Shown: in pieces, positions 1-64,000 of the stretch
Layout of the letters: each line of letters begins with the position of its first letter
Position numbering within the stretch: the stretch's first letter is position 1
Source of the DNA: Chrysemys picta bellii
Taxonomy: Eukaryota
Direction: 5' to 3'
Length of the DNA stretch: 64,000 nucleotides
Assembly: GCF_011386835.1 (NCBI RefSeq)
Contig: NC_088807.1
Coordinates: forward strand, 3,348,001 to 3,412,000
Notes under the pieces: model-generated
The model's database searches: none
The model's input: the letters and a program-made list of their open reading frames with translations, nothing else
What the model was told of the DNA's origin: nothing
Program-made: the position numbers and the translations under genes

Positions 1-382
1 GGGGCGGGAGGGGAGGAGGTGCTGTGGGAGTCAGGATTCCTGAGTTCTATCCCCCCGCTTGCGAAATACAACAAGAATTTACTGTGCACACCGTCCCCAA
101 ACCCCTGGTAGGGAATAAACGACACTGGAGGGACAGAGAAACCAAGTGGGCTGAGGGAGGAAGGGCGGGCGCGATTCCGGATGAGCCAGAGAGCAGCCAG
201 GGTGGGTGAAATACGGGGCGTGTGCCCGGGACGGCGAGCGCTGCGGGGGAGAAGGCTCTTGCGCTGAGTGTGGTGGGATTGCACGGAGGGGCGGGGCTGG
301 GCGGGGAGCAGAGAGACAGATCAGGAAGGAAGACGCCGATAGTGAAAAACAAACCAAGTGGAGCAAGGGGGAAGGTTATTAC

Positions 383-428
383 CTGACTGGCATGTCCTCC
401 AAATTCACGGCATGATCCATGAAGTAGC
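383..428 (-). CDS. SARS2: SARS2 exon 10 ([16 protein letters not shown])
   Basis: 46 nt, GT-AG. Confidence 0.93.
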
Positions 429-3400
429 CTGGAAAAGGGGGGAGGATTTCAGTGAAGGGCGCAGAAGAGGCTGATGGGGTGGCCCCCTCCACACCCTTCT
501 CCTGGGTCCAGCGGCAACAAGACCAAGGCCTCTGAGCTGCTGGACGGCTGGAGAAAGCAGGGAATAGGCAGAGCCCCCTCTACCAGCGTTAGAGATGGCT
601 TCCTGGGCTGGCTAGCAACCGTCCTGCTGGCGCAACGGAGATAAAACATGTTCCCTGCAGGGGGAGTTTTTTTTGGGGGGGAGGATTAATGTAACTCCCC
701 CCCCCCCCATTGAAACAATGAACTCCCCTCACCCCCACACCACCACGGGGACCAGCACAGGCTGTTCGCCCTGGCTCAGAGGCCCTGGCACACAATGTGC
801 TCGGAACAGCACAAAGCGCCCGCCCTGACCTAGGGCACAGGGTCACTCTGCTCCAACCCGGAGACAGGCCCAGCTGGGTGCCTGGAGGTCTTTGAGACCT
901 GCCAGCTGGAAGACGGGTGAGCGTTGGCGGTTCCTGGTTTGGGGTTTTCCCCCCAGATCTGTTCTCCCTGGAGCGCTTTTGTTCTGAATAAACAGGCCGC
1001 AACTGGCCACCGGCTAACCCCGCCGCCGGGCCGAGAGAACAGACTGGCGGGGGCCGAGCTGCTGGTGGAACCGTCGCAGCCGGAGAGTTAAGGCTCTGCC
1101 GGAGCTTGGGTCCAATTCCCAGAGGTACCCAACTCCGTAATACCCAGGCCGTTCACCGACGACTGGAGAAACCCCCCGGATTGGCGGAAGACACAAGCCT
1201 ACGGCACGCTGGAGGAACCAGGCATAGAAATGGGACGGCGTTCGTCCACCGGCCACTGTGTGACCGACCCAGCCTCAAGACGACTGGAGGCAGCATTGGC
1301 ATGGCTGGGTGGACTGGCAGCGCCCGCCCGCTATTCCCCTGGGTGCACCCGAGCGCTGAGAACCCAGCGGAGCTCGGAGATGCCTGGAAGAAAGCCACGC
1401 AGCGTGGGCACGGCCGCTCGGTGTCTGAGCGCTCTGTTGGAGACATACCCGCCCTCGCTCCGGTCGCGTGAGCGTGCGAAAAAGTGCGGCCGGAGCGGAG
1501 TCGGGGATAGTTGGAGGACGTGCCTGGGGGTCTCGGAGGGGAGGGGCCACACCGCTATTCTTAGCCTGCTAGCTCCGTCAGAGCAGAGAACGACAGCTCC
1601 CAGCTCCAGGGCAGACGAACTCAAAGCCCCCCGCCGGGAGGAAGAGGGCGGTGGGATCCTGCCCCCATGAAGCTGCCGGCTGGAGGCCTGAGATCTAAGC
1701 GGAGAGGCAGGTGCCGGCAGAGTTCCTAGCTCCCGGAGCGTTCGAGGACCTCAGGAAAGAAGCTGTTTAATCCAGTTTCTCAGGGCCTGGCCTCAGAGCC
1801 GCCAAACTTACAACTGAAAAATAAGTTTTCCCAGGCCTAGGTCTGGTCCCTTCTCCCTTTTGCTCAGCTTCCTTTTCCCGTGTACAAACAGCCCCAGCGC
1901 GGGGCAGGGCGCACCGGGATTGCATCCCGGCTGCCGCTCCAGCCGGTCCCTTAAAGGGGTAATATGTCCTGCCACCGGTGTGGGGTCGGAGGTGCAGCAA
2001 ATGCAGGAACTGTAAACAATCAGACATCAGCCCAGGGGCATGGCTCCCCCTGGGGCTCAGGGATGAGACTGACCTCATCTCACATTGACCCGGGCCCTTC
2101 CACCCCATCCCCAGCAGCTACGCCAGTGCGGCTAAAATGCAGCCACCTCTGGGGCACAGCGCGTTTCAGTGTCGCAGCAGGAAGCGGAGGAAGGACATGG
2201 CCTGACGGTTCCTGCCTCACCTGCGATGCCGACCTCGGAGGTGCCAGCCAGGCACAGGTCCTCGAAGCGGGACGGGTCGATGTTGTACACGGGGGACGGG
2301 ACGGCGTTGGGCTGCATGCCACAGCCTTCCTGGAGGACAGAGGTTGCAGAGCCCTGGTTATTTCCGTGGTGTCCAGCTCTCTGGCAGAGCACCCCAGCCC
2401 TGCACCTCCAGTCCTGGGTGGCCACCCTATCGGCTTATCCAGAATCACGCCTGTCCTCCCTCCCTCCCAAATTCCAGGCTCCGAGAGGTGGCCGGCCACT
2501 CTGCACGGGCGATGGACCCACGGCCCTGCTACGAGTGGGAGAAATGGAGGGCAAGGGAGACTGCAAGGGGCCTGGAGCAGGGTGGGCAGACCCCCGGGGA
2601 GCACCGGTAACACGGGGAGGAGCAGTGTATGACCCTGGGAATACTGGGCTTGGGGGAAGTCGGCCCGGCTGCCACTCTCAACGGAGAGCCGGGGGACGGG
2701 GTGGGTGCCCGGGAGCTGAGGGCAGAGAGGGAGCTGGGAGCCGGGGGCGGAATGGGCACCCGGGAATTGGCACTGCTGGGAACGCAGAGACAGGGGCCGG
2801 GAGCCAGCGTCACTGGGATCCCAGAGCTGGGGGCAGGCGGGATCGAGCTGTAACAGGAACACGGGGATAGAGGAGTCGGGGACCAGCGCTGGGAACACGG
2901 CGCCGAGTCAGCCGGCCTCTGGGAGACCCTACTGCCAAGGCCAGCAGAGAAGGGGGGAAATCAGAGACGTCCGTGTTCCTGGGCAGGGAGGGGCCGGGGC
3001 TCCGTCCCCAGGGCACTTACAAACACGGCTCCTCGCAGCAGGTCGGGAACAGCCATCGGAATGAAGCCCTAGGCGGGGAGAGAGAAAGGAGAAGATCCTA
3101 CAGGCCAGCGCTCAGCGGCGGATCCAGGGCAACTGCCCCAGCATGCCCTGCAGGGACCCCGGGGAGATTGGGCTCCGTGACCCCATTCAGCCTCTGTGGA
3201 GACTGCCGACCAGGGGGTTGAATTCTGGGGGCGGTTTGGCGTTGCCGACGGCAGGAGCTGGCCTGAGACCGACCAAACGCAGGACACAGGGTCTATCCGA
3301 GGACACCGGCGGGGCACGGAGCAGCCTCAAAATCCTATTAATGAACCCAATCCTTGACACCCCCTCAAACACGGACTGGTCAGCGGCACAGTCTGGAACA

Positions 3401-6400
3401 GAACCTAGGAGTCTTGACGACGACTCCTCTCCCCTCCGCTCCCCGGCTGCTCTAACCACTGGACCCCACTCCCCTCCCAAGTCTGGAAATAGAACCCAGC
3501 AGTCCCGGCTCCCAGCCCCACCCTCCCCTTCCACGGCTGGGAGCAGAACCCAGGAGTCCTGGATCTCTGCTCTAACCACTAGATTCCCACCCTCCCCAAG
3601 CCCAGAAATAGAGCCCAGGAGCCCAACCTCCCAACTCGCCTAGACTGCACTCCCCTTCCAGAGTTGGGAACAGAACCCTGGAGTCCTGACTCCCAGCCCC
3701 TACCCATTCCAGCTACCAGTCCCCACTCCACTCCCAAAGCTGGGGAGAGAGCCCAGACGCCTCGCACCCTGCTCCAACCACTAGACCGTGCTGCCCCCAT
3801 GCCGCACGGCCGGAAGTACCTGTTTCACCAGCTTGCTGACTGTGAACTGGACGAGGGCGTGCTGGAGCATGGCTCCGGCCCCTCGGAGATAATAGGAGCG
3901 GTGGCCTGAGATGTGAGAGAGGCGCCTGTATGGGGAGAGACGGGAAGAGAGACCATTTCAAGCCACTTCCATTGGGCAACATGCTCCCGGAAGCATAGCG
4001 CAGCGGGCACAGCCCTAACCCGGAGCCCAGCTCTGCCGCCGGCTGCCTGTGCGATCACGGCCAAGTCACTTAGTCTCTCCGGGCCTCAGTTTCCCCAGCT
4101 GTATAACAGCACCGCCCTACCTCACAGGGCGGGTCGTGGGGAGTTTCAGATTGTCAGTCACCATTCCAGGACGTTGAGCAATTGGAGAAGGCTCAGAGAG
4201 CGATTAAAGGCTTGGAAAACCTGCCTTAGAGCGAGAGACTCAATCTACACAGCTCAACCAAGAGACGTTTAAGGGGCAGCTTGGCCCCAGGTTATAAGTA
4301 CCTCCGTGGGGAACAACTATTTACTAACGGGCTCTTCAGTCCAGCAGAGACAGGCCTAACATGTCGTCATTGCTGGAAACTGGACAAATTCAGCTAGGAA
4401 ACAAGGCGTACATGTTACAGGTGAGGGGAATTAACCACTGGAGCAATTGACCAAGCGTCCCGGGGAATTCTCCATCACGGACAACGTTTAAATCAAGCGT
4501 GCTAAAAGTTCTGCTTTGGGGCTGTTCTCTGGCCTGGGCTATACAGGGGGTCAGCCCAGACGATCACGGTGGTCCCTTCTGGGGGGGAATTTGTGCCGAG
4601 CCGAGGGTGATGGGTGAAGGAACGGAGACAGAAAGAGCTATTGTCCCGTTTAATCGACTCCCGAAGCCAGGACCCAGCCCCGTGACGCCCGGGCAGACGC
4701 GGAGAGAGAGGAGCCTTTTTCCATGACGGGCCGTCGCCCCCACCCGAGGGCAGTGGGGGAGTCAGGGGAGGCGCGCCTGATGTCGGAAAGTGCCCGAGGC
4801 CCACAGCCGAACAACAGGGAGGATAAAGGGCAGCCCATGCAACATTTATGGCCCCTCCATTCTGCAGGGGGCCGGGGCGTCAGCAATCAGCTAATGGGCC
4901 CTGAGAGAGCGACAGCTGCTCTGCAACTCACGGCCCCTGAGGCGTCCGGAAGCAGCAGGTGGTTGATGACTTTAGTGCCGCCGGATGCCCTGGCTACAAG
5001 AACAACACGCCTATCGGAGGGTGCCCTGAGGACCAGGCAGGTCCCCCCTTTGATGTGGTTAGAGCGGGGGTGTGGGGGCGCAACAGGACTCCTGGGTTCT
5101 ATTCTCAGTCCAACCTCTGAATCCCTCAGGCAGCTCAGTCAAGTCACTGCCTCGCTCTGTGCCTCAGTTTCCCCACCTGGGAAGTGGAGAGAATACGACA
5201 TCCCAGCCTCTCAAGGGTGGGGTTTTTAGAGGGGCTGATTCAGGGTGGTGAAGCTCGAGATCTTTGCCATTTCACAGAGAGGAGGGAACAGAGAGAGCGA
5301 GAGAGGGGTGAAGGGACTTGCCGCCAACTCACACAGCAAGGCAGTGTCGGAGCCAGAAACAGAACCTGGGAATCCCGACTCCCAGCCCTGCCCACTCTAA
5401 CCACTAGACCCCACTCCTCGCCCAGAGCTGGGAACAGAACCCAGGAATCCTAACCCCATCCCCCTGGTTCTAACCACTAGACCCCACTCCCCACCCAGAA
5501 CCGGGGAGAGAACCCAGGAGTCCTGGCTCCCAGCCCCCCCTGCTCTAACCACCAGCCCCCACACCCCTCCCAGAGCCAGGTACAGAACCCAGGAGTCCCG
5601 ACTCAGGCCCCGTTTGCTCTAATCACTAGACCCCACTTCCTCTTTGTAATTCAGACCTAGGCTCTTCCATGAACCCGTCTCCCCATGTCAACTGGTAGCT
5701 GTGAGCTCCCGTCTAGCCAGAGCAGATCACGCTGTTCACCACCAAACAGGCCAGAGGTAGGTTCCCAAGAATCACTGTCTGACCGCTGCCATTTTGGGAG
5801 ACATGCCGGGGGACTGAACCAGGCACCCGGAGAGCTGAAATCACAAGCTGCTACGAGCCAGGCCTCTCGATCTGGCTCTTAACAGACGCGCCTCCCCTAC
5901 GGACACGAGCCACGTAACACACACGGCCCAGCGCGTGGCACCTGGGCATTAAAGCGGCAGATCCGCAGCTGGTTCAAGCTGCCGGAGCTCCACTGAACTC
6001 CGTGGCGCTCCATCCCTTTGTAGCTGGCTGAGGACGTGGGTCGTTGACGATGGCGGTTTCTTTTCCTGCCTCCCCCGGTCTGCGGCGTTCTGCCTAGTTG
6101 CTCCCCCAGCAACCATCTGCCGCCCTGCCAGAGAGAGTTTACGGCTCTCCCCGCACAGAGCGCAAACGATGCAAAGCAGATTAGCCTGATGGCGGACGGG
6201 CGGGCGACATTTACGAGCGATCGGCGGCTGCTGGGGGCCACCTTGTCTCGGCTGTTTTAAAGAGAGCAGCCCTTTGACTCAAACAAGCCCCAGTCTGCCA
6301 TCCTGCCTGGACTAAGGTTCTGCTCTCTTCTCCCCCAGGACTGCCCCGGTAGACAGCATCCCCAGGGCCTGATTTTCACAGGTGCTCAGCTCCCACAACT

Positions 6401-9400
6401 CTGAGGTCAACGGCTCAGCGCCACTGGAAGTCAAGCCCCCGGCCAAACAATCCTCAGCTCCCCCTGATTAGATGTGTTCTAGGAGCCCCACTGAAACCAG
6501 GGCCCTGCAGAGGCAGTCCCCGCCCCAAGGAGCTCACAGGCTGAGGTCAGGGTTGGGAGGGGAAACTGAGGCACCAGCTGCCTCGTCAATGCAATAGCAA
6601 AATGCAGTCCCCCCAGTCTCTCCAAACCTGACCCTTTGCCAGAGACAGGAGGGTATAAATGCTGGAGAGGGGTCTAGCGAGTCACGGCCCTTTAGGCGCC
6701 AAGGGTCTGACGCTCAGTTAGATTTGGGACCCTCCAGCAGTCGAATGGTGTGTGGAGGTGGCCCCGAGAATCCACCCTGCGCAGCGGTCTCCGCAGGTGG
6801 GGTGCAACTGGCAAAGGGGCCTGGCCCCCAGCATAGGGGGCGGATCAGGGACGTGGCCAGAGCGTACCATGCTGTGGTTATTCTCTGCCCCCCGCGGCCC
6901 ATGGGGGTGGAACATGGGTTAGAGCGGCCCTGAAGCTTTGCGCCTTATTTCAGTCTATTTGTCCAGCTTCAACTTCCAACCAATGGAGCTTGTCAGAGCT
7001 TTGTCTGCGAGACCGAAGAGCCCTTTCTCTTGTCACGTTTCTGCTCTCCACATACGCACTTAGAGACTGGGATCAAGTCTCTCCTTAACCTTCTCTTCGG
7101 TAAGATAAAACCGCGATTGGGCTCTTTGAGTCTAAGGCCGGTTTTCTAACCCTTTCATCTGACCCCATTTACCCACATCTCTCTTGAATTGTGGGCCCCA
7201 GTACTGGACACGGGATTCCAGCAGTGGTCGCACTACCAAAGTGATATTCAAGGCATGGAGTCTCCATGCAGCCTTTCGGCACATGGGACCAGCAGCAACG
7301 GTGGCTTTCGCACACAGCAGGCTGAGAACCACAAACTTGGATCGCTTTGGGGGGAGGCGTTTAATTTGTCTCCAAATGTCCCTCCTTTTGGGGGGGGAGG
7401 GGGGAAAGGAGGGAAGATGCATCAAGATTATTTTCCTGGCTTTGCTCTCTGCCTAATTTAAGGGAACTCCGTAGCATTTAACGTGGAGGGCTCAGAGCCG
7501 GGCGGCCAAAGCCTACGTATCACGCAGGCCTTGGTCTCAGATTTCAACCCTAAGTTCAGTGTAACGTAGCCCTAACAACAAACCTTTCCCCCCCACCTGC
7601 CCCCTCATCTTACCTTTGTCTGATGATATCCAGGTCTTCCCCAATTTCCAGGTGCCCCCTCACTTTGAAATCAAAAGCTAAAATGAAGGGGAGGGGAAAC
7701 AAAATGTTAAAGCCACAACGGGGTCCCAGGAGACACGTCACGGCTGCAGGGGACTCTTCCCCTCCCCGAACTCAACGGACTCAGTACTGCGCCGGATCCA
7801 GAGAGCAAAAAGCACTTTGCAGTCGGGCAAACCACCCGGGAGATTGGGCAAGTGTTAGCCCCTGTTGCAGCTGGGGAAACTGAGGCACGGAGCAGGGACT
7901 TGACTTGCTCAAGGTCACAAAGGGGGTCAGTGACAGAGCTGGGAAGACACGGTCAAAGTTGTTTTGTTTCTCAATTGCAAGACAGGACCCAGGAGTCCTG
8001 ACACCCAGACAGCTAATGCACGAGTGACCATACACTCCGACTATCAGCATTCTCCCCTCACAGGGATGCTGCGTGGCTGCTCTCATCCTACGTCTTAATA
8101 TTTGGTGTCTTCCCACCCCCGAAACACACACACTGCTGCCGAAGACCTACAGAACCCAGGCTCTCTCTGCCTGTAAGCTGCTGCTCCCAGAGTTCCCCGG
8201 GGCTCATGGGGACAAAGCCGGTCTTTCCCCTTCTCCCCAGCAGATGTTCCCATCTCCAAGGTGGATTTGGAGAAGGCAGGTCACAACCAAGGCTAACCAG
8301 GGGCCAGATTCCCCCCCAGCTGGGGGAAGATGGGATCAGGAATGCCAGCTGTAGATGGGCTTTGCAGCCGGCCTGTGTGACCCCCCCCATATACGGGGTC
8401 CGAAACCCCCCTCTGAGAATCTGCTTCTTACCTGGTTTCTCTCCCACGACCTCCACCACCCTGGCTTGGCTCTCGTCTCCGATGGGCTGGAGGAAGGAAA
8501 GGTCAAAGGTCACATGGGACCACCACAAAGGTTCAAGAGAGGCATGGGGAACGCACTCCAAAACCAAAGCGGACGAGCCCCATAATTACATGGCTTTCTC
8601 TCTCTCTGACCCGGCCTCGGGACACGGCACCACCTAGAGGCTAACTGAATTCCAGGGTACCGGAAAGGGAATGGTGGGAGTTTGCGCGTTCGACCCAAAG
8701 TCCCACAATTCCAACGGCAGCGTGAGGAAAAACCCCGCAATGCAGAGTGCGCAGCAGTAGAACACTGCATGCTGGGATGCTTACCCAGAATGCAGCGCGC
8801 CTATTTACGATCTGCAAGGGAAGTAGCTCTAGCCGGTTTAGCAAGTAAGTGTGGACACACTCCTTTGGGTCAGTTATACCTGTATTATCAGAGCCAAGAC
8901 ACCCTTTCCGCAATAGGCAAGCCCTAAGTATGACTAGCTAGGTTCTCTAAGACCATAAGAACGGCCATACTGGGTCAGACCGAGGGTCCATCTAGCCCAG
9001 TATCTTGTCTCTGACAGTGGCCAGTATCAGAGCTTCAGGGGGAGCGTACAGAACAGGGCAATTCTGGAGAGATCCACCCTGTCTTCCCCTCCCGGCTTCT
9101 GGCAGTAACCACACCCAGACTCCCTGATCCGCCTCTCCAGTGTCTGTAGAGGAGAGGCCATTGGTTAAAGGTGGGGACCCGGGCAGAAATCAATATAGCT
9201 AATGGAAGGGGAGCAGGGTCTAGCGGTTAGAGCTGCAGATACGCCGCACCGTTAGCAAAAAAGTCAGGCCATGATATTGTAAGAACGGCTGTGTGCTATG
9301 CACGGTGCAACACTCCCCTTCGTGGGCGTATGTAGGATGGATGGATAGAGAGAGAAGATTTTAAGGCCAGAACAAGGGAACGTTAGATCATCTAGTCCAG

Positions 9401-12400
9401 GGGTGGCCAACCTGAGCCTGAGAAGAAGCCAGAATTTTACAATGTACATTGCCAAAGAGCCACAGTAATACGTCAGCATGCCCCCCCCCAATCAGCTCCC
9501 CCCTCTCCCTGTGCCTCCCACCCGCCGGCCTCCCCCTCCCTCCCCGCAGCTCCCGATCAGCGGTTTCGTGGTGTGCAGGAGGCTCTGAGGGGGAGGGGCG
9601 AGGGCACGGCAGGCTCAGGGGAGGGGGCGGGAAGGGGTGGAGTGGGGGCCGGGCCTCTGGCAGAGCCAGGGGTTGAGCAGGGAGCACCCCCTGGCCCACT
9701 GGAATGTTGGCGCCTGTAGCTCCAGCCCCGGAGTCGGTGCCTACACAAGGAGCCGCATATTAACCTCTGAAGAGTCGCATGTGGTTCCGGAGCCCCAGAT
9801 TGGCCACCCCTGATCTAGTCTGACCTCCTGTAGAGCACAGGGTGGAGATTTTCACCCAGCCACCCCTGTACTGAGTCCAAGCACTTGTGGCTGGCTACCC
9901 CGTCTTCCTGAAAGGCATCCAGTCGGGATTTGAAGCCATCAAGAGCTGGAGAGCTGGTGCCAACGGTTAATCACCCGCACGGTTTACCGGTGCCTTCTTT
10001 CTAACCGGACTTGGTCCGGCTTTAATGTCCAGCCGTTGGTCCTAGTTCTGCCTTTCTCCGCTCGATTATAGAATCTTCTCACACCTGGTCCTTTCTCCCC
10101 GGTGACCAAGTCACCTCTCCAGCTTCTCTTTGGGACACTGACCAGACTGAGCTCCTTAAGTCTCTTCCTGTCAGGCGTTTCTTGGATCCCTTTCGTGGCT
10201 CTTCTCTGCCCCCTCCCTTGTACACGAGCAGCTGTTTAAGTCAAAGCTCAGGGACAGACTTGACTGAAATAAGGTGAAAGTTCCATATAGACATCTAAAG
10301 CCCGGGTGACTGAATCCACATCCATTACAAGCTCCTAGCTTTACCGAGATCTCTTCTGTACTCAGAGTTTCCTACCAACTCTAATGTTAAGCCTTGCAGT
10401 GTCTTGAGTGACTATTGTGCACCCGTACAGCAACCCTCTGTCCCATGACCCAGCAGCCCCGCTTACCACATCAGGGTGGGTCCAGTTCGGCAGTTTCAGA
10501 GCCTTCAGGTAGTACTGTTCATCCAGCACCAGCTCCTCTTGGTACAGGGAATTCAGCTGGTGACGTATTTCCCGCCCGCGGTTCCGTAGCGCCTGGTAAT
10601 CGGGAAGCTGTTTGGGGGAGCAGATGAGCATATAGGGAGGAGGAGTGAGTCTCAGACAGATCAAGGATTAAAAAGGAGCCTGATATATGTCTGATGGCTG
10701 AGTTTTATCGCACTCTTTGTGGTTCATTGCCCATGGGCCCCTGAGTATTACAGGACCTTCTCAACAGCTTGTACCCGGCACTGTATTACAGCGTTCATTT
10801 CCACTGTCTCTTTCAACCACAAACCTCAAATCAGCATCCACCTCCACTGGGGAGTGGTAGCATCAGCCCCCTTTGGAAATTTAGAAACTGGGCACAGAAA
10901 GGCGACCCGCCCAGCGTCACACAGCGGCAGCCCTGGGAACTGAACTCGGACACCAGGCCAGCCAGTCCCGTGTTCCAACAACTAAGCCATGCGTCCCCTC
11001 CCAGAGCTGGGAACGGAACCATTCCACGGGACACCCATCACACGCTTTAACTGCCAGATAACCCCTCTTTTTTTTAAAAGCCCTGAACATCAGTGATTTG
11101 AATTGTGGTGAAGCCTAAAGGTCACACTGAAGACCAGAGCCTCATTGCATTAGGACAGAAAAGAAGATACAGTTCATGCACCAGAGGGCTTAAAATCTAA
11201 AGACAGACAAAGGCGGGGTAAAAATAAAAGATGAATTATCTTCATTTTACAGCTGGAGAACTGAGGCTCAGGGTCACACAGGAAGTCCAGTGCCCTAACC
11301 CCCATGCCCTGACTTCCTCTCAAAGCCACCTGGCCACGCCTCATCCTGTTGCCCTAACCTCCATCCTTCCGAGTGAGGAGGATTTCTAAGGCGCTCTCCA
11401 TATGCTCCTGCCAGGGCTTGTAAGGTACGAGGCCTTCTGCTAACAGCACATTCATGCTAAAAGCAGGGAAGGGCCAAAACCAGCGGCCACAGATCAAACA
11501 GGCCCTGCGGAGTCCTAAAAATGAAGCCTTCTAACACAGCTGATCACCTGCAGTTTTCTGTCGCACAGCTCCACTAATACATATCTATTCAGGTAGCTAG
11601 CAAGAAATCCAATGATCTGTGCGTGCTTCATGTCATAGTGTAAAAACCCAAGTCAGTTTCTGGACTATTAGGTGTGGCCTTTGGGCTTCTGAATGGATTA
11701 TCAAAGCAGATTTGGGTGGCTACAGTCTGATCAATTTCAAATTTTCAGGGAATATTTTAGGCATCAAGACACTGGGCCCAATTGATTTGGGGGGAATCGG
11801 AAAACAGGATTTCAGTGCTTTAAGTGACAGCAAAGTCAGACTCAGCGTGGCCGTTTGCTGCAGCAGGTGGTGGACATCTCTCTGGCGCCCCCTGCTGTTG
11901 CTTACGCATCACAGGCAACAGCTTAATATTCTGCTCTCCTTGGGTTTACAACTTAAGGAATGAAGTGTGTGACCCTCTAGCGCCCATCTGCAGAGGTCAA
12001 GCGTGCACTTAACTCTTCCTTCCGCTTCCACAGATTGTTACATTAGCAAAATCTGGCTCTTACCGCCTGCAACGTGCTCTTGTCCTGGGTCTCCTGGAAG
12101 GGAAAAAAGAAAAACAGTAGGTAGTAAGAGTTATTTCCTTGCTGAAGGGTGTCTGGCCTAAAGAAAACAAAACCAGGGATGCCTGGATTGTATGAAAGTG
12201 AGCATTGTATGGAAATATTGTATTGCACACTGGGGCTGTTTGGAAACATAGGGGAGAAGGGGGCTGTCTGGGGCCTAGCAGAAAATCTCACCCCAGGGCC
12301 CGGGAGTAAATCTACACACTATGCTCCCGATTCTCTGCTAACTTATCACCAGTGTAACTCCACCCACTTCCCTGGGGTCACTTCAGTTTTGCACCAGCGT

Positions 12401-14944
12401 GAGGGGAGAATCAAGCCCAAAGATAGACAGCTGCTGGATTTTTCAAAGACCCACAAGCGTGAAATGGATCTTAAAGCAGGACAAAACCCATAGGGGCGGG
12501 GTTAGAGAGCAGCGGGGGGCAGGGTTCGTCAATCATGCTTGGCAGGGGGCGAGGCGGAAGGGAAAAAAACCCAGACAAAACATGCACAAATGGCCCATAG
12601 AGTTAAACATAAAAACCCACAAGCAGCAACTGGATTAAAAAAAAAACAAATGCTTAAAAATCATCAAAGTCCAAAGTCATATATTTTGAGCTACCATGGC
12701 AAGCCACGTGGTCATACAGCGACAGACTGAAAGATGCACCCACTGAAGTCAATGGGACAGGAGTTGGGCCCAATTACAGTCCTTTGCTTTCGGATAAAAG
12801 GCACTTGACGGACCCTCTAATGGATACAGTTCATCCAGCACTAAAATGAAGCCGTTGTCTCTAGAGCGATCAGCAGCCAGGATTAGTGACGGGAGGGGGA
12901 AGAAGATCTGTCCCCCCATGCTTAAGAAATGTGCCACATGGGGGTTTTAGTGTTCAGTTTCTGATGTTCTGGTCTCATCTGAACAATCCACATAACATAA
13001 ACTACGGAGAATTTGAATTAATGGGAAGGATAAAGGTTTGCATCAACTGCTGGATCCAGGCTCTAGATCCAGAAAGTCCAGGGGTTTTAAACCTGATGTT
13101 TGGTTCACTATGTCATCCCCTCTGGCTACAGTAGAGGGGACTGGACTAGATGACCTACGGAGATCCCTTCCAGTTCTACATTTCTATGATTCTATCCACA
13201 CAGGCACCTTTTCAAAAGGGCCTGAAGTCATTCACGGCCAAGGAGATGGCAGCTGAGGCACATGAAGCCAGGATACAGTGAATAAGGTGTCTGTGCAATT
13301 TCCAGGGATGCCTCTCGGATAAGTTCTGCACTGTGACATCCATGTGATGGGGGGTATTTTTATTTTGGGGAATAGGACGGGTGCTGCTGTGGAGACTCAC
13401 CACGAGGCATTTCACTTGAGCGGAGACTTCCTCTTTCTCAGTTTCAAGTTTTCCAATCTCTTCCTGCACCTTCACCAGCCTCTTCCATGTGGAGAGCTGG
13501 TGGGGATGAAAACAGCAGCATGAGTGCTCATAGCTGGGGTTTCTCTAACAGTCGCTCCCCCGAACGCTACAAAGCAGCAGGTATTTTCCATTCTGCAGAT
13601 CATTTTCCCGTCTCGCTCTCCCAAACCCTCTCTATCTTCCTTTCCCATATTCAAAGCAACACCTCCCCCCTGCGGAATCCAACTCTTCAACTTAACCTCC
13701 TAACCTTACACCCGTCCCTCCCAAATCCACCTCCTCTTCCAGCTTCCCCTTGCCCTGAGCGGTCTCCTTCACCACACAGAGGCAACTGCAGCATTGCTGC
13801 TTCTGCTCAGAACTTTATCCAAGCAGCAGAAATTGCAACAGGGAAATTTACAGGGCCCTAGTCAGTTTCAGGGCTGCTGTTCAGAGTCCTGTGAGCAGCA
13901 GCGACAAAGCCCAGAATCAAGTCAGGATCAGCCTGTTGCTTTTGCCTCAGGAAGCTGGATCCATCTTCTCCCTATTAGCTGGTAGCTGATCTGAAAGATG
14001 GAGCCATCACACCCAGCAGGGGCCAGGGACAACGGCAGCAAACAGGAAGGAAGTCAGTACCCTCCACTTCAGCAATCCCACACCCCCCATTCTCTGTTAC
14101 CCCTTCCCCAAAGGCTCCTCCCCAGTTCTCTAAGCCCCACTTCCTATCCCATAAACCCATCCACTGTAGACTCCCCTATCCCCATAAACCCCTCCCAATA
14201 GGCCCCGCCCACTCCTCTATAGTCCCCGCCCACTCCTCTATAGTCCCCATGATGCTTACCTATAAGCCCCTCCCCTTCAGCCCATCCCATCCTCATAAAC
14301 CTCCCACTCCTTTTATAGCCCCCATCCATGCTCCCCCATAAGCCCCTCCCCACAAGTCTCATTATAGGCCCGCCCACTCTATAAACCCTTCTCGTCAGTT
14401 CTATCCTATCCCCTCTCCACAAGACCCTCCTCCCTCTAGCACCTGCCAACCACCCATATCCCCTTTGCCAAGCCGTTCATTTCCCCTGCCCCCTCCCCTG
14501 CCCTAAGCCCCACCCCCTTACCGCTAGGCCCCGCCCACGTCCACAAGTCCCACACATTTCCGCTGGGTCATTGCCCACAAGCCCCACCCCCTTTTCAGTT
14601 AGGCCCCTCCCCTGCCCACAAACCCCACCCCCTTTTCTGTTAGGCCCCTCCCCTGCCCACAAGCCCCTCCCCTGACTCACGATCTCGCGCAGGTCCCGGG
14701 GCCCCAGCGGCCCCTTGCGGGTCTCCAGCTCCCGCTCCGCCTGCTCGGGCCGGGCGCTCAGCGCCGCCATGTCCAGGCAGGGCCGCGCGCTGTTCCCTTC
14801 CCGCACGTGCTCGTACAGCCGGCTCCGCCCCGCCGCCCCCTCGCTGCTCCGCCGCCTCCCCGCGCCGGGCAGCCCCGGCCCCGGCAGCGCCCGCCACGCC
14901 CGGACCCGCCGCAGCGCCCGCCCCAGCGCCATGGGCGCCGCCAT
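383..14944 (-). CDS. SARS2: Mitochondrial seryl-tRNA synthetase, coding exons 1-10 (3' end lies beyond window start)
   Basis: GT-AG exons 14681-14944, 13401-13496, 12064-12093, 10467-10607, 8432-8486, 7614-7677, 3820-3925, 3021-3068, 2221-2329, 383-428 join in frame. Peptides such as [77 protein letters not shown] match recalled vertebrate SARS2. Arg/Ala-rich N-terminus fits a mitochondrial presequence. Confidence 0.97.
2221..2329 (-). CDS. SARS2: SARS2 exon 9 ([36 protein letters not shown])
   Basis: 109 nt, GT-AG. Confidence 0.95.
3021..3068 (-). CDS. SARS2: SARS2 exon 8 ([16 protein letters not shown])
   Basis: 48 nt, TAG| acceptor, |GTAAGT donor. Confidence 0.95.
3820..3925 (-). CDS. 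SARS2: SARS2 exon 7 ([35 protein letters not shown])
   Basis: 106 nt, GT-AG. Confidence 0.95.
4320..4590 (+). mobile_element. CR1 LINE 3' fragment
   Basis: Resembles recalled CR1 3' sequence (...AAATTCAGCTAGGAAACAAGG...AACCACTGGAGCAATTGACC...GGTGGTCCCTTCTGG). Confidence 0.55.
7000..7460 (-). mobile_element. CR1 LINE ORF2 fragment
   Basis: Minus-strand peptide [22 protein letters not shown] resembles CR1 RT C-terminus ([23 protein letters not shown]). Confidence 0.7.
7614..7677 (-). CDS. SARS2: SARS2 exon 6 ([20 protein letters not shown])
   Basis: 64 nt, GT-AG. Confidence 0.95.
8432..8486 (-). CDS. SARS2: SARS2 exon 5 ([18 protein letters not shown])
   Basis: 55 nt, GT-AG. Confidence 0.95.
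8950..10200 (-). mobile_element. CR1 LINE 3' fragments
   Basis: CATAAGAACGGCCATACTGGGTCAGACC 3' end and further CR1-like sequence at 9350-10200. Confidence 0.6.
9398..9812. mobile_element. hAT-type MITE nested in a CR1 fragment
   Basis: TIR CAGGGGTGGCCAA, 8-bp TSD ATCTAGTC. Confidence 0.85.
10467..10607 (-). CDS. SARS2: SARS2 exon 4 ([15 protein letters not shown]...LPNWTHPDV)
   Basis: 141 nt, GT-AG, in frame. Confidence 0.95.
12064..12093 (-). CDS. SARS2: SARS2 exon 3 ([10 protein letters not shown])
   Basis: 30-nt exon after a long polypyrimidine tract, |GTAAGA donor. Confidence 0.85.
13401..13496 (-). CDS. SARS2: SARS2 exon 2 ([32 protein letters not shown])
   Basis: 96 nt, CAG| acceptor, |GTGAGT donor. 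Confidence 0.92.
14681..14944 (-). CDS. SARS2: SARS2 exon 1 ([13 protein letters not shown]...PRDLREI)
   Basis: ATG at 14944 (second ATG at 14932), 264 nt, donor ATC|GTGAGT. Confidence 0.92.
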
Positions 14945-15130
14945 GTCTGCCGGTCATGTGACACGCTCGCCCCGCCCCTCTCCTGCCTTTCCCGCGCGAG
15001 CCGGCCAATCGCAGCGCGCCCCCAAGACGAGGCGGACGGGCCAATCAGAACAAAGAATCTGCCCCTCGCCCGAGCCGGCCCCTCCCCTGGAGACTGGTCG
15101 CTAAGGCGGGAGCCAGCTGGTTGCCATGGG
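14945..15130 (-). promoter_or_regulatory. SARS2 CpG-island promoter with two CCAAT boxes
   Basis: CpG-rich stretch directly upstream of the ATG; GGCCAATC cores at 15005-15009 and 15041-15045 fit NF-Y sites. Confidence 0.7.
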
Positions 15131-15268
15131 GACGGGAGGAAGGGGTGCTAAAGGACCAGGAGTAGAAGCCATCCCTCCACCCCCCTCGCAGCCCTAATCC
15201 CCAGCAACCCCTCCCCCCTCCACCCAAGGACACTGCCTCAGGGCAGGGGGAGACTCCCCCGATAGCCC

Positions 15269-15700
15269 CCTCCTGTACCCCATAGCCTGAGCAACACCTC
15301 CCAGCCCTCCCCAGGCCAGAACAGCTCCCCCAGGGAAACCCCCCGACCCAGAGACCCCTCCTGTACCCCACAGCCTGAGCAACACCCCCCAGCCCTCCCC
15401 AGGCCAGAATAGCTCCCCCAGGTAAACCCCCCACCCAGAGACCCCTCCTGTACCCCACAGCCTGAGCAACACTCCCCAGGCCAGAACAGCTCCCCCAGGG
15501 AAACCCCCCGACCCAGAGACCCCTCCTGTACCCCACAGCCTGAGCAACACCCCCCAGCCCTCCCCAGGCCAGAACAGCTCCCCCAGGGAAACCCCCCGAC
15601 CCAGAGACCCCTCCTGTACCCCCCAGCCTGAGCAACACCCCCCACCCCTCCCCAGGCCAGAACAGCTCCCCCAGGGGAAACCCCCCCACACCCAGAGACC
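15269..15700. repeat. C-rich tandem repeat, about 5 copies of 88 bp (one 76 bp)
   Basis: CCTCCTGTACCC recurs at about 15269, 15358, 15445, 15522, 15609. Confidence 0.88.
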
Positions 15701-16262
15701 CACAGTGCTCTCCCTCTCCCTGACTCCCCCATGTGACCCATCCTCAGAGCCCTCTTGTGTACCTCAATTGAGCCACACCCCAGAGATCCCCCCTCCAGCC
15801 AAGACTACCTCCATCCAGACTGAGTGACTCCCCAGTGCGCCATCACCCTGAGTGACTGCCCTGGAGACCCCCTGGTACCCTGCAGAGTCCCCCTATGTAC
15901 CACAGCCTGGTCAGCACTTCAACGGCCCCTCTCCCAGGAGCAGAGGAAGACACACCCCACGCCCCCAAGCCTGAGTGACTCTTCCAAAGAGACCCCATAG
16001 CCAGAGACACCCCCTCATATGCCCCAGGAACTAAGACTACAACTCAGAGCCCTTGCTCGGAACACAAATTCATCCCGTCTCTCAGAGAGGAGTTTGAATT
16101 TAATGAGCATGGTCTGCGTGTAAATATCTCACAACAGTACAGAGCAAGTAGTTGTGTCTCTGGAGGATATCTGCCATGACACAAATGCAGACGTGATTAA
16201 AACTCTTTTCCTACGAAGCCGGGAACTTGACAATCCCACGACATCTCTCAGCGCGGCGGCGC

Positions 16263-16642
16263 TTATTTCTTCTTCTGAACATGGGCGCAGTCATATTTCC
16301 CACGCACTATTTTGAGCTTCACCCCAGGCAAGTCCTGTGTCCTTCCACCTTCCACCAGCACAATGCTGTGCTCCTGCAAGTTGTGACCTTCTCCGGGAAT
16401 GAAGCAGATCACCTCCTTGCCGTTGCTGAGTCGCACCCGGGCGCACTTTCTGTTGGCAGAGTTGGGCTTCTTGGGCTTGCGAATCATGGTCTTGAGGACC
16501 ACTCCCTTGAGCTGGGGGTTGCCAAAGGTGGGGCCGAGTTTGGGTGGGGGAAACTTTGGCTTGCCCTTACGGTGTATCTGGTTGAGGGTTGCCATGGTGC
16601 GGGTTTCCAGATGGCCCAGAGCTTGGGTTAATGGCCATCTCC
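16263..16642 (-). CDS. MRPS12: MRPS12 terminal coding exon
   Basis: S12 signature PKKPNSA and GEGHNLQEH; acceptor TTCGTACCAG|GG; candidate ATTAAA poly(A) signal at 16099-16104. Confidence 0.97.
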
Positions 16643-18092
16643 CTGGTACGAAGGTATGAGGGAAAAGACTGATACCTATAAGGAAGAGAAGTTTCATTAA
16701 TTACCACTTGGGAACAATCCGACTAATCCAAGCTGGCATCCCTTTCTGTACCAATGGTCCATCTATTGCTGTAAGAGACCAGAACAATGGTCCATCTAGA
16801 ATAATGCCTAGCTCTTACCTAGTAGTTTTCATTAGTAGATCTCAAGGCACTTTGCAAAAGAGGTTATCATCGTCATCCCCATTTTACAAATGGGGAAACT
16901 GAGGCACGTGGAGGGAAAGTGACTTGCCCAAGATCATTCCGCAGGCCAGTGACAGAGCTAGAAATAGAACCCGGGTCTCCTGAGTTCCGCTCTAGTGCTC
17001 TCTCCACTAGGGATTATGTCTCATGTTGTGCAGGGCCCATCTAGTATAGCATCAGACATCTTTCTAATTCATTATCCCACCTCTTGCCATGCTAGATAGG
17101 ACCGTGGTACCCTGCCTCCAAACCGTGCTTCACAGAAAGGCATAGACCCCTGCCCAATTATTCAAATTGTGCAACCCTGGGATTATTTCTTCCTGTCCCC
17201 CAGCTGGTTGTTCCTGGAGCAACAAAAACGATAAGAGATTTAGAACAGAGTTTCTCAACGACAAGTACGTGGAGCGGCGCTGGTCCCTGAGATCTCTCAC
17301 ACACAGTTTAGGAGGCAGCAAGATGGTCCCTGGTATCGAAAAGGTTGAGAAACACTGATTTAGAAGACCTATGAGGAAAGTCTGAAAGAACTGGGCACGT
17401 TTAGTCTAGAGAAGAGAAGACTGAGGGAGAACAAATATGTACAAGGTTGCGGGGGGAGGGATAGCCCAGTGGTTTGAGCATTGGCCTGCTAAACCCAGCG
17501 CTGTGAGTTCAATCCTTAAAGGGGCCACTTAGGAATCTGGGGCAAAATCAGTACTTGGTCCTGCTAGTAAAGGTAGAGGTCTGGACTCAATGACCTTTCA
17601 GCGTCTCTTCCAGTTCTATGAGATAGGTATATCTCCATATATTGATAAAGACGACTAATCAATTGTTCTCCATTTCGTCTGAGGGGAGGACACGAAGGAA
17701 CCGGCTTTGTTTCAAGGGAGATTTTGGTTGTATATTAAGAAGCTTTCTAACTCCAAGCATGATTAAGTACCGGAACAGGTTATCAAGGGAGGTTGTGGAA
17801 CCCCTGTTGTTGTCTAACCTGGGCTTAAAAAGCTGTCAGGGATGGTCTATGGATAGTTACACCTGCCATCCTGCCTCAGCACGGGGGAAAGGCTAGATGA
17901 CTTGTCGAGGTCCCCTCCAGTCCCACATTTCTATGAAGACTGGGAGCCAGTATAGTTGCTAAATGCACTTTTTGCATCGCAAAGCAATACAGAGCAACAC
18001 TCCAGAATCAGTCTCGATGCAATGAACAGAAACAGATACGTACTCCATCTCAAAGGTGATGCCAGCAACCTCAGGAAACCCCTGCACGACAT
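16263..18092 (-). CDS. MRPS12: Mitochondrial ribosomal protein S12 (uS12m), about 142 aa, two coding exons
   Basis: 18044-18092 ([16 protein letters not shown], 49 nt, phase-1 donor A|GTACGT) plus 16263-16642 ([25 protein letters not shown]...[20 protein letters not shown]...GEGHNLQEH...[11 protein letters not shown]) give 429 nt in frame; canonical S12 motifs. In-frame ATG at 18101 could add 3 aa. Confidence 0.95.
17355..17935 (+). mobile_element. CR1 LINE 3' fragment interrupted by a tRNA-derived SINE (about 17451-17640)
   Basis: GTTTAGTCTAGAGAAGAGAAGACTGAGGG...CTAGATGAC...TTTCTATGA; SINE head GGGAGGGATAGCCCAGTGG...GAGTTCAATCC. Confidence 0.7.
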
Positions 18093-18143
18093 TCTCCGCA
18101 TTAAAAGCTCACTAAAGCCCCAGAGACCATGAATACAAGTCCC
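18044..18143 (-). CDS. MRPS12: MRPS12 first coding exon (5'UTR plus presequence)
   Basis: Strong acceptor CTTCTTGTTTTCCTTTCTTCCAG|; 49 coding nt keep frame with the last exon. Confidence 0.85.
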
Positions 18144-18271
18144 CTGGAAGAAAGGAAAACAAGAAGTTAATATTTCTGAAGGGCAGGAACTCCAGCTACC
18201 TCACGGATAGGCATGGTCTCAGTCAAGTGAGACAAGATGGTTTATGGGTTTAACTGACTACAGAAACTTAC

Positions 18272-18363
18272 CACTTTAAAAACCACTAGCCCAGAAGAAA
18301 AGCGAGTGAGAATTGTTACTCTTGCTGTACATGGCACGAGTCTGGCCAATCTCTGCCCCGTTC
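18272..18363 (-). other. Candidate alternative 5'UTR exon of MRPS12 containing an 18-codon uORF
   Basis: TTTTTGCCTAG| acceptor and GTG|GTAAGT donor; ATG 18332 to TAA 18276 (MYSKSNNSHSLFFWASGF*). Inclusion is inferred. Confidence 0.45.
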
Positions 18364-19335
18364 CTAGGCAAAAATGACACATCCAGGTTACAAAGCTGCT
18401 CCTTTGCCAAGCTCTATGCACCACAGACCCACTTTCCTAGAGCAGATTCCTGCAGATTCAGATTGAATGGTCCAAGGGTGCATGTGCATGGAAGGCTTAG
18501 CCTGTTCTCTACCTGTGTAGGGTCACACCTGTCCCACCAGGGCTGGGAATCTGACAATGGTTTTGAAAAAGGGGGCAAGGAAGGGGTGTGTGTGTGTGGG
18601 TGGGATTTTTCAGCAGGGCAAATCAGCTGGTTTGGGGAGGGGACAAATCCGCTACACCCCCAAAACAGCTGGGAAGGGAAGAACAGGACAGGCCCCAGAT
18701 GGAGAAAAAGGGGGTCACCCACATCCATGGAGGAGCAGCTAGGCGGGGACCACCAAGTGGAGAGGAAATGGGGTCCTCTCCCCAGCCCCAGAGTAGTAGT
18801 TGGGGGAGGAGGGGCAGCTGAGAGACAGGGCACTAAGTGGGGAGGGGAATCCCACTCCCAATCACAGGGCAGCAGCTGGGGGGGGGTAAGAGAGGACCCA
18901 GTGGGGGGGAAGCCGGCAGGAGAATGGGAGGTGGGTTCCCACGCCCCAGAGAAGCAGCTGGGGGGGGGGGGGGGAGAGAGGACCCGGTGGGGGGGGGAAG
19001 CCGGCAGGAGAATGGCAGGTGGGTTCCCACGCCCCAGAGAAGCAGCTGGGGGAGGGGAGGGGGAGGGGGGGGGACCCCCCCCCCACAGACCAGCAGTGAT
19101 GGGGTCACCGGGAGAGCACGGGGGGGTCCCCGCCAGCCCGAGCAGCAGCTGGGGGAGATGGAGGCGGCTGGGCGCGAGGCGGGACTGGAATGTTTGTGCC
19201 CCCCCCCCCGGGGAACACGTAGGGGGCGGGGCCAGGACCCTGGATGGGGGAGGGGGCTGTGTGTCCCCCCCCAATGCAGCGGTGGGGGTGGGGCGGCGCA
19301 GCCCCTCGCTCTCCTTCCCCCCCCTCCACACTGAC

Positions 19336-19520
19336 CTCACGCCTCAGCCGCCATCTTGCCGCCCCCACCGAGCGCTCGGCCCCGCCTCCCACTCTCTGAT
19401 TGGCTCCGACCGCGCCGCCTCTTGGTTGGTCCCGGCTGGGCTCGCTCGGGCGGGTAGGCCGGGCGCGGCTGTCGCTCAGGGAGCCTTGCTCCTCCTGATT
19501 GGCCGGGGAGAGTCAGGAGG
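19336..19520 (-). promoter_or_regulatory. MRPS12 promoter and non-coding exon 1 (YY1 motif, CCAAT boxes)
   Basis: CpG island; AAGATGGCGGC (YY1 consensus) at 19347-19357; CCAAT on minus at 19399-19403 and 19498-19502; donors GTGAGG (19340) and GTCAGT (19335). Confidence 0.7.
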
Positions 19521-19747
19521 CGGGATCGTGGTGGGGTCCTACGGGACAGCGCTAGGGTCATTCCGCGCACCAGTCACTGGCCTGACTGCAGGGTAGCTCT
19601 GGGAGTGGGGTCTAGCAGTGGAGGGTGGAGCTGGGAGTCAGGACTCCTGGGTTCTATCCCCAGCTCTGGGAGGGGAGTGGGGGCTAGTGGTTAGGGGGGG
19701 GGGGCTGGGAGTCAGCTCTCCTGCTGAGTCCCTGTGTGAGCTTCAGG

Positions 19748-20626
19748 TGTAGATCAATCTCTGATAATTTTCATATGACTTTACATTGTGCCTCTTCATA
19801 TAACCTTGTGGTGGGTCTACCCACGTGTGACCTCTGTTTTCATGGGACTTTGTATCAAAGCCTCATTTAGAAACTTTGCATTGCCCTTGGTAGAATATTA
19901 TAGCCCCTAAGGATAGAATAAGATAGAAGAAAATTTTCTTTTTGCTAGCAGTAGAACAAGAGCTCTCCCCCCCCCCCCCCCCACTCTTAATCAATTGCCC
20001 TATTGAATGAATGAGGTGTGAATGAGCAAGGCATGGAAGGCAGCACCTCCAGACAGCCTCAACTGTTGGAGAGGGGCTGGGAGCCAGACCCAAGGACAAT
20101 AAAACGTGTCAAGTGGGCTCATTAAAGACAAGCAGACATACTGACGGCCTCGGGGGTTAGAAGCAAGCACCTTCTTTTGGAAACACCCTCTTTGCAGCAT
20201 TGGGACAACACTCAAAAGAAAGCAGCACAAAGGACCAATGGACACAGACACAGAGTTTGAATCTGGTATAGATTTGCATAAGAGAAAAGCTGCTATAAAA
20301 GTGAGGTGTCTTGCAGAGGACCCCGGGTCTCGTCTTGTCAACATGGGAGCATCGATCCGGACCGGCAGAAGCCCGGCTCCACCCCTTCCCCCATCTAACT
20401 CACCTGGCCAGTGAAGTTAAGGGGAGCAACTAATTGGTATGAAGTTAAGGGGAGCAACTAATTGGTAACAACAAGACTGAGTGTGTTTGTGTGTGTGTGT
20501 GTGAGTGTAAGTGTAATATATTATATGCATATAATACAGTGTTAATGAATACATGTATTACTAATAAATGTGGCGTTTTGTCTTATTCCCCCTGAAAAGA
20601 TCCTGTGCAGTACTTTAAGTACAACA
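19748..20626 (+). mobile_element. Solo LTR #1 (about 880 bp)
   Basis: TGTAGAT...TACAACA termini, 4-bp TSD CAGG; TATA-like GCTATAAAAG and AATAAA; empty site at about 33636-33640. Confidence 0.85.
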
Positions 20627-22517
20627 CAGGCCACGTCCTCTTCCCCTCTCCTGGCCAGAGCTTGTCCCACTGCAGAGCGGGAGGGAGGGGAGCAGCCAGG
20701 GGGCAGTGGGGCTGGGTCGCTCGCTGCCTGGGGAAGGCTTTGGGGAGCCGTGGGGCACTAGCCACACCCCGCGCACACACCCCGTTACTGGCTGTCAGGG
20801 GCGCTGTCATCCCAGTGGGTGATACCGAGGCAGGCGCCTCTCGCCCAGCCGCCCCCCAGCGATGGTTCGGCCTTTCGTTGCCCCTGAGAGCATCCCCAGG
20901 AGCAATGTGTCCCTGCAGAGCTGTCTCAGGCTCCAGACGCTGTCTCACGATCCTGAGCTTCGCCCCCTCTCCGAGCATGCCGGGCAGCAGCTGGATCTCA
21001 CTGCGTTGAGCAGCAGCATCTCCTCGGCTGGCTTCTCGGCAGCTTGCAACCTGCTGCGCAGGGAACTTGGGGTGCACAACTGCCTGCCCCTCCTGGGCCA
21101 GGCTGCCCAGCACAAACTCGGGGAGAGGGGGAGAGCTCTTCCCCTACAGCCCCCACACTGCATCATTTCATTACCACCACAACCCATTGCAAACTCCTGT
21201 CCGCTGCCTCCTGCTCTCTCTCAGCTGTGCCTGGTCCCCAAGTTTCTCCTCTCACTGAAGGGAGAAGAACTGGGCCATTCAGCTTGGGCCCGTCTCACTT
21301 TCAAGCCAGCTGAGCTGTGAAACACCCACACCACACGCTGTTCAGAAAAGCTCTTTAATCTTCACTAACAAGCCGCACAGCTGCTTATATCATATTCAGC
21401 GACTCCATTTCGGGACAGAGCCCTGTGAAACTGACCAGCGAATACATTCCCTGCCTCCTCTTTTCCAGTGAGGGACCAGCTCAAACCTTCCAGGCCCTTT
21501 TATTAATAAAAACAATTCAGGCCAACAGGAAACCCATTAGCTCTTCAGTAACTAACCTACTGGGGATTTCAGCCCAGGCCCATGGGATCATTTTAAACAA
21601 CAACAGCCTGACCCAAAGGGCCACCATCCATCCCGGCTCCCTGCGCACCAAGGGAACGGGCTGGGAGGTTGCTCAGCGCTAGGACTGGATAGCTACCCTA
21701 GTTCCCTTCTCGTTCTCTCCGGTGTTAACCAGGCCTGAGTCCAGTGGAGTCAGCAGGCCTCATTCTTCACTCAATCATTTGAGCAGTAGGAGAATCAGAG
21801 CCCCTGACTTTTTTTGAGAGAGGTAACACAGAGCACCAGGGCCCCCAGCATCACGCCTCCAATCAACGGGACGGTGTCCTCTGCTGGTGTAAGAGCAAAG
21901 ACACCACTGGCAGGACATTGGTTTATACCAGCGGACGTTCTGGCCTGTCTTTACCAGTAGGGCTAAGACCCATCCCGCTGACTGCACCCAGGACCAGCTG
22001 ATGTTCTGAAGGCCGTCGCTGGGCCACGTAGCAGAAATTAGACCCCAGTCCCCTAGAAAGGTCTTGCCCCTCAACCCCTGCTGGGAGTGAGCTCTGCAGC
22101 TCCGCCTATAACCCTCTGCCCATGCCCCATGATCGTGCGTTAGTACAAGAGTGGACTTTGCCTTATGCCCACATCGCCCCCCAAAATGGGGAGGGAACTG
22201 CACCAAAGCACTGCTAGGCCCTGGTTCTGGTCTTACGTAGACCTGTGTGAATCTGGAGTCACTCCACTGGAGTCTTTCCAGATTTACACACTTCAGAATC
22301 CGACCCTTGGTTTATGTCAGCAAAAGGCCTGAGTGTCTACCACGCCCACTGGCTTTGCTGGGATGCGAGCGCAGTGAGAACAGACCTGAAGGTTACGTTC
22401 CCCATAAACTCCTGGACAATCAACAAGTGGCAATTTACATTTGTCTAAGGGCTGCCCGGTATGGTATTCTTGTGAGCCCTGCACTACCCATAGCTTGAAG
22501 GAGCTGGGTTCTAACCC

Positions 22518-23401
22518 CGTAGATAAATCTCTGATAATTTTCATACGACTTTACATTGCGCCTCTTCCTCTAACCTTGTAGTGGGTCTACCCACGTGTGA
22601 CCTCTGTTTTCCTCAGACTTTGTATCAAAGCCTAATATAGAAACCTTGTACTGATGAGCCTTGGTGTACGGAAACTTTGTGTTAAGCCTTGGTATAATGT
22701 TATAGGCCCTAAGGATAGTTAAAGTAGAAGGAAAATGTCTTTTTGCTAGGAGTAGAATAAGATCTCCCCCCACCCCCCAACTCGCTTAATCAATTGCCCT
22801 GTTGAATGAATGAGGTGTGGATGAGCAAGGCATGGAAGGCAGCACCTCCAGACAGCTGCAACAGTTGGAGAGGGGCTGGGAGCCAGAGCCAAGGACAATA
22901 AAACGTGTCAAGTGGGCTCACTAAAGAAGAGCAGACATACTGAAGGACTTGGGGGGTAGAAGCAGGCACCTTCTTTTGGAAACACCCTCTTTGCAGCATT
23001 GGGACAACCCCCAGAAGGAAGCGGCACAAAGGACCAATGGACACAGACACAGATTTCGAAGCTGGTACAGATTTGCATGAGAGGGAAGCTGCTATAAAAG
23101 TGAGGTGTCTTGCAGAGGACCCCGGGTCTCGTCTTGTCAACATGGGAGCATCGATCCAGATCGGCAGAAGCCCGGCTCCACCCCTCCCCCATCTAACTCA
23201 CCTGGCCAGTGAAGTTAAGGGGAGCAACTAATTGGTAACAACAACAAGACAGAGTGTGCTTGTGTGTAGGTGAGTGCATGAGTGTAATATATATATCATA
23301 TGCATATGATACAGTGTTAATGAATACATGTATTACTAATAAATGTGGCGTTTTGCCTTATTCCCCCTGAAAAGATCCTGTGCAGAACTTTAAGTACAAC
23401 A
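22518..23401 (+). mobile_element. Solo LTR #2, same family as #1
   Basis: CGTAGAT...TACAACA, TSD ACCC; near-empty site at about 35477. Confidence 0.85.
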
Positions 23402-23742
23402 ACCCTCCTTCCCCAGAACCACGCAGTCTAATTAGCATGCGGGGAGGGAGGGGTATTTTGCTCACCTGCCTGTGAATCTGGATTCACATCAGACAGGCAA
23501 CGCCCCGGGCATCAGCTGGCAGAAAAAACTCTTCCGTTAACAGAACACACAGCGAGCTCCCAACCCACCTCTCTGCAGCTTCCGAACGGAAACGTGGCAG
23601 AGAAGAGCTGAAAATTCCTCATTAGGGGGGTAAAAAAACCACCTCAAACAACTATTTTTTTAACCCCCTCACACTCTGATGACACAATGGAGATCATCAT
23701 TCCGGCTCACGTGAGAGATTTGTGGAGACCCGCTCCGGGCTC

Positions 23743-23880
23743 TCAGTTGAGCTTCACCATGACTGTGGAGTTGGTGATCCGTGCGCCGTAGTGTCCTCGC
23801 CAGAAAAGAATGTCCTTCCCTTTGTGGAGGAAATGCACATACCGGACGCCGCGGCCGTACTGCCTGAACCGGTAGGACAC
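23743..23880 (-). CDS. Copy A exon 5 (terminal)
   Basis: [45 protein letters not shown]. Confidence 0.92.
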   Translation of the reverse strand: MSYRFRQYGRGVRYVHFLHKGKDILFWRGHYGARITNSTVMVKLN

Positions 23881-26800
23881 CTGGGAGGGAAGGAAAAGGA
23901 ACCCAAATTGATCTCTGGACCCTGTCACAAATCCATGGGCTCCAGAGAGAGGAGGTAGGGGCTACACAGACTGGGGAAGATATTCTTGCAGGGCAGGGGC
24001 TGGGCAAAACGGAATAACTGCTGTGCAGCGAGGGGGGGTCGGAGAGCAGGCGCCTGCCCCACAGTCCCCCCAGAGTAGTGGCCTCAGTTCCCTGTAAGGT
24101 GCATGGCCGCGCAGCAGCCTATTTAGTGCTGTGCAGGGGCTCAGGGAACCCGCCCGGCCGGGACCTGCCGCAGGCGGGGCGCCCCACCCCCAACTCAATC
24201 CCCAGACCTGCCATGGTCGGGGGAGGGGCGTCCTCAACCCAGCCCTATCCAGGACCTGCCTCGGCCAGGGAGAGAGGCGCCCCAGCCCTCCTGTGGCTGG
24301 GGGATGGGCGCCTATCCCATGGCCCCAGCCCCGGAGCTGCTGCAGCAGGGAGAGGGGCCTCTCCCCCAAACCCAAGTGCTGCTGTGGGGGGAGCCCTCAC
24401 TCCCTGCCATAGCCCCAGAGCACCCTCCTGCACCCCAAACCCCTCATCGCCAGCCCCACCCCAGAGCCTGGACCCTCAGCCAGCGCCCTCACCCCCTGCA
24501 CCCCAACCTTCTGCCCCAGCCCTGAGCCCCCTCCCACACATCCCTTCCATATTGGTGCACAGAACCAGGGTGGATACAAATCAATGGTTTTAAAAAAAAA
24601 AAAAAAATCTGATTTTTTTGATAAAATGCTTTTTGAGGAAAAAACTTATCTAAAGCTAGTTTTAATTACGATATCTTTGAGCTGTAACGTATCTCATCAT
24701 GGAATAGGGATTATACCTTCTAATTCTATAGTATGAGACAATATATTCATGTCATGTTGAAGAAAAGTTTTGTAAATGAGTTCCAATAGTTCATGGATTA
24801 GGGACCCAATCTTACAGGCTTCCAGGGGCTTCTGTATAGATTATTTGGGTCAGAGGTGGGCAAACTACGGCCCGTGGGTCCGTCCTGTCCGACCCTGGAG
24901 CTCCCGGCCGGGGACGCTAGCTCCCAGCCCCTCCCCTGCTGTCCCCCGTCCCCCACAGCCTCAGCTCGCCATGCCGCCAGCGGTGGGGCTCTGAACTCCG
25001 GTTGGGCAGCGCGGCTGTGAGAGCCGCCGGCCTGCCCCGGTGCTCTAGACTGCATGGTGGCATGGCTGGCTCCGGCCGGGCGGCGCGGCTGCCAGTCCTG
25101 GTGCTCTGAGCATGGTAAGGGGGCGGAGAGCAGGGGGGTTGGATAAGGAGCAGAGTGTCCCAGGGGCCAGTCAGGGGACAGGGAACAGGGGGTGGTTGGA
25201 TGGTGTGGAGGTTCTGGGGTGGGGGGTTGGTCAGGGGATGGGGAACACAGGAGTTGGATAGTCGTGGGAGTCCCGGGGGAGCCTGTCAGAGGGCAGGGGG
25301 GTGGATAGGGGTCGGGGCAGTCAGGGGACAAGGAGCGGCGGGGTTGGATGGGTCACGGGTTCTGAGGGGGGCGGGAAGTGGGAGGGGGCGGGGGACAGGC
25401 TGTTTGCCGAGACACAGCCTTCCCTACCCGTCTCTCCATACAGTTTCGGAATCCCGATGTGGCCCTTAGGCCAAAAAGTTTGCCCACCCTGATTTAGGTC
25501 TTTCTATCTACCCAATGGGACTCAGTGCTCAGTCTAGAAGATACCATCAGAGATGCTTAGTTTTGCAGTTCTCAAACTGGATTTGTGTCTCCAGAGATAA
25601 CATGCTTGTTAACAGCAAAAATGTTTTTAAATAAAAATATATATATAGAGAGAGAGGTGAGAAATAACAGACCTCAACCCTATTGTCCCTCTGCAAATTT
25701 GTGTACACACAGTCATTCTCTTACGTCTCTCTCTAAAAGTGCAAAGTTTCAAGAAGTTCAATGAATAGAAGGTTGTTGGGGGCGGAACAGATCTGGACAA
25801 GGAGAAGAAGTCTGGAGATACATGTGAGAAGGGAGGGAGAGGCAGTAGAAACAAAAGTGAAACTGTTTGAGCAGCATAATCCAGAAATCTTGAGCGTAGC
25901 CTTCATTGATTTGAGATCTACCATACCATTCTCTCACTAGAAGGGAAAACCTATAATGGCAGCAAGCCATAAGAGAGACCCAATTTGGGTTTCATCTATC
26001 TGAGTTGTGAGGAATATGTATTAAGATTATACCAACCAACAAGAATGCACTTTTATGTTGAAATACATGATTTAAATCACTAGTCAGGAAGACTTGATTT
26101 AATCACGATTTAAATCAAATCCACCCTGCACATAACAAAATTCATTCTGCACATGGGTGGGAAAAATTAAAGGGAGCTCTGGTGGTGACTCCCATCCCAC
26201 AGGTCTGGGCCCGGCTCCAGCCGCTTGCAGAATTCGGAGGAGCCCGCTAGAGCGTCACGTAACACGAGTGTCCGTGCACAGGTGGGGCCATTCCCACCTC
26301 CTTCCTGGCCCTGGTGCAGCTGGAAGCAGAACTTTTCCTGCCGAGGGGGGCAGGCAGGAATAGTTTGGGGGGAGGATGAGCGCCCACTAGCCCTGGCCAT
26401 CTGCCGCCTGTGGTGGGCTAGTGGATAGAGGACTGGATGTCAGGAGACCCGTGTTCTATTCCTCTCTCTGCCACTGCCACCCGCGCCTCCACTCCATAAT
26501 AAAACATACATAATTTTACAAATTACGCCCACTTCATCCCTACCGCTTTTCCATGGTAGATCTCAAAGCGCTTTACAATAGAGCTTGGTATCGTTATCCC
26601 CCTTCCACAGGGAAACGGGGGCACAGGGAGGGGAAGTGACTTGCCCAAAGTCAACCCAGTGGCTGAGTCGGTTCTAGAACCCAGGTGTCCTGACTCCCAG
26701 TCCCCAAATGTTCCCAGAGAGCTGACAACGGAGCCGGCTCACCTGGTGATACTGCGAGTCATTCGACTGTTCTAAGCGATCGGGGTTGGCCTGGAATTCA

Positions 26801-29800
26801 GCGATTACAGTTGTTCTGTTGGCAGCCAGGAGCTTGACGCAGATGGAGTATACACCGCCAGCGCCTTGCCGGGCGCCCCACCTGTGGGATGGGAACAGAC
26901 GTTGGGGAAAAAGGAACCTCAGGGGGCAGCAGGAGGGAGACAGGACACAGCACCCCCAAATATAGATCGTAAGAGGAATCCTGGGAACACACACAGACAA
27001 ATCCAACACATGCAGCACCACCGGATTTTTGGTTCCCATCAATCAGGGGATTGCACCAGCATCTTAGCTCCAAGCACTGTAACATCCTCACCCGCTGGTC
27101 TTGTCTAGCCCAGCAACTTCAGGGAAGCCCGACTACAATCCTAGCCAGCAAGTCCGAGAGCAGACGTGACCTGCGACGTGCATTTGACGCAAGCCCCTGA
27201 CCAAGAGTTGGGCGGGAGAAACTCACTGTTAAAAATCCAACCGTTCTCACTGCTTTAATTGAGGCCTAACAGGGCTCCCAACCCACATCTCTGGGTCCTC
27301 CGAGGGGACCTCCAGCTAAAAAGCAGATCAAACGAGGTGCAACAGGCTTGATATATTTAGGGCTTAAAAAACAACAACCCCAATACAAACCCCCAAACTC
27401 TTTGATTCTGAAGCACAGGTAGGGGCCCATTTTTTTTCAGCAGGTCACCATTAAGGCCTCTAGGGAGAAGAGGGTGAAACTTACCAATCGGAGATGTAGA
27501 TTTCCGGTTGGTAGTTATCCAACAGTTCTTCCCACAACCCCTCCTCTAGAAGATCTACCATCTGCGATTTGACACACCACCTACAGAGGGGGAAAGGAAA
27601 CCCTAATGACATATTGCAATAGCACCTAACTGAGATCAAAGCCACATTGTGTTGGGCGCAGAACAGACTCTGTGGACGCTAGGGGGAAAAAAGGGGTATT
27701 AGTGGACAGGTGTTGAAATCCTGCTGTAGATAAGGCAGCTGTGGGTTTAACGTGTTGGCAGGTCAAGATGAACTCTAGGAAGAGACAATCACGGTCCCAC
27801 AGAGTTCACGGTGCAGACATGGTGGGCAAAGGGTGGGAGGGGAAACCGAGGCACAGACAGAGGAAGTCGTTTTTGCTCACGGTCACCCAGCAGAGCCAGG
27901 AACAGAGCTCAGCTGTTCAAGCTTCCAGGCACTGCCCCAGGACAGCTCCCTGTGTAGACAGGCAAAGCGGCCATAAACTATGATTTAAACTCATGGGGTC
28001 AGTTTCCCCCAGTGCAAATAATGTCTGTTATAGGAGTTTGCTGGGGCAGCTACGCCTGGGGCTGGAATCGGGGCAAATCAGCCGTGCAGAGAAGGCCTCG
28101 TAAATCTGGAGTGACACCGTTCCCAGTTCTCCTCTGCCAGGCACCTTGGGTCGATACCGACACCTGGGTAGAGTGTGTGTGTTTGTGTGTCATGACGACA
28201 CAAGGGCAGCACAGAGTCAGGGCCTGCATCTGATCTTGGTTATACTGCTGCAAATCCAGAGCAACTCCAGATTTACTTAGGGCTTGTCTACACTGGCAAG
28301 TTTCTGCGCAGTGAAGCAGCTTTTTGCGCTCAAACTGCAGACGTGTACACACTGCCACCTTGTGCGCCAAACTCCTCAGTTGCAGCGCTGCAAAAAACCC
28401 ACCCCGAGAAGAGTCGTGAGGCTGTTTGCACAGAGGCTCCAGCGCTCATTGCCAGTGTAGACACTTGATTGCTATTGCGCTGTAATTGGCTTCCGGAGCT
28501 GTCCCTTAATCCCTCAAGTGACATCCCAGCATTTCCCCCGTTCCCTGCCTCAGGACTGGTTGCATCCTGCCACTGTCTGAACTCAGACAGCCTCTGTCCC
28601 CCAAAACACACTGTGTCTCCCCCCCCCTCCATACACACACACACTCCCTGTCACACACTCTCCCCCCTCCCCACCCAGTTGAAAAGCAGCTGGCAATGTA
28701 GTAGGATGCCCATGGAACAGTGGGATTGGGAAACCTGCATCATGTGACGCTGTGCCTCCCCCATGAGGCATTGCAAACCCTTCCCAAAGCCCCCTGCGGC
28801 CAGTTGCACAGGGGGAAGCTCCCACAATGCACTGCTGTCTTTGCCCCTTGCAAGAGCTGCTAATGTGGACGTGCTCCAGCGTCACAAGGAGCACAGTGTG
28901 GACACACAACAGCGGTTTAATTCCAGCGCTTTAATAAAAGTGACAAGGAGTCCGGTGGCACCTTAAAGACTAACAGATTGATTTGGGTAAAGCTTATACC
29001 CAAATCAATCCGTTAGTCTTTAAGTTGCCACCAGACTCCTTGTTTTTGTGGATACTGACTAACACGGCTACCCCATGATACTTAATAAAAGCGGTATAAC
29101 TTGTGGTGCAGAAACTTGCCAGTGTAGACACACCCTTAGACCACGTCCACAGTAGGAGCACTTTGCCGGTATAAGAATCCCAGGATACCCTGTTGGCAAC
29201 GAAAACCACCCTCCCTGAGCAACACAAACTCTCCTAGTAACAATGCACCGTTCTGTATCACTGAATCCACACTGGCTAGCACAACTCTCTTCCCAACGCC
29301 TGACCGACAGATCTGTGCCGGCAGAAATCTGTAGCGTAGCCCTAGCCTAAATCCAGAGCCACTCCGGATTTACTGGTGTGTACATATATTTGGGACATGA
29401 CGGTACAAGGTGCAGGGCAGACTCTGGCCTGGCACCTCTGGGTCTCATTTATGCTGGGTCAATCCAGAGTGACTCTGGATTCACAGGGGAACACGCAACA
29501 TCAGGATCGGTCTGGCCTTTGGAGAACAGGTAGCACTCTGCCGCATGGGGAAGGTGGGGGGCAAACAGGAAGGCCCAGGGGACAGACTCACTGAAAGGAT
29601 GAGACGAAGCAGGTCTGGGCCGGGGCGCCCTCGACCGGGCAGAGGTTCCCTTCCACATTCCAGCCATTGCCCCCATGCTCCACCTGCCAGTGAGAGAACT
29701 GATCTGTGGGAAGACGATGCGTCAAAGGGGGGGTGTAAGGTGTGGTAGGAGCTGGTTTGATGGGGTGGGGGGCGACATCCTGGTGGGCACCCGACACCCT

Positions 29801-31006
29801 GGTGGGCACCCATTCCCATTCCTATGGCTGATCTTATGGTCCCCCCCCCCCGCCCTAGACTCTCCTCGCCTCCTCCCATAACCCCCCCGCTTTCCCCCAT
29901 CCCTCTCCCTACAACCCCCATGTTCCCATCCATCCCTACCCCCCTTTCCTTACCCCCTCCCATAATCTCCCCCGCCCCGTCCGGCACCCACCCTGCCCGC
30001 AGGGGTTCCGGACCAGGTTGCGCCCGAAGGGCTCCAGGAGGCCGATCCGGCTCCACTGCGGTGAGGGGCAGAGGCGGGCGGCCACTAGGATGGCCCCCAA
30101 GCGCGGCCACCTCTCGCCCTGCAGCCGCCAGACCGTGGGCCCGTCGATGAGGTCCCGCCAGCGGCGACACACCAGCCGGCAGCGGGTCACCAGGGCGCGG
30201 CCCGGGACCCAGCTCAGGATCAGCGCCAGCAGCTCGTCCGGCAGCCGGTTCAGCTCCAGCGGGGCCGGGAGAGATGGGGGCGCCGACTGTGGCCTGTCCG
30301 GGGAAAACGGGAGCGCCGAGAGCCGCGCCCTCTCCGGCCTTGCCCCGAAAAACAGGAGCCCGACCTGCCGCTCCAACTGCCGCCTGCTCTCCTGCTGCTG
30401 CTCCCACAGCCGCTGCCGCTTCAACTGCCGCCTGCTCTCCTGCTGCTGTTCAAACTGCCGCTCCAACTGCCGCCTTCTCTCCTGCTGCTGCAACTGGCGC
30501 TCCAACTGCCACCTGCTCTCTTGCTGCTCCATCAACTGCCTCTCCCGCTCCATCAACTGCTGCTCCCGCAGCTCCCACTGCTCCCTGCTCTCCTGCTGCT
30601 GCTCCATCAACTGCCTCTCCCGGTCCATCAACTGCTGCTCCCGCAGCTCCAACTGCTCCCTGCTCTCCTGCTGCTGCTCCATCAACTGCCTCTCCCGGTC
30701 CATCAACTGCTGCTCCCGCAGCTCCCACTGCTCCCTGCTCTCCTGCTGCTGCTCCATCAACTGCCTCTCCCGGTCCATCAACTGCTGCTCCCGCAGCTCC
30801 AACTGCTCCCTGCTCTCCTGCTGCTGCTGCAACTGCCGCCTGCTCTCCTGCTCCATCAACTGCTGTTTGCTCTCCTGCTGCTGCTGCAACTGCCGCTCGC
30901 TCTCCTGCTCCATCAACTGCCGCCTGCTCTCCTGCTGCTGCTGCAACTGCCGCTCGCTCTCCTGCTGCTGCTCCATCAACTGCCGCTCGCTCTCCTGCTG
31001 CTGCAT
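23743..31006 (-). CDS. FBXO17/FBXO27-like F-box/FBA lectin, copy A, with N-terminal Q/E-rich repeat (about 499 aa in the unspliced exon-1 model)
   Basis: Exons 29992-31006, 29592-29703, 27485-27580, 26743-26881, 23743-23880 are GT-AG and in frame. F-box LPDELLALILSWVP...[13 protein letters not shown]; FBA motifs [33 protein letters not shown]. The start is uncertain (see findings). Confidence 0.85.
24566..26128. mobile_element. Non-autonomous hAT element in intron 4 of copy A (orthologous at 37082-38014 in B; right-end remnant at about 50470-50807 in C)
   Basis: TIR CAGGGTGGAT, TSD CACAGAAC/CACATAAC, TGATTTAAATCA subterminal repeats. Confidence 0.8.
24851..25491. mobile_element. hAT MITE nested in the previous element, copy A only
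   Basis: TIR CAGAGGTGGGCAAACT, TSD ATTTGGGT/ATTTAGGT; empty site at 37361. Confidence 0.8.
26743..26881 (-). CDS. Copy A exon 4
   Basis: 139 nt, [46 protein letters not shown]. Confidence 0.92.
27485..27580 (-). CDS. Copy A exon 3
   Basis: 96 nt, [31 protein letters not shown]. Confidence 0.92.
28945..29077. mobile_element. Penelope-like hairpin fragment, copy A only
   Basis: GGTGGCACCTTAAAGACTAAC...GTTAGTCTTTAAGTTGCCACC inverted repeat, recalled as typical of turtle Penelope remnants. Confidence 0.5.
29592..29703 (-). CDS. Copy A exon 2
   Basis: 112 nt, [37 protein letters not shown]. Confidence 0.92.
29992..31006 (-). CDS. Copy A exon 1 (Q/E repeat, linker, F-box)
   Basis: ATG at 31006; open frame to donor CAG G|GTGGGT; 338 codons + 1 nt. 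Confidence 0.7.
30362..31006 (-). repeat. CAG/GAG-rich repeat with a 4 x 75-nt core (30527-30826)
   Basis: QQQESREQ[L/W]ELREQQLM[D/E]RERQLME x4, flanked by shorter QQQESxRQL units. Confidence 0.92.
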
Positions 31007-31085
31007 GTCCGCGGGAGCCCGGCTCTCTCTGCCGCACAACGGCCTGGCTCGCTCAGGCCCAGCTCTCGCTCCTCGCTGCACCCGC

Positions 31086-31181
31086 TCACGGGACCCAGCT
31101 CAGGATCTGCGCCAGGAGCTCGTCCGGGAGCGGGTTCAGGTCCAGCAGGACCGGGGGAGCCCGGCTCTCCGACTGCCCCAT
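31086..31181 (-). other. Truncated F-box 5' fragment (31 codons + TGA) upstream of copy A: uORF or alternative first exon
   Basis: [31 protein letters not shown], identical in protein to the start of copy C; GTGAGC donor overlaps the stop. Confidence 0.75.
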
Positions 31182-31876
31182 GGCCGGGGGGCGGCCTGGC
31201 TCGCTCAGGCCCAGTTACTTTCCCCGCTGCATCCGCTCATGTGATCCCGGCCCCGCCTTGGAGCCGCCCCGGCCTCGTTTACACGGTGCAAAGCGAGCAC
31301 CGGATTCCCCCCTTGCCCGCCAGGGGGTGCCTGGAACAGGCTCCGGGTTCCCCGCTCCGCCCCGCTGCGGGGTCTGACACCGGCTCTGGTCCAGGCTGCC
31401 AGCCGGCAAAGCCCCCACACCGGAAAAGAAGCTGGGAGATGGAGGGGGGTGAAAAGTGAGGGGGGGGGGCTCAGGACTCCTGGGTTCTCTCCCCAGCTGC
31501 AGGCGAGCGGGGGGGGGGGGGGTCTAGTGGTTAGAGGGGGGCCAATGCCGGGGGTGAGGAGAGAAGGGGGGGACCAGGTGGGGGGGGGGCGCTGTGCGGG
31601 GGAGGGGGCACAGAGGAGTGGGGGGGGGCACCAGGGACAGCGGGATTGGGGGTGACTCCGATTTACACCAGCCGGCGACCAGAGCCGGTGTCAGACCCCG
31701 CAGCGGGGCTGAGCGGGGAACCCGGAGCCTGTTCCAGGCGCCCCCTGGCGGGCAAGGGGGGAATCCGGTGCTCGCTTTGCACCGTGTAAACGAGGCCGGG
31801 GCGGCTCCAAGATCCCATGAGCGGATGCGGCGAGGAGCGGGAGCTGGGCCGGAGCGAGCCAGGCCGCCCCCCGGCC

Positions 31877-32077
31877 ATGGGGCAGGCAGAGAGCCGGGCT
31901 CCCCCGGCCATGGGGCAGCCGGAGCGGCGGGGGTCGGAGTTGGAGCCCCTGATTTCAGGGCAGGCGGGACAGGGCGCGGCGCTCGGAGCTGACCCCGCTC
32001 CCGGACGGGCTCCTGGCGCGGAGCCTGAGCTGGGTCCCGGCCGCGCCCTGGGGACCCGCTGCCGGTGTAGTGTATGA
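31877..32077 (+). pseudogene. Inverted, frameshifted fragment of an F-box exon 1
   Basis: Starts MGQAESRAPP; a shifted frame reads [28 protein letters not shown]; 31680-31890 is the reverse complement of about 31160-31390. Confidence 0.8.
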
Positions 32078-45185: not shown

Positions 45186-46618
45186 GTGACCAAACTGGCT
45201 CAGGAACAACATGCGGCTCCTTGTATAGGCACCGACTGCTACGAGCGCCAACTTTCCAATGTGCAAGGGAGTGCTCAACCCCTGGCTCTGCCCCAGGCCC
45301 TGCCCCCACTCCACCCCTTCCTGCCCCCTCCTCTGAGCCTGCCGTGCCCTCGCTCTTCCCCCACCCCAGAGCCTGCTGCACACCAGGGGAGGGAGGGAGG
45401 GAGCAGCTGATCAGCCGGGCTGCAGGTGGGTGGGAGGCTCTGGGGGCCGGGAGAGGGGGGAACTGAGGGGGGGCTGCTATGGTATTACTGGGGCTCTTTG
45501 GCAATGTACATTGGTAAATTCTGGCTCCTTCTCAGGCCCAGGTTGGCCACCACCCTCTAACCACTAGACCCCACTGGCCTTCTAGAGCTGGCGATAGAAC
45601 CCAGGAGTCCTGAGGCCCCCCCTTACTTTTCACTCCCCCCCCATCCCACCTTTTTTTCCAGTGTGGGGCCTTTGCCGGCTGGCAGCCTGGGCACATGCCC
45701 TGTCCAGGGAGTGCGGCTCTGCCCACCCGCCGCTGCCTCCCTCCCCAGCCCCGGGCTGGCTGGCTGCCACCAGCCGCTCGGTGCTTCCTGCGGGCTGACG
45801 TCCTTCCGCCTCTGCCCTGCAACACCGGCTGGTTGGGCTGCGGAGGGAGCCAACAGCAGCCGGCGCAGCCCGGTGCCTGCATCGAGCTGACCGGCCTCAG
45901 CCCTGGGAGGACAGCGGGGGAGCCCTGGCCGTGCAGGGCTGTGTGAGCGAGTGATTAGAGCAGGGGATGGCTGGGAGCCAGGACTCCTGGGTTCTCTCCC
46001 CAGCTCAGGGGGGGGAGAGTCTATTGGTTAGAGTAGGTCATTGTTATTGACCTCCTGGGGTGGGTTCTATTCCCTGCTGTTTCACATACTCCCCATGTGA
46101 CTTTGGGCAAGTCCCTTCCTACATGCCGTGCCTCAGTTTCCCCACCTGCACAAATGGGGTCAATGATACTGAACCACCTCCCACTGGTTCGGCCTTTCGT
46201 TGCCAGCTTCCCCGGGAGGAACGTGTCCCTGCAGAGCTGTCTCAGGCTCCAGACGCTGTTTCACGATCCTGAGCTTCGCCCCCTCTCCGAGCATGCCGGG
46301 CAGCAGCTGGATCGCACTGCCTGGAGCAGCAGCATCTCCTCGGCTGGCTTCTCGGCAGCTTCCAACCTGCTGCTCAGGGAACTCGGGGGGCACAACTGCC
46401 TGCCCCTCCTGGGCCAGGCCGCCCAGCACAAACTCCTCTCACTGAAGGGAGAAGAACTGGGCCATTCAAGCCTGCTGAGCTGTGAAACACCCACACCACA
46501 CGCTGTTCAGAAAAGCACTTTAATCTTCACTAACAAGCCGCACAGCTGGTTATATCATCTTCAGCGACTCCATTTCTGGACAGAGCCCTGTGAAACTGAC
46601 CAGCGAATCCATTCCCTG

Positions 46619-48290
46619 TGTTACCAGATGTGCCCATTACTTTGGGGTATGCTCATTTATTCGGGTTACTCCTCTGGGGAAGGGGGTTCTGTAATCCTGT
46701 CAATGTACTGCTTGTGTCACGTATCAGAGGGGTAACCGTGTTAGTCTGAATCTGTAAAAAGCAACAGAGGGTCCTGGGGCACCTTTGAGACTAACAAACT
46801 TCTGTTAGTCTTGAAGGTGCCACAGGACCGTCTGTTGCTTGTGTCGTGTGTGTTTACATATGGAGCTTTACGTCTCCCTTCTGCAAGTCCCCTGCCAATG
46901 GAGCTACCCTGCAGAACCTAGGGTCCCTAGGGCTGGGTTACACCCGCCCCAGAACCGGATGAACACCCCCACACCCACCCGTACATTAACAGAGCAAGTC
47001 TGAGCGGACCGGGTCAATCAGCACTGTCTGGCTGACCTTATATGTCTCTGGACTCACTGGGCTGGAGGAAGCAGCAATTTCACACTGTCTCTCCTTATAT
47101 GCCCCTGGGCTCCATGGACTGGGTCAAGCAGCACTTTCAAGTTGTTACCCTTATGCGTCCCAAATTCAGCACGTCCCTATCCCCACTCCCCCAACACAAT
47201 TGTACTGGCAGTAACCTACTCGATGAGCAAACCCCGCAGGATTTTGGGCGCTGCAGGGATCTTTAGCTTAGGTAAAAGAAGCGTTGCTGTAGAGTGAATG
47301 GGGGAAGCTAAAAACACAAACGAGTAAAGTTCAGCGAGAGAGAGAGAGAAGCAACCAACTTAACCATAGAAGTTATTTACTGAATAACAGTGATAACTAC
47401 ACAAGGAGCTAAACCAACATAACATACATGATTAAAGGTTAATACCTAAGGTAGAAAGGAAAACAGAGAGAGAGAGAGAGAGAGAGAAAGAGGGGGGATC
47501 TCACCCACTCCATGAGGCTTGAACTGGTCGGGGTTCCCAGGTGATGGTGGTAGCTGAGGGTCCTGAGGGCTGGAGACAGGCAGAGCCCCCAGCACGATCA
47601 GTCAGGAGAAGATGGAGTTCCAGTGGAACTGATGCATACTTTGGATCTAAGCATCAGAACAGTGACTGGAGGGTGAGTAGGGATTTTTGTAGAGAAAACA
47701 CAATGGTTGAAGGGAGAACACTAGATTTGTTTATAGATAAGCTAATGACTCAAGGGTTTTCTTTAGACTAGACAATAGGAGCTGATCACTCTGGGCTATG
47801 GGTGGGGTTTTCTTCCAGGGAGCTCACAATGCAACTAGGCTGCTTCAGTATTTGGATATCAATCAAGGATTCATTACTAGAATTGGTCTGATAACTGCTG
47901 AGCTGGGTGTGTGCAGGTGTAGGTTCATTAACATCTGGAGCAGAGATTCCCATGATGCAGTGCTTCCCTGCTTTTTCTGGTCCCAGAGTTCGGTGCAGTT
48001 CTCTGTTCTCCATTCTGTATACAAATTGAGATGTCTTCCTGTCCCATCTTTCATGCAGATGAGGCGAGGGGAGTTGTCTCTGCTCTCCATTCTATATGCT
48101 AATGGAGATGTCTTCATCTTGTCACCCTTGTCAGGAGGGGTCTAGGTGTGTCTCCCAACGCCCTTCACTGCTCTCTGCAAGTTTTTTCCTCTGATGGGTT
48201 TCGGTTTAAGCAGAGGCTGGGGGTGCCTTTCATAAGTCAGGCTGGATACTGCACCCTGGTTCCCCAAGAACACAGAGGTGTCTGGTATCA
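46619..48290. mobile_element. LTR-like insertion (1.67 kb) with a nested Penelope-like hairpin at about 46722-46841
   Basis: TGTTACCAGA...TCTGGTATCA inverted termini, TSD CCTG; absent at paralogous sites near 21450 and 34390. Confidence 0.8.
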
Positions 48291-49786
48291 CCTGCCCCTC
48301 TTTTCTGGTGCGGGACCAGCTCGAAACTTCCAGGCCCTTTTATTAATAAAAACAATTCAGGCCAACAGGAAACCCGTTAGCTCCTCAGTAACTAACCTAC
48401 CAGGGATTTCAGCCTAGGCCCGTGGGATCATTTTAAACAATAACAGCCTGGCCCAAAGGGCCACCATCCACCCCGGCTCTCTGCACACCAAGGGAACGGG
48501 CTGGGAGGTTGCTCAGCGCTAGGACTGAATAGCTACCCTAGTTCCCTTCTCCTTCTCTCCGGTGTTAACCAGGCCTGAGTCCGGTGGAGTCAGCAGGCCT
48601 CATTCTTCACTCAATCAGTTCTGGCCTGTCTTTACCAGTAGGGCTAAGACCCATCCCGCTGACTGCACGCAGGACCAGCTGATGCATTGAAGGCCGTCGC
48701 TGGGCCATGTGGCAGAAATTACACCCCAGTCCCCTAGAAATATCTTGCCCAACAACCCCTGCTGGGAGTGGGCTCTGCGGCTCCACCTATAGCCCTGTGC
48801 CCATGCCCCATGATGATGCGTTAGTACAAGAGTGGACTTTGCCTTATGCCCGCATCACCCCCCAAAATGGGGAGGGAACTGCACCAAAGCACTGCTAGGC
48901 CCCAGTTCTGGTCTCATGTAGACCTGTGTGAATCTGGAGTCACTCCACTGGAGTCTTTCCAGATTTACACACCCATCAGTTATTTCAGAAGCTGACCCTT
49001 GGTTTGTGTCAGCAAAAGGCCTGAGCGTCTACCACGCCCACTGGCTTTGCTGGGATCTGAGCGCAGCGAGAACAGACCTGAAGGTTATGTTCCCCATAAA
49101 CTCCTGGACAATCAACAAGCAGCTATTTCCATTTGTCTAGGGGCTGCACGGTATGGTATTCTCGTGAGCGCTGCACTACCCGAAGCTTGCAGGAGCTGGG
49201 TTCGAATCCCCCTTCCCTAGAACCATGCAATCTAATTAGCACCGGGGGTAGGGGGGTATATTTTCTTCACCTGTGAATCTGGATTCACATCAGACAGGCA
49301 TCAGCTGGCAGAAAAAAATCTTTCATTAACAGAACCCACCTCTCTGCAGCTTCCTAACGGAAATGTGGCAGGGACAATCTGAAAATTCCGCATCGTAGTG
49401 GTTAAAAACAACAACACCCCAAACAACTATTTTTTTAACCCCTTCACACTCTGATGACACAATCCCAAAGCCCCCCAAATAGAGGCACAAGCCCAGTTAT
49501 TTCCATCTTTAATGTCTTGTTGCTTCTGCCGTGCAGGGGCAGGGTCACACTGACCGAAGTCAGGCACTAGGAACCTAAAGATTCACCCCGGTGCTCTTTG
49601 GTCCTGCGCAGGACGAGGCTGGCCAGAAAGAACGGACCGAAGACGCTCCTCAGACAAAGGGGCGTATTAATTTCAATGAGACGCATCCCCCTGATTTGTT
49701 CTCGGACGGGAGAGGAGCTCGCAGAGGCAAATGGGGATCATCATTCCGGCTCGCGTGAGAGATTCATGGAGACCCGCTCCGGGCTC

Positions 49787-49924
49787 TCAGCTGAGCTTCA
49801 CCATGACTGTGGAGTTGGTGATCCGTGCGCCGTAGTGTCCTGCCCAGAAAAGAATGTCCTTCCCTTTGTGGAGGAAATGCACATACCGGACGCCGCGGCC
49901 GTACTGCCTGAACCGGTAGGACAC
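49787..49924 (-). CDS. Copy C exon 5 (terminal)
   Basis: [45 protein letters not shown]. Confidence 0.92.
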   Translation of the reverse strand: MSYRFRQYGRGVRYVHFLHKGKDILFWAGHYGARITNSTVMVKLS

Positions 49925-52900
49925 CTGGGAGGGAAGGAAAAGGAACCCAAATTGATCTCTGGACCCTGTCACAAATCCGTGGGCTCCAGAGAGAGGAAGT
50001 AGGGGCTACACAGACTGGGGAAGATATTCTTGCAGGGCAGGGGCTGGGCAAAACGGAATAGCTGCTGTGCAGCGAGGGGGGGGGGTCGGAGAGCAGGCGC
50101 CTGCCCCGCACTCCCCCCAGAGTGGTGGCCTCAGTTCCCTGTAAGGTGCTTGGCCGAGCAGCAGCCTATTTAGTGCTGTGCAGGGGCTCAGGGAACGCGC
50201 CCGTCTGGGACCTGCTGCAGCCAGGGCGCCCCTCCCCTAACTCAGCCCCGGACCTGCTGCGGTCGTGAGAGGGACATCCTCAATCCAGCCCCATCCAGGC
50301 CCTGCCTTGGCCAGGGAGAGAGGCATCCCAGCCCCGGCCCGAACCTCCTGTGGCCGGTGATGGGCGCCTATCCCACAGCCCCAAGTGCTGCTGCGGCGAG
50401 AGAGAGCTGGGGGGAGCCCCAGAGCACCCTCCTGCACCCCAAACCCCTCATCCCCGGCCCCACCTCAGAGCCCGCACCCCCAGCCAAAGTCTGGAGATAA
50501 ATGGGAGAAGGGAGGGACAGGCAGTAGAAACAAAAGTGAAACTGTTTGAGCAGCATAATCCAGAAGTCTTGAGGTCTTTCTGAGCGTAGCCGTCATTGAT
50601 TTGAGATCTACCATACCGTTCTCTCACTAGACGGGAAAACCTATAATGGCAGCAAGCCATAAAAGAGACCCAATTTGGGTCTCATCTATCTGAGTTGTGA
50701 GGAATATGTATTAAGATTATACCAACCAACAAGAATGCACTTTTATGTAGAAATCCATGATTAAATCGAGTCTTCCTGACTAGTGATTTAAATCAAATCC
50801 ACCCTGCACATAACAAAATTCATTCTGCACATGGGTGGGAAAAATTAAAGGGAGCTCTGGCGGTGACTCCCATCCCACAGGTCTGGGGCCGGCTCCAGCC
50901 CTTTGCAGAATTCGGAGGAGCCTGCTAGAGCGTCACGTAACACGAGTGTCCGTGCACAGGTGGGGCCATTCCTACCTCTTTCCTGGCCCTGGTTTTCCCG
51001 CTGAGTGGGGCAGGCAGGAATAGTTTAGGGGGGAGGATGAGCACCCACTACCCCTAGCTATCTGCCGCCTGTGGTGGGCTAATGGATAGAGGACTAGATG
51101 TCAGGAGACCTGTGTTCTATTCCTCTCTCTGCCACCGCCACCCGCGCCTCCACTCCATAATAAAACATACATAATTTTACAAATTACGCCCACTTCATCC
51201 CTACCGATGTTAGATCTCAAAGCACTTTACAGTAGAGCTTCGTATTAGGGTGACCAGATAGCGAGTGTGAAAAATCGGGATGGGGGTGGGAGGGTAATAG
51301 GAGCCTATATAAGACAAAGCCCCAAATATCGGGACATCTGGTCACCCTACTTGGTATCGTTATCCCCCTTTCACAAGGAAACGGAGGCACAGGGAGGGGA
51401 AGTGACTTGCCCAAAGTCAACCCAGTGGCTGAGTCGGTTCTAGAACCCAGGTGTCTGACTCCCGGTCCCCAAATATTCCCAGAGAGCTGGCAACGGAGCC
51501 GGCTCACCTGGTGATACTGCGCGTCGTTCCACTGTTGTATGGGATCGGGGGTGGCTTGGAATTCAGCGATTACAGTTGTTCTGTTGGCAGCCAGGAGCCT
51601 GACGCAGATGGAGTATTCACAGCCACAGTCTTCCCGGGCACCCCACCTGTGGGACGGGAGCAGATGATGGGGAACAAGGAACCTCGGAGGGCAGCAAGAG
51701 GGAGACAGGACACAGCCCCCCGAATGTAGAAGGTAACAGGAATCCTGGGAACACACACAGCCGAATCCAACACACGCAGCACCACCGGCTTTTTGGTCCC
51801 CATCAATCAGGGGATTGCACCAGCATCTTAGCTCCAAGCACTGTAACATCCTCAGCCGCTGGTCTTGTCTAGCCCAGCAACTTCAGGGAAGCCCGACTAC
51901 AATCCTAGCCAGCAAGTCCGAGAACAGACGTGACCTGCGACGTGCATTTGACGCAAGCCCCTGACCAAGAGTTGGGCGGGAGAAACTCACTGTTAAAAAT
52001 CCAACCGTTCTCACACCTTTAATTAAGGGCTAAGAGGGCTCCCAACTGACATCTCTGGGTCCTCCAGGTTCAACAGACTTGATAATTTTAAGGCTTAAAA
52101 AAGTAACAACCCCCAAACAAATCCAAACCCTTTGATTTTGAGGCACAGGTGGCCCCTATAACTAGAAATGAAGGAAACCACAGAGGTCGTATTTTAGTCA
52201 TCAGAAATCAGCAGCAAAGACACAATCCCATTTCTTTCAGCAAGTCACCATTAAGGCCTCCAGGGAGAAGAGGGTGAAACTTACCAATCGGCGATGTAGA
52301 TTTCCGGTTGGTAGGTATCCAGCAGTTTTTCCCATAACCCCTCCTTTAGAAGATCTACGAGCTGCGATTTGATGCACCACCTACAGAGGGGGACAGGAAA
52401 CCCTAATGAGATATTGCAATAGCACCTAACTGAGATCAGGGCCACATTGTGCAGGGCGCTGCGCAGAGGGGAAACCGAGGCACAGACAGAGGAAGTCGTT
52501 TTTGCTCAAGGTCACACAGCAGAGCCAGGAACAGAGCTCAGGTGTTCACGCCTCCGGGCACTGCCCCAGGACAGCTCCCTGTGTAGACAGGCAAAGCGGC
52601 CATAAGCCATGATTTGAACTCATGGGATCAGCTCCCGCAGTGCAAATAATAGCTGCTATAGGAGTTTGCCGGGGCAGCTACGTCTGGGACTGGAATCAGG
52701 GGAAATCAGCCGTGCAGAGAAGGCCTCGTAAATCTGGAGTGACACCGTTCCCAGTTCTCCTCTGCCAGACACCTCGGGTCGATACCGACACCTGGGTAGA
52801 GTGTTTGTGTGTCATGACGACACAAGGGCAGCACAGAGTCAGGGCCTGCATCTGATCTTGGTTATACTGCTGCAAATCCAGAGCAACTCCAGATTTACTT

Positions 52901-55056
52901 AGGGCTTGTCTACACTGGCAAGTTTCTGCGCAGTGAAGCAGCTTTTTGCACTCAAACTGCAGACGTGTACACACTGCTGAGCCACCTTGTGCGCCAAACT
53001 CCTCAGTTGCAGCGCTGCAAAAAACACCTCGCCGAGTCGTAAGGCTGTTTGCACCGAGGCTCCAGCGCTCATTGCCAGTGTAGACACTTGATTGCTATTG
53101 CGCTGTAATTGGCTTCCAGAGCTGTCCCTTAATCCCTCAAGTGACATCCCAGGGTTTCCCCGGTTCCCTGCCTCAGGACTGGTTGCATCCTGCCACTGTC
53201 TGAACTTAGAAGACAGCATCTGACACCCTCTGTCCCCCAAAACACACTGTCTCTCCCCCCCCCTCCACCCACTTCAGTTGAAAAGCAGCTGGCAACGTAG
53301 TAGGATGCCCATGGAACAGTGGGATTGGGAAACCTGCATCATGTGACACTGTGCCTACCCATGAGGCATTGCAAACCCTTCCCAAAGCCCCCTGCGGCCA
53401 GTTTGTACAGTGGGAAGCTCCCACAATGCACTGCTGTCTTTGCCCTTGCAAGAGCTGCTAATGTGGATGTGCTCCAGCGTCACAAGGAGCACAGTGTGGA
53501 CACACAACAGCGGTTTAATTCCAGCACTTTAATAAAAGCGGTATAACTTGTGGCGCAGAAACTTGCCAGTGTAGACACACCCTTAGACCACGTCCACAGC
53601 AGGAGCACTTTGCCGGTATAAGAATCCCAGGACACCCTGTTGGCAACTAAAACCACCCTCCCTGAGCAACACAAACTCTCCTAGTAACAGTGCACCGTAC
53701 TGTATCACTGAATCCACACTGGCTAGCACAACTCTCTTCCCAACGCCTGACCGACAGATCTGTGCCGGCAGAAATCTGTAGTGTAGCCTAAATCCAGAGC
53801 CACTCCGGATTTACTGGTGTGTACATATATTTGGGACATGACAGTACAAGGTGCAGGGCAGACTCAGGCCTGGCACCTCTTGGTCTCATTTATGCTGGAT
53901 CGATCGAGAGCGACTCTGGATTCATAGGGGCACACGCCAGCTCAGGACAGGTCTGGCTTTTGGAGAACGGGTAGCTCTCTGCCCCATGAGGAAGGTGGGG
54001 GGCAAACGGGAAGGCCCAGGGGACCGACTCACTGAAAGGATGAGACAAAGCAGGTCTGGGCCGGGGCGCCCTCGACCGGGCAGCGGTTCTCTTCCACCTT
54101 CCAGCCATGGCCCCCATGCTCCACCTGCCAGTGACTGAACTGATCTGCGGGAAGAGGCTGTGTCAAGAAGGGGTATGAGGTGTGGTGGGAGCTGGTTTGA
54201 TGGGGTGGGGGATGATGCCCAGGTGGGCACCCATTCCCAGGGGAAGGGGAGGAGTCGGTTAATGTGGCTCTCCAAAATAAACAGAGAGAGAACTAAATAC
54301 CTGGGAGAGGGGGGGTTGCAGGGGAGGAGGGAGACTCCCCCCCTTTCCTGACACCCATCTCAGTACCCCAGGTACCTTTTTGCCCCAGTGCCCTCTCATC
54401 CCCCACCAGTGCTAATTTTTTCCCCTTCCCCCACTCTGGTGATCCCTCTCCTTTGCCCCCCCAACACAACCCACACTCTCTCTGGTGCCCCTCCCCATAT
54501 ACACACACCTCAGTGCTCCCCATTCACCTCCTACTGTCCCACCTGGGCCCCCCTCCTCCAATCCCCTCTCCCTCCCCACCCCCGGTGGCACCTGGCATTG
54601 GTCACTGTCGGAAGACAGGACACTGGGGGAGATGGACCATGGGTCTGACCCACTGTGGCCGTTCTTATGGTGCCCCCCCCAACCTGCCCTGGACTCCCCC
54701 CTCCCTATAATCCCCCTTCCCTCTCCCAGGCCCCCCCCGGTCCGGCACCCACCCTGCCCGCAGGGGTTCCGGACCAGGTTGCGCCCGAAGGGCTCCAGGA
54801 CGCAGATCCGGCTCCACTGCGGCGGGAGGCAGAGGCGGGCGGCCGCCAGGGTGGCCCCCAAGCCCGGGCACCTCTCGCCCTGCAGCCGCCAGACCGTGGG
54901 CCCGTCGATGAGGTCCCGCCAGCGGCGACACACCAGCCGGCAGCGGGTCACCAGGACGCGGCCCGGGACCCAGCTCAGGATCTGCGCCAGGAGCTCGTCC
55001 GGGAGCGGGTTCAGGTCCAGCAGGACCGGGGGAGCCCGGCTCTCCGACTGCCCCAT
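49787..55056 (-). CDS. FBXO27: FBXO27-like F-box/FBA lectin, copy C (about 262 aa, closest to family consensus; FBXO27 vs FBXO17 orthology unresolved)
   Basis: Exons 54753-55056, 54033-54144, 52285-52380, 51508-51646, 49787-49924 in frame; WGAREDCGC and [13 protein letters not shown] resemble recalled human FBXO27 WGARHDSGC and [13 protein letters not shown]; adjacent to ACP7 as FBXO27 is in human. Confidence 0.88.
51246..51349. mobile_element. Short hAT MITE, copy C only (same family at 59355-59478)
   Basis: TIR TAGGGTGACCAGAT, 8-bp TSD CTTCGTAT/CTTGGTAT. Confidence 0.75.
51508..51646 (-). CDS. Copy C exon 4
   Basis: 139 nt, [46 protein letters not shown]. Confidence 0.92.
52285..52380 (-). 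CDS. Copy C exon 3
   Basis: 96 nt, [31 protein letters not shown]. Confidence 0.92.
54033..54144 (-). CDS. Copy C exon 2
   Basis: 112 nt, [37 protein letters not shown]. Confidence 0.92.
54753..55056 (-). CDS. Copy C exon 1 (F-box)
   Basis: 101 codons + 1 nt, [23 protein letters not shown]...RNPCGQ. Confidence 0.92.
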
Positions 55057-57832
55057 GGCCGGGGGGCGGCCTGGCTCGCTCAGGCCCAGTTACTTTCCCT
55101 TCTGCATCCGCTCATGTGATCCCGGCCCCGCCTTGGAGCCGCCCCCGACCTGGTTCACACGGTGCAAAGCGAGCACCGGATTCCCCCCTTGCCCGCCAGG
55201 GGGTGCCTGGAACAGGCTCCGGGTTCCCGGCTCTGCCCCGCTGCGGGGTCTGACACCGGTTCTGGTCACCGGCTGGTGTAAATCGGAGTCACCCCCAACC
55301 CCGCCGTCCCTGGTGCCCCCCCACTCCTCTGTGCCCCCCTCCCCCACACAGCGCCCCCCACCTGGTCCCCCCCTTCTCTCCCCACCCCAGGCATTGCCCC
55401 CCGCCTCTGACCACTAGACCCCACTGCTCTTCTGGAGCTGGGGAGAGAACCCAGGAGTCCTGAGGCCCCCCCCTTACTTTTCACCCCCCTCCATCTCCCA
55501 GCTTCTTTTCCGGTGTGGGGCGGGCACATGCCCCGTGCAGGGTGTGCGGCTCTGCCCGCCCCTGCCTCCCTCCCCAGCCCCGGGGCCACCCGCCGCTCGG
55601 TGCCTCCTGCGGGCTGACGTCCTTCCGCCCGGCCCTGCAGCACCGGCTGGTTGGGCTGCGGAGGGAGCCGAGAGCAGCCGGGGCAGCCCGGTGCCTGCAT
55701 CGAGCTGACCGGCCTCAGCCCTGGGAGGACAGCGGGGAGCCCTGGCCGTGCGGGCGGCTGCGGAGCGAGGTAAACGCGAGTGCGGGGCTAGGGAGACCCC
55801 TGGCCGGGCAGGGGAGTGTGAGCGAGTGGTTGGGGGGTCTGGGAGCCAGGACTCCTGGGTTCTTTCCCCAGCTCTGGGAGGGGAGTGGGGTCTAGTGGCT
55901 AGAGCAGGGGGTCTGGGAGCCAGGACTCCTGGGTTCTTTCCCCAGTTCTGGGAGGGGAGTGGGGTCTAGTGGCTAGAGCAGGGGAGGCTGGGAGCCAGGA
56001 CTCCTGGGTTCTATCCGAGCTCTGGGAGGGGAGTGGGGTCTAGTGGTTAGAGCAAGGGGGCTGGGAGCCAGGACTCCTGGGTTCTATCCCAGCTGTGGGA
56101 GGGGAGTGGGTTCTAGTGGCTAGAGCAGGGGGTCTGGGAGCCAGGACTCCTGGGTTCTCTCCCCAGCTTGGGGAAGGGAGGGGAGGGGGGTTATAGTGAT
56201 TAAAGTAGGTCACTGTTATTAACCTCCCAGGGCTGGGTTCTATTCCCTGCTGTCTCACAGACTCCCCACGTGACTTTGGGCAAGTCCCTGCCTACGTGCT
56301 GTGCCTCAGTTTCCCCACCTGCACAAACGGGGTCAATGACACTGAACCACCTCCCACGGCGGGTGTGGAGGTGGCTGAGAGCAGCCAGGGAAGGACTGAA
56401 TATGTCAGCACCGTAACTGGTGCCCAGCAACTCGCAGAGCACAGGCATGGAGCTGGGCCCTGCCCCAAGGCGTTTGCAGTCCGGCTGCTGCCCTGCGTGG
56501 GAATGCCATAGGGGGGTAGAAAGCTCCCAAAGCTAGAAATAGAACCCAGGAGTCCTGATTCCCAGCCCACACCTCCTGCTCTAACCACTAGATCCCACTC
56601 CCCTTCCAGAGCTGGGGAGAGAACCCAGGAGTCCTGCCTCACATCCCCCCACGCGCTAACACAGCGCCCTGACCTAAGAAGCACTAGATCTTCCTTCCCC
56701 ATTTCCCCCCCATCTCATGACTTGCTTTAATGTTGCAACTCTGTCCGCTGGATAACTCAGCCGGTCAGGTCTAGCCGGCGTCTCCACCTGCCAGCGCCCC
56801 GTCCCCTCCCGCGTGGAATCCCTGAGGGGGATCCATCCCTCGGTGCTTCTCCAATGACTGATTTCTTGGCCTCGCTAGGTTCTCCCATCACCCCACGGCT
56901 AAGGGAGCTGGGGCTTTAATGCTAGGGTAGGGGGCAGTATGTGGGGGGTGCAGTGGTATCTCCCTGGCACTACTCGCTCCGTGGTTGCTCAGGTCGTCCG
57001 TTTGCAAGGTTGCCCATCTGGCACCGCCCAAGCCCCTAATTGGGGTTACGGGCAGAGTTGGGGGGCCAGACGGCTGGTGTGGGTGGCAGCTTGGATAACA
57101 GGGCGTGCCTGTTTGTCTGCCTCTGCTCTCGGGTTCGCCCAGGAGCGGGACTCTGGGCTGCCCGTCCTGGTGGGTCAGCGTGGTGCGGAGGGGCACCTGC
57201 CTAGTGCCCTGGGGCAGAGCCAGGAGCAACTGGCACGGGAGGGGCAGCCGGTGTTGGCCTGGGGCTTGAGGTGGGAGGGAGAATTTTGGTTGCTGTCCCA
57301 TGGCACAGGGACCCCATCCCCCTTCTGCGAGGGCACCCTGATCCCTCCCCAACAGACTGTATCCCCTCAGCCCCCCTTTGTGAGGGCGTGGAGGCTGTTT
57401 TTCCAGGCATCCCTTGCCCGATGCTGAGATGCAGCTGCCTCTGGGGTGGCGTGTGTTGGCTGTCTATACAGGGATCCACCATAAGGGACGTGTTTGTCCC
57501 CTGCAGCCAGCTCCCCAATAACTCCACTCCTATACCCCATCAGGGAACCCCAGAGCTCGGTCCCCCAGCACCTCCTCCTAGCCTCCCCACTAGGAGACCC
57601 CCAGAGCCAGCTCCCCCTTACCCCTGCTCCCAGCCCCCCCATAACTCTGTGAATTTGAACTCTGCCCCGCAGGAGTTGCCTAGCCTCACTGCTGACGTAT
57701 CAGGCTGTGGAAATCAGAGCTGTGAGGCGCTGACTCAGGACAACAGGAGGATCTGACCCGCTCAGAGGCCAGCGCCCCACGGCTTTCGTTTCCCCGTCCC
57801 TCTCCCACACAGCCGGGAAGAGCAGGACGAGG

Positions 57833-57929
57833 ATGGGGCCGCGCGGCTGGCTCTGCCTGGTGCTCCCCTGGGTGCTGTGCCAGGGCACCAGCCGCACCCA
57901 GCCTGAGCAAGTGCATCTCTCCTACCCAG
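57833..57929 (+). CDS. ACP7: ACP7 first coding exon (MGPRGWLCLVLPWVLCQGTSRTQPEQVHLSYP)
   Basis: 97 nt; acceptor at 57812/57813 implies an upstream non-coding exon. Confidence 0.92.
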
Positions 57930-60900
57930 GTGAGGCTGTCGGGGCCCCGTCTCCAGGCTGGGGGACCTGGGGGGAGGCTGGGAGCCCAGCTCCATGGGGT
58001 TATTAATGTTTATATTATTGGGCCTGGGGTCCCCAGCTCTGGGAGGAGAGTGGGGTCTAGTGGTTAGAGCAGGTGAGGGCTGGGAGCCAGGACTCCTGGC
58101 ATCTCCCAGCTCTGGGAGGGGAGTGGGGTCTAGTGGTTAGAGCAGGGGGCTGGGAGCCAGGACTCCTGGGATCTCTCCCCAGCTCTGGGAGGGGAGTGGG
58201 GTCTAGTGGTTAGAGCAGGGGAGGGCTGGGAGCCAGGACTCCTGGGTTCTATCCCAGCTCTGGGAGGGGAGTGGGGTCTAGTGGTTAGAGCAAGGGGGCT
58301 GGGAGCCAGGACTCCTGAGTTCTATCCCCAGCCCTGGGAGGGGAGTGGGGTCTAGTGGTTGGGGGTGGGGGGGCTGGGAGCCAGGACTCCTGGGTTCTAT
58401 CCCAGCTCAGGCAGTGACCACTTTGTCTCGCTTCAAGTGAGTCCCTTCCCCTCTCTGTGTCTCAGTTCCTGCAAACTGCAAACACTTCCCTGTCTCAGTT
58501 CCAGGGTGTTGGTGAGATGGGGGAAGGTTGAATCAGTTTCCCAGGCAGATCCAGCTCCTTGGAAACCAGGGTCTGGTTCCGGGCCTGGCCACAGGCCCAT
58601 CCGGAGGGTCGGAGCCAGAGGATGGAGCTGGAGCTGGGTAGGAGTGGATGGAACCGGCTCTGTGTGGAATTGGCCCTCGTAGCACCTAGACAGAGCCGGT
58701 GTGGGGAGCGGGCCGGCGTCCCGGGGAGGACTCGGGCTCTGAGCGCTCACCGGGCTGTTCTAACCCTGGCAGGCGACCCCACCGCCATGACCGTCACCTG
58801 GACGACCTTCCACCGGGCCGGCTCCATCGTGGAGTTCGGCCCAGAGCCGGGCGAGGTCTTCACCACCTCCGCCAAGGGCCACGCCAGCCGGTTCGTGGAC
58901 GGCGGGTGGTTGCGCCGCAGCATGTTCATCCACCGGGTCACCCTGCGGGGCCTGGCCCCCGGGCAGCGCTACGGTGAGTGGGGGCCCGGCCGCGGCTCCT
59001 CTCCTGGCAGTGGGCGGGGGCCCGGCGCACTGCAGACTTCATCCGCACCGAGTCACCAGATGAGGGACAGAGACACGGGGGCAGGGCTGGAGAACGGGCT
59101 GCACACGGGAAGGGGAGACCTGGGGACACGCACTGATGGGGGCGGGGGCGCCCTGATGCCTCGTCACGCTCACACGTGCCCCGACACACGCACACGCCCA
59201 GCCACACGCGCACGCACTGAGAGGTGGGGCACACACTCAAGCCCAGTGTCACCCAGCAATATCCACCATCACCAGGGCCAAATCTGCGTTGGGCCCAAAT
59301 ACACCCCAACCCCGAGCACTCAGCCCCCCCACACACACACACATGGCAGGGGGCTATGGTGACCAGATGTCCTGATTTTAAAGGGATAGTCCCGATTTTT
59401 GGGTCTTTTTCTTATATAGGCTCCTATTACCCCCCACACCCTGTCTCGATTTTTCACACTTGCTGTCTGGTCACCCTACAGGCCTCTGAGTCTTTCCCTG
59501 CTCTTCCCCTGTAGCTTATCGCTGCGGGAGCCCCCTGGGCTGGAGCCGGGTCTATGGCTTCCGGGCTCTGCAGAATGGCACCGACTGGAGCCCGCGTCTC
59601 GCTGTCTTTGGTGACATGGGGAACATCAACCCCCAGTCCCTGCCCAGGCTCCAGCGCGACACGCAGCAGGACATGTACGACGTGATCCTGCACGTAGGTC
59701 GGTGTCACGCCGCGCTTCCCCCAGGTTCCTGGGATCGGGGCTGGAGAAGGGACGGGCTCAGGGGGCGGGGATGGGACACGGGGCTTTTTCCTCTAGGGGG
59801 CGCTGGTGATCCCTCCCCAGGGCAGGAGACTGGCTGGCTCAAGGGTCGGGGAATGGGACATGTGGCCTTTCCCCTTTAGGGGGCGCTGGTCATCTGGTCC
59901 CAGGGCAGGGACTGGCTGGCTCAGGGGGCGGGGATGGGACACGGGGCCTTTTCCCTCTAGGGGGCGCCAGCTCCCATCCCATCCATGTCAGGAATGACCG
60001 ACAGTCATCCCCATCTTGTGACCCGTTGGTGCCCCCTGGAATGAACTCGCTGGGTCCGTGTCCAGGGCCCACGTCCCCCAAAGTACCGCTAGGGGCACTA
60101 ACTGCCCCCCTTGTTGGGGATCTCAATTTAAGGAGCGCCCCTCTCCCCTCCAGAGATTAGGGCAGGATTCAGGGGCATCAAGCCAGCACTGTTGGCTTAA
60201 TAATGGGGGGGGGGGGGTAACCCCCAATCTGGGTAAAATCTCCCCCAGGCCACCCCCTGCCCCCAGGGCAGAGCAGCCGATTCACTGTGATCCTCTTGTC
60301 TTTCCCAGGGGATTTTGCCTATGACATGGACCAGGTAAATTCTGTAGCCGCGCTGCCTCCCGCGCCTTCCCTTCTCCGGCTGCGCCCCATCCTGCTCCCC
60401 TCCATGTTCGGGGGGCTGGCCCCGCTCGCTGGCGTCTCTGCGGTGGAGATCCAGGGCCGACGTCGGGAGGGGTCCCCCCGGAGAAGGGGCCGTGTGCTCA
60501 GCTCCAAGGGTTTCTGGGCCCCCATGAATGCACGTCCACCTGTGTGCGTCCCCACCCGGCCTGGTCGGGTATCTCTCCCCCGCGTGTCTCATGGACTCAG
60601 CGAGGTTGACAAAGCTGCCCCAGCCCTGGAGCTAACCCAACTGGCAGAGGCTGGCACGTGGGTTTGATTCCCGTACACGGCGACTGGCCCAGGAGGCCGG
60701 TATTCTGAGCCCAGGCCCATGGGAGATTGGAGCTGCCTTGGGACGTGCCAGGGAGCTGTGTCGCCTACGATGGGAATTGAAGCAACAACGGTAGGCGGGT
60801 TGGGCCCGTCCACCCCACCTCCCATCCTTGCCCTGGTGGCCATGTATGCAAACCCACACGCGTGTTGCATTTGCACACAGATCTGCCCACCCACTTCTAT

Positions 60901-63900
60901 GCACGTGGCCCTACAGTCCCCCGGGGTACACACAGCCCCCAGGCATGTAAATGCGCTCCGAGGGTGCAGCGTTCCCGGGCGCCTCGGCTGATGCGACTCT
61001 CTCTGGGGTGTAGTGTAACGCCAGGGTCGGAGACGCCTTCATGCGCAAGATCGAGCCCGTTGCCGCCTCGGTGCCGTACATGACGTGCCCGGGGAACCAC
61101 GAGGAGAAATAGTGAGTGGGCGGATCTCGCACGGGGTGCCTATGGGCGCGACGGCTGGCTCTGCCCTTCCCTCACCTCAGCCACCCCCCAGCTCTCTCCC
61201 CTTTCCCCACCCCACACGCTGCCCGCGGATTCCCTCCCAGCCTTGGCCACTGACCTCTGCTGGGGTTTATTTGCTCCATGCTTGAACAGCGCCCCCTGTC
61301 GGACACCCGCAGGACGTGCCCCTGCAGGGAACTGCCAGAGCACCTGGCTCAGAGGGGATTTATGGGTCTATACGGCCTGATGGGATTATGGGGGAGGGGG
61401 ATTTGTTGCCCTGGGAGCCTCTCAGCCTGCAGTTGGGGCGGGGGAAGAGGTGGCGGAGCCGGAGGTGTCTCCATCTGCTCCCGGGAGAGGGGCTAGGAGA
61501 GGCAGCCTAGAGGCCAGGGTGAGGGGTGCGTAGGGATGCTTGAGATGCTGGGCTGGGAATTGGGAGGGGGGAGGGTTAAATCCATCCCCCCACACGCACC
61601 CGCTGCAGCCCCTAATTGTTCTTCCCCCCTCCCAGCAACTTCTCCAACTACCGTGCCCGATTCAGCATGCCCGGTGACACGGAGGGGCTGTGGTACAGGT
61701 GAGCACCCACCCTGGCCCCCAGGGGGCAGCGTTCCAGCCCCAGGAGCCCGACTCTGGTGGAGGTGCAGGGGGATAAGAACACCAGGGGCAGGACTCTCGG
61801 GGCCTGGCTGTGCTTGGTTAGAGTGTGGGGGGGGGGGGAGGGGGGGTTGGGTGTTCTATTCCCAGCACTGGGAGGGGAGTGGAGTGTAGTGGTTAGAGCA
61901 GGGGGGCTGGAAGCCAGGACTCCTGGGTTCTATGCCCAGCCCTGGGAGGGGAGCAGGGAGGACTGGGAGCCAGGCCTTCTGGGTTCTATTGCTGCTACTG
62001 ACTCCCTGTGTGTGTTGAGGGGCATGCTGCTTCCCCCATCGCGTGCCTCAGTTTCCCCCCAGCATAGCACAGGGCTCATCCTTTGCCCTCCCTCCCTTGT
62101 CACCGTATGATTCTGCTTCTCTGCCCCCCAGCTGGGACGTCGGCCCTGCCCACATCATCTCCTTCTCCACCGAGGTGTATTTCTACCTGAACTATGGCCG
62201 TCACCTTGTCCAGGAGCAGTACCAATGGCTAGAGAGAGACCTACAGGTAGACCCACCCCCCCCAGCCCCTAGCCCTCCTGGCTGCCCGCCCGCCCAGACT
62301 GTCTCGCTCACAGACTCTCTCTCTCCCCCTTGGCGGCAGGAGGCCACGCGGCCGGATCGGCGCCGGCGCCACCCGTGGATCATCACCATGGGGCACCGGC
62401 CCATGTACTGCTCCAACAACGACCTCGACGACTGCACGGAGCACGAGAGCATCGTGAGTGGGGCGGGGGGGGGGGGGGCGCTGCAGAGGAGGGAGGAGGA
62501 GGCTCTTGCACCCAGCGGGCAGGGGGAGGCGCGCGGGGAGCCGAGTGGGGACCGGCAGACTGATCCAGGGAGGCCGTTCCACGTGGCGGGGAGGGGGGAC
62601 CTCACTGGAGGGCCTTAGAGAGAGAATGTGGGGTAACCCGCCAGGGCCCCCTCCAGCTGCTGATTCCCCCCCCGCTGTCTTTCCCCTCAGGTTCGCCGAG
62701 GGCTCCCCCAACATCTGTACGGCCTGGAGGACCTGTTCTATAAATACGGTACCCGCTGCCCATCCCTCCAGCCTCCTCCGGCGGCGCCCCCTAGGGGGGA
62801 CCTGGGAAGCTCCCCCTGCAGGACATATGCTGGGGCTGTCAGCTGGAGCCCCGGGGCAACAGGAGGAGGGGAGGGGTGACACCAAGGCGCTTTGGGGGCT
62901 GATGGCGACCAGGACGGGCTTCTGTCACCCCCTGAGTGTCTCTGTGTCCGGCAGCCCTGGCCCAGAGCCCTGCCCCCAGCAGCCGTGGGGATGAGCCAGC
63001 CTGGGTACTGATGCAGGGGGACCCCAACGGCCCCGTCCCTCTCCCCGGACACTCCCGGACGGCAGCGACAGAGCCCACACCCCAGGGACTTCGGCCCCCC
63101 GGCACCTTTCTCAGCTCTGGCCCCGGGTGATGGACGCCCCAAAGGACTTTTCTGCTTCGATCTCCCACCGTCTACTGTCTCTGTTTCCAGCGCCGCGAAG
63201 GATTCCTGGGGGCGCAGGCTCCGTCCCCCGCCGGGCTGGTTAAGCGGCCTGCCCCCCTCCCCACCCGCTCGTTTAGCTGGATGGCTTTGGTTACTTTTTT
63301 CATTGCCCTCCGAGGTCTGGCCTGGCTCAGTTTACCCCGCAGGCCCAGGAAAGTGGGCGGCCCAGCGTTATTTTCTCTAGGGCCGGCTGGGTTTAGGTAC
63401 TGACTCGCGTAACTCCTTTCCACGCCCGTTCCCGGCCCACCTCGCTCATTCTTTCTACGCTGCCCGTACAAGGCCCAGCGGGTCCCGGTTGGTATATGAT
63501 CTCTGCCACGTGTCCTTGTAGAGACACAGATTCTGATGGCAGCATATTCGGGCAATGTGTGTTTCTTTGCCCATCCCCTGCCCAGACTCTCCCTTGATTC
63601 ACCTGGGGACTGGGCTGAGCCCCACACCCAATCTCTTAAAGGGCCGTCTCGCCCGGCGACAGGGCCCCAGGGCAGAGCACGCCTCGGCCCCCAATCCAGC
63701 CATGGGTCTAAGATCCAGTGGTCAGAGTCCTGAGCCGGTGCTGTGCTCTCTTCACCAGGTGTCGACCTAGAGCTGTGGGCCCATGAACACTCCTACGAGA
63801 GGCTGTGGCCTGTCTACAACTACCAGGTGACTCCTGATTGGCGGGTGGATGGGTGGGGGTCTCTCCGGGGTCGCTGTCCGGCCTGGTTAGGGGATTGAGT

Positions 63901-64000
63901 CCGAGATCTGAGTCTGAAACGACCCCGTCTGCTTCCCCCCACTGCAGGTCTACAACGGCAGCGCCAAATCGCCCTACACCAACCCCCGGGCGCCCGTCCA
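57833..64000 (+). CDS. ACP7: Acid phosphatase type 7 (purple acid phosphatase long form), coding exons 1-11, truncated at window end
   Basis: Exons 57833-57929, 58773-58973, 59515-59697, 60309-60334, 61014-61111, 61636-61698, 62132-62246, 62340-62453, 62691-62748, 63759-63826, 63948-64000+ in frame. Signal peptide, PEQVHLSY, and PAP metal motifs GDMG, GDFAY, GNHE, TMGH, AHEH. Confidence 0.97.
58773..58973 (+). CDS. ACP7: ACP7 coding exon 2
   Basis: 201 nt, DPTAMTVTWTT...FVDGGWLRRSMFIHRVTL. Confidence 0.95.
59355..59478. mobile_element. Short hAT MITE in an ACP7 intron
   Basis: GGTGACCAGA / TCTGGTCACCCTA termini. Confidence 0.7.
59515..59697 (+). CDS. ACP7: ACP7 coding exon 3
   Basis: 183 nt, YRCGS...PRLAVFGDMG...MYDVILHV. 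Confidence 0.95.
60309..60334 (+). CDS. ACP7: ACP7 coding exon 4 (GDFAYDMDQ)
   Basis: 26-nt exon carrying the GDxxY motif. Confidence 0.92.
61014..61111 (+). CDS. ACP7: ACP7 coding exon 5
   Basis: 98 nt, CNARVGDAFMRKIEPVAASVPYMTCPGNHEEK. Confidence 0.93.
61636..61698 (+). CDS. ACP7: ACP7 coding exon 6
   Basis: 63 nt, NFSNYRARFSMPGDTEGLWY. Confidence 0.95.
62132..62246 (+). CDS. ACP7: ACP7 coding exon 7
   Basis: 115 nt, WDVGPAHIISFSTEVYFYL...WLERDLQ. Confidence 0.95.
62340..62453 (+). CDS. ACP7: ACP7 coding exon 8
   Basis: 114 nt, PWIITMGHRPMYCSNNDLDDC. Confidence 0.95.
62691..62748 (+). CDS. ACP7: ACP7 coding exon 9
   Basis: 58 nt, VRRGLPQHLYGLEDLFYKY. Confidence 0.93.
63759..63826 (+). 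CDS. ACP7: ACP7 coding exon 10
   Basis: 68 nt, VDLELWAHEHSYERLWPVYNYQ. Confidence 0.95.
63948..64000 (+). CDS. ACP7: ACP7 coding exon 11 (partial)
   Basis: VYNGSAKSPYTNPRAPV. Confidence 0.93.

Follow-up and report, generated by a model that had tools for sequence, protein, structure and literature searches.

As listed in Table 1, the 64,000-nt stretch of Chrysemys picta bellii DNA analyzed here (the window), which spans ACP7 through SARS2, carries exactly three F-box/FBA genes between ACP7 and MRPS12/SARS2, all with five exons and all on the minus strand. The sequence-only reading of this DNA had described three intact, tandem FBXO17/27-like genes. The five-exon models that we built bear this out: the frames of copies A, B, and C are intact, every intron is bounded by GT-AG, and no internal stop codons occur. 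All nine peptide motifs quoted in that reading were found on the minus strand where it had placed them. Copy A requires a qualification: its intactness applies only to a 499-aa protein starting inside a minisatellite that codes for Q/E/R, while the homologous position contains no ATG.

Table 1. Positions within the window of the three FBXO27/17-like genes, their exons, and their pocket-loop codons.
Feature	Position	Strand	Remarks
Copy A, fast-evolving type	23743..31006	(-)	499 aa; identical to NCBI P0001
Copy A exons	31006-29992, 29703-29592, 27580-27485, 26881-26743, 23880-23743	(-)	
Relic of ancestral exon-1 start upstream of copy A	31089..31181	(-)	MGQSES...SWVP then TGA; read directly, blast match to exon 1
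Minisatellite coding for copy A Q/E/R extension	30365..31004	(-)	TRF periods 48, 57, 75
Beta5-beta6 loop codons, copy A	26857..26874	(-)	A-R-Q-G-A-G; conserved D-C-G gone
Beta9-beta10 loop, copy A	23782..23811	(-)	ILFWRGHYGA; Trp retained
Copy B, rewired-pocket type	36087..43918	(-)	274 aa, start MGQSES; identical to NCBI P0003
Copy B exons	43918-43579, 42975-42864, 40736-40641, 39968-39830, 36224-36087	(-)	
Beta5-beta6 loop codons, copy B	39944..39961	(-)	T-Q-R-N-G-G; nucleotide-identical in 4/4 B orthologues
Beta9-beta10 loop, copy B	36126..36155	(-)	[10 protein letters not shown]; alignment to 2e31
Fbs1 Trp280-equivalent codon, copy B	36144-36146	(-)	AGG (Arg)
Copy C, ancestral-type FBXO27/17-like	49787..55056	(-)	262 aa, start MGQSES; model, splice sites, Pfam
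Copy C exons	55056-54753, 54144-54033, 52380-52285, 51646-51508, 49924-49787	(-)	
Beta5-beta6 loop codons, copy C	51622..51639	(-)	A-R-E-D-C-G, ancestral state
Beta9-beta10 loop, copy C	49826..49855	(-)	[10 protein letters not shown]; Trp retained

Pfam searches detected F-box and FBA domains in the turtle genes, in agreement with the precomputed Pfam annotation of P0001 and P0003. The F-box (PF00646/PF12937) was recognized in exon 1 of copy C (E 3e-11 and 1e-9) and in the copy A ORF (E 6e-11), and its LPDELL...CRRWRDL core is kept in all three copies; exon pieces match positions 17-175 of the FBA profile PF04300. Comparison with known structures by phmmer gave E values of 1e-54 to 1e-57 (FBXO6 6e-57, FBXO2 2e-56, FBXO44 2e-54). 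The AlphaFold model (pLDDT 87) was matched by Foldseek to the sugar-binding domain (SBD) of Fbs1 (1umh, 2e33, 2rj2, 1umi) with TM 0.83-0.88, and both searches support the earlier assignment to FBA-type lectin F-box genes. The turtle proteins share the ten-stranded beta-sandwich of the Fbs1/FBXO2 SBD (1UMI, 2E31; rmsd 2.1-2.7 A) at 39-44% identity. As for the position within the FBXO17/FBXO27 subgroup, turtle loci are arranged as ACP7(-), the FBXO copy or copies, MRPS12, and SARS2, a vicinity that we take, from the human map, to be that of the mammalian FBXO17/27 locus. The best mammalian matches were FBXO27 of platypus (56% identity), tenrec (49%), and elephant (48%). A, B, and C would be paralogues descended from a single turtle FBXO27/17-like gene between ACP7 and MRPS12/SARS2, the product of which is predicted to have been an SCF substrate receptor combining an F-box with a lectin beta-sandwich of the FBA type. 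Gene structure, synteny, orthology, conversion tracts, and the selection statistics are demonstrated by the analysis, while SCF assembly, ligand binding, and expression of the turtle copies are inferred.

Self-comparison of the window revealed three occurrences of a unit 12.3-13.7 kb long that are 85-95% identical with introns counted, and a blast search found no fourth copy within the window. The protein models of an older assembly (P0096, P0107) differ from these in the number of repeats and at a handful of residues, as might be expected if the triplication were an assembly artefact of collapsed or duplicated haplotypes. Yet, the introns of the copies differ by 8-22%, and the independent assemblies of Trachemys and Emys contain the same three types in identical order. 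The artefact, which the sequence-only reading had itself named as a possible refutation, is effectively refuted and has a negligible chance of being correct. The description of exon 3 and the F-box as nearly identical among the copies was overstated, since variation affects 13 of the 94 F-box/linker sites and roughly 7 of the 32 residues of exon 3.

The number of genes at the locus differs among turtles. The sea and softshell turtles Chelonia and Pelodiscus have one, Trachemys and Emys have three in the order C-B-A as in Chrysemys, and Mauremys reevesii has six. Turtles ancestrally carry one gene where mammals have FBXO17 and FBXO27, while pond turtles have three. The proposed lineage-specific expansion is upheld, but not as a recent event in Chrysemys: the triplication is old and common to other pond turtles, being present in three emydid genera and partly in Mauremys. 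Copy B of Chrysemys diverges by 1-2% from its Trachemys, 4% from its Emys, and 8-11% from its Mauremys counterpart, and by 10-12% from the Chelonia gene. The paralogues diverge by 8-22% outside tracts in which they are closer to each other than orthologues are; such tracts join A and C in intron 2 (2.4-5%), A and B near exon 3 (4-5%), and B and C in exon 1 (3.2%). In exon trees, exon 4 groups by type, while exons 1 and 5 group by species or mixed type. In the variable clusters synonymous divergence (dS) is 0.12-0.23, 3-8 times the 0.03-0.07 found elsewhere. The combination of an identical framework with differing loops is largely a gene-conversion mosaic. Variants of the beta9-beta10 loop are distributed in the same patchwork manner: “ILFW” occurs in Mauremys A, in Chrysemys A and C, and in Trachemys C, “HFR” in every B as well as in Trachemys A and Emys A, and the “IL” of copy C is also found in copy A and Trachemys C, Emys C having the ancestral “TH”. 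The B and A types would be older than the split between Emydidae (pond turtles) and Geoemydidae (Mauremys). Repeated conversion between copies probably evened out the framework strands, the F-box, and stretches of intron afterwards, and the pocket loops would have retained their type-specific sequence despite it.

To define the pocket, five loops (beta2-3, beta3-4, beta5-6, beta7-8, and beta9-10; 40 residues) were fixed in advance from AlphaFold strands and the published description of Fbs1/FBG3 (PMC4603797), an assignment based on secondary structure and published loop names rather than on measured distances. Of the 52 amino-acid sites at which A, B, and C are not all alike, 16 fall within these 40 residues (hypergeometric test, p=0.002, or p=0.012 for the FBA domain alone), confirming that the differences are concentrated in pocket loops. 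When mapped onto Fbs1 and the AlphaFold model, the clusters fall on loops that build the carbohydrate pocket of Fbs1 or influence its shape: the start of exon 4 is the beta5-beta6 loop, and the region previously termed the terminal pocket is the beta9-beta10 loop with Tyr279/Trp280 (PMC4603797). The GGxGW cluster in exon 2 had also been proposed as a recognition loop; it forms the beta1-beta2 turn, which lies outside the pocket loops named in the literature. In Fbs1, Trp280 is essential, and the pocket depends critically on the beta5-beta6 loop (PMC4603797). The Trp280-equivalent position is W in 38/45 relatives. All three turtle copies retain Phe177, while the Tyr279 position is Phe, likewise in 37/45 relatives, so that the triad reads Phe/Phe/Trp in C and A (with a conservative Tyr to Phe change) and Phe/Phe/Arg in B. 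The R-x-D-C-G-C motif, 80-95% conserved in the family, is broken in A and B, and the D-C-G of the beta5-beta6 loop is found only in C. Relative to Fbs1, Arg replaces Trp280 and Pro replaces Lys281 in B, and A and B both have a rewritten beta5-beta6 loop.

Copy C represents the ancestral type and is subject to purifying selection. Its loops match those of the type-C genes of Chelonia, Pelodiscus, and Mauremys, and omega against Chelonia was 0.41 overall, falling to 0.34 for the FBA domain and 0.20 for the top loops (p=0.037). With the ancestral pocket apparently kept (Phe/Phe/Trp and the R-x-D-C-G-C loop), C most likely still binds the N-glycan core like FBXO27.

For copy B, we identified 12 type-defining substitutions, which are fixed in 4/4 B orthologues (Chrysemys, Trachemys, Emys, and Mauremys); eight of them lie in the pre-defined pocket loops (p=7e-5). 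The stem of B accumulated 14 non-synonymous and 3 synonymous changes (omega 1.4, not significantly >1). Since then the loops have remained nucleotide-identical across the B orthologues, and comparison with Mauremys B gave omega 0.26 for the FBA domain (p=0.001) and 0.18 for the top loops. Because the changes are common to all four orthologues and the FBA omega is 0.26, an old change of function fits B better than continuing diversification. The change would have come as one burst concentrated in the pocket loops (Trp280 to Arg, the Lys281-equivalent Ala to Pro, and AREDC to TQRNG), which made the net charge more positive and was followed by purifying selection ever since. Alternatively, the burst could reflect relaxed drift before constraint was renewed, and the clustered beta5-beta6 changes may represent one complex mutation. 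We favor the change of function, under which B would be a functional receptor, since its pocket appears to have been rebuilt and then constrained; canonical chitobiose stacking was probably lost and another ligand taken up instead. FBXO44 (FBG3) offers a parallel, as it retains the fold without forming a carbohydrate pocket, owing to differing beta2-3, beta5-6, beta7-8, and beta9-10 loops (PMC4603797). The loops that separate it from the sugar binders are those that differ among the turtle copies. Nevertheless, FBXO44, which comes from another locus (FBXO2/6/44), retains Tyr/Tyr/Trp and lost its pocket via loop hydrogen-bond networks, whereas turtle B replaces the Trp itself.

Copy A has followed a different course. 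It shows 25 non-synonymous and 4 synonymous changes relative to the ancestral consensus, with omega of 0.8-1.4 against its orthologues. The F-box and FBA architecture of all the turtle copies is that of FBXO27 (Fbs3), an N-myristoylated lysophagy lectin. The usual myristoylation pattern is G-x-x-x-S, and the MGQSESR start of B and C, with Gly2 and Ser6, is predicted from sequence to be of this type. The start of copy A, MQQQES, has no Gly2 and does not fit the pattern. FBXO27 goes to endomembranes through N-myristoylation (PMC6389600); copy B differs from it by the absence of the pocket Trp, copy A by the absence of Gly2 and by an N-terminal Q/E/R extension of 237 residues, of which residues 2-215 are predicted by AlphaFold to form a single long helix. 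The ATG and the extension/F-box junction of Chrysemys A recur in Trachemys A. We suggest that copy A lost its myristoylated start and the conserved loop cysteines while acquiring the long Q/E/R helix, and that it is evolving about neutrally, being either relaxed or still changing in function.

Such features could also be taken to mean that A and B are redundant, decaying duplicates without lectin function and that only C works. B lacks the essential Trp, the R-x-D-C-G-C motif is broken in both, and A, with omega near 1, has lost the ancestral start and does not have the ATTAAA signal common to B and C; in Mauremys, A-like copies carry a frameshift or have lost the stop codon. On the other hand, the B frame is intact in four species, with its FBA domain constrained and its loops unchanged, and A, whose new start codon also occurs in Trachemys, has remained intact in three emydid genera. 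Furthermore, small sequencing runs, assumed to be RNA only by guess, contain exon 1 of A and the 3′ end of B, which would be unlikely for low-depth DNA. We therefore consider decay of both copies quite improbable.

The sequence-only reading had attributed the loop differences to diversifying selection. Site models were compared using our own GY94 implementation of M1a/M2a, with NEB rather than BEB posteriors. M2a was favored over M1a on all tree and sample variants (2dlnL of 50.7 on one tree, 25.2 on segment trees, and 29.0 without likely pseudogenes and Pelodiscus), with about 7% of sites at omega 3-5 (3.4-5.3; p about 1e-6), a signal confounded by gene conversion, CpG sites, and multi-nucleotide clustered changes. 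High-posterior sites at or near the pocket include 126 (beside Phe177), 163 (beta5-beta6), and 228 and 232 (beta9-beta10). The beta5-beta6 loop reached dN/dS 2.3 (16.5 non-synonymous to 2.5 synonymous changes) and is the only loop above 1. Between paralogues, overall omega was ~1, with values of 1.3-2.8 for the top loops. All this would agree with continuing arms-race selection on the glycan loops of all three copies, driven by glycans of pathogens or damaged organelles. However, 6 of the 10 top sites (12, 21, 50, 92, 101, and 181) lie outside the pocket loops, and site 92 is an artefact, an AGT/TCT serine switch that leaves the amino acid unchanged. The pre-defined loops as a class gave dN/dS 0.63, compared with 0.44 in the remainder of the FBA domain (Fisher p=0.23), and no omega significantly >1 was obtained among the pairs compared. 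Top-loop omega within the B and C lineages was 0.18-0.40, their loops being almost invariant between species (0.18 and 0.20). Moreover, gene conversion, which inflates site-model tests, is demonstrated at this locus. Of the proposed diversifying selection, a small class of sites with omega >1 is retained, but not selection on the pocket loops as a class, and between species the loops of B and C evolve under purifying selection. We see little evidence for an arms race still in progress and regard one as unlikely. Because the site models favor a class with omega 3.4-5.3, positive selection may still have extended beyond a single old burst, chiefly in copy A and the beta5-beta6 loop.

The data as a whole are probably best explained by old paralogues that form a conversion mosaic, with C ancestral, B rewired and then constrained, and A relaxed or changing its function. 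The family resembles tandem families that combine gene conversion with selection on binding sites, in that the framework is evened out within species, loops keep their type across species, and loop variants turn up in different combinations. It is unlike them in comprising only three to six genes and in lacking evidence for population diversity or pathogen ligands. As a tentative and rather speculative extension, we propose that pond turtles turned an FBXO27-like receptor into a small set in which loops would act as exchangeable, conversion-shuffled cassettes. Copy B, fixed for tens of millions of years, would have a basic, Trp-less pocket whose ligand is non-canonical, perhaps an anionic glycan or no glycan at all, and copy A may have changed from a membrane-anchored protein to one bearing a long single-helix or coiled-coil arm.

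Three FBXO27/17-like genes lie in tandem on the minus strand in the order C, B and A, between the ACP7 flank and MRPS12 followed by SARS2, and all nine peptides quoted from them in the sequence-only reading were recovered on this strand at their assigned positions. Self-comparison of the window revealed a 12.3–13.7-kb unit repeated three times at 85–95% identity, introns too. The five-exon models of A, B and C have exclusively GT-AG introns and no internal stops; those of B and A match exactly the NCBI Chrysemys picta bellii models P0003 and P0001, titled "F-box only protein 17-like". Both the F-box and FBA domains were recovered by Pfam, and phmmer searches against solved structures gave FBXO6 (E = 6e-57), FBXO2 (E = 2e-56) and FBXO44 (E = 2e-54). 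The AlphaFold model of B (pLDDT 87) has TM scores of 0.83–0.88 to the Fbs1 sugar-binding domain. The window holds no fourth copy, its extra material being limited to an exon-1 relic and an inverted exon-1 fragment. Arrays of a 74–75-bp unit occur in the window on both strands and also in the ACP7 flank of Chelonia; they probably derive from a dispersed repeat.

Features of the FBXO27/17-like locus (window positions)
Feature	Position	Remarks
Copy C	49787-55056	262 aa; ancestral pocket
Copy B	36087-43918	274 aa; rebuilt pocket
Copy A	23743-31006	499 aa; N-terminal extension
Minisatellite, copy A exon 1	30365-31004	Q/E/R-coding
Exon-1 start relic, upstream of A	31089-31181 (read 31181-31089)	reads MGQSES...SWVP, then TGA
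Inverted exon-1 fragment, upstream of A	about 31989-32065	
Region past stop codon, B	35797-36086	ATTAAA 273 nt past stop
Region past stop codon, C	49500-49786	ATTAAA 273 nt past stop
Region past stop codon, A	23470-23742	deletion at ATTAAA site
Site 92 codon, B	42968-42966	AGT
Site 92 codon, C	54137-54135	AGT
Site 92 codon, A	29696-29694	TCT
74–75-bp unit arrays	5350-5637, 32683-32825, 44301-45181, 55833-56180, 58030-58408	up to 12 copies
88-bp tandem repeat	15267-15701	5 copies; MRPS12/SARS2 region
Surroundings of 88-bp repeat	14001-16000	GC 0.66, GC skew -0.43
ACP7 flank	about 56-64 kb	

The expansion is lineage-specific, as had been proposed. Only one gene lies between ACP7 and MRPS12/SARS2 in Chelonia mydas and in Pelodiscus, Trachemys and Emys carry the same three types as Chrysemys in identical order, and Mauremys reevesii (sequences L004, L007 and L005) has six tandem FBXO27/17-like copies from ACP7 to MRPS12, of which one is frameshifted by a 1-nt deletion in exon 1 and another has its stop codon changed to CGA. 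Over the whole gene, introns included, copy B diverges by 1–2% from Trachemys B, about 4% from Emys B, 8–11% from Mauremys B and 10–12% from the Chelonia gene. As the Chrysemys paralogues are 8–22% apart, the duplications are about as old as the Mauremys split, or older. This divergence, and the same types in the same order in Trachemys and Emys, led us to reject an assembly artefact as the source of the triplication.

In several tracts, paralogues resemble each other more closely than orthologues do. In intron 2, A and C differ by 2.4–5%, compared with 5.8–8.9% between A and Trachemys A, and such tracts were also found between A and B near exon 3 (4–5%) and between B and C in exon 1 (3.2%). 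The exon 4 tree groups the genes by type (B clade 100%, A clade 85%), and the exon 1 and exon 5 trees group them by species or with mixed types. Synonymous divergence among the Chrysemys copies is 0.12–0.23 in the variable clusters and 0.03–0.07 elsewhere. Taken together, these tracts, trees and synonymous distances show that the framework is in concerted evolution, homogenised by gene conversion, and that the loops retain an older divergence. Loop variants also combine differently among copies: the "ILFW" variant of the beta9-beta10 loop is present in the Mauremys A-like gene, Chrysemys A and C and Trachemys C, and "HFRP/HFRL" in every B gene as well as in Trachemys A and Emys A. Compared with the window copies, protein models from earlier Chrysemys assemblies (P0107, P0096, P0002 and P0006) show the differences C50R, R67Q and C214R in B and G107E and N249S in A, often with the state of another paralogue, which fits polymorphism arising from ectopic gene conversion.

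For mapping of the variable clusters, B was aligned to mouse Fbs1 and loops were named after Kumanomidou et al. 2015 (PMC4603797); five pocket-forming loops, 40 residues in total, were fixed beforehand from the DSSP strands of the model and these names. The cluster at the start of exon 4 corresponds to the beta5-beta6 loop, which is pivotal for pocket formation (PMC4603797), the "terminal pocket" cluster to the beta9-beta10 loop with Tyr279/Trp280, the SSF-x-WC cluster to the beta3-beta4 loop with Phe177, and a further 11-residue cluster to the end of beta7 and the beta7-beta8 loop. The clustering of differences in glycan-recognition loops noticed from sequence is thus real, with 16 of 52 A/B/C-variable sites inside the pocket loops (p = 0.002; p = 0.012 for the FBA domain alone), but the GGxGW cluster included in it is the beta1-beta2 turn, outside the named pocket loops.

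All four B orthologues share twelve fixed changes from the ancestral consensus (H98R, V122T, S123T, A161T, R162Q, E163R, D164N, C165G, P191S, P193A, W231R and A232P), eight of them in pocket loops (p = 7e-5), and these changes add about five positive charges. Relative to this consensus the B type shows 14 non-synonymous and 3 synonymous changes. W231R aligns with Trp280 of Fbs1, which is essential for N-glycan binding (PMC4603797). In a set of 45 relatives spanning amphibians to mammals, 38 have Trp here and Arg occurs only in turtle B and Trachemys A; the R-x-D-C-G-C loop motif, 80–95% conserved in the same set, is broken in both A and B. The beta5-beta6 codons of B are nucleotide-identical in all four species. 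With changes fixed in four species and conserved loop codons, B is best read as a gene under constraint whose pocket has been rebuilt, not as one in decay.

No ATG is present in copy A at the homologous position. The frame starts from the ATG at 31006 and enters the F-box in frame, being open only because the in-frame minisatellite runs into the F-box; the stretch 30365-31006 of exon 1 thereby yields a 237-aa N-terminal extension. Since the repeat is open in all three frames, the open frame by itself proves little, and we rejected it as coding evidence. Trachemys A has the ATG and the F-box junction as in Chrysemys A, with all indels in multiples of three. The older Chrysemys model of copy A (P0096) has 525 aa vs. 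499 aa in the window, which indicates repeat-number polymorphism. AlphaFold predicts residues 2–215 as one continuous helix, with a disordered linker of 30 residues after it. In Emys the exon-1 relic is longer, spanning exons 1 and 2 (L002:10307-11331), and was spliced by NCBI into a 355-aa Emys model. At the 3′ end of copy A, no AATAAA or ATTAAA was found within 1.5 kb.

Pairwise estimates of omega between copies and between orthologues
Comparison	Region	omega
Among Chrysemys A, B, C	overall	0.94–1.14 (none significantly above 1)
Among Chrysemys A, B, C	top (pocket) loops	1.3–2.8 (none significantly above 1)
B, Chrysemys vs. Mauremys	overall	0.47
B orthologues	FBA domain	0.26 (p = 0.001)
B orthologues	top loops	0.18
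C vs. Chelonia	overall	0.41
C vs. Chelonia	top loops	0.20 (p = 0.037)
A orthologues		0.8–1.4 (not distinguishable from neutral)

Site models (GY94 M0, M1a and M2a) were run in an in-house implementation, with an M0 omega of 0.46. Under one tree, M2a was preferred to M1a with 2dlnL = 50.7 (p = 1e-11; 7.1% of sites at omega 4.7). As the segment trees disagree, we judged this run unreliable and repeated the analysis with per-exon trees, and M2a was again preferred (2dlnL = 25.2, p = 3e-6; 7.6% of sites at omega 3.4). Pelodiscus exons 1 and 2 are unreadable in the homologous frame in the assembly used, so that these codons were masked and the species was left out, together with two likely pseudogenes, of a robustness run on per-exon trees, which also preferred M2a (2dlnL = 29.0, p = 5e-7; 6.6% at omega 5.3). 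High-posterior sites in this last run were 12, 21 and 50 (F-box/linker), 92, 101 (beta1-beta2 turn), 126 (adjoining Phe177), 163 (beta5-beta6), 181, and 228 and 232 (beta9-beta10). Site 92, at the start of exon 2, is an AGT/TCT serine switch (TCT also in the Mauremys copies) that leaves the amino acid unchanged, yet the codon model scores it as strong positive selection; site 50 is a CpG codon, polymorphic between assembly versions as well. By parsimony, dN/dS is 0.63 in the predefined pocket loops, 0.44 in the remaining FBA domain (Fisher p = 0.23), 0.98 in the F-box and linker, and 2.3 in the beta5-beta6 loop only (16.5 non-synonymous to 2.5 synonymous changes). Gene conversion inflates codon site-model tests. 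These results point to a few fast sites, with a signal that is not pocket-specific and is confounded by gene conversion. Ongoing diversifying selection on the loops, as suggested by the sequence-only reading, finds little support: M2a favours a class with omega above 1, but dN/dS of the pocket loops is 0.63 and the fast sites extend beyond them.

The closest mammalian matches of the turtle copies are to FBXO27, a myristoylated, endomembrane-bound protein (PMC6389600), and the MGQSES sequence at the N-terminus of B and C would fit such a modification. That a member of this family can lack a sugar pocket is known from FBXO44, where the loss is due to differences in four loops (PMC4603797), the same ones that differ among the turtle copies. 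NCBI already annotates the turtle genes as "FBXO17-like", and full-text literature searches found no description of a turtle FBXO17/27 expansion. For A exon 1, 0.5–0.9 of its words occur in small sequencing runs (34–273 million letters), and for the B last exon and 3′ UTR the fraction is 0.57–0.79. The library type of these runs, RNA by guess, is given little weight here; genomic DNA runs of that size would hardly cover any one locus by chance, so that RNA or capture libraries are the probable source.

The locus is a real and tidy case of a known family having expanded in one lineage, and old functional divergence together with gene conversion accounts for its pattern better than a current arms race does. 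It is also a cautionary case, in that gene conversion around old constrained differences can give an identical framework, different loops and a significant site-model test, a combination for which an arms race is not a necessary reading. Lectin-type F-box proteins sense exposed N-glycans in the cytosol, with roles in ER-associated degradation and the clearance of damaged lysosomes; the evolution of their specificity is, to our knowledge, little understood. The turtle copies provide a natural series on a near-constant framework, in which the pocket is ancestral in C, rebuilt and conserved in B, and drifting in A. Such a series lends itself to loop swaps and glycan arrays that probe the contributions of beta5-beta6 and beta9-beta10. 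The conserved Trp-less pocket of B and the predicted helical arm of A are the points that merit experiment.

What the first reader, a model, noticed from the sequence alone, without database searches (positions are those of the whole stretch)
30362..31006. A ~215-aa Q/E/R-rich repeat sits in frame with, and upstream of, the F-box of copy A
Seen: from ATG 31006 the frame runs through QQQES-type repeats and a non-repetitive linker (GLLFFGARPERARLSALPFSPDRPQS) straight into the F-box and the normal exon-1 donor. Copies B and C have nothing here. The ancestral start ATG GGG CAG TCG GAG AGC has decayed to TTG TGC GGC AGA GAG AGC just upstream, so this model lacks the MGQSES N-terminus. Established: FBXO27 is N-myristoylated, which places it on membranes for lysophagy. 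Inference: an F-box lectin with a long coiled-coil or single alpha-helix (involucrin/trichohyalin-like composition) in place of the lipid anchor. I do not know this architecture in the family. Caveat: CAG/GAG repeats are open in several frames by chance.
Basis: partly seen in the sequence, partly recalled or inferred. Interest (0 to 1): 0.75.

Follow-up and report, generated by a model that had tools for sequence, protein, structure and literature searches.

The report
Glutamine-rich repeat on turtle F-box lectin
One of three neighbouring painted-turtle genes for a sugar-binding ubiquitin-ligase adaptor carries a 645-base tandem repeat in its first exon that would add a 215-residue helical tail and remove the lipid-anchor signal; the repeat is real, shared with two other pond-turtle genera and already in the public annotation, but nothing yet shows it is translated or useful.

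Summary
On the minus strand, ATG 31006 opens a 215-codon Q/E/R/L-rich tandem array (31006-30362). It runs in frame through a 36-residue linker into the F-box (30253-30125) and the exon-1 donor (29992). Copies B and C lack it.

- **Species and annotation:** the genome is painted turtle. NCBI already models exactly this protein (XP_023965573.3, 499 aa, "F-box only protein 17-like").
- **Relatives:** the array sits at the same place in Trachemys (203 codons, in frame) and twice in Emys. In Emys both copies are 1 nt out of frame with their own start codon. Mauremys has only a 38-residue non-repetitive extension.
ATG 31006 is itself the ancestral start codon. Codon 2 changed from Gly to Gln, so MGQSES became MQQQES. 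The "decayed start" is a small upstream insertion.
- **Structure:** AlphaFold gives one helix for residues 2-217, but heptad and ER/K salt-bridge signatures are weak.
- **Open frame:** it is not evidence of coding, because four of six frames have no stop.
- **Signs of relaxed constraint:** the Emys frameshifts, loss of the promoter in Trachemys, a strong-context 31-codon upstream ORF in Chrysemys, and FBA dN/dS of 0.66-1.05.

No transcript evidence was reachable. I read this as an emydid-specific in-frame exon-1 minisatellite of unproven function. Interest is modest.

The parts
30362..31006 (-). Tandem array of 215 codons (Q 33%, E 21%, R 17%, L 12%). It starts at the orthologous start codon, with codon 2 = CAG (Gln) instead of GGG (Gly).
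30254..30361 (-). Non-repetitive 36-residue linker (GLLFFGARPERAR...). It is homologous, in the same frame, to part of the 38-residue N-terminal extension of the Mauremys orthologue.
30125..30253 (-). F-box domain (Pfam PF12937/PF00646, residues 252-294 of the exon-1 frame).
29992..31006 (-). Coding part of exon 1 of paralogue A (338 codons plus 1 base; donor G|GTGGGT).
29592..29703 (-). Exon 2 (start of the FBA domain), with AG acceptor and GTGAGT donor.
27485..27580 (-). Exon 3 (FBA).
26743..26881 (-). Exon 4 (FBA; carries the Chrysemys-specific QGAGGVY stretch).
23743..23880 (-). Exon 5 (end of the FBA domain, including stop TGA).
31007..31088 (-). The A lineage's own 5' leader ('unit 2'), 89% identical to the leader of Emys copy 2. 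It begins at the junction GGGTCCCG|TGAGCGG and contains the 23-27 nt start-like insertion (31039-31011).
31086..31181 (-). Upstream 31-codon ORF: an intact MGQSES start in GCCATGG context, plus the first half of an F-box, then TGA. GTGAGC at 31088 could also serve as a splice donor. This segment is Chrysemys-specific.
31182..31398 (-). Promoter and leader segment, 96.5% identical to that of copy C (measured over 31398-31089).

Best explanation
This is a lineage-specific minisatellite inside the first coding exon of paralogue A. A is one of three tandem FBXO17/FBXO27-like F-box/FBA genes next to MRPS12 in the painted turtle.

The array grew between the ancestral start codon and a short N-terminal extension that the A lineage already had. 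It arose before the Chrysemys/Trachemys/Emys split and after the split from Mauremys. All its units are multiples of 3 nt and keep the ancestral frame (GAG AGC = Glu-Ser). So in Chrysemys and Trachemys it reads in frame from the old start into the F-box.

If the mRNA is translated from ATG 31006, the product is a 499-residue F-box/FBA protein. Its first ~215 residues are predicted to be one long alpha-helix. Having Gln instead of Gly at position 2, it cannot be N-myristoylated.

Shown: the anatomy, the orthology of the start codon, presence and length variation in three genera, the intact gene structure, and the helix prediction. Inferred: that it is translated. No in-frame ATG lies between the array and the F-box, so any F-box product of this exon must start in or before the array.

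My reading is that the array is a tolerated, near-neutral expansion in a fast-evolving, weakly constrained paralogue, not a designed replacement of the lipid anchor.
For: Public annotation and gene structure:
- The same model is in the public annotation (P0001 = XP_023965573.3).
- The gene has five exons with canonical GT-AG sites, summing to 1500 nt.

Start codon and origin:
- ATG 31006 aligns with all other starts, with GGG to CAG at codon 2 in Chrysemys and Trachemys only.
- The Mauremys orthologue has MGQGGS plus a 38-residue non-repeat extension, whose FGERPGGTR stretch matches the Chrysemys linker FGARPERAR in the same frame.

Presence in relatives:
- All four species show the same C-B-A arrangement. 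In the two loci that reach that far (Emys; this window) MRPS12 follows A.
- Trachemys A has a 203-codon array in frame, modelled as 485 aa.
- Emys has two array-bearing copies of exon 1.
- Indels among the arrays are 3 to 24 nt and all multiples of 3, apart from one 1-nt deletion in each Emys copy.

Structure:
- AlphaFold gives a single helix for residues 2-217, pLDDT 70-91.

Near-neutral drift:
- In the well-aligned Chrysemys-Trachemys part, 15 of 19 substitutions are nonsynonymous, about the random expectation.
- ChrA FBA dN/dS is 0.66-1.05, against 0.26-0.54 for B orthologue pairs.
Against: - No transcript or peptide evidence could be reached. A search for protein fragments spanning the repeat/linker/F-box junction found none at high identity.
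- Four of six frames are stop-free, so the ORF itself is uninformative.
- A simulation says random substitutions should have hit a stop in the Q/E frame in 95% of trials. But the non-coding antisense frames also stayed open against 54-72% expectations, so the test does not discriminate.
- In Emys both arrays are out of frame with their canonical ATG.
- Trachemys lacks the ~1.2 kb that holds the promoter.
- In Chrysemys a 31-codon upstream ORF in optimal Kozak context precedes ATG 31006 by 175 nt.
Confidence: 0.6

Rival explanations
1. One reading: an adaptive new architecture, in which a long coiled coil or single alpha-helix functionally replaces the N-myristoyl membrane anchor of an F-box lectin. 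This could change its localisation or make it oligomeric.
For: - Gly2 is lost exactly where the array starts.
- A helix is predicted with high confidence over 216 residues.
- The array has persisted without stops in the F-box frame in four arrays of three genera.
- The central block has a 7-7-11 hydrophobic spacing, with resultant 0.41 at period 3.57.
Against: - Overall amphipathic periodicity is within shuffle range (0.21 against a 95th percentile of 0.28).
- Salt-bridge pairs are not enriched and only 40% of residues are charged, so it is not an ER/K SAH.
- Most substitutions in the array are nonsynonymous.
- Emys has frameshifts and Trachemys has lost the promoter.
- The ChrA FBA domain evolves with omega near 1.
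Confidence: 0.15
2. The array is not part of the main protein in Chrysemys. Translation starts at the intact MGQSES codon at 31181, and the array is spliced out: donor GTGAGC at 31088, acceptor AG at 30288-30287, exon resuming at TCG 30286 in the F-box frame. Alternatively the array is only leader sequence behind an inhibitory upstream ORF.
For: - ATG 31181 is in GCCATGG context and its ORF ends in phase 0 exactly at a GTGAG donor.
- A pyrimidine-rich tract and an in-frame AG precede 30286.
Against: - The upstream unit is absent from Trachemys and Emys, so it cannot explain the array there.
- The spliced product would carry a duplicated half F-box.
- NCBI's model does not use this splice.
- No transcript data are available either way.
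Confidence: 0.12
3. Paralogue A is a decaying or silent copy. The array is a GC-rich minisatellite that expanded in a former coding exon, and its open frame is a by-product of composition and of 3-nt-phased units.
For: - Antisense frames are equally open.
- Both Emys copies carry 1-nt frameshifts, and the F-box of Emys copy 2 has dN/dS above 1.
- The promoter region is missing in Trachemys.
- ChrA FBA omega is 0.66-1.05, and its dS to TraA is 0.12, ten times that of the B pair.
- The region is rearrangement-prone, with an inverted relic and partial duplicates.
Against: - There is no stop or frameshift anywhere in the 499 codons of ChrA, and all splice sites are intact.
- The F-box scores normally against Pfam.
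- The FW pair of the sugar pocket is kept in ChrA.
- Trachemys keeps the whole exon-1 frame.
Confidence: 0.2

Closest known systems
FBXO27 (Fbs3) / FBXO17, the FBA-domain F-box proteins next to MRPS12-SARS2
   Same: - F-box followed by an FBA sugar-binding domain.
- Tandem paralogues beside MRPS12.
- The sister copies B and C start with an MGxxxS myristoylation-type motif, like FBXO27.
   Different: - Copy A has Gln at position 2.
- It has a 215-residue repeat plus a 36-residue linker before the F-box.
- Mammalian FBXO17/27 have no such extension (PMC6389600 describes a long N-terminal region only for Fbs1).
FBXO2 (Fbs1) N-terminal region
   Same: It is a family precedent for an extra N-terminal segment ahead of the F-box (PMC6389600).
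   Different: It is a different clade and chromosome. The Fbs1 segment is not a tandem Q/E/R repeat, and no sequence similarity was found.
Coding minisatellites of the involucrin / trichohyalin type
   Same: - Q/E/R-rich tandem units in multiples of 3 nt.
- Predicted long helix.
- Copy number differs between related species.
   Different: There is no homology: Pfam finds nothing on the array. The gene family and genomic context are unrelated, so the resemblance is compositional only.
ER/K single alpha-helix domains (myosin VI/X, caldesmon)
   Same: Predicted as an isolated long helix rich in E and R.
   Different: - Only 40% of residues are charged and 33% are Gln.
- i/i+3-4 opposite-charge pairs are not enriched.
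- 20% of residues are hydrophobic.

Membership tests
FBA-type F-box protein (FBXO17/27 clade) | F-box domain | tested here: met
   Pfam PF12937 E=5e-11 and PF00646 E=6e-10 at residues 252-294 of the exon-1 frame.
FBA-type F-box protein (FBXO17/27 clade) | FBA (F-box associated) domain downstream, encoded by intact exons | tested here: met
   PF04300 is recorded for P0001. Exons 2-5 were located and have canonical splice sites.
FBA-type F-box protein (FBXO17/27 clade) | Genomic position beside MRPS12/SARS2 | tested here: met
   MRPS12 lies downstream of the orthologue in Emys. MRPS12/SARS2 were noted at 14945-19520 of this window.
N-myristoylated FBXO27-like protein | Gly at position 2 (MGxxxS/T) | tested here: not met
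   Codon 2 is CAG (Gln) at 31003-31001. It is GGG in B, C, Mauremys and Emys copy 1.
ER/K single alpha-helix | Very high E+K+R content with enriched i/i+4 opposite charges and few hydrophobic residues | tested here: not met
   Charged fraction is 0.40. There are 30 opposite-charge pairs against 34 +/- 4.7 in shuffles. L/M/W/F/V make up about 20%.
Canonical coiled coil | Heptad (or hendecad) hydrophobic seam and self-association | tested here: inconclusive
   The resultant is 0.41 at period 3.57 in residues 60-165, but 0.21 overall, within shuffle range. No measure of self-association was obtained here.
Coding minisatellite (in-frame VNTR) | Tandem units in multiples of 3 nt, in frame with flanking coding sequence, copy number varying between relatives | tested here: met
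   - All TRF periods are multiples of 3.
- The array is in frame with the F-box in all four arrays, and with the canonical ATG in Chrysemys and Trachemys.
- Lengths are 215, 203, about 266 and about 162 codons.
Coding minisatellite (in-frame VNTR) | Demonstrated translation | not testable with these tools
   No transcript or peptide data were reachable. The fragment search found nothing.

The most novel reading that the evidence does not exclude
Pond turtles (Emydidae) turned the codons of the myristoylation motif of an F-box lectin into a tandem array. In Chrysemys and Trachemys this now makes a roughly 30-nm helical N-terminal arm in place of the lipid anchor. That would relocate the ligase adaptor or make it multivalent. 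In Chrysemys its output would be gated by an upstream ORF that still encodes the ancestral myristoylatable peptide.
Probability: 0.12. Interest if true: 0.55.

Novelty: new variant of a known kind. Interest (0 to 1): 0.3.

Why it matters
If translated, this would be the first FBA-family F-box protein with a long helical repeat arm instead of the N-myristoyl anchor that places FBXO27 on endomembranes. It would also be a clean natural case of a targeting signal being lost while the same codons are amplified into a new protein segment.

It is also a compact example of how a coding minisatellite is born and drifts, from 0 to 266 codons across four turtle genera. As it stands it is an annotated but unstudied, lineage-restricted feature of a weakly constrained paralogue, so the expected pay-off is modest.

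Tried and rejected
- **Homodimer prediction** of residues 1-215, two copies: no verdict (score 0.00). It is not evidence either way.
- **Protein search on residues 1-250 alone**: returned only the query itself.
- **Pfam on the array** at E up to 10: nothing.
- **ESM Atlas by features**: no usable hit. The structural neighbours are generic long helices (ERM, LRSAM1, ODF2L, SMC-like) at TM 0.38-0.51, which I judged uninformative.
- **Search for short protein fragments** spanning the repeat/linker/F-box/exon-2 junction, as a proxy for assembled transcripts: no high-identity fragment.
- **Exact look-ups** of P0003, P0008 and P0009: not on record.
- **Stop-gain simulation**: p is about 0.045 for the Q/E frame, but the antisense control frames behave similarly, so I rejected it as proof of coding constraint.
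- **Origin of the repeat unit** from the GQSES codons: 14/17 identity, P about 0.04. This is suggestive only. There is no significant similarity to the Mauremys extension.
- **Literature searches**: found nothing on this architecture.
- **Earlier-findings look-up by sequence**: blank, which means nothing here.
- **Exon joining:** The spliced product was used only as the public protein P0001 returned by the search. The dN/dS counts were summed exon by exon.

Full report
**What is there**

On the minus strand, ATG 31006-31004 opens a frame of 338 codons that ends at the exon-1 donor G|GTGGGT (29992|29991). The first 215 codons (31006-30362) are a tandem array.
- Tandem Repeats Finder gives periods of 75, 57, 54, 48, 30 and 21 nt, all multiples of three. 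The 75-nt unit is present 4.9 times at 93% identity.
- A 27-nt core motif occurs 13 times in 30374-31003 and nowhere else in the 64 kb, against 0 expected.
- The translation is Q 33%, E 21%, R 17%, L 12%, S 6%, M 6%.
- A 36-residue non-repetitive linker follows, then an F-box at residues 252-294 (Pfam E = 5e-11).
- Paralogues B (start 43918) and C (start 55056) have the exact MGQSES start and no array.

The Q/E frame has no stop, but neither do the three antisense frames, and one other sense frame has a single stop. The open frame by itself therefore carries no weight.

**Whose gene it is**

Earlier notes of the scan named the genome as painted turtle. The protein search confirmed it. The exon-1 translation is 100% identical over its full length to NCBI's "F-box only protein 17-like [Chrysemys picta bellii]", 499 aa (P0001 = XP_023965573.3). 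That gene occupies exactly 31006-23743.

I located the other four exons: 29703-29592, 27580-27485, 26881-26743 and 23880-23743. All have canonical AG/GT sites, and the five exons sum to 1500 nt. I found no paper on it.

**Relatives**

I fetched the orthologous loci of Emys orbicularis (L001), Trachemys scripta (L002) and Mauremys reevesii (L003). All show the same C-B-A tandem; MRPS12 follows A in the Emys locus and in this window, while the Trachemys and Mauremys loci end inside gene A.
- **Trachemys A** has the same start (MQQQES...) and a 203-codon array in frame with the same linker and F-box. It is modelled as 485 aa.
- **Emys** has two array-bearing copies of exon 1.
  - Copy 1 starts MGQGES (Gly2 kept) and runs 66 codons before a 1-nt deletion. 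NCBI starts its 355-aa model (P0002 = XP_065277162.1) at an internal ATG.
  - Copy 2 has the Chrysemys-type linker and an array of about 266 codons. A 1-nt deletion five codons after its MQQQE start puts that ATG out of frame, although the array, linker and F-box remain one open frame.
- **Mauremys A** (P0008) has MGQGGS followed by a 38-residue non-repetitive extension. Its FGERPGGTR segment aligns, in the same frame, with the Chrysemys linker FGARPERAR.

So the A lineage had a short N-terminal extension before the emydid/geoemydid split. The minisatellite expanded in the emydid stem, since it is shared by Emys, Trachemys and Chrysemys. Indels among the arrays are 3-24 nt, all multiples of three, apart from the two single-base deletions in Emys.

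**Correction of the 'decayed start'**

In the alignment of seven start regions, ATG 31006 lines up with the start codon of every paralogue and orthologue. The A lineage shares the context GCGGACATG. Codon 2 is GGG everywhere except Chrysemys A and Trachemys A, where it is CAG.

MQQQES is therefore the old MGQ(S/G)ES with Gly2 replaced by Gln. GAG AGC (Glu-Ser) is read in the same frame as in the ancestor. The look-alike TTG TGC GGC AGA GAG AGC (31039-31022) belongs to a 23-27 nt insertion in the leader that is partly shared with Trachemys.

Because co-translational N-myristoylation needs Gly2 (established knowledge; FBXO27 myristoylation per PMC6389600), a protein started at 31006 cannot carry the anchor. 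The repeat core resembles the GQSES codons (14/17 identity, P about 0.04), which hints that the array grew out of the start region, but this is weak.

**The Chrysemys-specific upstream unit**

Positions 31398-31089 are 96.5% identical to the promoter, leader and first 93 coding bases of copy C. This stretch carries ATG 31181 in GCCATGG context and a 31-codon ORF (MGQSES... to ...ILSWVP) that stops at TGA 31088-31086. There the sequence joins, non-homologously, the A lineage's own leader, which is 89% identical to the leader of Emys copy 2.
- Neither Emys nor Trachemys has this unit.
- If transcription starts upstream of 31181, ribosomes meet a strong upstream ORF 175 nt before ATG 31006.
- The same spot is also a good donor (CCC|GTGAGC). 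I could not test either possibility.

**Is the array under coding constraint?**

I could not show it.
- Between Chrysemys and Trachemys, 15 of 19 substitutions in the securely aligned part are nonsynonymous. About three synonymous changes are expected at random and four were seen.
- In a three-species simulation with CpG-aware random placement of 37 events, 95% of trials create a stop in the Q/E frame and none is observed. But the three antisense frames also stayed open against 54%, 55% and 72% expectations, so the null model is inadequate and the test does not discriminate.
- Multiple-of-three indels follow automatically from 3-nt-phased units.
- The best argument for translation is structural. 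There is no ATG between the array and the F-box, so any F-box protein made from this exon must start in or before the array.

Several features point the other way, to a weakly constrained paralogue in a rearrangement-prone spot:
- Both Emys arrays have lost frame with their start codon.
- The F-box of Emys copy 2 has dN/dS above 1.
- Trachemys lacks the equivalent of window 32227-31045, including the CpG-island promoter.
- The FBA exons of Chrysemys A have dN/dS of 0.66-1.05 against all comparators. Their dS of 0.12 to Trachemys A is ten times that of the B pair.
- An inverted, frameshifted relic of exon 1 lies at 31877-32071 on the plus strand.

**What the array would look like as protein**

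AlphaFold2 without an alignment gives one uninterrupted helix for residues 2-217, with pLDDT 70-91. The rest is poorly modelled for want of an alignment.

Sequence signatures of the two proposed helix types are weak:
- Hydrophobic positions have a resultant of 0.21 at 3.6 residues per turn overall (shuffle 95th percentile 0.28). It reaches 0.41 only in the central 25-residue units, which have a 7-7-11 spacing.
- Opposite-charge i/i+3-4 pairs are not enriched (30 against 34 +/- 4.7).
- Only 40% of residues are charged.

So 'long helix' is supported as a prediction. 'ER/K SAH' fails its defining features, and 'coiled coil' is undecided. Pfam finds no family on the array.

**Verdict**

The finding is a real in-frame exon-1 minisatellite. 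It is specific to emydid turtles and sits at the ancestral start of an FBXO17/27-like paralogue that has lost its myristoylation glycine in Chrysemys and Trachemys. It is already annotated by NCBI but undescribed in the literature I could search.

Whether it is translated, and whether the helix does anything, is open. The balance of evidence favours a tolerated, drifting expansion over an engineered replacement of the lipid anchor. I rate interest at 0.3 and novelty as a new variant of a known kind.

Noticed in passing
L001:12858-14375 and L001:9780-10545: Emys orbicularis carries two array-bearing copies of exon 1, 3.2 kb apart, inside one annotated gene. The NCBI model (P0002) joins the first copy to the last 14 codons of the second. 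The F-box of copy 2 has many nonsynonymous changes (LRWVP, TCCR).
   Followed up: partly
L002:22646-23020 versus window 31045-32227: Trachemys scripta gene A lacks the ~1.2 kb that holds the inverted relic, the CpG-island promoter and most of the leader in Chrysemys. About 400 nt of unrelated sequence, with an inverted-repeat element, abuts the start codon.
   Followed up: partly
window 31877-32071 (+): This is an inverted, frameshifted relic of the exon-1 start (MGQAESRAPPAMGQPERR...), head-to-head with gene A's promoter. A similar inverted relic lies upstream of Emys copy 2 (L001:11960-12238), so it is old.
   Followed up: partly
P0003 (UniProt A0A8C3I0R2_CHRPI, older Chrysemys assembly): This Ensembl model has an A-like FBA body (3 residues different from this window's A) behind a normal MGQSES exon 1 that matches neither B nor C of this window exactly. 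It could be an assembly collapse, or a haplotype in which the A body has a myristoylatable start and no array.
   Followed up: partly
window 26743-26881 and 23743-23880 (exons 4 and 5 of A): Chrysemys A has a private QGAGGVY stretch where relatives have EDCGCEY or RCGCE-Y. It keeps the FW pair near the C-terminus, while B copies and Emys A have FR.
   Followed up: no
window 44300-45000: A tandem array with a period of about 74 nt lies upstream of copy B, seen as many staggered self-matches at 45000-45181 in the B-versus-C comparison.
   Followed up: no
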